DNA of 61,571 nucleotides, filler included, from Platydemus manokwari (taxonomy: Eukaryota): NCBI GenBank assembly GCA_037951405.1. It is 4 parts of 4 records of this genome, joined end to end, with 100 filler letters (N's around TTAATTAATTAA, not from the genome) between each part and the next. Parts side by side here need not be neighbours in the genome. Positions count along the whole stretch, not along the records: positions 40,371 to 52,264 come from JBBMOY010408888.1; 3 more parts are not named here. One strand, 5' to 3'. The notes beneath the pieces were generated by a model. It saw only the letters and a list, made by a program, of their open reading frames with translations, had not been told where the DNA came from and made no database searches. A program made the position numbers and the translations under genes. This document shows, in pieces, positions 1 through 61,571 of the stretch. Within the stretch, counting starts at the first letter, position 1, and every line of letters begins with the position of its first letter.

Positions 1-805
1 TATTACTTATGTTAATAAACTTTGTAAAAGATTCTCAATTTATGTTTGCACTTCGAAAATACACTACTAATTATAATAAACCAAAACTCTCAATCTCTAC
101 TAGAAAATGGCAAGGAATTGACAATAACTCTGCGTTTATGGGGTTTTTAATTAAATGTTGGCTTTAGTCTTTCTGCGCAGGCTTTCAAAGGTCCGATTTT
201 TGAACCATATTTGCTGGGTGACAGATTTATATGTTTATTTTTGTTTGTATGGATTCATAAATTTAATTTTAATAACTATTTATTTTATAAACCAAAGGAT
301 TTTATGATAACTTTAACAAAATCAGAATTACAGAATATGATTTTCTAAGAAACTTTAAAACCTTTCTACAGATTTGATCAAAGACATCACAACCAATTCC
401 CAGAAATCATCAATACAATTAATTCGAAAAAAGAGAAACAAGTCCTATAGTAATTTATAAAATACAAGCTCAGAAACTACTTTTGTGTGAACTATAATCT
501 ACACTAGTCTCAATGCCGAAATTAAAATATTAATCTTTAATCCAGTAAATTTCTATGACCATTCTAGTGCCTCAAATTATAGAAATATATAATAAAATTG
601 ACACTTATTTTCGTAGAAAATTCCTTTTAAATAAATCTGAAAAATGTAATTGAAAATGTTAGTTTAGTAACTCTATTCATATAATTTTAAAACCAAATGA
701 CTGAAACGTGCACAGAGTCAAGCTACTGACACAATTTTGTAATTAAATTGTTGAAAATTATTTCTCAAATCCATTAAATAGATATAATAGCATTTAATTT
801 ATTAT

Positions 806-2080
806 TTAGGTGTATTAGTATGATTCCGGCTTTTTTTTAAAAAAACAAAAACATTTTTTAAAATATTTATTTAATAAAATTCAATCAAAATATTTTCCAT
901 TTGCAGATATGACATTGGCCCATCTTTTAGGCAACGATTGAATAGTAAAGTCAATTTCAATGACAGTCACCATATCTGCTCTTTTAAAACATCCAAAATT
1001 GCTATATTAAAAATCCATTATATCAGAATAATGTGGAATCAATAAAACTCCAAATGAAATCATTGATTTTACCTTGAAAATATTTTTTTTCCATTTTTGT
1101 AAGTGAATTTGTTTTAATAAACAAATTTCAGTCCAACATATCCTCCGAAATGCCCTCTTGCCAAACGATATATGAAGCAGATTTTTAAAGAAATAATTTG
1201 GGAAAATTTTGGGATATATTTTTTGCCATTTTTTCCTTACTTCAGAATTCGGATAAGAATGACTAATCTGATATGACTAACTCGATTTTCCAATCAATAC
1301 ATTATCAGTGAGGCGGCGATCAGTTCCGTTTTTTTTCGACTGTCGTTCTCACCCAAAGAAATCACTTCTGAATCACTATTTCGACAATTATCGAAAGAAT
1401 AACACGATTTCTATTCTCCGAAAACATGCAATCAATATTTATTTTATGTTTTTCAATGTCATCAGGGTAATATTGTATTCCATTCGATTGGTTTTTTTGG
1501 ATTCAGATTTTCTGATTGATATAATGACATCTAGGAATTTAATTTTTCAATCATCTCGTATATTCAGACCCATAGTCAACTCACCTTATTTTATTGTCGT
1601 CTAATTTATTGTTCTCATAATTTACATTGTTTCTCGGTAAATCCACAAGAGAGATTGATTAAATTCGTTTCTGAATTTTTAATATAAATCAAATATAACA
1701 AAACAAGGTTTATAATATCATCGTTCTGTCGGCATTATTATTTTATTCTCAAAATCAAATTTAAATGTAAAAATGAAATGCTTCTAACATAACTTTGAAA
1801 TAAAACCTTATTATTTGAGACTTTAAACATAACAGAGCAAAAGACACACTCTTATGAAGTGGAAATGTTTCGAACTATTTTTGTAAGTTTTTATCAAGTC
1901 TCAACTCTTTATAAAATAAGCTATTTACAAGTAGGTATTCTTCAAAGGCTGTTCGAATTATCAGAAACAATTGGCTGGTTTGGAAAACATTAAATCATTC
2001 TATAATCAAGTCATAATTCAATATAAAAAAATGGAATTTTCGGGCCAACATTTTAAAAAAGTCGAGGATTTATTTTAAAT
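806..2080 (-). mobile_element. Heavily decayed mariner (Tc1/mariner) DNA transposon
   Basis: Minus strand ~884-950 reads TIQSLPKRWANVISANGKYFD*, the typical mariner transposase C-terminus (LP.RW..V...NG.YFD). 806-833 TTAGGTGTATTAGTATGATTCCGGCTTT resembles a mauritiana-type TIR. A degenerate opposite end lies near 2055-2075, giving ~1.3 kb. Many stops; the right boundary is approximate. Confidence 0.6.
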
Positions 2081-2511
2081 CAATAAAATATTCATTATCA
2101 AAATGATGATTAAATAAATATCGCTAATTTGACCTTTGCTTATATCGACAGGTAGTCCGCTCTTCACTATTGGCTAAGCAAGCAGGTCCATCAATTTATA
2201 ATCAGCTCATTGGATAATTCGAACTCACAGTCATTTCATTTACAATTACCGTCATGAATCACCACTCAGTGACAATATAAGACCCAGATATAGATTCGTT
2301 CTCTGATGACAGAAATTTGAAAAAATCAATTCAGAAATGCTGCTTTACTTTATAGAAAATTTTAATAATTATTTCACCCGATGAATACCAATAAATTTCT
2401 TTTCATCAAGATCTTCTCCCACGGTCTTATCAATCGTTGACGTGTTTAAATTTATCAGTTAAATGGGATTTCTATTATCACAGACATTCATACGCACACA
2501 TATTAGAACGA

Positions 2512-2900
2512 AGGTCTTGTCCGATAGAAAATGATATTTATTTAACCAATAAAGAAAATATGTAAATTGAGAAATATATACAAAACATCATTCGTCTGTT
2601 AATCCAAAACGTTGAAAATGGTCACCTCACACTTTTACCAACATTCTAGAATTCAATAGAATTCCGTAGGTTTTGAAACGAACCACTTTTCCAAGTCATC
2701 ATTAATCTCTTCAGCGGAGTGAAACGTTTTCCCTCGAATTGAGTTTTTTATAGAAGAAAACAAGCAATAGTCTACGGGGGGCAAGGTGTGGAGAGTATGG
2801 TGGATGTAGTATTACCGTAAAACAGATTTCAGCAAGCTTATTTTGAGTTAAACGTGCCGTGTGTGGTCGAGCGTTATAGTGAAGAAAATGGAACTTTTCA
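2512..2900 (-). mobile_element. Mariner transposase 3' remnant (frameshifted)
   Basis: ORF 2711..3004 contains FLHYNARPHTA...HPPYSPHLAP (mariner HDNARPHT / HPPYSPDLAP, catalytic Asp mutated). A shifted frame continues RGKTFHSAEEINDDLEKWFVSKPTEFY*ILECW*KC. Confidence 0.85.
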
Positions 2901-3511
2901 AAACTTTTTCCAAAGTGTGATGTTTTGTTTATATTTCCAATTTGCATATTGCCTTTCTTAGTTAAATAAACATTATTTTCTATCTGAAAAGACTTTCGTT
3001 TCAATCGTATATATTTGTTTATTTATTTATTTAAATACAGGAATAGATTTTATTATAATCATAGTTTTATTAGAGTTTAATTTTCTCATTTCTACATCGA
3101 TCTATAAATTCCGCGATAACATATTCCATGCTTGGCAAAATCTTCTACGACAGAGTAGACTCGATCAATATCTAATTTAGCAAGCACAATATTCGATTCG
3201 TGCCGAATGACTCATTTTAGTGAGAATATTTATCAGAAACATTTTTCCATTTCACAAATTCAATATTTTAACAAACGGTTTCACTTTTATCTCTGTGAAA
3301 TTTCAAATTTATACTAATTTATAATCAATAATCCACTACTGTCATGATAAAAATGAATATTCAAGAAATACTTTAGAAAATCCATGAGGATAATCTGCAC
3401 TAGTTGTCGTCAAAATTGTACAATAATGAATATATATATATATATGTCAATAAATTCATAATTTCGAAATTTTTTGATTAAATAAATTTATAAAAGACAA
3501 AAAATCATTAC

Positions 3512-3776
3512 CAACCATTAATTAATTTCGTTGACTCTTTCGCTGAGTCTTGATCTCCTTGAGATTGACTCCTTTCTGGTGGACGAGTCAATGGAATCTT
3601 TTCACCATTTTGAGAATCTAAATTGTTTGTAACATTTATTACAGCTGGTTGTTGCGATTTATCATTTGCTTAAATAAATGAAAAAAAAACTATTGTATTG
3701 AAAAATATAAAGAAACATCACCAGCAAAAGGATTGTATTCATCTAATCCATCATACAATACTTCATTTTTTTTCAT
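3512..3776 (-). CDS. SCAMP-like (secretory carrier membrane protein) N-terminal exons, partial
   Basis: Exon 3776-3722 (MKKNEVLYDGLDEYNPFA), 53-nt GT-AG intron, exon 3668-~3512 (ANDKSQQPAVINV...). GLDEYNPF and QPAV match SCAMP N-terminal NPF / QPAI motifs. Transmembrane exons were not found in the window. Confidence 0.55.
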
Positions 3777-5269
3777 TTATTCTACAAAAAAGTTGGATGT
3801 CTATTGAAAATAATTTCTACCGAAAGTTTATGCAGTATGTTACGATCAAAAAATTAATTAATTTTTAAATTGAAGGTTAATGCAGATATAATTGATGCAT
3901 TTAAACGTTATTAAAGCATTGTTAAAATTTATTGTTATTTATTAAATTTATAATTATCTATTTATTTATCAAATATATAATTTATTAAATCTGTTACATA
4001 AATAATGAGATTAATTTATTAAAGCTATCCAATTCATGTTATTAATCTATAGAGATAAACAATTTATTTATTCAAATTAAAACTTTGTATTAAACACATT
4101 ATTGGAGTTTTAAATTTTATAATTTATTATCCATGTCAGGTCCATGAGCGCAATAACTCCTGAAAATTAAATTAATCACATGAGATTCGGCAAATTCATC
4201 ATATTTAAAATAAACTGTTATATCCTATGACGGGAAAACTTTTCATAAATATGATTTGTCCGTCGTTTTGTAATTAGAAGAATATCGAAGCAAAAAATAT
4301 GACAATGGAAATGAATATGCAGTGACACAAAATTCACAAGAAAGACTATGCAAAGATAAATCTAAGAACACTAGCTATAATTTATGCATCTGAAAAATTA
4401 AATGTGTTGGGTTGAGTGATTATCAAACCTACATTAATAATATGAATCATCAACCTTTAAAATTAATTACTAAAATTTTAATTAGAGTTTCCACGGTATT
4501 TTAAAAATCTAATTTGCATCAGCATTGTGATTTAATATATTGTTAAGGTGAAAGCAGTAGTAACATTGAATCACCATGGAAAATGAATAAATCACTATGG
4601 AATAAAAATAAAGTAACAAAAAATTAGTAATGACTCTCACAAAATTCTGGATATATAAACCCAGCCCAAAATTAAGCAAATGCACAAAAATCCGGTGAAA
4701 AATTCAGCACAAAATTTCAGAAACAAAATTTCACCACCAACGCTCAGTACGCGAAAGGTTATTTAACTTCAGTCATCAATTATTGGGATAATCTTCATCC
4801 ACACGGAAATTTCTTCAGTTATCAAATATTGGGATAATTATCAAACTTGGAATTCATTATATCAGTTCAGACAATTCGAATCATTTTTCAATTCATTCAA
4901 CACTTTATTATTATGATGCTAGAGTTAAATTAAAATTAAAGTCAAAGCCGAAAGGATTTGCAATATCTAAATTAATTTTTTTAGTTTATTGTCAGAAGTA
5001 GGGTGCCACTTAGTTCCCTACATCGGTTGTTCTTTTCTTCAGGGCATAACATTAATATCTTTTAAAATTCTTATATTACATATTTGTTAATTTAGTATTA
5101 TAATAAAAGTATTATTACTATTGCCTCATTTTTTATTGCTTTATCGTTATTATATTATCTGAATTATAACACGCAACCTATTATTCTGATTGGGATCAGA
5201 TCATTGGTGGAATCGTCATTTTTCCTGATTTTAATCAATATCAATTTTAAATTATTGATCGTTCAACGA

Positions 5270-5780
5270 GTTTAAACTAGTTGAATTATCTTTAATAAGT
5301 CACACCAAATACTACTTAGCAGCAGGCTAGTAGGATTACATCCAGTGGATCTATCTAAAAATTTATTCGACTTATTATGATGAACATTTGTAGCCCTATA
5401 CACAATTCTATTATGTACTATGGAGATATTTTCAGAAGATTTGGTCAAAGCTAGCAAGTCATCTCCATATGCTAGAATAATAAGTCAGGCGTCATTAATT
5501 TTAAGGGGAATCTGATAACTACTGACTTCACAAATAACAAAATCTGTAGCAAGCAAAGTAAGCTCATCGAAAGAGAACAGTTTTTTACCAGTTAAAATGG
5601 ATTAGTGTTTGTCGATAGGTAGTGATAATTAGTGGTACAATTATTTTAGAAGTTTGATATAATAAATATAGTATTTAAATCACGGCCAATTTTGTGAAAA
5701 GTATAGAAGATGAGACTATGGGGAACACTTGAAAAGTCAAGCCAGATAAGATTAAAATCATTCAATTTTACAGCAACTAT
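5270..5780 (-). mobile_element. Non-LTR retrotransposon reverse transcriptase remnant (RLE-type, R2/NeSL-like)
   Basis: Minus-strand fragments FNLIWLDFSSVPHSLI (cf. LD..nAFgSVpH), NCSLSMSL (cf. QGCPLS.LLF) and ILAYGDDLLAL (YxDD box), interrupted by stops and frameshifts. Confidence 0.7.
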
Positions 5781-7652
5781 CAACAATAAATATACAACTA
5801 TCACTATTACTAAGAAAAAGTGTCTTCTCAACCTATTAGAGGATAAATAAGTGGTGACGATTACAATAAAGACTTGTTTTCTCTCTCTGATAGGGCACAA
5901 ACTCAGTGCATAGTGGTGATTTATGTAGTACTTACTCATCATTATCTATTATCTATTTGATCTAGGGGTAAAAAAGACTCACTTGGGCATTAAGGAATTA
6001 AAAGCATGCCAAATAAACATGTTGATATTGATTTGATAATTTTGATTTTATATTGGCATAGTTGAATATATCGAAATCGAACTCACTTGGTAGGTGAATT
6101 TACAAAATAGTGAGCAATTGAGAACCGTTGAGTTAACTAAAATCAACGATATCACGGTTCACTATTGTTGACATAATGACGGCGACATTATTATGGGAAA
6201 GTGAATTTCTATATGAATTCAAAACATAATGCTCTCAAGAAATTTTTATAGATGATTAACACTGATACAAAGGTTAATTAAATAAAATTTGATGAGTTCA
6301 ATCCTGGAAAGTGTCGTTTGATAAACTCTAAAGTGAAGTAAGCCCTTTTTTCAATACTAAGCTAAGCTGAATAAATAGAGAGAATATGCTTGAACATAAA
6401 TGCATATATGATTTTAAAATCTCCAACGTCCTTGAGTTGGGTAGAATATGGTAAATTCTGTTACGCTACGACAATTACTTCCAATATGTGAGCTAAGCAC
6501 ACAATGAATATTATGATTATTGACTTCGTCATTGAATGATAGCTTTCTTCAATTTAATGGGGCTACAGTGGCTTATTAATGGGTGTATTGTGAGTGTTAT
6601 GAACATATTTATATCTTTACGGGTTGCTCGAGTTGGTTTATTAATTTGATCACGTGGGTTTAATTGTATAGAATTTTATTTATTCATTCTCATATCTTAT
6701 TTTACTGTATCACTTTGCAACAAATAGTAGCCAAAGACAAATTAACAGTCTAGTTAGATTAATGTCGAAAATATTCCCTATCCTAAAGTCTATCATTGCT
6801 TGGATTAATTTTTTAACTCCGTAAAAGTAACCGTTTTCTTTGGAACTGATGAATTCAGATCGCTGTGAAATTACTATAAATTATAATACTGTAAACAGTT
6901 TTGATGAAAAAAATGAACTATATTGTAACACAACTATTCCACGATTTTCAAAATGTACATATTTTAATTATAATTTGATGGTACTTATTCACCTTAAAAA
7001 TTTTAGCTAATGAATAAAAAATAATTAACATGGAAAGATTTTAAAATTAAAGTAGCGTAAATTTACGAAATTAATTTTTCAAATTTCATTTATAATTTTA
7101 CCAATAATAATCAAAACAATTAAAAATAAAACAAAACTAATTTTATTTGATACACTTAGGTACAAAATTTTAAGTTTCTTTATAATCGTATAAATAACAA
7201 TATTTGTTGTGTATGTAACACTTATATTTATATCAAAGCATTCTGTAAAATTTAAGTTAATTTATTTTTATTTCAAATAAATTTCAAATATTTTTACAAT
7301 TATAGTAAGTTTTTGTAAAAGAATTTTACAAATAATCATAATTACTTAATAACTGTACAAATATTAACAATTGCTTAATAAGTATTTTTTTATTACATAT
7401 GTTTATCTAACTTGCTAAAATAAATTTTCATAAATAAATTTGAATATTGTTTATATTTTTCTGTTTCGATTTGTTCCCGTGACTTTTTGTAAAAGTCACT
7501 TGACCAAAAATTGTTATCAGGTGATATTTTAATAAACCGAATGTCCTTTAATGTCCTTTAAAGTAAAATTTAATGTGTTATAGTTGGTTTCTATATAATT
7601 TTAACTGGATGTAAATTAATTTAGCTGATAACAGGCAAACATTGTGCCTGAT

Positions 7653-10600
7653 ATGGATGATGAAAATGGTAGTAATGATAATAAACCCCTGAAAATAAAC
7701 TCAACCGATATTTCAAATGATTTATCCATCAATTTAGCAAGTTTATTGAAAAATCTATCTCAGAATTCTGTTTCGATTTGTGATACACCTGTAACGTCGA
7801 TATCCGAATTAAGTCTTGATATCGAAAACTTCGATCAAAATATTCACCGCAGTAAATCGGGTAAGTTAATAGAGTGACAATCGAAACCCAATTGTTGATT
7901 TTTCTTAATTTATAAGAAGGTGAAGAATTTTATTCTGTTAAGTCGGAATCTTTTCTTAATCAACTTGCGAGCAATGATCGCATTCTCAATATAGATTATA
8001 TTAATGGCAAACGGAATAAATCACAATACGATGTCGACATTAACAAATCATTGCAAGATGTGAAACTCATTTCCAGATTGACGAATACGAGATTTTCATC
8101 TAATATCGATGCATTGAGTTCGATGCAAATGCAAAACATATCGGCCATCAAGTCTTTGTTGGACAATCAAGTAATTAATGGAACAATTGGTGAACGTTGT
8201 AGCAAATAAAGAATGTATTTTTCGCATTTTAGAATGGCCAAATTTATTTACTTGTCAAAAGCGATGCCGTTCAAGCGATAGATTCGACAAATAATTTCAC
8301 AAATTTATTGGAATCGAATAATTATTCACATCAAACGCAATTTTCACCATCTGAAATCGGTATTAATTTGATGAAATTAATTTACTAATATAAATGTTTA
8401 ATTTCTTTTTTAATTTTTTTAATTTTAATTTTTTAAAAAAATTTTATTAGTTAAGTTTTTAAAACTATTTCCAATTCATATAAATTAACTACGATGTATT
8501 TTTATTAACAAATATGATTATATAATTATATAAAATAGGTTTTTTATTTAATTTCACAATTTTTGGCTTTGATTTCAGAAAAAAATTTCAATTAGCAAAA
8601 CCCTCTAAATCAAAATTTATTTTTCGAATATTGAAATATAATGAATGTTTGACACTATTATAGGAATATTAATGAATGAAAGTACGATATTTAATAAGAA
8701 AAAAATTATTTTGATAAAAAACCATTAAATGTGTTCTGGTGTAATATTGAGGCTTAAAGTTCTTATGTCATTAATTGAAAAGAATCGGCTTTGTATTTTG
8801 AGCATTTTTTAATTTTCGTACAAGTTTTTTGGATATTGAATTGGCATTGAAATTTTATTTGAAAACTTAATGAGTTACCGAAAAACAAATTTTGAAATAA
8901 TAGAATTGTCTTTCCCAATTTTTTTGACCCAGGCGGTGCGAAAGAGTAGTAAAAATTATATACATATATAAGCTAGAATTTGTGAAAGTTGAAGTTGATG
9001 ATATAATATTGATAATAATTTGGTTTTGAACGGTCTGATCGAGTGACAATTTCGAACAATACCTGACGCAATAATGACGAGTATTTAAGACAAGAAATAA
9101 ACAGATTTTGTTGACTTATTGGCTGATATTGAATTTATGCTGAACGCTACCAATACAACAGTCGACGAAATTTTCAGCAGCCGAAATAGTTTTTGGTAAA
9201 GTATTTATAAAGAATGGTAAGAAAGACGAAGTACGGAAGAAGATATAAATGAACATCAGTTGAGTAATCAGAGAAAACAAAATCAACGGAATATGGAAAA
9301 CAACGGAGGGCTAAATATGGCGAGAAGAACAAGGGAGAACAGCAAACGAAAAGAAAATACAACGTAGGCGAATGGGTTTAATAAAAAGAGAAAACCCTAA
9401 TAAAATGAAGATAGATATGAACGCCGATATCAAATAATAGAAATAATTCACGAGATGAGTTACAAATTGAAGAATGAGGCCTGGAAAGTGCTAATAAAAA
9501 TATAGGGTGGATAAGGATTTTAAAAGAGAGGGGATGTAAGGGAGATTCGTAAATGGAAATGTGAATGTGGTATGTATTGTGTCATCAGTAATAAGATGTG
9601 TATAACATCGTAATAGTGTTAAATAAATAATTCCGTATAAAGACTTAATGTTAATTATAATATTGATGATAATAATTATAATTTAATATTGATAATAATT
9701 TGGTTTTGAGCGGAATATAAAAATTGTCAATATCTGCATTTTCGATTAATTATACAATGTAGTTCAATTTTGAATTATTTGGAATATATTCATCCAAAAA
9801 TTATGATTATAATATAAAATATTCATAACCAACACAACGGATATCGTACATTTGTATACAAATACAGAATATAATCAATCGTATTAAAAATAAATGTAAT
9901 AATTAATATGAAATTTTTAATCACATTGCAGTATGGATTTCAAACAATTATACAGTGTTTATTATTTATTTCTTTATCGTTTGATTTGTAATTCGCGTAA
10001 TTCGCTTTTATCTTATTCAGTTTGCTTGTAGAGACATAATATATCGTTTTTAAAATAAATGCGTACCATTGAACAAATATGTTGTTTTGCACTGTCGGAA
10101 TTCAGTGATAGAATTTATTACAGATATCCTGTTGTGAAAAGTCTTATTAAAATCACTTATTATTCTCGTTAAAAATGATAGAATTACTTTGAAGGTTTAT
10201 TTTAAAATTTAATATATAACATTATATGCATTGCATAATGTTATTACAGTACACTCAACATATAAAATATATTGCACAATACGCTAATTGTACGAAGCAA
10301 CCAGTACCAGTTTGGACAGGATTAATGAATGAAAAAATGATCTTGAATTTGTAATAAACGAAAATGTTTGATGTAGAATAGAAACGATTTTGTGTGTTAT
10401 ATTATTATAAGCGCTATAATATTATCATCAAAACTAATGAAAAACTTATTTTAAAAAATCTTGTAAAATTTATTGATCTTCTAATTTTGGCATCTTTCTA
10501 CAAAACAATGGTTTTCATATATTTACTCAATATTTTTTCGTAAATCACATTGCGTACGTGATTAATCTGTTTTTTTTTAATATTTTTTTGAGTATTATCA

Positions 10601-13600
10601 ATTCATTCCAGTTTTAAAAATAGTAACAAAGAGATGTGTGTTCTATATATGTTTTTCTCAACACCATTATCCTAGTTCTAAAATTGAACTAACTTCTATA
10701 TATTCAATGAATTGATTGGAATTTGGCAATTAAGATTTTTGTTTATATTATCAGATAGGTATATGACATTCTTAATAATTGATAAAATTGTTGATTTGTC
10801 ACTGATTGCATTGAAGTTTTAAATAAATTTTGATTTCATTTAAACAAAATAATATCGGTTGATTGTTAATTATTGATAAATAATTAAGTTCTAAATTAAA
10901 AATCATTGCATTGTGATTTACTTTAGATTTTATTTCGCATCTAATATACATCCAGATTTAGATAAACTTATCAATCATTATACTTTCACTATTAACAAAT
11001 TTTACATTACATTCTACAATAAATTATCTACAATCCATTTTCAACCTATGTAACATTCACTTAAGTTTATCAAAGGTTATTCTTACTGTACATTTTTTTT
11101 ATCAAATTTTTATTATCTAATAATCATCAATGGCTAAACTATATATCAATTCAATTTCATAAGGTTAATCTTTCATTTTCTTTTTTATTTTTCGAGATTT
11201 TTTATCAATTTTTTATTATCTAATAATCATCAATGGCTAATTTATAAAGTCAATTTCATAAGGTTTATCTTTCATTTTCTTTTTGATTTTTCGAGATTTT
11301 TTTTATCAAAAACATTAACTTTAACGGTATATTGATTAAAATAATTGTTTCTAATTTTTCGTATAAATTTTTTTGATTAAAATTATAGATGTTTTCTTAT
11401 TTTAAAAACATAACAAATAAAACCAATTATAGAAATATATTTATTAACATACATAATTTGAAAATTTACAAATTTGCATCTTCCCTGATAAAACTAAAGA
11501 CTGGTAATATAAATATGTAAATTATGGAAATGTTCATATATATATATATATATGAAATAGAAAATTATTTTTCAAAATGAATCAGAAAAAAATCGATATA
11601 ATTCTACAAAAACTGCCTGTAAAATAAATAAATATCAATTTTATTTTCTTCATAAATTGATATTATATTTTTAATTTGTCCGATTGTATGATTTTGATAT
11701 AAATTTTCTATGGGAAACTATTTCCCATTTTTCAATAGATCTATTAGAAATTTTAAATATCAAAATGGTAATTTTTGAAGTATTGACTTAGAAAGTTTAA
11801 ATTTGTAAGAAAAAATCAATTAAGCTTTCATTTTTCTACGAAAAATTAGTCTTGATTTTTTAATGTTCAGAACGAATTAAAGAAAATTTCAGTTTTAAAT
11901 GGATTTGATCTGAAAAACGTTGATGCACGACATATTGATGGAATCATTCTTATAATTTGTCAAAAATAAGTATTTTCTGACTTTCGACAGACAATGAATT
12001 TCATTATTTTTATTCATTTTGTCAATGTTAAGAAGATTAATTCGTTTTCACAATTTCTATGCAAATCAAATCGATTATATACATCTGATAATCTATGTTA
12101 AAATGATAAAGTAATAATTAAATTATTAATAAGTGTTTTGGAAAAATTAGGAAGTTCTCCATATTGTTGAGATAGTTTTTTTTAAATAGCGGGTTTTGTT
12201 ATAACAGATAAAGCAATGAAAAATATTTTTAGGGATAGTAGAAGACAGTTTAAACAAGTTCGTGTTTACCTGTTCGGTTTTTTACTTTTTGCATGACCAA
12301 GTTTTATTGTTAAGTAGATGAAATCGAATTTTGTAATGTGCAATTTTATTTTATTTTTAATTTATTCCTCTGCTAGGAGTTGAGATGGCTTCGTCAGATA
12401 ACTGTACAACAATTACAAATTTAAACAATTCTACTTTGATGTTAGCTGCTCATCAATTGCAAATTTCTAATAATCTGTCAACAGCTGAATTAATTCAGAA
12501 AATATTGGAATCACCACAGGCTACTAGTTCTGGCAATAATTTGGAATCAATGATAAACAATAGAAAAATTGATGAATCCTCAATTTCATCTTTGGTTCAA
12601 ACTTATCGAGACTCGATTCATTCTGATAATATTAATAATCAATATTATGAATGTTCTCTTGATTCAAACCATGAAGCAGAAATTACTCTGCTCGTCGATG
12701 ATGAAAATTCAGTTTCCAATTCACAATTTCCTCTTAATTCACAATCAATTAAACAAGAAAAACAAATTCTAATATTAAAAGGAAAATCTGATATTGAATC
12801 ATTGCCAAATACCAGTCGCATTGCCAATGATTCTATGAAAGAACATTTGACATTGTTTTCAAACCAAAATAACACATTAGAAATCAATAATGAAATGTAT
12901 AATGACGTTTCTAATAATTTCACACAGTCAAATACAGGAACGTCAACAATGGGAATGAAAAAAAATCATACTACCAGTAAAGGCCAGAAACGACTTAAAG
13001 TGAAACCGTCAAAAATTATTGAACCCAGCTGTCAATCGGACAGTAGTTGCAAAGCCTATTCTCCTAATTCACCAATATTTACATGTAAATTTCTAATAAT
13101 TATAAATCACTTATCACATATTATAAAAAAACGATTGTTTTTGTCATTGTTTCATTGGATTAAAAAGTAGTATATTGTGATATTTTTAGTGACTGTGCCA
13201 CATATAGACAACAGTGACTCTAAAGATTATATTAACAATGATGGAGAATTTAAAGAATTGAAGAGAAAATCAAGTCACAATGAAGGTATTTAGATTTCCG
13301 TTTGCATCAATGATTTAATTTTTGGAAGTTGAAAGACGCCGGAGAGATCGAATTAATACCTGGATAAGTGAGTTGCAAAATATGTTGCCAAACAATGAGA
13401 AAATGACTTTAAATCGGAGCAAAAGTCACATTTTGAAAGCGGTTTATGATTATTTTAGAGTTCAAACCGATCAATTTAATGATCTTCAAGTGAAATATGA
13501 AAAAGTTAGTTGATGAAAATATAAAATTTAAAGCAATGTTTTAATAATGAAAAATAATGTTTAATTCAATGATTTGATGATATCTGAATAGCAATTGGTG

Positions 13601-16600
13601 TTTGTCTCATTTGGAAATGTTATTATATCAAGATATTATTTATTTATTATATGTTAATATTTTAGCTTCGATTATCTCAATTTAAGAATTTTTGATTAAT
13701 TTTCTGTTTTATAATAAATATTATTTCATATAATTTTATCTCGCCGGTGATAAAAGTATTTAAGCGTAAAAAATCGATTGTCAAGATCTTACTTAAATGA
13801 TTGAATTTATCTAACCAACTTCATTTGAATAAAAGTATTTTTTGTTTATTAATCCATTTATACTTAATAAACTCTATAAACAATGTTACAGTCACTGTTC
13901 CATAAGAGAGATTTTTGTTATTACAAATTAATATTGGCTTAAAAGCTACGCGTTAATAAGTATCTTGATTTATTGAAACGTGACGAAATGGTATAATCAA
14001 ATTTTAAAAGAAAATACAGGCAACATGATTTTGAAAATTAGAAATAACTGCAGTAATTATTGCAATAGCGTTTGACATACCTACAAACATAGACTGAAAA
14101 CATGTGAATCGAATGATTAAAAGATATTCGAATAAATATCTTATTAAACTAATTTGTGAAAAGAATAATATTCGTAATCGCAGAGTTTCTCAAAATGAAA
14201 AATTAAAGTAAGAGTTCAGTTTGACGAAAAAATTTCTATAATTCATATTTTCTATTATTTTAATATAATTTAAGAAATGAGTATTTGGAATAAAATTTGT
14301 TACATTCATTATATAAATCAGATTTCATTATTTTCATATGATTATTATGTAATTTTAGTTATATATTTATTGTTTAATACATTGTTTAACAATACAGTTG
14401 AACTCGGTTAAAATCAATACTCAATAGCACACTAATCGAAAATCAATTTACTGTTATTATTCACTAAAAATGTTTCATTTTAATTAAACATCTCTTGTTT
14501 GTCTAAGTGTGACTAATGACAAAAACCACTGATAGTAACACAGGAATCTTAGATTTCTTTTCGGCTGTATTTAGTTCTTAACTAATTTTTGTCGATTTTT
14601 AATAAATTTTTATTAGTTCTTTTATTCTGGAACGGAGGACGTGATATTAAACGAGTTCGACTGTACTAACAAGTTAGCTTTATCTATATTTTCTGCTTAT
14701 GCAATCGACTGTGAATAATAAATAAAAGTTACGTTTTATAAATTATTCAAAGTTATTTTTACAAAACATTGGAATACTTATTTTTTTTAGTTAAATGCAG
14801 AAAATCGCGAAAAAACTGCTGTTATTAAAAAGTTGGAAGCTGAAAAAGAGGTTCTTTTAAATCAACTTCAATACATAAACCAAGCTGTGACAAATACTGT
14901 GAAATCTACCCAAGAATCATTAAATAGGTGAGGCTTTTCGTGATTTTAAAATGAATTTATCGGAAATGGTGAAATAAAGCTGCAATTATCAGCTTAGAAA
15001 ATAAAACGCTGAAGGATGATAGAAATTCATTTAGATTCTTAGGCCAAAGTTTTAATGCATGTTATAAAATAATTTAATTTTTTTGCGGTTGCTAAATTTT
15101 CTTAATATCCAATGAAGGATACTGTTATCTCTAAGATAATTGAGAGTAATATTTGAGAGTACTGAAGAAGTGCAGTATGTACGACCTTAGAGTTTCATTT
15201 TTTTATTGTATGGCTAGATAAGGTTCTTATTATTTTTCTGAATTTATTAATTCTTTGCTCATAGACTCCTTGATGAAATTATGAAATTCGCTGGAATAAC
15301 TTATCATCTGGTTCAAATTTTATTTTTATAGGGGTTTCATTTTAGAATAAAAATTTATTTGTATAAAGTAAAAATTAATTTATTTGTTGATTGACTTAAG
15401 TAGAACTTTTTCAATATATTGAATGAAGCTTTAGTTTCCTCAAATTTACTGAGCACAAAGTTTCTTCATATTAAAATTAAAACCGAAGTTTAATTTTGAT
15501 GTAATAAATAAAATTAATTATTAACTATTTTTAATAGTCTTATTTGGAATTTATTTTTTCAAATTAAACCTATTCATTATAATCTTGATAATTTTAGTTT
15601 TTCTGATTTTTAAATGTCATTATTTTATATTCTGTTATTTTAAGTAGATTTCATTTTTATTTGAAGATGAGAAACTTTTACCTCTGATTGTTATTTATAA
15701 TTCTATAAAACTCAAAAAACTAATTGCTAATATTATAATTGTTAATTTGATTTAAAGGCCTTTGTATTAGTGGTGTTATTTTGGAAAACATCTTGAAATT
15801 TCAAAGAAAAATTGATTTAATTTTTTCTTTAAAAAATCGCATTTATTAGTAATCATTTTTGCGATTAATATTTAAATGTCAATTTTAGAATGTCTGATTT
15901 CAAATTTAATAAAAAGTAAGAGGTAAATTATCACATTTCTGCATTTCCAATCGATTTATTTTTGCCTGAATTCCAAATAGTTAAATTCTTTTTCAATTGG
16001 ATAAGAATGATAAAAACGAAATGAAAATCATTTGTTGTCACATTTCGCACAATCAACGATTTAAAACATGAATTTAATTTAAATTGAAAGCGAAACCCAA
16101 CTTTGTAATTTATTGGTTTTAATTCCACTATCAATGTTAATTCACAATTTTACCAATCAACTGGAAAAAAAATGTAAATCGACTACAAATTGGGAGACTG
16201 TTTGACCCCGTTATTTCACTGATTTTGATTTTATTACATTGAAATGGTTCAGAACAACTGGCTTGTTAATGAGATGAAGTTTGTTGTGTGTAAATATCTT
16301 ACAAAATATGTCATCCATTCACCTCATAATTTTTATAAATTATCCTTATTTTTAAAACAAGAAAGTAAAGAAAAATTTTATCGAAATTTTTATATTCAAT
16401 TATTATATTTATCTTAATATTTCAGAACGAATATCAATCATTATCGAGTGAATTCAATTGAAAAAATCAAGGTCAGTCAACCATATAGAATCACCAACAT
16501 TTATTCCAATAATGATGTAAATAATTATCCGAATAGTTATATTATCGATAATCAAAATAAAAAAAGAAAATTAAATGAAACTGAAACAATTAAAAAATTA

Positions 16601-16603
16601 TAG
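7653..16603 (+). CDS. USF: USF-family bHLH-leucine-zipper transcription factor, 8 coding exons
   Basis: Phase-consistent GT-AG exons: 7653-7860, 7917-8170, 8233-8359, 12377-13084, 13190-13285, 13329-13504, 14791-14927, 16426-16603 (TAG). The spliced basic region KRKSSHNEVERRRRDRINTWISEL...SKSHILKAVYDY is USF-type. A zipper-like coiled coil follows in exon 7, and KKRK occurs near the C-terminus. Confidence 0.88.
9003..9713 (+). mobile_element. Internally deleted Ty3/Gypsy LTR-retrotransposon remnant in USF intron 3
   Basis: ~9345-9480 encodes KYNVGEWVLIKRENPNK..RYE.PYQIIEII (integrase GPY/F tail, frameshifted). Polypurine tract AAAAGAGAGGGGA at ~9522-9534 is followed by TG. Direct repeat AATATTGATAATAATTTGGTTTTGA(A/G)CGG at ~9005 and ~9685. 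Confidence 0.65.
11095..11310. repeat. Tandem duplication, 2 x ~105 bp
   Basis: The block TTTTATTATCTAATAATCATCAATGGCTAA...TCAATTTCATAAGGTT..TCTTTCATTTTCTTTTT..TTTTTCGAGATTTTTT occurs twice head-to-tail. Confidence 0.9.
14395..14663. mobile_element. 269-bp pogo/Tigger-like MITE in USF intron 6
   Basis: TIRs CAGTTGAACTCGGTTAAAATCA and the reverse complement of the right end, CAGTCGAACTCGTTTAATATCA; flanked by TA on both sides (14393-14394, 14664-14665). Confidence 0.85.
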
Positions 16604-18049
16604 TATATTTTATTGAGCTAATGCATTTATATGTATTACTGAATCCCAGTGTACAAAACAATATTTAAAGTTTTCCTAATTTTTATATTTAGAGTTATAA
16701 TTTAAAATTGTGTTTTAAAATACTATTATAATTGCTGAGTAGTTATTTTTCTAATTTAAATAGTTTTTCAAATTTAATTCTGGGTTTCCATGTCCGTGTT
16801 ATTTGATTTTATATGTAATAGTTGAAAATTATTCGGATATGGTTTTGATTATATAATCAAATGTAATTTTGTATTTTATGCTTTGAAATAAATATTTTTA
16901 TAAAACTTAGATTTGAATTTATCCAATTTTAATATACAGCACATTTATTATATCATTACGTGAACACTTGAAATAATTTACTATAATATTTATTATTAGT
17001 ATCAAATATTGAAACAAGTATTTGGTTGTGACTATATCATCCGACGTGTAGATTGCAGTGGAATCCACATTTTAAAATACCCTAGATTTTATTCTGGTGA
17101 ACTATACTTTTTAGTAATTACTTTTTATAATTAGAAACACTGCGTTAATTTTTGAATTGTTTTTGTAATTATTTTTCATGTTTAAGATTATTTTTGTGTC
17201 ATTTTTTAAAATAATTTATAAGTCTTCATCTTGATCGTACTTTGATATAATTTATGATGAGTCAAAATTTCTAACGGTTTATTATTTCAATAATTTTACA
17301 ATGTTGATAACTCATTTTCACATGAACTGAGCATATAAGCCACATAAAGATAAAACGATTGTATGATAAATGGGTATCATGAATTTCTAAAGTTAATTCT
17401 AAAATAATAGTTCGTAAAAATTCAATAAGATTTCCAACGCACAACACTCGTAAATCAAAATTTCTCAGAAAAATCTGAACTCGAAAGATAAAAACAAGGA
17501 CAGAAATTACCGACATTAAAAGACTGACGATTAGAATAATAACACAAATAATTACGACGACAGATACGGAGTTTACCGATTTCTTTTTATAGTTTTTGTT
17601 GGCTCAGCTTTGCTTTTGGTTAGTTAGACGACCCATTGACAGACTTTCTTCCATATGCTATTGGCATATCTCAATGTTCATTGCTTATTGTTGGTATGGG
17701 CCAATTGACGATCGAATTCTATTTATATCTTGATATTTTGGAGGAATCTTATTGGCTATCTTTTATTTCTATTCTCTTTCACTTCACATAAACAAAAAAT
17801 TCTAATATTTATTAAACACAAATATTGGTCTTCTCGATGCGGTGGGATATCCCTCATATCATTTTTATTTTGTATGATTCAATGGCTTTGTATAGTTTCA
17901 TTCCTTTGAAGGCAGAAGAATTTTCTTCACATCCTAGTTTGACAGCTGTCCCAAATTTTTGGTCCAAGGCAATGATTATTTTGATTTTCTAGTTTTCTTT
18001 TACGCCAAGGTGAATAGACTCCCACGAAAGACTCATTTGGCTTCAGACT

Positions 18050-18650
18050 CCTTTGACTTTATCGAAAAATTGAAATAACAAACACATAAGTCGAGATCTT
18101 TTTAATAAGTTGATGTAGACAGGACGTCATTGATACTGATAACAAAATTTTTCAAAGTCGAGTAAGAATGTAGTTAACCCAGTAAATGCTGTAATAGATA
18201 ATAAAGGGATTGATTTGATCAATAGACCATAATAATAAACGCAATCCTGGGGAGCTTTTTCAAAAGTAGATATTGAGTAAATAATTGACAATGAAGTCGG
18301 TTTGAGAGTCTCTCAGATGATCAAAACTGACGAAGGGATAGTTACAAGAGATGCTTTGATCGATTATAAAAAGTTAAAAGAAATCTCAAAGCTTCTTAGA
18401 CAATGCTAGGATATCTTGGATATCATGAGAAGTTTCCAAATCAAATCAGAGCAGAGGTGGACGATATACTAAGTACACCCTTGGCAACTCTTAATAAGAA
18501 ATATTTGAGAGGTATGCAATGTCGGAAATGCCTATAAGAGGTGGAATCCCAAACATACGTATTTAAAAAATGTGAACCATCTCATTCATTCATACTACAT
18601 AGACATGACAAGATACGAGACACATATATACAAGGATACAAATTACATAG
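18050..18650 (+). mobile_element. RLE-type non-LTR retrotransposon C-terminal remnant (zinc knuckle)
   Basis: ~18517-18620 reads QCRKCL*EVESQTYVFKKC...HRHDKI, matching the CR.C...ET..HVL..C...RHD motif that precedes the restriction-like endonuclease. Left boundary approximate. Confidence 0.6.
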
Positions 18651-18949
18651 TACATGTTGAAAAAGAAAGTCAGAATTGTGTCTGAACTCTTGTCGTTTAT
18701 GTGTATAGAAGTATTTGTAAAATCTAATTTTGATTAATTGTGAACAAGTAGTAATTTATAAGCTTATTGTAATCGTCATATAACTGTAGTAATTTATATT
18801 AATAAACTTTTTATCAAGGAAATCGGTTTATGATATTAAATCGGCAAGTGACATTAAGTTTTACAAATCATTTTCTGTAAATATTATGATCATCAAAAAT
18901 CATCTCATCACCTCTTTGGCAAGTTATAGTTAAAGTAGTTAAAGGTTAA

Positions 18950-20150
18950 AATTAATATAAATAATTATAGGTATATCTAGAGCCATCCGTCCCGTCTTCA
19001 TAAGCAGATTGGTGTGATCGAGGCGAAGGAATATAAAAAAAATAAGGTTTAGTGATTACCTGTGGGCCATACGGACTCAGAGAGATGATTAGACTCAGAT
19101 AATGCCAATACAAGTAAAATTCAAACTTTGAAATTAAAATAAATGAAAACGATAGACACCCAAAATCATCATTTATATTCTTTTTTCCCGCAGTATATCT
19201 GTAAATCAACAAATATTCATCATCACCTAAAATTTGACCACAATATGATAAGATGATAACTGTTTCGTTTCAATTTTTCTAAAATGCTTCTTCTAATTCT
19301 CTTTACCTTTGTACACCAATGCTCTTTTAAAAACTACATTTCAACTCCTGATTTTATCCAACTGATCTCAAATCAGGGTAGATTTAAACCTTTCTTCCAC
19401 ATTTTTACACAGAAACATGAAAATATTTCTGAAAGTAGAATCAATAGGTAAACATCGTTCTATATAAGATACTAACAAATATATTAACTCACTTAAATTA
19501 AGAAACATCGATATATTGATACATTTTTCCTTAATAATTTCTACAATTTTCAATATTTCACTAAAATTCAGAGACTCTTCCGTTAAAAATGTACTCGCTT
19601 GCGCTCATTTAAGCAGAATTCCTCCATTATCTATACAATGTTTTTCCATTTTTACAACAATATCGTTTCCTGGCACGATCCCATAAGTCATCATATAATC
19701 ATCATTTTGTAAAAAAAATGTTTTAAAAATGTTAGGAGAGCATCTCCTCCTAAAATCTAACTTTTAATATTTCAAATTCTTGAAAGAGAATTTAACTTTA
19801 CTTTAATCAAATCTCCTAAATAAGTTACTACAATATCAAAATCGAGTCCTTTATAAGTCACTACTATAAAATATATTATCTTCATAAATCTTGAATTAAT
19901 AGCTCTACTCCTAAAGAGCTTCAACGACATAGCTGATATGTTTCATTTCCTTTTCCACATTAATTTAAAAGTTTATGGTTATCCGTCACTGTATTCAAAA
20001 CTATTCTTGAAATTTCTTCAAAAAGAGTCATACAAATCTCCTGTATTATTTTACAACTCTTCCACTTTTTAATACTTTTGTCATCATAAATATTCTCACA
20101 ACTACTACGGCTATCTTCATTTTTCCATATCAACAATTTATTTAGTTCAA
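18950..20150 (-). mobile_element. Very degenerate LINE-like RT remnant
   Basis: Fragments KKWKSCKII (cf. P.eWk...i) and GDAL/SPNIF (cf. QGD.LSP.LF) occur in the expected order amid many stops. Confidence 0.35.
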
Positions 20151-20399
20151 TCATTAGATTCCACTTTGTAGTCTTTCGGAAGATGGCCAGTTTAACTGAA
20201 TGTGAAGCATGATATGTTGTCCTGAACTGATGAATCCATTCCTTAGATAATTGGGGAAATAAAGCTGCTACGAGATTTCCGAAAATTCTTGCTAACAAAT
20301 GCGAATTTGCACTGGCTGGCATTATGCATGATTCGGCATATGTTAAGGATAGGTGTGGAATTCATTTCCACTATCACAGCCTTCTTTATTAGCTCATCG

Positions 20400-21056
20400 T
20401 AATCGACGAGCCTGATGTGGTGATGATCACCATTTAAAATTTAATCCTCAACCACTTTTTGGGTTTGTGCTGATTACTTTTCTTTCGGCTAGAATATTTT
20501 TTCTGCAAGAGTTAATGAGTGCTACGCAAAATCTCTCACTGTTTGACAGGCTTTCTGAGACCTAGAGCGGAAATTTTGACGAATAATGCGGACGACGTCT
20601 CCGCTAATTAATTTCTCTGATAGCGAATTTTTCATAACCGTCTAGTGAATGATATTTCTTGGGTCTATTTGTTTGTAGGCTTCTCTTGCTGCACCTTTAA
20701 AGTAGAGGGTCAGTCTCTGAATCATTATTCTTTAGGTCTATCCTTATGCAGAGGCATACATGAAATAATTCATCACGAAGTCCACAAAATCTACTGGATC
20801 TATTCCGCACTGGTCGATTGGCAGTTTCTGGTAGCTCTCAAAGTTTGCTTGGGGAATTGTTCTGATATGAGGTCGGACTTTCTTTGGACATGAATGATTT
20901 CGATTGTCTGGATCTTGGTTTGCTGAATTAATATAAACTTTTTTTCAATTCCGGGCACACCAAATAATTGTAGATACTAATTCTGAATACCAAAAAAATA
21001 TTATTTCTATAACACGTATTTATCAGTATGAATGTAAATCTCAGTACAATATCACA
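20400..21056 (-). mobile_element. LTR-retrotransposon 5' remnant (short LTR, PBS-like site, gag)
   Basis: Minus strand: TGTGATA...CTACA (21056-~20969), then TGGTGTGCCCGG (PBS-like), then a decayed gag-like frame QRLTLYFKGAAREAYKQI...FRSRSQKACQTVRDFA. Confidence 0.65.
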
Positions 21057-21559
21057 GAAAACGCAACCAAAACTTGGCTTTCAACTGGCACTTTGCCATA
21101 TTTACTTAGGAATTCATGTTCGAAATCTTTATGTAATTTTTTGTATAAAGTTTATATAATATTTTGATTAGATCTTTAATTTCTCAAGTTTCGTTAAGTA
21201 TGAGTCTTATTGATTTTATTGTTTTATTAAGCTTAATTCTATTTGATATCACCATTGCCTTAACCAGTTATATGAGCTCTTGATTAAAGCCATGGATGTA
21301 ATCTACCTTATTTTGTTGGATCTTCACTTCGCAAAACCTTATTGTGTGAAGGCAATAAGTGTGGCAATAATGATATATTTTAACTATCGGTCTTTAACTT
21401 ATATTACCTATTTAAACTGTTAATTATTATACCAATGAAAATGAATGTAAAAACGTCATAAGAACATTCATGCATAATGTATATTTGAAAAAAACTACAC
21501 TACAGCATCAATCGATTATTTAAACAAACACCACGTGTTTATTTATTAAATCACGTTAC

Positions 21560-22540
21560 TTGCCTCCTCTTAATGCCCGCTCCACCGTTTCAGCTACTTT
21601 AATCGTCTGGATTTTATCGCATGATCAAATTGAATCTCCACTTGTCGGTCTGACTTGAATCCAGTAATTCGATAGGGGCCTTCGTACTGGTATCCATTTT
21701 TCTTCCTCTTATGGGGATCTACGTGAACAAGCACATTCTCTCCCACCTGAAAAGCTCGATGTGTTCTTTTTCCCCTGTCTATGTTAGACATTATTTCGGC
21801 AGCTACTTTAGAATTTTCTCTAGCTGCTGCTGCAATATCATCTCGAGTTTGGTTCTTGTGACTCAAATCTGTATGAACATTGATCTTCCGCCCGTAGATT
21901 ATCTCTAATGCCTAGAACTTCGTTGTTGATTGATGTGTTGCGTTTATGCAGAACTCTATCCTTAGCAACAATTCAGCCCAATTTTATTCATGACTGTTAC
22001 CCTTTAAAGTAGTTGTTATCATATTTCGTACCGCCCTGTTCGATTTTGAACACGCTTCTCTCATAAATTTGGTTCCAAATTGTTTCCCGTTATCAGATAG
22101 AATGCTCTTTGGCTTTTCAAAACGATTAATTCACTAATTCAAAATGACCTGGAAGATTGTTTTTTCGTCTTGCTTAAATGTAGCGGTTAGGCTCACTAGC
22201 TTGCTGAATCTGTCAATAATGACTATTAGGTACTTCTTGTTACTATGCATTGCCATTTTGTGCAATGTCCATCACGATTTGCTCTTGAAACTGAGAGCCT
22301 AACTGAGAGCTCAGAAACGTCTTTTAATCCATTTGATCTTGTTCTCTTGCTGATGATACCTTTCACTATTGAATCTTGTTTCTATCCGCAATTAATCACC
22401 GCCTCAACCAATCTGTGAACTCTGATTTCGAAAGTCGCAAACCGTTCGCTCTCCGATTGTTGAACATTTACCAGTTCCACAATCATATCTATTATAGAGA
22501 ATACGAGCATTGTTGCGTTCTATGACCGGTAGACCCAACA
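21560..22540 (-). mobile_element. Ty3/Gypsy remnant: gag fragment plus integrase and PPT
   Basis: VQQSESERFATFEIRV (gag QxxxE); KKYLIVIIDRFSKLV...KPKSILSDNGKQF (integrase core); ORF 21594..21866 FQVGENVLV...YEGPYRI (GPY/F); polypurine tract AGAGGAGG at ~21563-21570. Confidence 0.85.
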
Positions 22541-23859
22541 TATATGTTAATTTAATTTTCAAAACCTTTAAGTTTTAAATATTTTTTCTGATTATTTTTT
22601 CCATTAATAGAAAGTTGATAGATTGAAACTTAAAAGAGTAAGTTAATGGGTTTTTATAAAATTGCTTCCCTGTGTCTTCGGTAGTTATTTTTCTATATTT
22701 TGCGGCTTATTAAGACTAATACGGTCAAATTTTCAAAGCTTTTAATTTTATTTGTAGTTCTTGTCCTATTATTTTTTTGTTTCTTCACTGAGGGCATTAT
22801 GTGTACTTTATCTATCATATTTAATTTAAAGACCATGTAGAAAAGAGGATTTATTTCCTAAAACTACTATTTAATTTTAGCTCTTCTATATATTTTGGAG
22901 CGAAATATAAAATCTACTTCATAGGTCACTAACTTCGCTTATGTGAGATAGAAATTTCTGGGTGGTTTTACTGGTCTACATTGAATTCAAGAAAAATGAT
23001 GTTTTTTGATAGCATGTGTAATACAGGCTGCCTAACTGCACAATTGAAAATTCGAGAATTAACACAAATAGTCCTTAGGATCTAAAACCATGCATATGTA
23101 TGCCTCTTAAAGTAACTGATTAATGGTAATGAATGTGGGAAGATCTCCTGTGCTTATTTTGGAACGCCATGAGACTGTTTGGAATTCTGTATCTTTCACC
23201 AGGATTGACTATTATATTTAAAACGAAAAGAATTTTAGTCAGCTATTTGACAAAAGATATCTATGTGGTTTTTAAAAGTTCTTTCAAAACCAAATTAAAC
23301 TTTTAAAGTTTCGAATAATACATACTAACTGTCAATTTTAAAATTTGAGAAACCAAATGAATAATTATCTTTGTAAGTACTTTATTAATTCCCAAGCTAT
23401 CGATAATTATAGGTTTTATAATAGTTTTTTACAATAGGTTTCGATTTAATTGAGAAATAATTTAAATAAAAATCAAATATTGAGAATTAATTTTAATCTT
23501 GGTTAAATTGGGTTGCATAAACCTGAAATTCATTTAATTTCATTAAGAAAGCCTATTTTAGAATTTTTATAGTTCCATTAGTACTCAGACTTAAATAATT
23601 CTAAATAACTATCCATTTTTTCTCTGAGCAACGTGACCTTGGCAAATATTGTTTAAATATATAAATTTCGTTAGTTAAGTGTTAAATTTGTAAATATAAA
23701 AATGTTATTTTTTAAAATTTAAACTAATTATTTTAAAGTAATTACTCTAATTACCGAATTATCAAGTAATTAATTATGCACTCTTTAGGATTTAATTTTG
23801 CTCTTTATATTTTAGATTGAACTTGTGCTTATTTCAAATAATTTTCTTGCTCTTCTTGA

Positions 23860-24981
23860 ATGTTCAGTAATCGATTTTGGCCAAGAAGAAAACTTTCATC
23901 AGACAAAAAAAAAACTTCAGTCAAAAACAATGAAAATTTTGATGAATATAATTTACAGTTGAAAAGAAATAAAAAGTCCAAAATATTTGAAAAGAATTCA
24001 AATTTATTTTCTAAAATTCGTACTTCATTTGTCAAAGCCAAATCTTTCGATCAAAGTCAGTCTTCCACCAAAAAAGAAACATCAATTTCTAAAATTTCCG
24101 ACGAAATTCTCAATTCACGAGCACCATTAAAATCTCATAAAGGCAGTAAATTATCATTCCGTAAAATTTTTGCTTCTCGAAGATCGAAATCTATGAGCAT
24201 TTCATCGGCATTGGATATTAATATTAAAGATTCGAAAGAGATTGGAAATTTGAGTAGTTCTAGTCGTTTTTCTAGTTTAACAACTCCTGAAAATGATTCA
24301 AAATTAAATTCATCAGTTGTTCCAAGGAATAACAGCAAGATTAGCCAGAATTCTTCTATTTCATATTATGGAATCGTTAATCATGGCAACACGTGCTATA
24401 TTAATTCAATTTTACAATGTTTAAATTCAATTGACTCATTGGCCAAATATTTCGTTCTAAACAAATTCAAAGACGATTTGAGTCAGCTGAATCGAATTGC
24501 AAATTCCGAATTAAATCTTAAACGAAAGGAATCCATTTCATTGCTTTTTAGTTTTGCTTTATTTCTCAAAAGTCTTTGGATGTCAAATTTGAAATGTGAA
24601 GCAATATCCAATGATTTTAAATTGAAATTGGCAACCACTGACAAAAATTTCCATAGCAACGACCAACAGGATGCTCAAGAGTTCTTGTTGTTTCTGTTGA
24701 ATTATTGCCACGAATCATTGAAAATGCCTTGTGACGTCACCGATAAGAAACCAATCGGAAATAATCGCGATCGTAAATACAATATCAATTATGAAGCTCA
24801 GAAAATTGCTGATCAGAATTGTTCGAAAATCCATAAATTGTTCGCCACCTATCAGCAATTGACGATTACTTGTCCTGGCTGTAATATTCGCCAATATAAA
24901 TTGGAACCGCATTTGTGCCTCAGTCTTCCAGTGCCCGCAAAATCGATGGAACCGCTCTATTATTGTTTCGTTGAAAAAGAT
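23860..24981 (+). CDS. Ubiquitin carboxyl-terminal hydrolase (peptidase C19), USP31/USP43-like; first coding exon only
   Basis: Cys box GIVNHGNTCYINSILQCL, QQDAQEFL motif, CPGC zinc ribbon and CLSLPVP; donor GTGAGT at 24982. His-box exons are not seen, and the contig ends at the 25291 gap. Confidence 0.88.
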
Positions 24982-25189
24982 GTGAGTAGGGATTTTATTT
25001 TTTTGTTATAATTATAAAAAAACTTTTATAAATAAATTAACAAAATATTCATTTAGATTATTTTTTGATAATTTTATGAAATAAATAATTGTTATTATCG
25101 CCATTATTATTATTATTGTTATTATTTCTAATAATAAATATTATTTAAGTAATAAAAATAATTATTTAAATCATAATTATTTGTGTAAT

Positions 25190-25228
25190 TATTATTCATA
25201 TTATTATTATTCATATTATTATTATTCA

Positions 25229-25290
<62 letters not shown>
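25190..25290. repeat. (TTA)n microsatellite abutting assembly gap
   Basis: Direct reading; a similar (TTA)n run follows the gap at 52365. Confidence 0.95.
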
Positions 25291-25390
25291 NNNNNNNNNN
25301 NNNNNNNNNNNNNNNNNNNNNNNNNNNNNNNNNNTTAATTAATTAANNNNNNNNNNNNNNNNNNNNNNNNNNNNNNNNNNNNNNNNNNNN
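25291..25390. other. Artificial contig linker (N44-TTAATTAATTAA-N44)
   Basis: 100-nt spacer with stops in all six frames; identical design at 40271-40370 and 52265-52364. Confidence 0.97.
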
Positions 25391-25556
25391 AATTTTCATG
25401 ATAAATTTTTATTTAAGAAATTAATTTGTAAATATTAAACAATCTACCATGTTTTTTAAATACTTAAATCAGTTTAATTATTGATTATCTGATAGTTTTA
25501 GATCAATATTTAAATATTAATTTAAACATGCAGTAATAAAAATTTCAATTTAGCTA

Positions 25557-25978
25557 GATATTGGAGTTAATTGCTTCCAAATATTTCTCTCTCACTGTGT
25601 TGCTATATAGAATAGTCTAATAACTTTTATTAAACTAGGAAATACTTGACATTGAATCTATTTCTTAGCTATAAGTAATTTGACATGAAACCACAAATGG
25701 AGTCACAGTGGTTAAACTGGCGCGTTGTACATTGAATTGAATGTGGGTTCAAAACCATTGGTGAACAATTTTATGAGTACTGCATATGGAAATTTAACCT
25801 ATTGATATTGTTTATTATATTAAATCACCACAGCTCAGTGGTCAACGCTATTGAATGTGAGATGGAATAATTTTTAATTGAGAAATTTATGGTTCTACTG
25901 TCGAATAAAAAGTAATTAAAACGTGTCTATTGACACACTATTGAAATTATAAGAAGTTCATTCAATAACTCCAACATC
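25557..25978. mobile_element. ~420-bp TIR-bounded non-autonomous element carrying tRNA-like A/B boxes
   Basis: Left end GATATTGGAGTTAATTG; reverse complement of right end GATGTTGGAGTTATTG. Internal TGGAGTCACAGTGG and GGTTCAAAACC boxes. Confidence 0.55.
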
Positions 25979-26699
25979 GATCGTATTAATAATCGCTCTT
26001 ATTATTATCATCTGTCACATAATCTGTTGTAAAAGTGTTGATTCAAATAAACCTATAAAAACAATGAGGAAATTACATGTACCATTATTAATAATATATA
26101 AATTAATAAAATAATTTATAAATTTTATGGATAATAATAAACAATTTAATAATATATAATTAAATTATTAGTAATATCATAAATGAAATCGTAGTTTAAT
26201 TCCTGTTCCAACCTTAATATTTATTATAAAAATTATAATTATTAATAATTATTATATATAATAAATAAATAAATAAATTACTATAAAATCTATAAATAAA
26301 GTTAAAATCTCTCTTACTTAAAATGCCAAAGGTTACTTTTTAAAATGATAAAAACGCAAAATATCCTTGAGCAAAATTATTGACTATCTCTATTTATTTA
26401 TTTGTCACGTATTTAACAAGAGGTGATAAATATATAAATAATTATTTATTAGTAGAAGCATGGAAACATTTTTGATTCAGCTCTATATTTATGTTCGTAT
26501 TTAATTTATGTGTGTAATAACAATACGGAAAAGATATTTCTTGAGAAAAGTTTGTTTAAGCGTATGTAGGACAACCTGTGTTCTGCCAATTTTGATATGA
26601 GCGAAAAATTCGTCAATAAATGTTCGATATTGATCGTCATTATAATCTTAATTATTCAGATTAACTCAAGCATAGAGAAGAAGTCCTTTAGCAATTGAT

Positions 26700-28600
26700 T
26701 AACATTCTATGTTTCATAGACATTAAGAAGTATATTATACTGTTACCATAAAGTGTTGGCCTTTATGCTAATGAATAATTGATGTAAAACACCTTTCTAT
26801 CGAATAGATTCTAAAATATAAGTTTGCTATCAATAATTTATGGTTTATAAAACATTTTCAACTAACTCGCTCTAAATAAATTCTTGATAATTTCGAAATC
26901 TCCAAATGCCTCTTTAATGATCCTTGGAAATGTCTCGCTCGAATTTATACTGATTTGCTCTATGTTGTTGATATGAAATAATTATTTATTTTGTGCTGAC
27001 TGGTAATAGCTAATTCTGTCGCTATTGGTAGTGTTGTTGCCACAGTTGTTGTTATCCTTGTACTATGACGTGAGAAAATGAAGTGAAACTAACAGTTATT
27101 CTCTACAGGCTTTAATATTCTCAATGAACTCTCACCCAATACTATTTACCTCATTTGGTTTATTTTGTTCTCTATCATTCATTCATCGTTCAAACACTGT
27201 CTTAATTCGAAAATGATAATTCTTCTTGTTGATCTTCACTTATGTTTTTAATAGAGGCAATATTGTGAAAAGAAAAGTTCATCAATCATTAAAAATTTTT
27301 GATATAATTTCACATAGTATTTGTTGTTCTTAATTAATTCTTTATCGGTAGAAACATCAAATCTTCAATTGTATTACTTGGAAATGTTTCTAATATATTA
27401 GTCATTTGTAACCATGTAACCATAAACAATTTCATGATGATTTAACGAAGACTAATGATTGGAGAAGATTTATACCGAAATTACACATCTAGGTCATCCA
27501 CGTAGATTCTTCAAATTCATACTAACTCAAATAAATCGAAACATTTTATCTCTTATTGGCTGATTTGATCTCATGAAATATTAATGACAGTCAATTTAAA
27601 CTGACATATTGTGATGAAAAAAGTCAATGAATTGATATCATAAAGTACATTTATCAATGCAGATTTATCATCCTATAAATCACCTCACCAGTTAAATATT
27701 CCGTTGATATTTTTGCCATTAGCAACAGACCAATCTATCAATAAATATATTGCTGGATAGATAAAATATAGAGCTACAACACCTAATTTAAAATTGATCG
27801 TGGGTCATTTAAGAGAACAAAAGTTTCTTGTACGACATTTGATATACTGCTTAATGATTAATTTATTACATCTAAATATTCCTCACTAGACAATATTTAC
27901 CAATATCGATTATCACACAAATTAATTATTAAATAGATATTATGTCCAAGGGCTATACTAAGATATATGTTAAGATGTTGCCTTAAATTAATATAAAAGT
28001 TGATTTTAAATTTCTAAAATTACCTAAAGTTAAGAGGATTGAAATACATCACCATAATAAACTAGTTTAACATTTATATAAATTAATCATAAAGCCACGT
28101 GATTCATGTGACCCGTTACCATGCCAAGTGAAGAGATCACCATGGAATTTGGTCGTATAACAGAGAAAGGTCTCAAATTTAAATAACAATGAGATATATT
28201 TAAATAGAGTAGATAAACACTATTGGAAGTACGCTTGAATATTAGCAGCAAATGTACAAAACAAAAGTCACAATAAGTAAGAGAAATTTGAAGAATAAAT
28301 TCAGTAATAATTATCATCACTGTTATGTTTAATTCGGAACAATCCAAATAAATACTGTTCTGTTGACTCAATCTTTCGACCGATTGAACAAATCAATCTA
28401 AATGACATCAATTCCAATATTTCCGTCAGTATTAATTCTTTTGGATAACGTTCAAAGTGAAATTATTCTATAATATCTAACATGTGTAAATATCTTTGAA
28501 TAAATGAGCATTCTAAATTTACTTGACCGTTAATTTTATAAAAATTGAATACAATCGATCATCATTTATTACTCTTATACCACTTTGTTCTATTCGATAT
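26700..28600 (-). mobile_element. Highly decayed LTR-retrotransposon pol remnant
   Basis: Fragments resembling integrase G.P..IISD (RG*PRCVIS, ~27500) and a GPF-like tail (FGDFEII, ~26890), in pol order. Boundaries uncertain. Confidence 0.35.
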
Positions 28601-30159
28601 CTTCACAACGCGACATATTGAAAGAGTCAAAAATCTCACATTTGTTTCATTATTTATTGAATCGTTAATAAATATTTGTCGAATTATTTTTGGTTTTTTA
28701 CATTGTTACTATGTAGGTAATTAAGAGACAAGTTAGTAAAGCATTAAAAAAGTAAAGCATAATTGGGCAACTCACAAAAATACATTTCTATAAATCACAG
28801 GCAGCACTTTCAACAATAAACTATACCCATACCAAAAATTATGGACCGTAAAAGGCCGGTAATTCTTCTCTATTCTGTGTTGTGTTTGTGTTAAGCTGCT
28901 ACCTAAGGTTTTACTTTTCATATAAATGGTACATAGGGATACTCTTTGCTTTGTGTATCTGAGCAACAATATAATACTTCATGATTTCTATATTGAGTTT
29001 CCATCAACCTAATGAGTGAGAAGTTTCAAATCCTAATGTAATGTATCATTGATATCAAAAATATAATTATAGATATTATCGGTAAATAATTATGTATTAA
29101 TAACTCATGTTGAAGAATCCAGCCAAAGTATCAAATAACAGTTTTAAAAATATTATAAACATTACCCATTAATTGTTACATAGAATATCAAAACCAATTA
29201 TCTGACGTTTAATTTTTTGGTTTTGCAACCAATCGTTTGCTTAATGTTATCTATTAATTTGTTACAACACAAATCTAATGTGCATTCTTCAGTTATATCT
29301 GATGAAATTAATCTGAAAAATTTACTTGGTATGTAAATATTAATTCAGATAATATTTAGAAATACTTATGTGTTCGGTAATATTCCCTCTTTAAATCTCC
29401 GATATTTAAATCGATAAGGCAGTTTTATTATAACGTGGGTGAATGACACATTACAAAATCAATTTTATTTTCTGGTAATTATGAGACTTAATATTTTCAA
29501 TTTATGTATATTGGATCTCTTTTCCAGTTAAACTCTAAGCCGATTAATAATTAAATTAGACCATGTGTTGTTTTGTTGAAGAAATTGCTATATATACTAT
29601 GTGTGGGCGGATTTTTAAGTGATGTTTATTTTTAAAAATGAATTTAAAAGATTGGCTCAAGTTAAGAAAAAGGGTCATTTGACCTACTTTCGTTATAATA
29701 AATTTTCGCGCATAGCATAATTTGATAACTTAATTTTATATATAACTGTTATGATTGATTTATTCATATAATTCAGTTAATATCTCATTTTTTAAGATGT
29801 CTATTAGTGACAAAACAGTTTCCATTCTAATCACAACACTTCTATATCATTATTTGAGTTTTTAAATTAAAATTTTTATAATTATAAATCGAGTTAGTTA
29901 ATTACAGACATGTTTAATAATATCATCGCTTATTTTTATAAAATAATTGTTAAAGTTGAGAATATCCTGGCATATTCTCGCAGAAGATTTTTATTTGGAA
30001 ACGAGTTGGCGGGTACAAATATTTTCAGAATGACTGCTAAATATTTGAAATAGAAGCTTCTTTCAATCATAGATCACTTAGTTCAAAATCAAATTATATT
30101 AGTATTTTAATTAATATTATTAATTTTTAATAATATTTTAAAATTTCTTTTTTCATTAG

Positions 30160-32451
30160 ATAATACATGGGTAAAACAATGGGTCGCAATAAACTCCCAT
30201 GGTGATGTTTTAGTGTACGAAAATCTGGATAGCCACGGGAAACGATTCAAAATATTAAATCTTTTCCAAGATAAAACAACGCTGATATATGGACTCGAAA
30301 AAAGACTAAATAGAGTACGTTATAGTTGAAATGTTATCATTATTGTCATTGATTAATTTTATATTAAAATGAATTGATTTTTAATAAAATTTATCTTTTA
30401 ATATCCACAATTTGATTATATAGTTTAATATATTTTGTTGAATGAGACAAAATCTTGCAAAAGAAAAATGAATGTGTACCTTGGAACCCTTGTTTAACCA
30501 CTTTAAATATATGCATGTCTACATAACCATACAGGCATAGTTGACTTTGATGAAAAACGACAATTGAGAAAAGGACATAGCCTTATAAGAACTCACATAT
30601 ATAGGGATTGACCAATCTCCACACATTCAAAAACCAATAAGCTCAAAAGAAACATGGTAAAGTAAAAATCAGATCAAAATGTGATACTAGCGTGGCACAA
30701 AATTTACACACAGATCTCGTGTAAAGATGGCAAAGTTTTGGTTACTAGTTGAGACATTGTATCAAATTTGTAAATCATACTAAGTAGTACGTGTCTAGTT
30801 GGAAGTGAGGTTTTGGTTGCAACTTTGTGATAATTTGTGGTGGCTAGAAATAAAGCTTACAATCTTCGATTTTGCAGTCAGCATTTATGTGGTTATTCAA
30901 AATCAAGATCCCAACATTTTCTTTACCTATTATTAATTGATAGTTTTTCCCCAACAATTATCCGAGCTTATTGGATTCAAATTTGCCAAACATTTTTTCA
31001 TTATCAGTCATTAGAAATTGAAATATAACAAACAATTTTCTTTATTAATAATTTGAAATTAAAAAAATGTTGGTTATATTTTTTTATTTTTTGCTATTTT
31101 TTCTAAAATTGCTTCGATCGATCACTTATTAAAAATAGATTCTAAATTGAGTTGCAATTTTTATTAATGATAAAGGTTCAGTGAAGAATATTTCAAATTT
31201 TTATTTAAAATAATAGTATAATTAATTATAAATAATATTTGAAGTATATAGAAAATTCATATATATTTGTTTTGATAAACGACAATAATTTGTTATAATA
31301 ATGTTTACCTGTTCAATACTCGATATTAGAGAAATGATTCTTTTATTATGATCACTAAAGACAGTTTTGATTTCGCACTCTGTTATTATCATCAATTATT
31401 TATAATTGTTGTTTTTCTATGTCGGTATGTAAAAAATAAACTTAAAAATTAATTAGAAAAATTTTAAATAAATATACTTAGAAATGTTCTAAAAGAAAAT
31501 CATTAATAATTTACTTAAATCAAAAAATAAAATTAAAAAAAAATTCTAGAACAATTTGTTTAAATGTATCAATTTAATATTTGTAGGAATTTTATAAGAG
31601 ACCATTTTTGACAATGACCATCAGTCTTTGGCTAGGTAATCTTCATTATATTCTTTGATTTTTTTATGAATTATCCAACAGACAGCCTTTTGGTTGTCTG
31701 CTATTCTGTATTTGACTTTCGGGTGCTGATTCTGTCTTGAGTGATAATTTATTATTGCACGAAGATACGTTTTTAAATTTACGAATGGAATTTGTGATTG
31801 TGTAGTTGAAATTATAATTTTCAGGTTTTACTGTTAGCTAATGCCCAATATTTAGAACAGTTTTGTTTCCTTTTCAATGATAAACTGATAAATTTATTTA
31901 CAGCAATTTATAAATCATTCTTTGGGTTTATTAAGTGCATAAGCAATCAATACTATAACACATGTAGCATTGCCATTCGCTAATTTAATTTTGATCAAGG
32001 CTTTAAAGATAAATAATATCATTATAATTAACGGAATTTAATATTTTCATCGATTAGAAAATCAAGCTACATGAACCTATTCATGAAGTGAATATATTCC
32101 ACTTGAAAAGTGATTGTTCCAAATTTACGTTTGCAACTGAAACAAATTTAAAGTACCGAGAATGGACTGAAACAATTGAAATCATGTTGAAAGTTAGTTT
32201 TAAACGAAACTGAAGTTGATATTATAAAAGATTTAATAAAAATTGATTTATGAAAATGTTAAACATTGATAAGCAATTGTTTTATATAATTGTAGCAATT
32301 TCCAGAAGACATAAATGAACTGGAAAATGAATGTTCTCTTCATCCCTGCGTAAAACCTTATATGGCAAAATTCAATTCTCAATTTTCCATTTATTTTCTC
32401 AATGTTTTTTGATTTTTTATTAACGAATATTGTTAGAGGTTTTGGCTGTGA
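30160..32451 (+). CDS. Small PH-domain protein (5' exon not located)
   Basis: Phase-compatible exons 30160-30314 (DNTWVKQWVAINSHGDVLVYEN...RLNR), 32058-32192 (KIKLHEPIHEVNIFHL...FTFATETNLKYREWTETIEIMLK), 32296-32349 (QFPEDINELENECSLHPC) and a probable last exon 32437-32451 (RFWL*). The W.K.W...L.Y strands and the F.a.t....eW...I helix are PH-fold hallmarks. Confidence 0.68.
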
Positions 32452-35229
32452 ACTTCATTTACAGATTATATAACAAGATAGATGATGACTTTAATAAAAT
32501 AAATCAGCTTTTCACTTTATTATTTCATTTTATTAATCATGTATAAAATGATATTATTATAAATTATTATATTATTTTAAAATTTTAACTTAAAAATTCC
32601 CATTTGATTATCTCAGATCCTATAAATGATATATGATCAATTTAATAAGGAATCTATTTATATAAACCTCTAATAAATTTGAGGTCTTGTAATAATTGTT
32701 CATAAATAATATTAACTTATTAATTAACAGCATTAAATTTTCTCATTCTATTAGTCGAAATGCATTGTTTATCATTCGTACGGGTTCATTGAAAGATAAA
32801 CTTTACGTTTAACCATTATTTATAATTATCAATAAATGATCATCGAATACAATACTAACTCTATAAGATTCCCGGATTTAATTAGGCATCAAACTAGGTC
32901 GAGGCTTCAAATCTCATTAGTACATATTATATACACTATATACACTATTGTAAGATTTTAGTTGTGCACATTTACGAGTCCAACTTGTGATTCTGTCGTT
33001 TAAATTATAATTTTCATGTTATATTGTTAGTTAATATTCAACATTTAGAATAATTTTTGTTCCAATTTCTTTTTCAAGGACATTTAATGATTCACTACGC
33101 ATATGATTTTTAAAATGTTATAGTAATAACTTAGAGTAATCAACAAAGTACATTAATGAATCGCTAGTAGCCTTGAATGTATAATAACTTTATAAATCTT
33201 AGATCTTAATATACATTCCTGAATTTGATTAATTTAATCATGAAATTTGCGGATAAAAAAACAATTATATGGAATTTGCTATTGTAATTATTTCAAGCGT
33301 TCATTGTCCATGAATCATATGAAACTTTTCGAGAATTCCTCAGTTATTACTCTGCAACTGTGAAAAAGTGTAAATATGAATCACATATGATACATATGAT
33401 TGTTGGTTTCAATGGCTATGGAATTACAGATAACTGACATTATTAAATATTGAATGATAATGAAAGTCCGATTAATTTATGTAAAGCAGTAAATTATTGT
33501 TCCCTTTTTTACCGATATTAGTGTTCTAGAAATTTTTAATTTATTCTCGAAGAATTATCAAATCTACCGCCTTGTTTTAAATTTTATTTTCATTAATAAT
33601 GATATTGTAAAAGATAAAATTTATTTTATAATTATTATAAATTTAATTTATTTCGAGAGATAATAACATTGTATATTTACTGATATTAAGTCAACAATAA
33701 TAATAATAATATTTTTTTAAAAATAAGATTTATTGACATGAAAAAAATGTAATATTTCGCCTGTTTTTGATTTGGTCTTCTTATACATTAAAATTGTCTG
33801 TCAGCGAAGCTAGTATCGATGTAGCTTGTCGACAATAAATTCCATGTTCAGCATTCGATCGTGTCTTTGACTGAAGTTGACATTCATTTTGAGCCCGAGG
33901 TACCAAGAAGTCTTGAACTAAAAAGCGCAATATATATTTCCACATACTTGAATTAAAAAAAAGAGGAAAGACAAGGAAGAACATTATTAAGCTGGGACTA
34001 AGCTCATACTATATAAAAATTCTAGTCAAAGCAGATAATTTCTTTATAAAATAAAGGCTATTAGAGTAATGGTTATGCTGGACATTACCTTTATACATTG
34101 ACAAAAGGAAACACAATCTCGTAACTAATAAAAAGCCATTGTAGAACACCACTCCTGGTTGACTGAGTCATATAAAAATATAAGAATACAAAAACCAATT
34201 TGTATAGTGAAATTTCTGTTTTCCTTTTTGCTATTTCCATTTTTTACTTTATTGAAGTAACAAATCGTTAATTTTTTCAGAAAAATTGTCAAGAATTTTA
34301 AAATAATGTTTCATTAATCGGAATCTTAAGACAAAATTTTTTTTATCATTTCCATCATTCTGGATAACCAATCATCTATGAATTATCTTATTCACAGTGC
34401 AATGGATAACATTGTATATTATATTCATAAAATATTTTTGATAAAAGCCATAATTTTGATATTAACAATGAAAAAATATATATATTTTTGTGGTTGATTT
34501 TTGAATGTGTATATTTCTTTTGTTTTAAAAACAATATTTTAAATTACATCATTGTTGATGTTCATTGTTGGAAATACAATACATATTGGTTAATATAGTT
34601 TTCTTTTCAATGATAGATCTTGTTATAACTGAAACAATCATTACAACAGTGACCTGGGAGTTACTTGTGAACGCCCGATCAAAGTTTTTGACAAATATTT
34701 GACCTAAAATAGGTCAGAATTCGATTGATTTTACCACTGATAAATATTTTAGACTTTTAATTTTGGACCACCCATATTCAGTACTTGTTTAATAAATTTC
34801 CACAATTTTTCTTATCTATAACGGGCTAAAATTTTACTAATGTGTGTTCATTCTTATTTAATTATATTCCTCACATTATTCTCTATTGATTGGTTTCCAT
34901 TTTTAATTATAGTTTTGTTTATTAATTTAGGAAATTTGATTTTTAATTAAGTAATTTTTAATTATTAAGGTCATTATCATTTAAGAATTTTTAATTGATT
35001 TTTTTGGTTTCATTAAATATTTTTGTTGGGATTTTTATGTTAAATTATTTTTATTATAATAAATTATCTTAGTTATAATTGATAGAATGAATTAATTTTA
35101 CAACTACTTATATTATTATTATTATTATTTATTTATTAAATATTTAAAAATCTAATCATATGATAATATTATAATAATAACTAAAATTGATTATAATTGA
35201 ACATAAAACAATGAATGATTAAACTATTA

Positions 35230-36460
35230 CCACAGTAAGCAAATAGAATAATGTCGTTATTTTATTCGAAAACTAATTTCACAAATTTAAACAAACATTT
35301 CAGACATTTCCCAACTTTACTCGTCCATTGTTTCATGACAAAACCTAAAGTAAATTCTTGATTTATTCGTTCATTTTGCACCTTCAAAACTTTTGTCACG
35401 ATTAGTGAGCATTGATTTTAGGACAACGAACCTTTAAATCCAATCATTGATTACTGAATTATAAATACTAGTTTCATCTTGTCCGGTAAGTGTTAATAAA
35501 CTAATCTGTTTATTGAAGTGATCAACAATAACTAATACGAATATGAAATTTCTGAAATTCTAGTTCAATTTTAGGAGATATGTTTGGCCAGTAGTAAATA
35601 TTTTTAAATATAGGCATTTATTTTTTACTGTCAATATAACATAACTCTTCCAGGAGGTATCTAGTTAACTTTTGCGAATGGGATTCTTTTTATAATAATT
35701 CGTTTATTTCCATTGTCATTATACAAGACGACTTTTTCAACAGCTTGCCCCTCTCTAAATTAAGAAAATATTTACTTTCTAATTTCCAATTTTTGCAACC
35801 ATTTTTTAATGACGATATCAGACTTTTAAACTTATCTTAATTCATCGGTTCAAAAGATTAATTGTCCAAATACCGTAGTTAACCCATTGGTATTACGTTA
35901 AATATGAGAACATCACTTAATCTTGAAAGTCTATCTGTATTTACATGATCAGTTCTCTTGCCATATTGGAAATTGAAACTGAATCCTGATAAGTTGGCGA
36001 ACTATGTTTAAAACCAGAGTCTAATAGGTTTATTGGTTTTTCCCATGTTGTCAATGCATTCTTATAATTTTTGGACATCATCACATAAATCGATTAACGA
36101 CAATAATTAATCATATCCTAGAAACGATCTAAATAAATTACTTCTTTAATATTCTTTATTTTATCATCGTTAATATTTTAACATTCTGCACTAATTGAGT
36201 GACTAATTAAATTTCTTGGTGCCAAATAAATAATATAGATTTTCAGCCAGAAGCATTTAATCAGACTGATAACTTGATCGAGTCTTATATGATGTTCCTC
36301 AAATATCTATCGTCGAAAAAATTATTTTCCCATTCAATGATTCTAGTAACCCTTAAACATTTGGTACCGGTAAAATAATTTTTTCGTTTTGTTCTTTTAA
36401 TTTCAGAAAATCTAGGAATATTTTGAAAGATTTATTTTAATGAAAATATTATTTTTAAAT
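35230..36460 (-). mobile_element. Ty3/Gypsy pol remnant (RNase H + integrase)
   Basis: LSGFSFNFQYGKRTDHVNTDRLSRL (RNase H C-terminal aD.LSR) and QDETSIYNSVINDWI*RF...MLTNRDKSF (integrase), similar to the 21560-22540 copy. Confidence 0.7.
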
Positions 36461-38435
36461 ATCATATTGATTCAACCACACTGACGAGATAGACAAAGGG
36501 AGTTAATAAACTTTGTTTTCCCCATCTTTAAATGATGAATATTCTAAATCTTCTACGTCACTCTCATTTTGGATATATTCCTTATCATTTATGCAATTGT
36601 GCTTCTACTATATTCTATTTTTTGTATCCAATAATATTTTCTCAACGTATGTTCTTATCTACGCTATATCAAGTATTTTAAAGTGGGAAATCAAACTTAT
36701 GATGTCCCATTTCACCACATAGAAAAATAAGCTCATAATTCAAATTTGTGCTTCACTCATTTCGAATTGTGTGGATTGACTATTAAGAACACGGATTAAA
36801 TAATCTTTTATGGAATGTCAATTGATATACTCTGGTCAGGTGATAGATATTATATGTGAAGAGGGTTGTTGGCTTGTTAGAATGTGTTGGAAGTCAGTTG
36901 TTAGTTTTGGTAAGTGACGCTTATGATGAATTGAATAAGAATATATTTGTAACTATGTGAAGATTCTTTTAGCAGGAAGTTTATTTGGGTTTTAGCAATT
37001 TCAAAGTGAAAGCAATCAGTGTCGACATCAGAACCAAAGACACAAAAATATTGGCCAAGACGATCAAGAACTTTTGACGTTTAACCAAAGGTTGTGGGTC
37101 ATCAAATGATGATGTGATTATCAGAGTCAGCTTCAGTTTAACATAATCGGTACAGTTGTGATTTTCCTATCTTTGCGAAGTATAAAGCATAGTTATTTTG
37201 GAGTCTTTGAATGAAGATCCAATCTTCATGACGCAGTTGAGAGTTTTTTGATGAGCTTTTGAGTCAGAAAAGATAGAAATAGGTCTGCTTTGTCTTCAGA
37301 GCTTTGACCATCCATCAAACAGTACCATCAATAGTACCTAATTGTTGAGATCCAAAAGAAGACCAAGATTGAAATCGGTGACACCTACGGGTTAAGTTAT
37401 GATAATTTCCCGAAACCTCTGAGAAAGATGAAGGTAAAGATTCGATATGATTTCGATGTCACAGATGATGAAATTAAGTATTTTTGAGATGCAAAATTTT
37501 TTAGTTTCAACAAATGTTAGCAATAGAGGCTCAAAAGATCGACAATATAGACAGATTTATCATAAATAGAAAGGTCAATTCACTCCAAGTCATAAGGGTA
37601 GTGCCACATTTTTTCTCAAGAAGTTCGAGCTATTCACCAGTTCTGTCAATGACTACAGTATCATTAGCATAGGCTAGAGGTTGAGAAAGCTTTGTCAAGC
37701 TTAACAAAAGGGTCAGATAGTTCAAGTGATTACCGTATATTTAATCATAAGATTTTGACAAGTATTCAGATTTTTTGGGAATTTGTGCTGAAATCCATAT
37801 ATTAGTATTTTAATGTAAATTATAATAAATATAAGTTTGTTTAAATTGGTTGTAATGGAAAACTATAGAAAGAGTATTTTCTTTTGATCGACCAGTTTCT
37901 AGTTAAGTCTTAAAAAATTAATAATAGAGGTACGTTGCCAAATATATATAACTCGTGAATTGATTACTTATAAACACTCGGAGTCTTTATTAAATCCAGA
38001 AATTCAAGTAGATTAAATTTGTCATTTTTGTAGCTGTAAAAATTTTGCACATCATTATTATCTACTTATCATAACATCTACTTACTACTTCTAATATAGT
38101 TTTAACAAATCAATATTAACCAGGCTCTAATATTATCATTCTCTGCTTAATGCCTTCTAAATATTAATCAAATCATTACAATCTTCACATAACAAATTTT
38201 AATTCTATCATTTAATTAACCTGTTTAACTCATGCGTGTAACCATATCATTTTGTTTAACAATGCATGATACATATAACACGTAATACAGAAAAATTTAT
38301 TATTCATAATATATATATTCAGTGAGTCTATCATAATTTTTTAAACAAAAAAATTGAAAAGAAAAAATCTTGGTGAATGAATACCTAAAAAATAATAATA
38401 ATATAAATTACACAATTACAGAGAAAGATAAAATC

Positions 38436-40205
38436 TTAAAAAACAATGTTTATATCCCTCTGACAGACGACACATTTGCTGATACTGTTCATAATGTCTG
38501 TTTGGGTTTTCAAAACCTTTCCTTGTGCTTTAACGAATTGGTTTTCTGAATCCACAGCAGTCATATAATATGATACTCCATCACGCCAGTGATTGCAATT
38601 ACTATATTGATTGTTACACTCTATGAATGGAAGTGATCGAAAATGTTTTATACAGCTGCCTGGTGAGGAAAATGGTTGATTTGAACTTGTTCTTGATGTC
38701 TGGACAGCCTAATTGTGTGGTGTAATATTAAAGAGAAATTTGAAATTTTTGAACAAACCATGGGAAAACTGAATCCTGACCATAATTTTTGCCACCCGTT
38801 CGGACATTTAGTCAATTGCCAATCAGATCTTTGGGAATGAAAAGCCATTACTGTGGTCTTGGTTTGGCAAACTGAGCATCTAATAAACAAATATGTATCT
38901 TACTTGATATATACGTTGAAAATAGCGAATATATTCAAATTATTTCCAAATTCTAATCTATTTTCGCACATGACGTTATTTTAAGCGTACCTTGATATAT
39001 AATCATCCATTTTATCCGGTGGCTGAGGCGAAGACATATAACTCTGAAGAGTGGAAAGCCAATATGACCTTGAATTTCTCATATTGATGTGACAGCGACC
39101 TCCATAAATTGTGTTTCGTTCAAGAAAACAATTTACAAAAGGAATGGTAGAAAAATTTCTTAAACATGAACCCGATGTTCCTTATGATAAAATATTATTA
39201 TTTCGGATAATTTTAGGAGAATTTTACCCAAATCCATTGTAACAGAATCTGAATCATCGTGAATAGATAATAAACTATACCCATTATACAATGGGGCTGT
39301 TCCGTCTGGACAAAGAGGAAAATCTTTATTTTGTGAATGGGTAGCGTAAAGTAAGCCGTTATCACCGAAACCGATGGGACCTGCGGGTCCTATGTCACCA
39401 TCTTCTCCGATTTCTCCCTTTTCTCCTTTGTTCCCTTTTATTCCCAAATCACCATTTAAGCCTAAGTCTCCAATAATTCCTGTTTTTCCTTTATTCTCAC
39501 TTTGACGTCCTTTAGGTCCTTTATCTCCTAAATCACCAACCTTCCCAGGACGACCTTAAAGAAACATTTCATAATTATATAAAATTAAAACGTTATATAC
39601 CAGGAAATCCAGGAAGCCCTTTTTCACCTTTTAAACCGCGATATCCAACCATTCCTACAAATCCTTTATCGCCTTTAAATCCTAATCCTGGAGGACCTTT
39701 GTCTCCTTTATTACCTATATCTCCAGTTACTCCTAATAAGTTGGTTAATTAGAAGCGATAAAAATAATGTAGTCGAATACCCATAGATCCTGGTAGCCCT
39801 GGAGTTCCAGAATAACCACGATTGCCTTTAATGCCTTGGTCTCCAATGATACCCATTTTTCCATTCAGACCGATATCTCCTACAAATCCTTTGTCACCTT
39901 TATCACCCATAATACCTTTCATTCCAATTTCTCCAATATTGCCAATCCGTCCAAGATTACCAATATCTCCTTTTAATCCGGAATCACCTTTAGTTCCTTT
40001 ATTTCCCAGACTTCCAGGAATTCCAGGTATTCCTTTGTCACCATATTCCCCTTAATTCAAGTAATTTATTAGGATGAACTAATTTCAAAAACAATTTTAC
40101 CTGGAAGCCCATTAGGTCCACGAGGACCGGAAATACCCTTACGTCCAGTGGTTCCAAACACAGATTCCCCTAATTCACCCTTTAAACCTTTTGTACCATC
40201 GAAGC
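38436..40205 (-). CDS. COL4A: Type IV collagen alpha chain, 3' part (Gly-X-Y repeats + NC1 domain)
   Basis: Exons 40205-40101, 40050-39781, 39732-39601, 39554-39228, 39180-38991, 38879-38759, 38708-38436 (TAA), all GT-AG and phase-consistent. NC1 motifs HSQ...CPDGT..LYNGYSLL...DLGTSGSCLRNFSTIPF...SYWLST...ISRCSVC and FHSQ..CPNGWQKLWSGFSF..SPGSC..FRSLPFIEC..ISKCVVC. The 5' part is lost in the gap. Confidence 0.96.
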
Positions 40206-40270
40206 CTAATGAATATGTAATTAAGCCAACAACTAGTTTTAATGTTGACTTAGAAATAATTTTAGATATA

Positions 40271-40370
40271 NNNNNNNNNNNNNNNNNNNNNNNNNNNNNN
40301 NNNNNNNNNNNNNNTTAATTAATTAANNNNNNNNNNNNNNNNNNNNNNNNNNNNNNNNNNNNNNNNNNNN
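40271..40370. other. Artificial contig linker (N44-TTAATTAATTAA-N44)
   Basis: Same spacer design; followed by a further N-run 40390-40542. Confidence 0.97.
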
Positions 40371-41525
40371 GGTGTGGAGTGAAATTTGANNNNNNNNNNN
40401 NNNNNNNNNNNNNNNNNNNNNNNNNNNNNNNNNNNNNNNNNNNNNNNNNNNNNNNNNNNNNNNNNNNNNNNNNNNNNNNNNNNNNNNNNNNNNNNNNNNN
40501 NNNNNNNNNNNNNNNNNNNNNNNNNNNNNNNNNNNNNNNNNNATAAATTTATATAATGTGATACAGAAAATATAAAGAATATTAAAAATATCAGATATAC
40601 TGTGGATAAATAAATAGAGAATTCGTTAATAAGAAATGTGAAAAAAATCAAAGATTTTAAAAAAGGAGATATCAGGCTTTGAAAATCAATTATTATATTT
40701 ATATGATCTTTTTAAATATAAAATATATTTATAATAATACATATAAATAGTCATTTGAATTTGTGTGAACATTTTGATTTGAAGTTCTTAAATTCGTCTT
40801 CAATTTATATTTTCTGAAATAATGGCAGCTAACTATAATAATTTTTCATTACTCTAGTTGACATGGAGTGAACAATATTTATATATTAATTTATCTTAAT
40901 CATTATCTTAATTCACAAAACTCATCTCATCATCTATATTTTAAACAAGGCGCTCTTATATAACTGTTTGATGTTGTCTCGAATAGTACATAATTTCGAT
41001 TAAATCAGCTTTCGCATAAGTTTGATCGAGTGTAGAAATAGTTTCAGGAAATCATAAAATATTCTCTGCGACATAAAGAATTCTTCAAATGATGCTTAAA
41101 TATGAAATTCCCTTATGTGTCAATTGATATATTGCCACAAAATAAATAATATGTTGAGTTTTTGTGTTTAATCCTTTACACCTATAAGCCCTGTGCTGCA
41201 AAACATTAAGTATTGCAGAATTATTCATAAATCTATTAATTTGATATTTTGCATTCATTTGTAAATATTAAAATTTATATCTTTGATCGTGACGCCAATT
41301 ATTTATAGCTCTCTTGGTAATATTTTAATTTGTTTAAAAATATTTGTTTTAGAAATAAATATTCTAAAATTCTTAATGAATTGTTCTAATAATTCTCAAA
41401 ATTTATGATGTACTACAAGTTTAGAACTGTTAAGTTATAGCTTAACATTTTATGCATGAAGTGAAAATGCTATTACACGCTGCTTTATATGTCATATACA
41501 CAGTTTTTATCTTGTTTCTTTGTAG

Positions 41526-43508
41526 ATTCTACTACTTTGACATATCTTGATCCTGAGAAAATTAAGGAAGATATCAGAAAAATTCTGGAAGAAGAAATGT
41601 AATTATTTTAATTGATATTGTTATAAAAGTTTAATGATTCATTGAATATACCATGAATTATCTCATAGTCGAAATATGGAGTTTTCGCGCAGAGTTTATT
41701 ATTTAGAAAAATGTAATCTCATTGAAATAAAAATAAAAATATGTAACTTATTTATTCCAACTTTCAAATACTTTTTTTAATAATAATTAATGAATAAATT
41801 AGATCACTGTTTGATCGATATTAGAATTAGTTTGCCTTTAAATTCAATAAGTATGTGCAACCATTGCGATTGATTTTCTAGAAATTATCACTATCTGTAG
41901 CAGATTAAATAAAATAAAATATTAATGAATTATATTATATTAAATTACTAACATTTCAATCAAGACATTGTTTATTGGTAAAGTAAATTTGTCTGACGGT
42001 AAGACCTATATTGATGGAGTAATTGTAACTCTCGCTGGTTGTAAATGAACTGATATTTGACAGAATATGTGCTACCAAGCCTAAAGGAGCGCATTTTGTT
42101 GATGAAAATCTTGATGCTGACAAGTGTCTTAACATGAAGAGATTTTAGTATTATTGATAAATAAGGATGATAACTTCCCAGTTTTCTTCTCACTTGATGG
42201 CGCTCTATGTTTTATTTGGTATTACTGCATTATTATTGTATGCCATTGGTTAGACCAGTAGTTTTCATATGTAATGATCATATAATACTTTCTGTATTCA
42301 TAATTTCATTTTCGTAGGTTTTTTAAAAGAAAATTACTCTACTTACCAGTTCCTCCTCGATTCAATATTTTCAAATTATTCTTTTCTTTAATATATGATT
42401 TTTGTTCTTGGTAGAATATTTTTATAAATGTCATGTGAGTTGTCTTTAGGTATTACGTAATTAAATAATGACAACTTTGAAATTGATGGTATTTGTTTGA
42501 TCCTTTTGAGATTCTATTCGATACAGATTTGTTGGAAAGTTTTTCATTAAGTTAAATTAATATGATTCTAAACCATGTCTTCTTAAAGCTGACTGATAAA
42601 GTATTTGAATTTTTTGAAGGTTTAGTTTTTATTAAATATAATTACTATCGACCAATATTATACATTAAAAATTTGTTTCTAGTCTTTCCGGTCGCATTCG
42701 ACCCGTTGAATATCAATCCAAAGATGTCAATGGAGTTTCTCATCAATCTCAAACAACTGAAATAGAGAGTCCAATACCAGAATCTTACAACACTAGTCGG
42801 GTGATTGGTTCAGAAATTTTCGACAAAGATCCACCTACTCAAGTGCAATCAACCATTGAAAATTCATCGAAACTAGAACAACAACAAATTGAGGAAGATT
42901 TCCAAAGAAAAGAAACTATTGTAGAAATATCTGATACCTTCGACCGAAAAGAAGCAATTGTTGAGCCTAATCCGAACGTTGATCGTAAATATTCTTATCC
43001 CAATGATAAAGATTACGTATTGAACGATCCGTCTCTTAATGAAATAGAAACCATTACTACTGTTGAAGTGAAAAAGCCCGTTAAATCGTACAAATTCAAT
43101 GAAACCATTGAAAATCTCCATCACGGAATTCCTGCTCATATGCATAATTCTGATAAAAATTCCAAACTCCGTGGATCGGATACGAAAAAGATGGTAATGC
43201 CATCCAAACACGAATCGTTTGATTCACAGATCGGTATTGTAATATCACAGAAAAATAACAGCAATAGTGACTCATTGCGCGATGAACCATTACCTCCTTT
43301 GACTGAGGCTGAACGTCAAACCAAAGAACGGGAACTGTTGTCGGAATTATTCGGTCAATATCAATCGAATAATAATTTGAAAAATCGTACAACAACTTTA
43401 CCATGGGATGCAAATGAACATGTAAAACCAAAAGTTCGAAATAGTCCGCCTAGTATTCGATCTATAGATTTAGGTAGATCTGAAGAAATCGAGGAAATAA
43501 TGTTATAA
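41526..43508 (+). CDS. LCA5: Lebercilin / LCA5-like ciliary protein, last two exons
   Basis: Exon 41526-41598 splices in phase to 42683-43508. Motifs YKFNETIENLHHGIP (cf. LCA5L YSFTEATENLHHGLP), ELLSELFG (cf. LMEQLFG) and terminal EEIEEIML* (cf. DEIEEVAL). The N-terminal coiled-coil exons are not in this contig. Confidence 0.75.
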
Positions 43509-46317
43509 GCACAATTGTATTGTTTAGTGTGTGTGTGTGTGATCTAGAAATATCTTTTTTCCGTGGAAGTGCATCGAAAAAAGTTTTTATCAGTCATTTT
43601 CGCACCAAATTTCTACATCAAAAAATATAAATAATAATAATAATAATAATAATGATAATATGTAGAACGGTTCTAGTTGTGATTGTGATGTACTCCATTG
43701 TTAAAGATATCCGAATTAATATTTTTAAGTCTTTCATTAACAAGTAGAAGTAGAACACAGTGTGTTGTTTAAATTTTTACTTATATTATATTTGTAAGAA
43801 ATTCAGTATGTCAATAAAATAATTTCACTGTGTTGGATTCTTTGATATGGGTATTCCCAATATTAAATTTCAATTTTAAAATGACAAATATGAATTTTTA
43901 GATTTTTGAATTGGTTTTGAGACTATCTTTGATTACCTCCCCTCATTTGTTCTGCTAAATGTTGACTGACGGCATCAACATGGTGTAGATCTTGTCATAG
44001 CTTTCCAAATTGGAATAATCACTCGACTAATATTTATGTGTTTAATCTGCATATAAACCATACCAGGTTCAATATGATAGTCGGGTCTATAAAATTCGTA
44101 TTCAAATTCTGGACACACATTTGTAAATTAGATTTGAGTGAATGTGTATTTGTACAATCTGGTTTTGAAAAAACCCATTGCATCTATACGAGAACGTTAG
44201 TGTGAAATATTTGTAATTTGTCGTTCAAATGGTGAGTGTATGTATAATGAAGACAAACGTTCAGTCTAAAAGTCTGATACCCCGAAAATTAATAAAATAA
44301 TTTAGAAAACAAACTTGAAAAAATTATTATTAAATTCTTTTGAATACGAATCCAATGCATCTACGATATCTGAATATATATGTTTTTTCAGATGAACTTT
44401 TAGACTGAAAAATATCAACACTCCTGGGACAATAATATCATGACAAATTGTTAAAAAATTGAAGAATGATGGAACTTATAACCATTGGCTAAGCATTCTT
44501 TGATTTGTGGTCCATCATGTAATCAGACCTTGGTACTGTAAGCCGCTGCTATTTTAAAAACCATTCGTTGAAAACTAACTAAAATATAGTCCCTCTAAAC
44601 TTCATATTATTTAAGTTTCATATAAAATATCAGAATCATTCGATAAGAAACATCACTTAAAATGAGAAATTTATAATTTCTAAAATTTGGAGCAAAATTT
44701 ATCATAAAGAATTTGACAATTTACTATAAATACCAGAGCAAATTTCTGATAATCTGAAATATTAACTGATTCATTATAATATTTTCATTCAAATTGAAGC
44801 ATAAGTTCTCTGCCAAATATGTATATTTGTGTTTTGTTCTCTTTTTTGACGATTTGTGGTTGACCAAAATTTTAATTTATGATTTGACAATAATTACTGC
44901 CAGGACCATAATTATAAAAAAAGTCTGCAACATTTTTTATATTTATAAAAATTAAAAGAAAAATGAAAAAATGTTTCTAAAATCGATTTCTAAATCCAAC
45001 TTGTTTTTATACTGAACTTCATGATTTGTGTATTAATGTTGATACACAAAGAAATTTGTCAGAAAATAAAAGTTACACCAAATAAACTGTTTGGATATGT
45101 GTAATATATTTTAAGAATTTTTCTTTAATTATAATCGGCAGGCTAATGACATACTCTAATAGTGAAACAGAGGATAATGAAATAATATCAATGGGTGCTA
45201 GATCATATGAATAATGGAAAAATTGAAATGCCGAAACATGCTACAATACACAATAAATATGGGCTAATATAAAATGAAAATGATAAATAGAATTTTTCTC
45301 ATAATGCATCGAAATGACTGACCTCTGAAGACATCAATCTATCAATTCTTCTTCATTTAAATTAATATTGTCTATTATTTATAATTGAATTAATTAAGAA
45401 TATATTAATTACGTTCTTCAAAAATATAGAGTAAATTTAAGATAATTCAGTAATAATAATTATCATAATTTTATTTATATTAATAATCATTGGTGGCTTT
45501 ATATTGTTTTCAAATTAAGGCTTCTAAAATATTAGATGGTAATAAATCCTAAGAAAGTTCTCATTATCATCAATAAATACTAAATGATTCACCACCTAAT
45601 CATCATTAAAATAGAAATTCATTTTTTTGGTTCTGCAAATTGAAGAATGATCAAATAAATTATGATTAAAATTCTGAATATCATTTGCTACATAATTTTC
45701 AATTTGTAATATAATGAAAGTATTAAGCCTTTTATTCAGAATAAAGAAATGTTAAACGTATTTTAAAGTTGGAAAATGGCTTTTCGTCTCAACTGATCTC
45801 ATCGACAGAGTCAGAATATGTGATAGAGCTATTGTCATGATTTTTAAGATTAGGAAATATTTTTATGTCATTAATCAATTTTATAAATAATTAATCCATG
45901 GTTGTCTTATATTTAAAAGAATATCTCTGGTTGTCTCCAGTTGTTATCGAGAATTCAGTAGTGGAGCTTTATCCTAATCTTTAATTGATAATTCTCTATA
46001 TATAATANNNNNNNNNNNNNNNNNNNNNNNNNNNNNNNNNNNNNNNNNNNNNNNNNNNNNNNNNNNNNNNNNNNNNNNNNNNNNNNNNNNNNNNNNNNNN
46101 NNNNNNNNNNNNNNNNNNNNNNNNNNNNNNNNNNNNNNNNNNNNNNNNNTTCATTGTGCATTTACAAAATATATTTTCATTATGTAACATAATTTTTGGA
46201 ACTTTGGAATATTTTTATCAAGTCAATCATTATAATAATCGAAATGTGATAATTCTAAAGGTAAATCATTGAAAAGTTCAGGTACGCTCTATTCAATGAC
46301 GATTATGTAATATCCTC

Positions 46318-46325
46318 TATAAAAG
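46318..46325 (+). promoter_or_regulatory. Candidate TATA box of the NPC2-like gene
   Basis: TATAAAAG 50 nt upstream of the ATG at 46368; the AT-rich background limits certainty. Confidence 0.45.
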
Positions 46326-46367
46326 GTATATAAGTAATCGAGATTAAAACACGAGTATCAATTGAAA

Positions 46368-46826
46368 ATGATGAAGATTTATAGTTATATTATTGTCATT
46401 GCTCTGTATTTCACAGTTACCACTGCACTTGATTTGAAACATTTTACCGATTGTTCACCATCTCGAGTCATCAAGCGTGTCAGTATAACTCCGTGTTTAC
46501 ATGAACCATGTGCATTAATTAAAGGAATGAATTCTTCGATTTCAGTTGAATTTGATTCAAAAGATGCTATAACATCAGGAATTGTAAAGGTTAGAGGAAT
46601 TAAGCTCGGAATACCAATGCCGTTCAATTTACCAGAACCAGAATTGTGTAAAGGTCTCAAGCCGAGTTGTCCTACCAAACCCGGAACAACAGTAACTTAT
46701 TCGAAATCAGTTTTTGTCCAAACTTATTATCCAGATTTACGATTATCAATAAAATTCATATTAAGCGATCAAAACTCGAAAGTTTTAGCTTGTGTTTTAT
46801 TCCCTTCATCTATTATCAAAGGATAA
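46368..46826 (+). CDS. NPC2: NPC2 / ML-domain secreted sterol-binding protein, intronless
   Basis: Hydrophobic signal peptide; six cysteines in NPC2 spacing (FTDC, TPC..EPC.L.KG, LCK...CP, AC); YPD motif; NSS glycosylation sequon. The first ATG is at 46368 (the track start is TTG). Confidence 0.93.
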   Translation: MMKIYSYIIVIALYFTVTTALDLKHFTDCSPSRVIKRVSITPCLHEPCALIKGMNSSISVEFDSKDAITSGIVKVRGIKLGIPMPFNLPEPELCKGLKPSCPTKPGTTVTYSKSVFVQTYYPDLRLSIKFILSDQNSKVLACVLFPSSIIKG

Positions 46827-47561
46827 AGTGACAATTTATGTTGATTAACATTACCAATATTGAAATGTTACAACTAATATCAATAATTTTTGTTTATTAT
46901 AATTAAAAATATAATTTTGTTTGAGAAATTTTCTTTTTAATATTTATGATAATCATAAAACATTTTAATTTGGTATGAATTGTTACAAATTATTACAAAT
47001 GATTATTTATCATTGTATTGGGTTTTTAATGAATTTAACTTTGTTTCTACATTTTAAAATACTTCTAAAATCAATTTGATTGAATTTTGGAGTGTAATAA
47101 TACATTTCTTCTTATGAAATTATTAATTTTTAATTCTACATTAATCTGTCTTGTTGATTAATTAATTTTCAACTCTACATTGATAATATTAAACCTACTG
47201 AAATTATATAATTTGATATTTAATTTTTACATAATTAAAGCAAATGAATTTGAGAAATATCACATTTTTAAATAAGAAAAAACGAAAACCCATTTAAGAT
47301 AATTTAAACTTTTCAAGTTGTTGTCTAATCATGAAAATTAAAACTTATACAAATCCAAAATGATTTATCAATATCTATCATCACCAGCTTGATCAAACGA
47401 AATTGTATCTTTATATATTCAAATATATTCAAATCAAATAATGAAAAATTGTAACATAAAATCATTATACTGTTAACGTATTATTATAATTTTTTCTATC
47501 AAATGCAATATCTTTGAAACACCTTAGCCTATATTTATAATATGAAATGATATACTTTTAA

Positions 47562-47632
47562 CACATTGACGGACAAAAGGAACAATTGAAGTTCGAAATT
47601 GACGGTTAAAGTCGCAAGTGTCCGTCAACGTG
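47562..47632. mobile_element. 71-bp piggyBac-like miniature element
   Basis: TTAA-CACATTGACGGACA...TGTCCGTCAACGTG-TTAA: 14-bp TIR with one mismatch and a TTAA target duplication. Confidence 0.8.
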
Positions 47633-47890
47633 TTAATAATATTGTATTTCTATTAACATGGATGATTTTTTGAATATTTTGTTGATAATGGTCTTAATGT
47701 TTCTTGTGAAATGCTTTTCAAATAACATGATAACTTTAGAAGGATAATTATATAACTTTTATTTTTGTGTTCTCTATTTCGGATATCATTTATTATCTTT
47801 TTGAGTGACAACAAAAATAGGAATTATAACTCGAATAGCAGAATATCAAAATAATTTTATTACTCATAAAAATACATTCGATTTCATGAT

Positions 47891-50312
47891 TTACGATTCA
47901 TTTAATTGTTCAATAACAGCCTGAATAAAAATTCTATCAACACAGAGACCTTCTGATCTGTTTTCGGTTTTTGTCTGAATAAATACACATTGGTGAAATT
48001 TAGCCAAACCCTCGGATGCTTGTTTTACAATTTCTGTCAAATAGTCTGTGGAGAAAAAATAACTTCTCGTCCCATCCTGACGAGTGTACCAGTTATCGGC
48101 AAGTTTAGTCTGTCTTCCAAATCTCAATTGAGCTTGATCGTAAAGTCCATAATCACGGAACAACAATTTGCCACCGGGTTTAATAATCCTAAAATGTTTT
48201 CAATCAATTAGAGAATTATTGGTGATATATTATAAATTCTCAATCGAAATTGATTGGATATATTTTAATATAGGGCTTGCAACATGTATGACTCATCAGC
48301 GAATGGTTTCGAATAACAATTAATGCAATGAAATTTTGTTTTTATTCATCACGTGATAATTAAATTGATAGATTTCAAAAATTATTATGTCTAGTTTACA
48401 ATAGTTGGACGGCAAAAATTGCTAGCCACAATGAAACACGTGTTATTGGTGAGTAAAGAAGTACTTTAAATAAAATATCTTGAAGATAAAATATAAAATA
48501 ATTCAAAAATGATGAATTTGTTTTAACTAATTATCTTAATTATACCGCAGGATGAAAACCAAGATCAAACTTACGAGAAGAGATTTTTCAATGCAGAAAC
48601 GTGTTTATCTGGATGAATAGCAGACAAAACGAATATGCATGTGACAACGTCAGCCTTTTCCATTTTAGAAATGAGCTTGTCCTCTGTAATATCCGCTACA
48701 AAAGCCGTGGCAATGCTTCTCTGATTGGCTTGTTCATAGCGAGCATCTTTTATCAATAAATTCACAGCCACCGGTGAGAAGTCACAACAATAATATCGAC
48801 ATTTGTTATCGACATGATCGTTGATTTCATCAAGAAGCGGTAAAAAGAAATTGCCCACCCCACAACCCACCTCCAAAAGCACTGGAGATTGATCACCGTA
48901 GATTTCCGACACTTTTGATGGATCATAAAACGGTGATAAATCGTTGAATTCTCTCAACAACCAGTGACGATCTTTGAAGAATTTCGTTTGATTTCGCTTG
49001 TAAAATAAATCCCAATTTTTTTTGGCATCCTTCTCTAGTTTTCTTATTTGAAAATCTTTGACTACAGATTGTCCCTGCCTTTCCAATTGTTTCCTTTGAT
49101 CTTCGTTTAAAAGACGTTCGATTTCAGTTTTCGTATGATTATCATCATTAATTTCATCAGTCGTTTGCAAAAGATTGCCGTTTGGATTCGATATTTTTGC
49201 ATTCACATCAATTACTAATTTATTTTCCAAGATGGCACTAATATTCTCTGATCTATCAATTGTTTTAAAAGATTCACAGTCCAAAGCATTACTTTCTCCT
49301 TCACTTTTATTTTCGTTTAACTCTACTTTCTTATTTTCTTTATCTTTTATTTCGTTCTCACTACATGCTTCATTTTCTTCCTCATCATATTCCTCTTCCT
49401 CGTTACTTTCTTCCTCATCACTTTCCTCATCCTCGTCACATTCTTCTTCATCGCTTTCTTCTTCCTGGTCACTTTCGTCCTCCTCATCCTCCTCTTCTTC
49501 GATATCTTCATTTTCGTTTCTCTCTTCCCCTTCACTGTCTGAATTTAATTCCAAATCCAACCCCGCATAGATATCATCATAAGTTAATTTTTTCTGAGCA
49601 TTGTGATCTTCGATTTCCAAATCCATTGAATGAAGTAGCTCTTCTTGGCACTTCAGCATTTCTTGACCAGTTTTACAGTAAGAATATGCATCCAAAATTG
49701 ACTTATTCAGCTTCATGAAACTATGACCCCATCCAAAGCAATTCATTACATCTTCAGCTTGTTGGATTTTTCCAGATATTGCTAGAAATCCTGCCAAAGC
49801 TTCGGCACAATTGAGTTTGCCAGGTTTACCATAGTTGACGGGATTTGCTGCTAACAGATATGGCAACAATCGAGCATGTTTATATTTTAATCTGCGAAAA
49901 TCGGTTGTTCCAACTTGAGCCCAACTACAATCGACGACTGCCAATCCTCCTTGTAACATGATATCAAAATCAGTTTCTGGATTTATACATTCTGTGGCAT
50001 TTGGTGCCAACACAATACCATTAAACTTTTCATTCATTTTTAGCAATCTAATCCTTCCTAATCTAACTAGTTTTCTACCACTGCAAATCTTTGGATTGCA
50101 TTGTTCCAAATCCCACATAGCCAATTTTACATCATTTTTCTCATTTTTATGATTGACTATGATTAATAGTTCAAAGTTAAAGTAATAAATAAATATGAAT
50201 CACCTGGATCTAGGGAATAACATGAACCAGTTTCTGATTTCGAATCTCTATGATAATTTCGCTGATTTTTAAAAATTTTATTACCATATTTAGGTTGATG
50301 TTTTCTACTCAT
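47891..50312 (-). CDS. TSR3-METTL6: TSR3-METTL6 fusion: 18S rRNA aminocarboxypropyltransferase + acidic linker + tRNA N3-methylcytidine methyltransferase (~662 aa)
   Basis: Exons 50312-50204, 50156-48575, 48188-47891 (1989 nt, GT-AG, in phase). TSR3 motifs: LAMWDLEQCNPKICSGRKL, VVDCSWA, RLLPYLLAANPVNYGKP.KLNCAEA, FGWGHSF. METTL6 motifs: KNWDLFYKRN..FFKDRHW, LEVGCGVGN, CDFSP, FVLSAIHPDK, KPGG.LLFRDYGLYD, RQDGTRSYFF, EGLCVDRIFIQ. Confidence 0.95.
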
Positions 50313-52264
50313 AACTGGCAAAAAAAATTTCAAATCTACCTATATTATAGATAATATTATTTAAACAATATTGAAATTTATCTCATTATTTTTATTAAAA
50401 TATTTGCTGTGGAATTAAGCAATTTACTATGCACATGTAATAAATCTAATATTATAACTTGATTTTCAATTTCAATATTATTTAAAAAATTTCAAACTAT
50501 TTTTGAATTACATCTTACCATAGAACTTACATGTTCTTTGATAGCTAAAGCAACAAAATTTTGTCTATTGTATCAAAATATTTTAGATGATAAATGAATG
50601 ATCTATAAAAAGCATTATAGATATTTTAAATGTCGGAGATAATTTTTGTTTCTAAAAATAAGTATTTTACCAAGTTCAGAATTTTAAATTCTAAAAAACA
50701 TAATTCAACTTCGTTCAATTTATTACTTGAGCATAATAAAATTCAAAAATTAATTAAATAAATTTTAATATTTTTTAATTTAATATTTATTACTACTTTG
50801 ATATACATACTAAACTTAATTGAAACTGGTGTTAAAACTAAAGCATTTGCAGATGCAGTCGAAAATATTTAATTTTTAAGTCTCAGTTTGGGCCAATTTA
50901 GTATATTTTTCATGATGAATATGAAAATATTTAGATACTAATATAAAAGTAGGTAGTGCTACAGAATTGTATGCGTTTATACATTAACTATGATTAAAAG
51001 CTTATGTAGGTGATATAATTGCACTTATTAGAATAGAAGGCTGAAGTCATCTATCAAATACAACTCTTGAAGACCTATCCTTACATTCTTGACATTGACA
51101 ATCGTTAACAATTATTTCTATTTAAATTTTCAATTATGAACCCAAATATGAAATATTAATTTATTAATATGTAAAAAATTAAAATTTATTACAATTAAAT
51201 CAAATTCATTAAACAAGCAATTCCTAATTGAAAATCAATTTTTCTTTCATCCAGAAAATCAAATAAAAAATATGAGAAATTCTTATTTCAAATCATTACT
51301 AATAATTTGCAGTGATTATTCTAAAAATTTTATTTAATAAATGCTATTTAGTATATATTAAACTTTTATTTCCAAAATTACTTTTTAATTCGAATGATTA
51401 ATTGACATTAGTTCATAAAGTAAGTTCACAAAGGCTATAAAACTACATTAATTTGATTATATTATTTGGAATCGATATCTTATAAATAATACATAAAATA
51501 ATTAATAAAATATCCGTGGTTTATGAGAAATTGGAGCAGAATAAATAAATAAACCATATTATATAAACTGGATCATTTTCGTTAAAAATAATCTCTTATA
51601 AATAATCTTTGGTTAACAATTGGCTTCGAGTATTAACTTTCAGAAATTAATATTTATTAGGAAACCTGCGATCTTCAAACTTGTAACGGCTCGTATTGCA
51701 TTCAGTAATCCCTTGTATTAATTCAAAATCACAGATATCGATAGAATTGTTCTAATGATCTAATCTAAAGAACATTATTCTGCTACAATGACTATGGTGA
51801 ATGATTTTGAAATCCACAAATTCTATTGACCTTGTTTATTTATGGTTTTTAATTGTCTTTCAAATAATTCCCTTACGGAAATTGCTGTAAGATGACAGTT
51901 ACTGCAAAATTTAAGTGACGAACAAAAGTAATATAGAAATATATTATAGAAATTTGAATGATAATTAAACATTTGAAAATCCGTAATGAAAATTTGTATG
52001 ATCTGTAATAATCAACAATGAGATTCTCTTGTCGCAAATATAGCAAGATATGTACTAATGGATTTGGAAACAATTAAGCGCAAAGATTAAGTTCTTATGT
52101 CTATGTGCGAAAATTTATGATTTAGACACTGTTTATATATTGTAGTTTGTTGCATTTATTTTGCGTTTTGGACCAAATTTTCCTAACTTTTTGTTTTTAC
52201 AACTTGTTAGGGTGTCCACGAGTACTGTTGAAAAGCATTCCCCCCCATTGTTGAATGACGCGGT

Positions 52265-52364
52265 NNNNNNNNNNNNNNNNNNNNNNNNNNNNNNNNNNNN
52301 NNNNNNNNTTAATTAATTAANNNNNNNNNNNNNNNNNNNNNNNNNNNNNNNNNNNNNNNNNNNN
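52265..52364. other. Artificial contig linker (N44-TTAATTAATTAA-N44)
   Basis: Same spacer design. Confidence 0.97.
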
Positions 52365-52919
52365 TTATTATTATTATTATCGTTATTATTATTATTATCG
52401 TTTTTAAATAATTATACCTTAAATGATTATAAAATCCCTAGTTTTGATGTTATTATTATTTATATTATTATTTTGTTTCATTATATATTATTATAATCTG
52501 TTTTTATTCTATATATCCTGCTTTTATCATTTAATCGATCACAACTATAGGTGATTCTGGAATAAGTCTGAAAATAAACATTTTTGTGAATACATTTTCT
52601 GGAAGCTATATAAAATTTTTTTAAATTTTGAAAAGTTTTCACCAATAAAAATATAATATAATATTTTATGTAGATAAAATTTATTGAAAAAATTTTCAAT
52701 TATTGATGTTAATACATAGATTATTTTAATGATTTATAAGAACTCTCCGAATAGCCAGCGCGGATAACAAATTAATTAAGCACATGTAATCCATATAGAT
52801 TATTGGTATAACATTGTATCATTATTTTACTGGAAACCATTATTGCCGATTGGATAATATCAGTTTAGTTTGTTTTGGATTTTGAATAGAACTAAAAATG
52901 AATAAAATTTAACTATATT

Positions 52920-53270
52920 TTATTTGTGACGTATATAGACTTATACATGGCTCACGATATCACATATCATAGTGGTCGATCTATTTATTTGTGACGTGGT
53001 GATATCTCGACCAATACCGGGTACAGGATAAAACACATCATAACGATCGATCTACACATTTGTGAGGTACTGAATATATCGACTAATACAAGGCTCACGA
53101 TATCACATATCAAGATGATCGATCTATTTATTTGTGACATTGAATATATCGACTAATACTGAGTACAGTATAAAACACATCATAACGATAGTCTGTTTAT
53201 GAAATAATGAATGTATCAACTAATATATTACTCACGATACCACATATCAGAATGATCGATACATTTATTA
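52920..53270. repeat. Minisatellite of ~70-bp units with A-B-A-B-A higher-order structure
   Basis: A units contain CTCACGATATCACATATCA (52951, 53094, 53231); B units contain GTACAG.ATAAAACACATCATAACGAT (53021, 53163); both share TTTGTGA...ATATCGACTAATA...GATCGATCT. Confidence 0.9.
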
Positions 53271-55020
53271 TACATTTATTCCCATTCTTAATTTTCTGAT
53301 AAATGTTGATCATCAAGCCGATTATCTAGACAAGATAATTGTTTATTTATTGCTTTTATATGATTAAAATTCTGTAGAATTGATCGACTAAGAATCCCTT
53401 TCACAGTGATATTTTACTTGTATATACAACTATCAATAACATCTCAAATTGTTAATATTTTACGATTTATCTCCGTATTAAAATATTCATTCCAGCAATC
53501 ACTTTAACGTCATAAATATTCTCACCATTTCCCTACACGGAGATAACTGAAAGATAATATGATATTGAATCCTTAATATTAAATCATATGGAGGAGACTT
53601 TTGTTATCAAAATATCACAACAAATTCCCAGCTTCAAGACAAATCTGGCAAATTACTAGCGTAGCTGAGGACTGGAAAATTATGGGAAATTACAAGATGA
53701 AAACTTATCTATCCCACGAACCGAAGCATATTAAAAATTAATTCTTTTATTCTTTTAAGGCTTAAAAGAATAATTTTGTGCAGACAACTTTTCGATATTT
53801 TTCATTGTCCATAAGAAGACAATGATAACATAATTTTGATTTAGATTTTTAATATATTTTTAATATAAACCTTATAGTAGTCTAGCTATTTTGTGTATAT
53901 GAAAATATCTCGCACCATGGTAAATTGAAGGACTGCTAAGTCACCACGAAAACTATAGTTATGTCACCGATACTTCAATTTTCATTTGAGAAATTGAATT
54001 TCAAGATTCATTATCTCAAAATCTTTTAACGTATTGATTTCAATCGTTCTGTAAATTTTTAAAACAAAAGCTTAAAATATTCTAATATTATGTTTTATTG
54101 TATAAAATATAAATTACGTTTAAAATATTTTCGTAACACTTTTTCTTGTTGTACATTTATTAGTACTTTTTTCTTTGAAGATTAATTCTATTAGTGGGCT
54201 TTACCACTATCGAGTCATATTTGAAATTAATATCACAGTAATCTAATCTAAATATACTTGACAAGCAAGATTTCGCTTAGTGGTTTCATGATGTACTTCA
54301 ATGATTTTTTCAAATTTTATGCAACAAAATAGAACTCGATTTTTAAAATATTTGCGATTTTTATTTATCTCTCCGTTTGCTTTCAAGAGCCCTTTGTATA
54401 ATGTATGGAAGTCATTAAACAAGTGTATGGAAAATATTTCGAATAAATAAATCTATTCTTATCAACGACGTGGAATAAACAGTTCAACATGAAAACGTAT
54501 AACAAATGGATTTCAAAAATCAGAAATATGTTAGGCTTAACATTGAATTAATTCGCGAGGTTTGGATTTCATAATTATCATTGATATTAATATTTCGGTA
54601 AAGTTGTGTACATTGTATAATAAAAGATTAAAAATAAAGACTTAAATCAAAATATTGATGAATTGAAAATAAAACTTTCAGTCTTATGTTTATTTCAATT
54701 TCAGAATTGTATGTTTTGAATTAAAAGAGTAAATTTTAAAATGAATCTTAACTTAACCAAAAATTATATTTCTCATTAACAATAAAAGCTTCTTTGTATA
54801 AAACTTTATTTTAAAAATGTTAGAAAGGTAAATAATATGAAATCTATTATTATTTTGATTTTAAAAAGGAAAAAATATGATTATTTAATACAACAAATAA
54901 ATCCATTCCTCACAATCAACTTTGATGGCTTCACTTTGGTACAAAGTTATGATCGTTACCGCATTTATAATCTAAGATCTGTGACTGATTTGTGTAAGCA
55001 CACATTGGAAACGAACTGAA

Positions 55021-55560
55021 AAATCACGAGACCAAATAATATCTTGGTTACAATTAAAATAAATTAATATTTTATAAAAATCTGATTTTAAAATTTTTCA
55101 AAATTTATTTATAAATCCTCACATATTTTTTTCTTTAAAATCTTTGATTTTTCAGAATTCTTAATAATCTCTCTATAAATTATCTATATAAAAATTTCTC
55201 TTTTTGCTCTACTTTATATCATCTCTATCTTTTTATCTCCTTTTAACTTCTATGTACCTTCTCAGCATCTTCTCCATATCTGCTACATATCTTCACTTTT
55301 TATTCTCTATATCTTCTATACAATTTCGGTACATCTTTTTTACATTTGTTCCATATATTCTTTCTTCTCTTATTTACCTCCATATCATAGACATTCTCAG
55401 AATCGGATCCAAATTCGTGCTCAAAATTTTATAAATCACGCATTTGAAAAAGAACAAGACCAAATTATATTTTAATTACAATTATTCAAGAAAAATTATT
55501 TTTTATAAAAATCTGATTTCAAAATTTTTCAAATTTCAATTCATTATAAATTATCACAAT
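55021..55560. repeat. Imperfect ~110-bp direct repeats flanking a pyrimidine-rich tract
   Basis: GACCAAAT.ATAT...TTACAATTA...TTTTATAAAAATCTGATTT.AAAATTTTTCAAA occurs at ~55030 and ~55458. Part of the interior resembles 40620-40670 in reverse complement. Confidence 0.6.
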
Positions 55561-58500
55561 TTGTATATTTGATTTTCGTTCGATTTTCATCTTTCAGATA
55601 TCTTCCATTATGGCTCATAATTATAGATAAAAGGTAAATGTGATTGTATAATTATGTAGGCATAAGTATGTAAAATTGTGGATAAAACAATGGTACTAGA
55701 TCATTCCAAAGATCACTATTTGGCTTAGAGATTGTTCGCCATTCAACAAACTAAATTCCATTAAATTGCAGAAAGACATTGAATACAAATCCCTCAATAG
55801 TAATATACTATATATAATGCCGATATTTTACAGAGTCACTTTTAGACATTACACATGAAATAACTAAAAGTAGTATCCATCTGAATTAAAATTATACCTT
55901 TTTCCTAGGTGAATGTGAACCAAAATTACATCTATGTAGGTCTTCTCACGAAATTATTGTAAGTAAAAGAAACGATATTTACAAATATTTGTTAAAAATT
56001 AAATAACGGCTGACTGATATTCCAATGACCAAAGTAAAATTAGTGAGTTTTTGAGATGAATTTGAAACAAGTTGTTATAAATAAAAAAGATAGGAAAGAA
56101 GTATTTTTACTTTGGATTCTTTAAAAACTATTCCATCTAAATACCTTATAATTGCATTAACATTAATGCTCAGTTTTCCATGTAATCGCCTTTAGGTTCT
56201 TTTGATCTGCTTATTTTTGAATGGGATTTTCATCTAAACACCGAAAATATTACTTAACCGAAGCATATTATTTCTTGGAAAATCAAAGACTCAACTCAAA
56301 AAGAATTTAATTGAGCATGAAATATGTGTGGGCTAATCGCTTTTTGAGTAAATTATTCGGTCAATTGATACAGAATGAGACTCCTACATAGGCTGATATA
56401 CTTATGAATAAAAGTATTGACGTTGTTAAGTAAAGATGAAATCTCGCAAAAGAAAAACGATTTTGCACCTTGGAACCTTACTTCAACACTTGAATCATAT
56501 GCATGCCTATGCAACCCAACAGGCATAGTAACCATCCAATTACAAAAAATTTAAATTGAAAATTGTAATTCGAAAAATGGACATAGTAACCACACAGTAA
56601 CACAAAAATCCCGAGCACGCAAAATCAATAAATTTTACTTGAGAAATAAAATATAAGATCAAAACGTGATACACAGATTACACCCAAATTTTAAGTATAA
56701 ATACTGATCTAAAGACGGCCAACATCCAGTTGGAAGCCGAGTTTTATGTCGTTGTTTAATATTGATAAATTGAATTTTGTTAAAATTTAGAGTTATTTGT
56801 GTACGTACTGATCAGTATGGCTTAGTACAATATAATTTGCAGCCTTCGATTCTTTGGGACCTCAACAATGTGAAAACGGTTTAAGAGTTTTAATTATTAT
56901 TACAGTACTGAAAATATCTCCATTGCAAGTCATCGTTTCTTTAATATAGTCTTTACACAATGCAATATCATAAAAAATTTCTTTCACCTATTTTTCACCA
57001 ATGACTTTCATGAGGCACATCGTCAACGAAAATGCAAGATTTAGAATTTAACTGCATTTCCAAATAAAAATTAATCTGTGTGAGGTTTACTGATTTGAGA
57101 AATGGAATGCACCACATTGGATATCCATAACTGAGAGCTGATGACTAATGATGCTTGAAATATTCAATGATTTAATTATTGAACGACAAATTCGATGATT
57201 GGTAGGTGATTGTATGAAGTTGATTTCTCTGGATTGACATTAGCTCATCAGTAAATCTTTATGAACTTACAGGATCGATAGATGTAGAGGTTAATTTTGA
57301 TTATACATTTCGTATGATAGCTGCAGATTATTCCTAGATTACCTCATGTAGTTATTCTAAATGTGAATCCCCGTTTTAGTAAAATGAAATGGATTGATTG
57401 AAAATCCAGGATTAATTAATATTCCTAGTTAGTTGTAACATCCAAGCAGACCAGAAAACTTGACAGAGACAAAATCGTCATGCCAATAGGTTCTGACTAC
57501 ATTATTTCATACACCTTTTAAGTGAATAGTTAAATAATATTGTCTGTTAAAATATAGGAAACTTTTTTTATATTTAATATATTTTTTTGATATGCCTTTA
57601 TAGTATAATAATACAATTTGATAGTTATAGGACATAAAAATGATGATCTAATGGTTATGTAATCAAATCAATCTATAGTGAAAGTTAAAAACGGAATAGA
57701 ATTGTATCAATTTTGAGTGAGAAACCACAGAATATGAATAAAGCACAGAAAAATATTGTTGTTTTCACTTGAGTTGCCTTCTTCATGTAACAGCACCGGT
57801 ATTAATCATTAATTGTATCATTAAATTAAGAATTTGTCATATTTTGGCCTTATCAGTTTGTGTTTCCGTTTCTAATAGGACTGCACTAATAGTAAAATCA
57901 TTATAACGACAATTGTTAATACATTCGTGGTTGCCTCTATTATTTTGTGAGTCTCACTCAGTTACAACTTTTGATTTCTCATCCAATGAAAATAACAATC
58001 CAATGAATCAGTCTAAAATAGTTTGACCTATGTGAACGATTATCATGACTTTTAATCTCAATAACAATGATTGCACGCTAATAAATAAGAAAATTATGAT
58101 GTAATATCTTATAATCACTTACAATATTTGGTTGATTATAAGAATAAGAAAAACATATTGATAAATACAACACTACAAAATATAAATGACATTATTTGCG
58201 CCAACCTCCAGATAAAAGTGCGTATTGTGATCTCCGTGCTGTTTGGATCGCGTTCTCAAGATTTCGAATGTATAGGGAAATATGAAGTTTTAATGTTATA
58301 AATTTTGACAATAATAAAGATGGTTTTACCTGTTTAATTGGGCTGGCAAAATAGTTGAGTTCCTCCAGGGAACACTGGGAACATAACAATAATTCAAATT
58401 CAATGTTAAAATGTCTGCATAAATATTTAGGTCGAAGAAGTTTCTATAGTCTGAAATTAGTGTCGCCAATTAGTGATTTAATGGTTTCTCTATCGAAATT

Positions 58501-59023
58501 CATTCTTCAATGTTTGGATTTGGATTTATACTGTTGACTTCGACATTAATTGTCAACAATAAAAGATTGATGTGAGATTATTTTTAAGGATTGATCATTT
58601 TTATTAATATTGATAACAATTTTTCTTCTCGGGTAAATTTTCAGATTTTTTATATTGATGGATTAATCTCCTATCTTTTATTTATTGACAAGGAATTGAG
58701 TCTCTTCAGTGTTTTAGCGGGCTTTTATTCTGACATGATTAATTGATCTATTATTTTATCTAGACATATTTTTATTTTAATAGCATTGCTTATCGGAAGT
58801 TGGTTTTCTAAATAAATAAAAATTAATATAATATAAAATTGTTTGCACATTATCGCCAATAAATAATACATTAAATAAACATGAACTCCCATTATATATA
58901 TCAACATTGTTTACTTTTGTACCACCATAAATAATGTTCTGTTTTACATGATCATAGAATTAATATAAGATTAACACCCGAAAGATTGTGAGCTATGCTT
59001 GTACAGGTTGAAGTCCGACGAAA

Positions 59024-59625
59024 TGTTGATGGAGGAGCGCCGGGGTTCTCAAGTGCAAATCGATCATCGGACATGAGTGCTAATAATAGCTAATACGTTT
59101 AAAATTGAAGATTCAGTTGAAGAATTGATTGATCTCAATTACTACAAATAAATCTTTTCGCAACTCACAATGGTAAATCACACAAAACGGGATCAGCGCT
59201 GGAAAGTCAAAAACAGAATAGAAAGTAATCAAAAAGACTTATTACTAAAAATCACACTAAGATAAACTTAGCATGCAAGTTAATGACCAAAAAGACTGGA
59301 ACTCAACCGCTTTTATAGACCTATTGAATGTGTCTGCTTGATGTCACAGATCTTCGTTTTCCATTTGCTGAATTCATTTGTACATCAGTCTGTTTGCAAT
59401 TTTCACGGTATCTCTTATGCTATTGGCAGATCTTTGTGTTTACTGCCATTTGTAGGTATGTGCCTGTCGATTCTTAAATTCTAAATATGGATTAATATTG
59501 GAACGGATTTGTTTGGCTGACAGCACATTTGATTATCGGATTTGTGTGTGTGTCGACCATTTTTGTTGATTTTGTGATTTGCCAATCCTTTATACCGAAT
59601 TTTCAAATATAAAATTTATTTAACA
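59024..59625 (-). mobile_element. Probable LTR (BEL/Pao-like termini)
   Basis: Minus strand TGTT...AACA termini, internal TATAAAAG (~59310-59317), higher GC than flanks. No clear target-site duplication seen. Confidence 0.4.
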
Positions 59626-61571
59626 AGATAGCAAAAAAATCCATGCACTACATTTAATTTAATAGATTGTTATGAAAATATAATTATAATTGATAAATTT
59701 TAATTTCGTATTGATGAATCAAACATTTTATTAAACAATTTAGAGTTGGAGTCAATATATATTTTTTCGACTCCACAATTCTGTAAAGAAAATAATATAA
59801 AATGTCGTATAAAATTGTAGAAGAAATACTTGAAATGGCAGGTTAGTATTATTATTTGACAAATTTTGTTAACTTTCTGGAGTATGAGATAAAAAGCTCC
59901 AAAAATCAATATAAAAGCCATTGGAATATTCTTCAAAAGAGTATACACACATACAAAACAAACACACGTGTCAGTAATCAATCAGAGGTCCTCAAATCGC
60001 CATTTTTTGATTGGATTATGATTTTAAATTGGTACATGACTACAAATACAATGCATTAAACATATAAACGAGTGAAAAAAGTTGTTAAAGAAATACACTG
60101 ATTTTTTTTGTTATTTTATAAAATTAAAAACAAGACTTTTAAGTAGCAACTTTTAGATAATAATTTCTACAAGGACAGCGAGTTCACGATAAAATAATTC
60201 GTTTTTATTTTGTAGTTTTGAGGTCTGATGATAGATCAAAAGACGATCTGAGAATTATATATATTATTACATATTTATTAAGGTAAAAGATGTACTATAC
60301 TATTTCGTGTAAATGCCGTTTATTTTTTTCATATATAAAATAACTGTCGATTTAGGGAGGATATTTAAATAAAAAAAATACATTTAAAACCTCTTAAGGT
60401 AAAGTAATGAATTGAAAAAAATTGAAATAAATCAAATAAAATTATACTAGTAGGAAAAATCTTTAAAATAATTACGCTTAATAAATTTAATCATAGGAAC
60501 ATATCAATTATCGCTCATGGAATAAATTTAATAGTGGAAAATTTCTCTCACCCGTAATAAATGACAATAGAGAATTTCTGCGAATAACTAATCAATGCCT
60601 ATATAAGTAGTGGCCAAAATTATTGTATGCACAATTCATAATTAAAACGACACGACAATATCTTACACCTAGAATGAAATAACACAATTGCATTGAGAAT
60701 ACATGCTTTAAAATCATCGACAATAAACGCATATTCTCCCTATTTATCGTGTGCTGTCGACAAGCGTCGCGTGACATAATTTCACTTAGTAATTCATCAA
60801 CATTTAGCAACTTTTTGATAAAGACTGAATAAATTTTAGAGTTGATACAAAAGTAAATACAACCACTGTAAGAGATATTTTGGACTACTTGCAGACTACC
60901 TGGAAGTAGGATTAAATTTAACATTTCTAATTAATATAATGCTCAACGCAATTTATCTCGCCTTCACACCAGTGATAAATAATCAAGGCAAAAATCGATC
61001 AGAATTCATCAGGTTAATGACTGCCTGTTGGTCATTAGAACTCCAGGGACTGACATAAGTCATGGACTTGACATTAAGAATTTATTAAGCACAATGACAC
61101 TATTTAATAATCCTCAAAAGTAACATACTGGTCTATTAGAACTTTTGTCATAATTCACCTTTGTTATTGCTCAATAATGGGCTTTGTTAGATTTAGTAAT
61201 TGTATTTTGTTTCCATTATGTAAAACTCTCAAAACTATTTTTATAAACATTGTAATTCCTAGCCAAAGGGGAACAATGCCATATCATATCCGAAAAAGAA
61301 ACATGTTCACAGAATAAATGAAAAGTTTAAAAATAAAAATAGTTCAAATACTTTTAAAAAATTATAGCGAAATTCAAAAAACAATCTCTCCTTAGACTTA
61401 TGATTAATAATTTATAGGAATTTAAGAAAGCGATAACAAACTTGATAAAATTGCCCCTAAAGTTGTATATTTTATGAGAGTCTGCTTCTTGGTTTTCTAT
61501 TTCAGGTCTTTTTAAAATATAATTTGTTAAATTATTTTATTAGAAAAATTTCGTAGTCTGATATAAAAGAT

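What the first reader, a model, noticed from the sequence alone, without database searches (positions are those of the whole stretch)
47891..50312. Single-polypeptide fusion of an rRNA modifier (TSR3) and a tRNA modifier (METTL6)
Seen: one stop-free reading frame inside a single 1.58-kb exon runs from a complete TSR3 domain through an acidic linker into a METTL6-type methyltransferase, so the join is not a gene-prediction splice artefact, and no N-gap lies within it. Key motifs of both halves look intact (TSR3 DCSW and AANPVNYG; METTL6 FFKDRHW, LEVGCGVGN, CDFS, RDYG). Established: TSR3 uses SAM as an aminocarboxypropyl donor to complete m1acp3-psi in 18S rRNA near the P site, whereas METTL6 uses SAM as a methyl donor for m3C32 of tRNA-Ser together with seryl-tRNA synthetase; in human and yeast the two activities are on separate genes. 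Inference: a bifunctional enzyme that uses two different SAM chemistries and may couple late 40S maturation to tRNA anticodon-loop modification. I do not recall this architecture being described, but cannot search to confirm.
Basis: partly seen in the sequence, partly recalled or inferred. Interest (0 to 1): 0.9.

Follow-up and report, generated by a model that had tools for sequence, protein, structure and literature searches.

The report
Flatworm TSR3–METTL6 fusion gene
The window holds a real three-exon gene whose 662-residue product joins the 18S rRNA enzyme TSR3 to the tRNA methyltransferase METTL6, but the same fusion already sits in public databases for about 25 flatworm species, so this is one more orthologue of a flatworm-wide fusion.

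Summary
On the minus strand, three exons with canonical GT-AG borders (50312-50204, 50156-48575, 48188-47891) encode 662 residues. One 1582-nt exon runs without a stop from a complete TSR3 domain, through a roughly 135-residue acidic disordered stretch, into a METTL6-type methyltransferase. Both halves match solved structures (archaeal Tsr3, E 2.5e-26; human METTL6, E 1e-37). Both keep every mapped cofactor, catalytic and RNA-contact residue except two peripheral ones.

The novelty claim fails. The same architecture is deposited for trematodes, cestodes, a monogenean and Macrostomum. An exhaustive search of 1.84 billion representatives found it in no other phylum. The METTL6 halves of 15 fusions sit on one side of a well-supported branch, which fits a single origin.

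A related species has the same single exon with only in-frame indels. A fasciolid contig that begins with the trematode spliced leader carries the whole fused ORF, so the fusion is one mature mRNA there. The "acidic linker" is the acidic C-terminal tail that stand-alone TSR3 proteins normally carry.

No evidence supports mechanistic coupling. I found no RNA data for this species and no paper discussing the fusion.

The parts
50204..50312 (-). Exon 1: start codon and basic N-terminal 36 residues (plus the first base of codon 37)
   Evidence: The ATG at 50312 and donor G|GTGATT are read from the sequence. The N-terminus aligns with that of full-length relative P0002.
48575..50156 (-). Exon 2 (1582 nt): TSR3 module, acidic linker and the N-terminal two thirds of the METTL6 module in one open frame
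   Evidence: The same exon, with the same donor position, is present in related species locus L001.
49636..50124 (-). TSR3 module: Fer4_RLI-like N-domain (50026-50124) plus Ribo_biogen_C (49636-50016). Holds C61-S62-G-R-K65, D112-C-S-W115 and AANPVNYG 139-146.
   Evidence: Pfam 1.3e-9 and 2.1e-44. Solved Tsr3 structures 5ap8 (2.5e-26) and 5apg (1.5e-18). pLDDT 70-90.
49120..49527 (-). Disordered acidic linker (fusion residues about 247-382). Its core is 64% D+E and includes an imperfect in-frame 33-nt tandem repeat at 49370-49501.
   Evidence: pLDDT 31-42 and no secondary structure. Composition. TRF score 152. Only in-frame indels against L001. Stand-alone TSR3 proteins have a comparable acidic tail.
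48575..49116 (-). METTL6 module, part in exon 2 (human METTL6 residues 12-176): helix with F405, NWDLFYKR 417-424, FFKDRHW 429-435, motif I LEVGCGVGN 464-472, CDFS 494-497, IFVLSA 544-549
   Evidence: Human METTL6 structures 8owx/8p7b/7f1e/7ezg, E 1e-37. Residue mapping.
48189..48574 (-). Intron 2 (386 nt, GTAAGT...TTTTAG), inside the METTL6 module
   Evidence: The alignment to human METTL6 stops at residue 176 in exon 2 and resumes at 178 in exon 3.
47891..48188 (-). Exon 3: C-terminal third of the METTL6 module (human residues 178-264; RDYG 575-578, QLRF 584-587, TRQDGT 599-604, R649/F651) and stop codon
   Evidence: Human METTL6 structures, E 9e-24. Coordinates.
50157..50203 (-). Intron 1 (47 nt, GT...AG)
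   Evidence: The reading frame is restored across it and the joined sequence aligns with P0002.

Best explanation
This is a genuine protein-coding gene of a flatworm. It is orthologous to the TSR3-METTL6 fusion genes found across Platyhelminthes. Its 76-kDa product is two autonomous SAM-dependent RNA-modifying enzymes on one chain.

The N-terminal module is a SPOUT-type TSR3. It should transfer the aminocarboxypropyl group of SAM to the hypermodified pseudouridine of 18S rRNA helix 31 in late cytoplasmic pre-40S particles. The C-terminal module is a Rossmann-fold METTL6. It should methylate N3 of C32 in tRNA-Ser while that tRNA is held by seryl-tRNA synthetase.

The two modules are tethered by a disordered acidic segment, which is the ancestral acidic C-terminal tail of TSR3. 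The fusion most likely arose once, by end-to-end joining of the two genes before the split of Macrostomorpha from the other sampled flatworms. It has been kept since then, and in the species that could be checked it looks like the only TSR3 gene.

Shown: the anatomy, homology, residue conservation, phylogenetic range, and single-mRNA status in a fasciolid. Inferred: both catalytic activities, their substrates, and the independence of the two modules.
For: Gene model with canonical splice sites and 662-aa ORF. Pfam domains of both halves in one exon.

The TSR3 half matches solved Tsr3 structures. By the residue numbering of PMC4872110 it keeps the SAM-shielding Trp (W115 = ScW114/VdW73), the proposed catalytic acid (D112 = ScE111/VdD70), S62 (= ScS62), K65, R132, and the L/P/L/A contacts to adenine.

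The METTL6 half matches human METTL6 over residues 12-264. By the numbering of PMC11479938 it keeps F32, W45, Y49, R51, F57, R60, motif I, D110, F111, I157, F158, V159, A162, D189, Y190, R199, R213, Q214, G216, T248, R259 and F261. Only H195 is changed, to Q (and the alignments).

All named best hits of the methyltransferase half are METTL6, not METTL2 or METTL8.

The same architecture occurs in about 25 flatworm species and in no other phylum among 1.84e9 representatives. The 15 fusion METTL6 halves lie on one side of a branch, SH-aLRT 97.

A related species has the identical single-exon layout with only in-frame indels. Synonymous sites are saturated while amino-acid identity stays at 82% (TSR3), 49% (linker) and 70% (METTL6).

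A fasciolid contig begins with the last 20 nt of the trematode spliced leader and carries the whole 628-aa fused ORF.

AlphaFold gives two folded modules and a linker with pLDDT below 50. Stand-alone TSR3 proteins have acidic tails (median 85 residues, 39% D+E).

There is no stand-alone TSR3 in Schistosoma. The two short flatworm 'TSR3-only' models are on short contigs: the Hydatigera model stops 44 nt before its contig end, and the Protopolystoma model is a partial entry on a 1356-nt contig.
Against: No RNA data exist for this species: the only public run holding the sequence is DNA. No biochemical data exist for any flatworm fusion.

One RNA-binding residue of yeast Tsr3 (R60) is Ile here, and H195 of METTL6 is Gln. 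Whether flatworms also keep a stand-alone METTL6 was not tested. Independence of the two modules is inferred only from the disordered linker and the lack of a predicted interface, which is weak evidence.
Confidence: 0.8

Rival explanations
1. Functional coupling. The fusion exists because the two activities are coordinated: for example TSR3 brings METTL6 to late pre-40S particles or translating ribosomes, or the acidic tail regulates one module in response to the other's substrate.
For: The fusion has been retained across the sampled flatworm lineages, with the same domain order in all 19 aligned fusions. Both enzymes are thought to act in the cytoplasm (TSR3: PMC4872110; METTL6 beside cytosolic SerRS: PMC11479938), both use SAM, and both act on RNAs that meet in the small subunit's decoding region (own knowledge). 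The linker frame is preserved despite rapid divergence.
Against: The linker is disordered and varies between species from about 124 to 276 residues between anchor motifs. It corresponds to the tail already present in stand-alone TSR3. No interface was predicted, though the tool says this is no evidence either way. Residues that contact SerRS (F32, R51) are kept, which points to the ordinary METTL6 mechanism. All other sampled eukaryotes keep the genes apart.
Confidence: 0.1
2. The fused ORF is a precursor. The polypeptide is cleaved in the linker, or alternative transcripts with internal start or polyadenylation sites are made, so that cells actually contain separate TSR3 and METTL6 enzymes.
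For: Long disordered acidic linkers are protease-accessible. Shorter database isoforms exist for Schistosoma (439-475 aa). Flatworms use spliced-leader trans-splicing (PMC3795323).
Against: There is no stop codon after the TSR3 part, so a TSR3-only mRNA would need premature polyadenylation. The fasciolid mRNA carries the spliced leader at the 5' end of the whole fusion. The shorter Schistosoma isoforms still carry methyltransferase Pfam hits.
Confidence: 0.06
3. One half is a degenerate, catalytically dead appendage (a pseudoenzyme) kept only as a scaffold.
For: Fused domains are sometimes relieved of selection. Neodermatan fusions change F111 to I or V and carry long inserts after motif I.
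Against: Every mapped cofactor and catalytic residue is conserved in the window. Nearly all are also conserved in all 19 aligned fusions. Protein identity is kept while synonymous sites are saturated. No stand-alone TSR3 was found in flatworms to take over.
Confidence: 0.03
4. Assembly or annotation artefact: two neighbouring genes wrongly joined.
For: Only one public run holds the sequence, and it may be the assembly's own data.
Against: The join lies inside one exon with no gap. One 2997-nt contig spans it with zero differences. A different species has the same exon. The architecture recurs in about 25 independent genome projects and in one trans-spliced mRNA contig.
Confidence: 0.01

Closest known systems
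Database-deposited flatworm TSR3-METTL6 fusion proteins. Examples: Echinococcus multilocularis 'methyltransferase protein 6' (P0005, 585 aa), Fasciola hepatica 'putative ribosome biogenesis protein TSR3' (P0003, 582 aa), Schistosoma japonicum KAH8870839 (P0382), Macrostomum lignano BOX15_Mlig016718g1 (P0021, 634 aa).
   Same: Same domain order (Fer4_RLI, Ribo_biogen_C, acidic linker, METTL6). Same conserved motifs in both halves. The METTL6 halves group together on one side of a well-supported branch.
   Different: The window has the longest linker of those compared (276 residues between the NPVNYG and NWDxFY anchors, against 124-221). It lacks the long insert after motif I seen in trematodes and cestodes. 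It keeps F111 (CDFS), as do Macrostomum and stand-alone METTL6, where neodermatans have CDIS or CDVS. It is 34-56% identical to the named fusions. Its closest relatives are an unnamed contig (P0001: 79% over the best local BLASTP stretch, 66-67% overall) and a UniParc entry (P0002, 55%).
Stand-alone TSR3, the 18S rRNA aminocarboxypropyltransferase (yeast Tsr3, human TSR3; archaeal structures 5AP8, 5APG; PMC4872110)
   Same: Full domain with the SAM-binding and catalytic residues, plus an acidic C-terminal tail.
   Different: Here the tail runs on into a second enzyme instead of ending. The residue equivalent to yeast R60 is Ile (alignment).
Stand-alone METTL6, the tRNA-Ser m3C32 methyltransferase (human structures 7EZG, 7F1E, 8OWX, 8P7B; PMC11479938)
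   Same: Aligns with human residues 12-264. Includes all three elements of the m3C RNA-binding domain, motifs I and II, the C32-contacting residues and the SerRS-contacting F32 and R51.
   Different: Its N-terminus is not free but attached to TSR3. H195, an i6A37 contact, is Gln. There is a short insert after motif I.
Abp140-Trm140 of Saccharomyces cerevisiae (from my own knowledge, not checked here)
   Same: Another case in which an m3C32 methyltransferase of this family is made as the C-terminal part of a longer fusion protein.
   Different: The N-terminal partner there is an actin-binding segment joined by a +1 frameshift, not an RNA-modifying enzyme. It is unrelated in origin.

Membership tests
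TSR3 (18S rRNA aminocarboxypropyltransferase, SPOUT class) | Ribo_biogen_C domain preceded by the Fer4_RLI-like N-domain | tested here: met
   Pfam 2.1e-44 (cut-off 29.9 bits, score 150.8) and 1.3e-9.
TSR3 (18S rRNA aminocarboxypropyltransferase, SPOUT class) | Sequence homology to Tsr3 proteins with solved structure | tested here: met
   5ap8_A E 2.5e-26 over 161 residues; 5apg_A E 1.5e-18.
TSR3 (18S rRNA aminocarboxypropyltransferase, SPOUT class) | Trp that buries the SAM methyl group (ScW114/VdW73) and the D/E proposed as catalytic base (ScE111/VdD70) | tested here: met
   D112 and W115 in the motif VVDCSW. Both are invariant in all 20 aligned fusions.
TSR3 (18S rRNA aminocarboxypropyltransferase, SPOUT class) | Conserved basic RNA-binding residues (ScR60, K65, R131) | tested here: inconclusive
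   K65 and R132 are kept. The R60 equivalent is Ile in the window and in P0002, but Arg (Lys in Macrostomum) in the other aligned fusions. In yeast only the triple mutant was defective.
TSR3 (18S rRNA aminocarboxypropyltransferase, SPOUT class) | acp transfer to m1-pseudouridine of 18S rRNA | not testable with these tools
   Needs primer extension or mass spectrometry after knock-down, or an in vitro assay.
METTL6 (tRNA-Ser m3C32 methyltransferase; METTL2/6/8 family, IPR026113) | Class I methyltransferase core with motif I (E-x-GCGvGN) and the motif II acidic residue D110 | tested here: met
   LEVGCGVGN 464-472 and D495. Pfam Methyltransf_12 2.3e-11. Human METTL6 structures E 1e-37.
METTL6 (tRNA-Ser m3C32 methyltransferase; METTL2/6/8 family, IPR026113) | m3C-specific RNA-binding domain: WDLFYK helix, FFKDRHW substrate-binding loop, internal insertion and extended beta-hairpin with the C32 contacts (F57, R60, F158, Y190, R213, F261) | tested here: met
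   NWDLFYKR 417-424, FFKDRHW 429-435, F430, R433, F545, Y577, R600, F651.
METTL6 (tRNA-Ser m3C32 methyltransferase; METTL2/6/8 family, IPR026113) | METTL6 subfamily rather than METTL2 or METTL8 | tested here: met
   In a search that admitted proteins of 284-905 aa, every named protein among the best 120 hits of the methyltransferase half is METTL6 (40-51% identity). The SerRS-contact residues F32 and R51 are kept. No METTL2/8 sequences were put in the tree, so this rests on hit ranking.
METTL6 (tRNA-Ser m3C32 methyltransferase; METTL2/6/8 family, IPR026113) | SerRS-dependent methylation of C32 in tRNA-Ser | not testable with these tools
   Needs biochemical assay or m3C mapping.
Flatworm TSR3-METTL6 fusion family | Both domains in one reading frame, TSR3 first, joined by an acidic low-complexity segment | tested here: met
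Flatworm TSR3-METTL6 fusion family | Common descent with the other fusions | tested here: met
   The METTL6 halves of 15 fusions, window included, lie on one side of a branch with SH-aLRT 97. The inner topology recovers cestodes and trematodes as groups. The tree is rooted at midpoint only.
Flatworm TSR3-METTL6 fusion family | Expressed as a single mRNA | tested here: inconclusive
   No RNA run holds this species' sequence. The feature is met in a fasciolid: contig L002 starts with the spliced leader's last 20 nt and holds the full 628-aa ORF.

The most novel reading that the evidence does not exclude
The TSR3-METTL6 fusion is a shared derived character of Platyhelminthes and the only source of both activities there. 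It is kept because tethering matters: for instance it may deliver METTL6 to nascent 40S subunits or ribosome-bound tRNA-Ser, or let the acidic tail gate one activity by the other. That would make it a natural 'Rosetta stone' linking P-site rRNA hypermodification with anticodon-loop m3C32. It would also be a lineage-specific feature of major human and livestock parasites.
Probability: 0.1. Interest if true: 0.7.

Novelty: new member of a known kind. Interest (0 to 1): 0.38.

Why it matters
For this window, the finding is a correctly read gene that is an orthologue of proteins already in public databases. The wider pattern has more value. Two RNA-modifying enzymes that are separate in every other sampled eukaryote have been one gene in flatworms since at least the split of Macrostomorpha from the other sampled flatworms. 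No paper in the searchable literature mentions it, and the databases name the protein after one half or the other.

That gives three uses. It offers a clean phylogenetic marker. It flags an annotation problem, because half the function is hidden in each record. It also supplies a testable gene-fusion hypothesis of a functional link between TSR3 and METTL6, in organisms where RNAi is routine (planarians, schistosomes).

Without evidence of coupling, the default reading is a neutral end-to-end fusion of two independent enzymes.

Tried and rejected
1. RNA evidence for this species. The look-up of sequencing runs (kind rna) returned a single run. Read laying showed it to be DNA, because its contig includes both introns. 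Transcription could therefore not be checked directly.

2. Complex prediction of the TSR3 module against the METTL6 module of the full-length relative P0002. Score 0.00, tool verdict 'no answer'. It is not used as evidence for or against docking.

3. dN/dS between the window and L001. Synonymous sites are saturated, so no ratio could be computed. Only dN (0.12, 0.39, 0.22) and protein identities are reported.

4. Ancestral neighbourhood. METTL6 of Lineus and Lingula, and TSR3 of Physella, have no copy of the other gene within 10 kb. A conserved neighbour pair in other spiralians is not seen. This does not exclude a transient adjacency in the flatworm stem lineage.

5. Stand-alone flatworm TSR3. 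The only short flatworm models are Protopolystoma (233 aa, partial, on a 1356-nt contig) and Hydatigera (285 aa, ending 44 nt before its contig end, with the same neighbours as the Echinococcus fusion). I take both as truncated fusions, on direct evidence for Hydatigera and by inference for Protopolystoma.

6. The methyltransferase gene next to the Echinococcus and Hydatigera fusion is not METTL6-like.

7. ESM Atlas feature search. Only generic methyltransferase clusters below 0.9; uninformative.

9. Rfam and tRNA scans of the piece found nothing.

10. One broad paper search was badly designed and uninformative.

11. The organism's name is coded in the tools. I infer a free-living flatworm from the nearest relatives but did not establish the species.
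Full report
**Observation**

The piece is AT-rich eukaryotic DNA, with GC 15-39% per 500 nt. On the minus strand a 517-codon open frame (48571-50124) is flanked by two short coding pieces. I rebuilt the gene from the sequence.
- Exon 1 is 50312-50204.
- Intron 1 is 47 nt (GT..AG).
- Exon 2 is 50156-48575 (1582 nt).
- Intron 2 is 386 nt (GTAAGT..TTTTAG).
- Exon 3 is 48188-47891.

This gives 1989 nt, 662 residues and 76.3 kDa. There is no N in 47700-50600.

With the local base composition, 8.2% of random codons would be stops. An open frame of 527 codons has probability about 2e-20, and the 170-codon linker alone about 5e-7.

The only public run that holds the sequence is a DNA run. Its assembly gives one 2997-nt contig over 47614-50610 with zero differences, so the join is continuous in reads. 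The run may be the assembly's own source.

**What the two halves are**

Pfam finds Fer4_RLI (1.3e-9) and Ribo_biogen_C (2.1e-44) at the start of the exon-2 product and Methyltransf_12 (2.3e-11) at its end.

The first 175 residues of that product match the solved Tsr3 proteins of Sulfolobus (5ap8, 2.5e-26) and Vulcanisaeta (5apg, 1.5e-18). I used the residue numbering of the paper that identified Tsr3 as the acp transferase (PMC4872110). By that numbering:
- The Trp that buries the SAM methyl group is W115, and the acidic residue proposed as catalytic base is D112.
- The Ser/Thr at the acp carboxylate is S62. Two of the three basic RNA-binding residues are K65 and R132.
- The third basic residue (yeast R60) is Ile here.

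The last 190 residues of exon 2 match human METTL6 residues 12-176 (1e-37). Exon 3 matches residues 178-264 (9e-24), so the alignment continues exactly across intron 2. I used the numbering of the METTL6-SerRS-tRNA structure paper (PMC11479938). By that numbering:
- Every residue named there for SAH binding, C32 recognition and SerRS contact is conserved.
- Three of the four i6A37 contacts (R199, T248, R259) are kept. The fourth, H195, is Gln (and the alignments).

In a search restricted to the methyltransferase half that admitted proteins of 284-905 aa, all named proteins among the best 120 are METTL6. None are METTL2 or METTL8.

**The linker**

AlphaFold2 on a 20-sequence alignment gives pLDDT 70-90 for the TSR3 module and 60-90 for the truncated METTL6 part. 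It gives 31-42, with no secondary structure, for exon-2 residues 200-335. The core of this stretch is 64% Asp+Glu. Its DNA is an imperfect in-frame 33-nt tandem repeat.

Stand-alone TSR3 proteins from fungi, animals, plants and protists end in a comparable acidic tail, with a median of 85 residues and 39% D+E among 86 proteins. The 'acidic linker' is therefore the ancestral TSR3 tail. The fusion is a simple end-to-end join to about residue 10 of METTL6.

**Relatives**

A search with the exon-2 product returned proteins of 500-634 aa with both Pfam sets. They come from Fasciola, Opisthorchis, Clonorchis, Calicophoron, Paragonimus, Echinostoma, Heterobilharzia, many Schistosoma, Echinococcus, Hymenolepis, Rodentolepis, Mesocestoides, Schistocephalus, the monogenean Cichlidogyrus and the free-living Macrostomum lignano. 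Depositors called them either TSR3 or METTL6. Every non-flatworm hit was a stand-alone TSR3 of about 300 aa.

HMMER over 1.84 billion cluster representatives found both halves in only seven representatives. Five carry flatworm names (Anoplocephala, Cichlidogyrus, Macrostomum, Schistosoma, Fasciola). The other two are unnamed contigs, P0001 and P0016, which resemble the window and the trematode fusions.

The closest relatives are an unnamed contig and a UniParc entry.
- P0001 is 79% identical in the best BLASTP stretch and 66-67% overall.
- P0002 is a full-length 545-aa entry at 55%.

A maximum-likelihood tree of the METTL6 halves puts all 15 fusions on one side of a branch (SH-aLRT 97) against 21 stand-alone METTL6 proteins. 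Cestodes and trematodes come out as groups within the fusions. This fits one origin.

Both halves are strongly conserved across the fusions. The linker varies from 124 to 276 residues between anchor motifs, and the window's is the longest.

**Is the fusion real as an expressed product?**

Locus L001, from a different species, has the same exon. It shows an acceptor, TSR3, an acidic tract, the METTL6 N-part, and a donor at the same codon. It differs from the window only by in-frame indels. Synonymous sites are saturated, while protein identity is 82% (TSR3), 49% (linker) and 70% (METTL6).

Locus L002 is a 2641-nt contig whose product falls in the 90% cluster of Fasciolopsis buski. It carries the entire 628-aa fused ORF with no intron. 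Its first 20 nt are identical to the 3' end of the 37-nt trematode spliced leader listed in PMC3795323, so it is a mature trans-spliced mRNA. The Echinococcus gene spans 2.7 kb with introns on a 7.4-Mb chromosome-scale scaffold.

No RNA run exists for the window's own organism.

**Only copy?**

A search with the Schistosoma TSR3 half, restricted to proteins of 100-317 aa, found no stand-alone Schistosoma TSR3, although many Schistosoma proteomes are in the database. Two short flatworm models turned up.
- The Hydatigera model stops 44 nt before its contig end, and its neighbours match those of the Echinococcus fusion.
- The Protopolystoma model is a partial entry on a 1356-nt contig.

I read both as truncated fusions. 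In S. japonicum the records named TSR3 and those named METTL6 belong to one 90% cluster. I did not test for a stand-alone METTL6.

**Mechanism**

The best-supported reading is two autonomous enzymes on one chain.
- The TSR3 module would add the acp group to the 18S helix-31 pseudouridine in late pre-40S particles.
- The METTL6 module would add m3C32 to tRNA-Ser held by SerRS. Retention of F32 and R51 argues that the SerRS-dependent mode is kept.

Coupling of the two processes is possible but has no support. The linker is disordered and variable, and a docking prediction gave no verdict. METTL6 and TSR3 are not neighbours in a nemertean, a brachiopod or a mollusc, so how the fusion formed remains unknown.

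**Novelty and verdict**

The architecture is already visible in NCBI and UniProt for about 25 species, so the gene here is a new member of a known kind. I found no paper that mentions the fusion.
- TSR3 and METTL6 co-occur only in reviews and unrelated gene-list papers.
- No paper holds METTL6 with Schistosoma.
- No paper holds TSR3 with Platyhelminthes.

As a flatworm-wide, flatworm-restricted gene fusion it is a modest, apparently unreported evolutionary observation and a testable hint of a functional link. The window's own gene is ordinary. Interest 0.38.

Noticed in passing
window 47567-47640: A roughly 74-nt element bounded by a 15-nt terminal inverted repeat (AACACATTGACGGAC ... GTCCGTCAACGTGTT) lies just 3' of the gene. 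In the DNA run its summed word depth is 6,000-11,000, against about 17 for the gene. It is therefore a very high-copy, MITE-like repeat.
   Followed up: partly
window 46362-46826 (+): A single-exon 154-aa ORF with a hydrophobic N-terminus and a Pfam ML domain (E1_DerP2_DerF2, 2.5e-21), i.e. an NPC2-like lipid-binding protein. An assembly gap (46008-46149) lies just upstream.
   Followed up: partly
window 42801-43508 (+): A 235-aa ORF rich in Ser/Asn/Glu with no Pfam hit, in the region with the highest GC of the piece. It is possibly an exon of an unknown gene.
   Followed up: no
window 49370-49501: The acidic tract is encoded by an imperfect 33-nt (11-codon) tandem repeat of four copies. In-frame slippage probably explains why this species has the longest linker of all fusions compared.
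   Followed up: partly
protein P0269 (Podochytrium sp., 1541 aa): A TSR3 domain at residues 4-278 of a model named 'Solute carrier 26'. This is either another TSR3 fusion in a chytrid or a merged gene model.
   Followed up: no
L004 (Echinococcus multilocularis) 1901-8706 and L008 (Hydatigera taeniaeformis): In both cestodes the fusion gene is preceded by the same two genes: a TPR protein and an unrelated class I methyltransferase on the opposite strand. This synteny showed that the Hydatigera 'TSR3-only' model is a fusion cut by the contig end.
   Followed up: yes
alignment of fusions, region after motif I: Trematode and some cestode fusions carry a variable 20-50-residue insert between motif I and motif II, and they replace F111 (CDFS) by I or V. 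The window, P0002 and Macrostomum look like ordinary METTL6 there.
   Followed up: no
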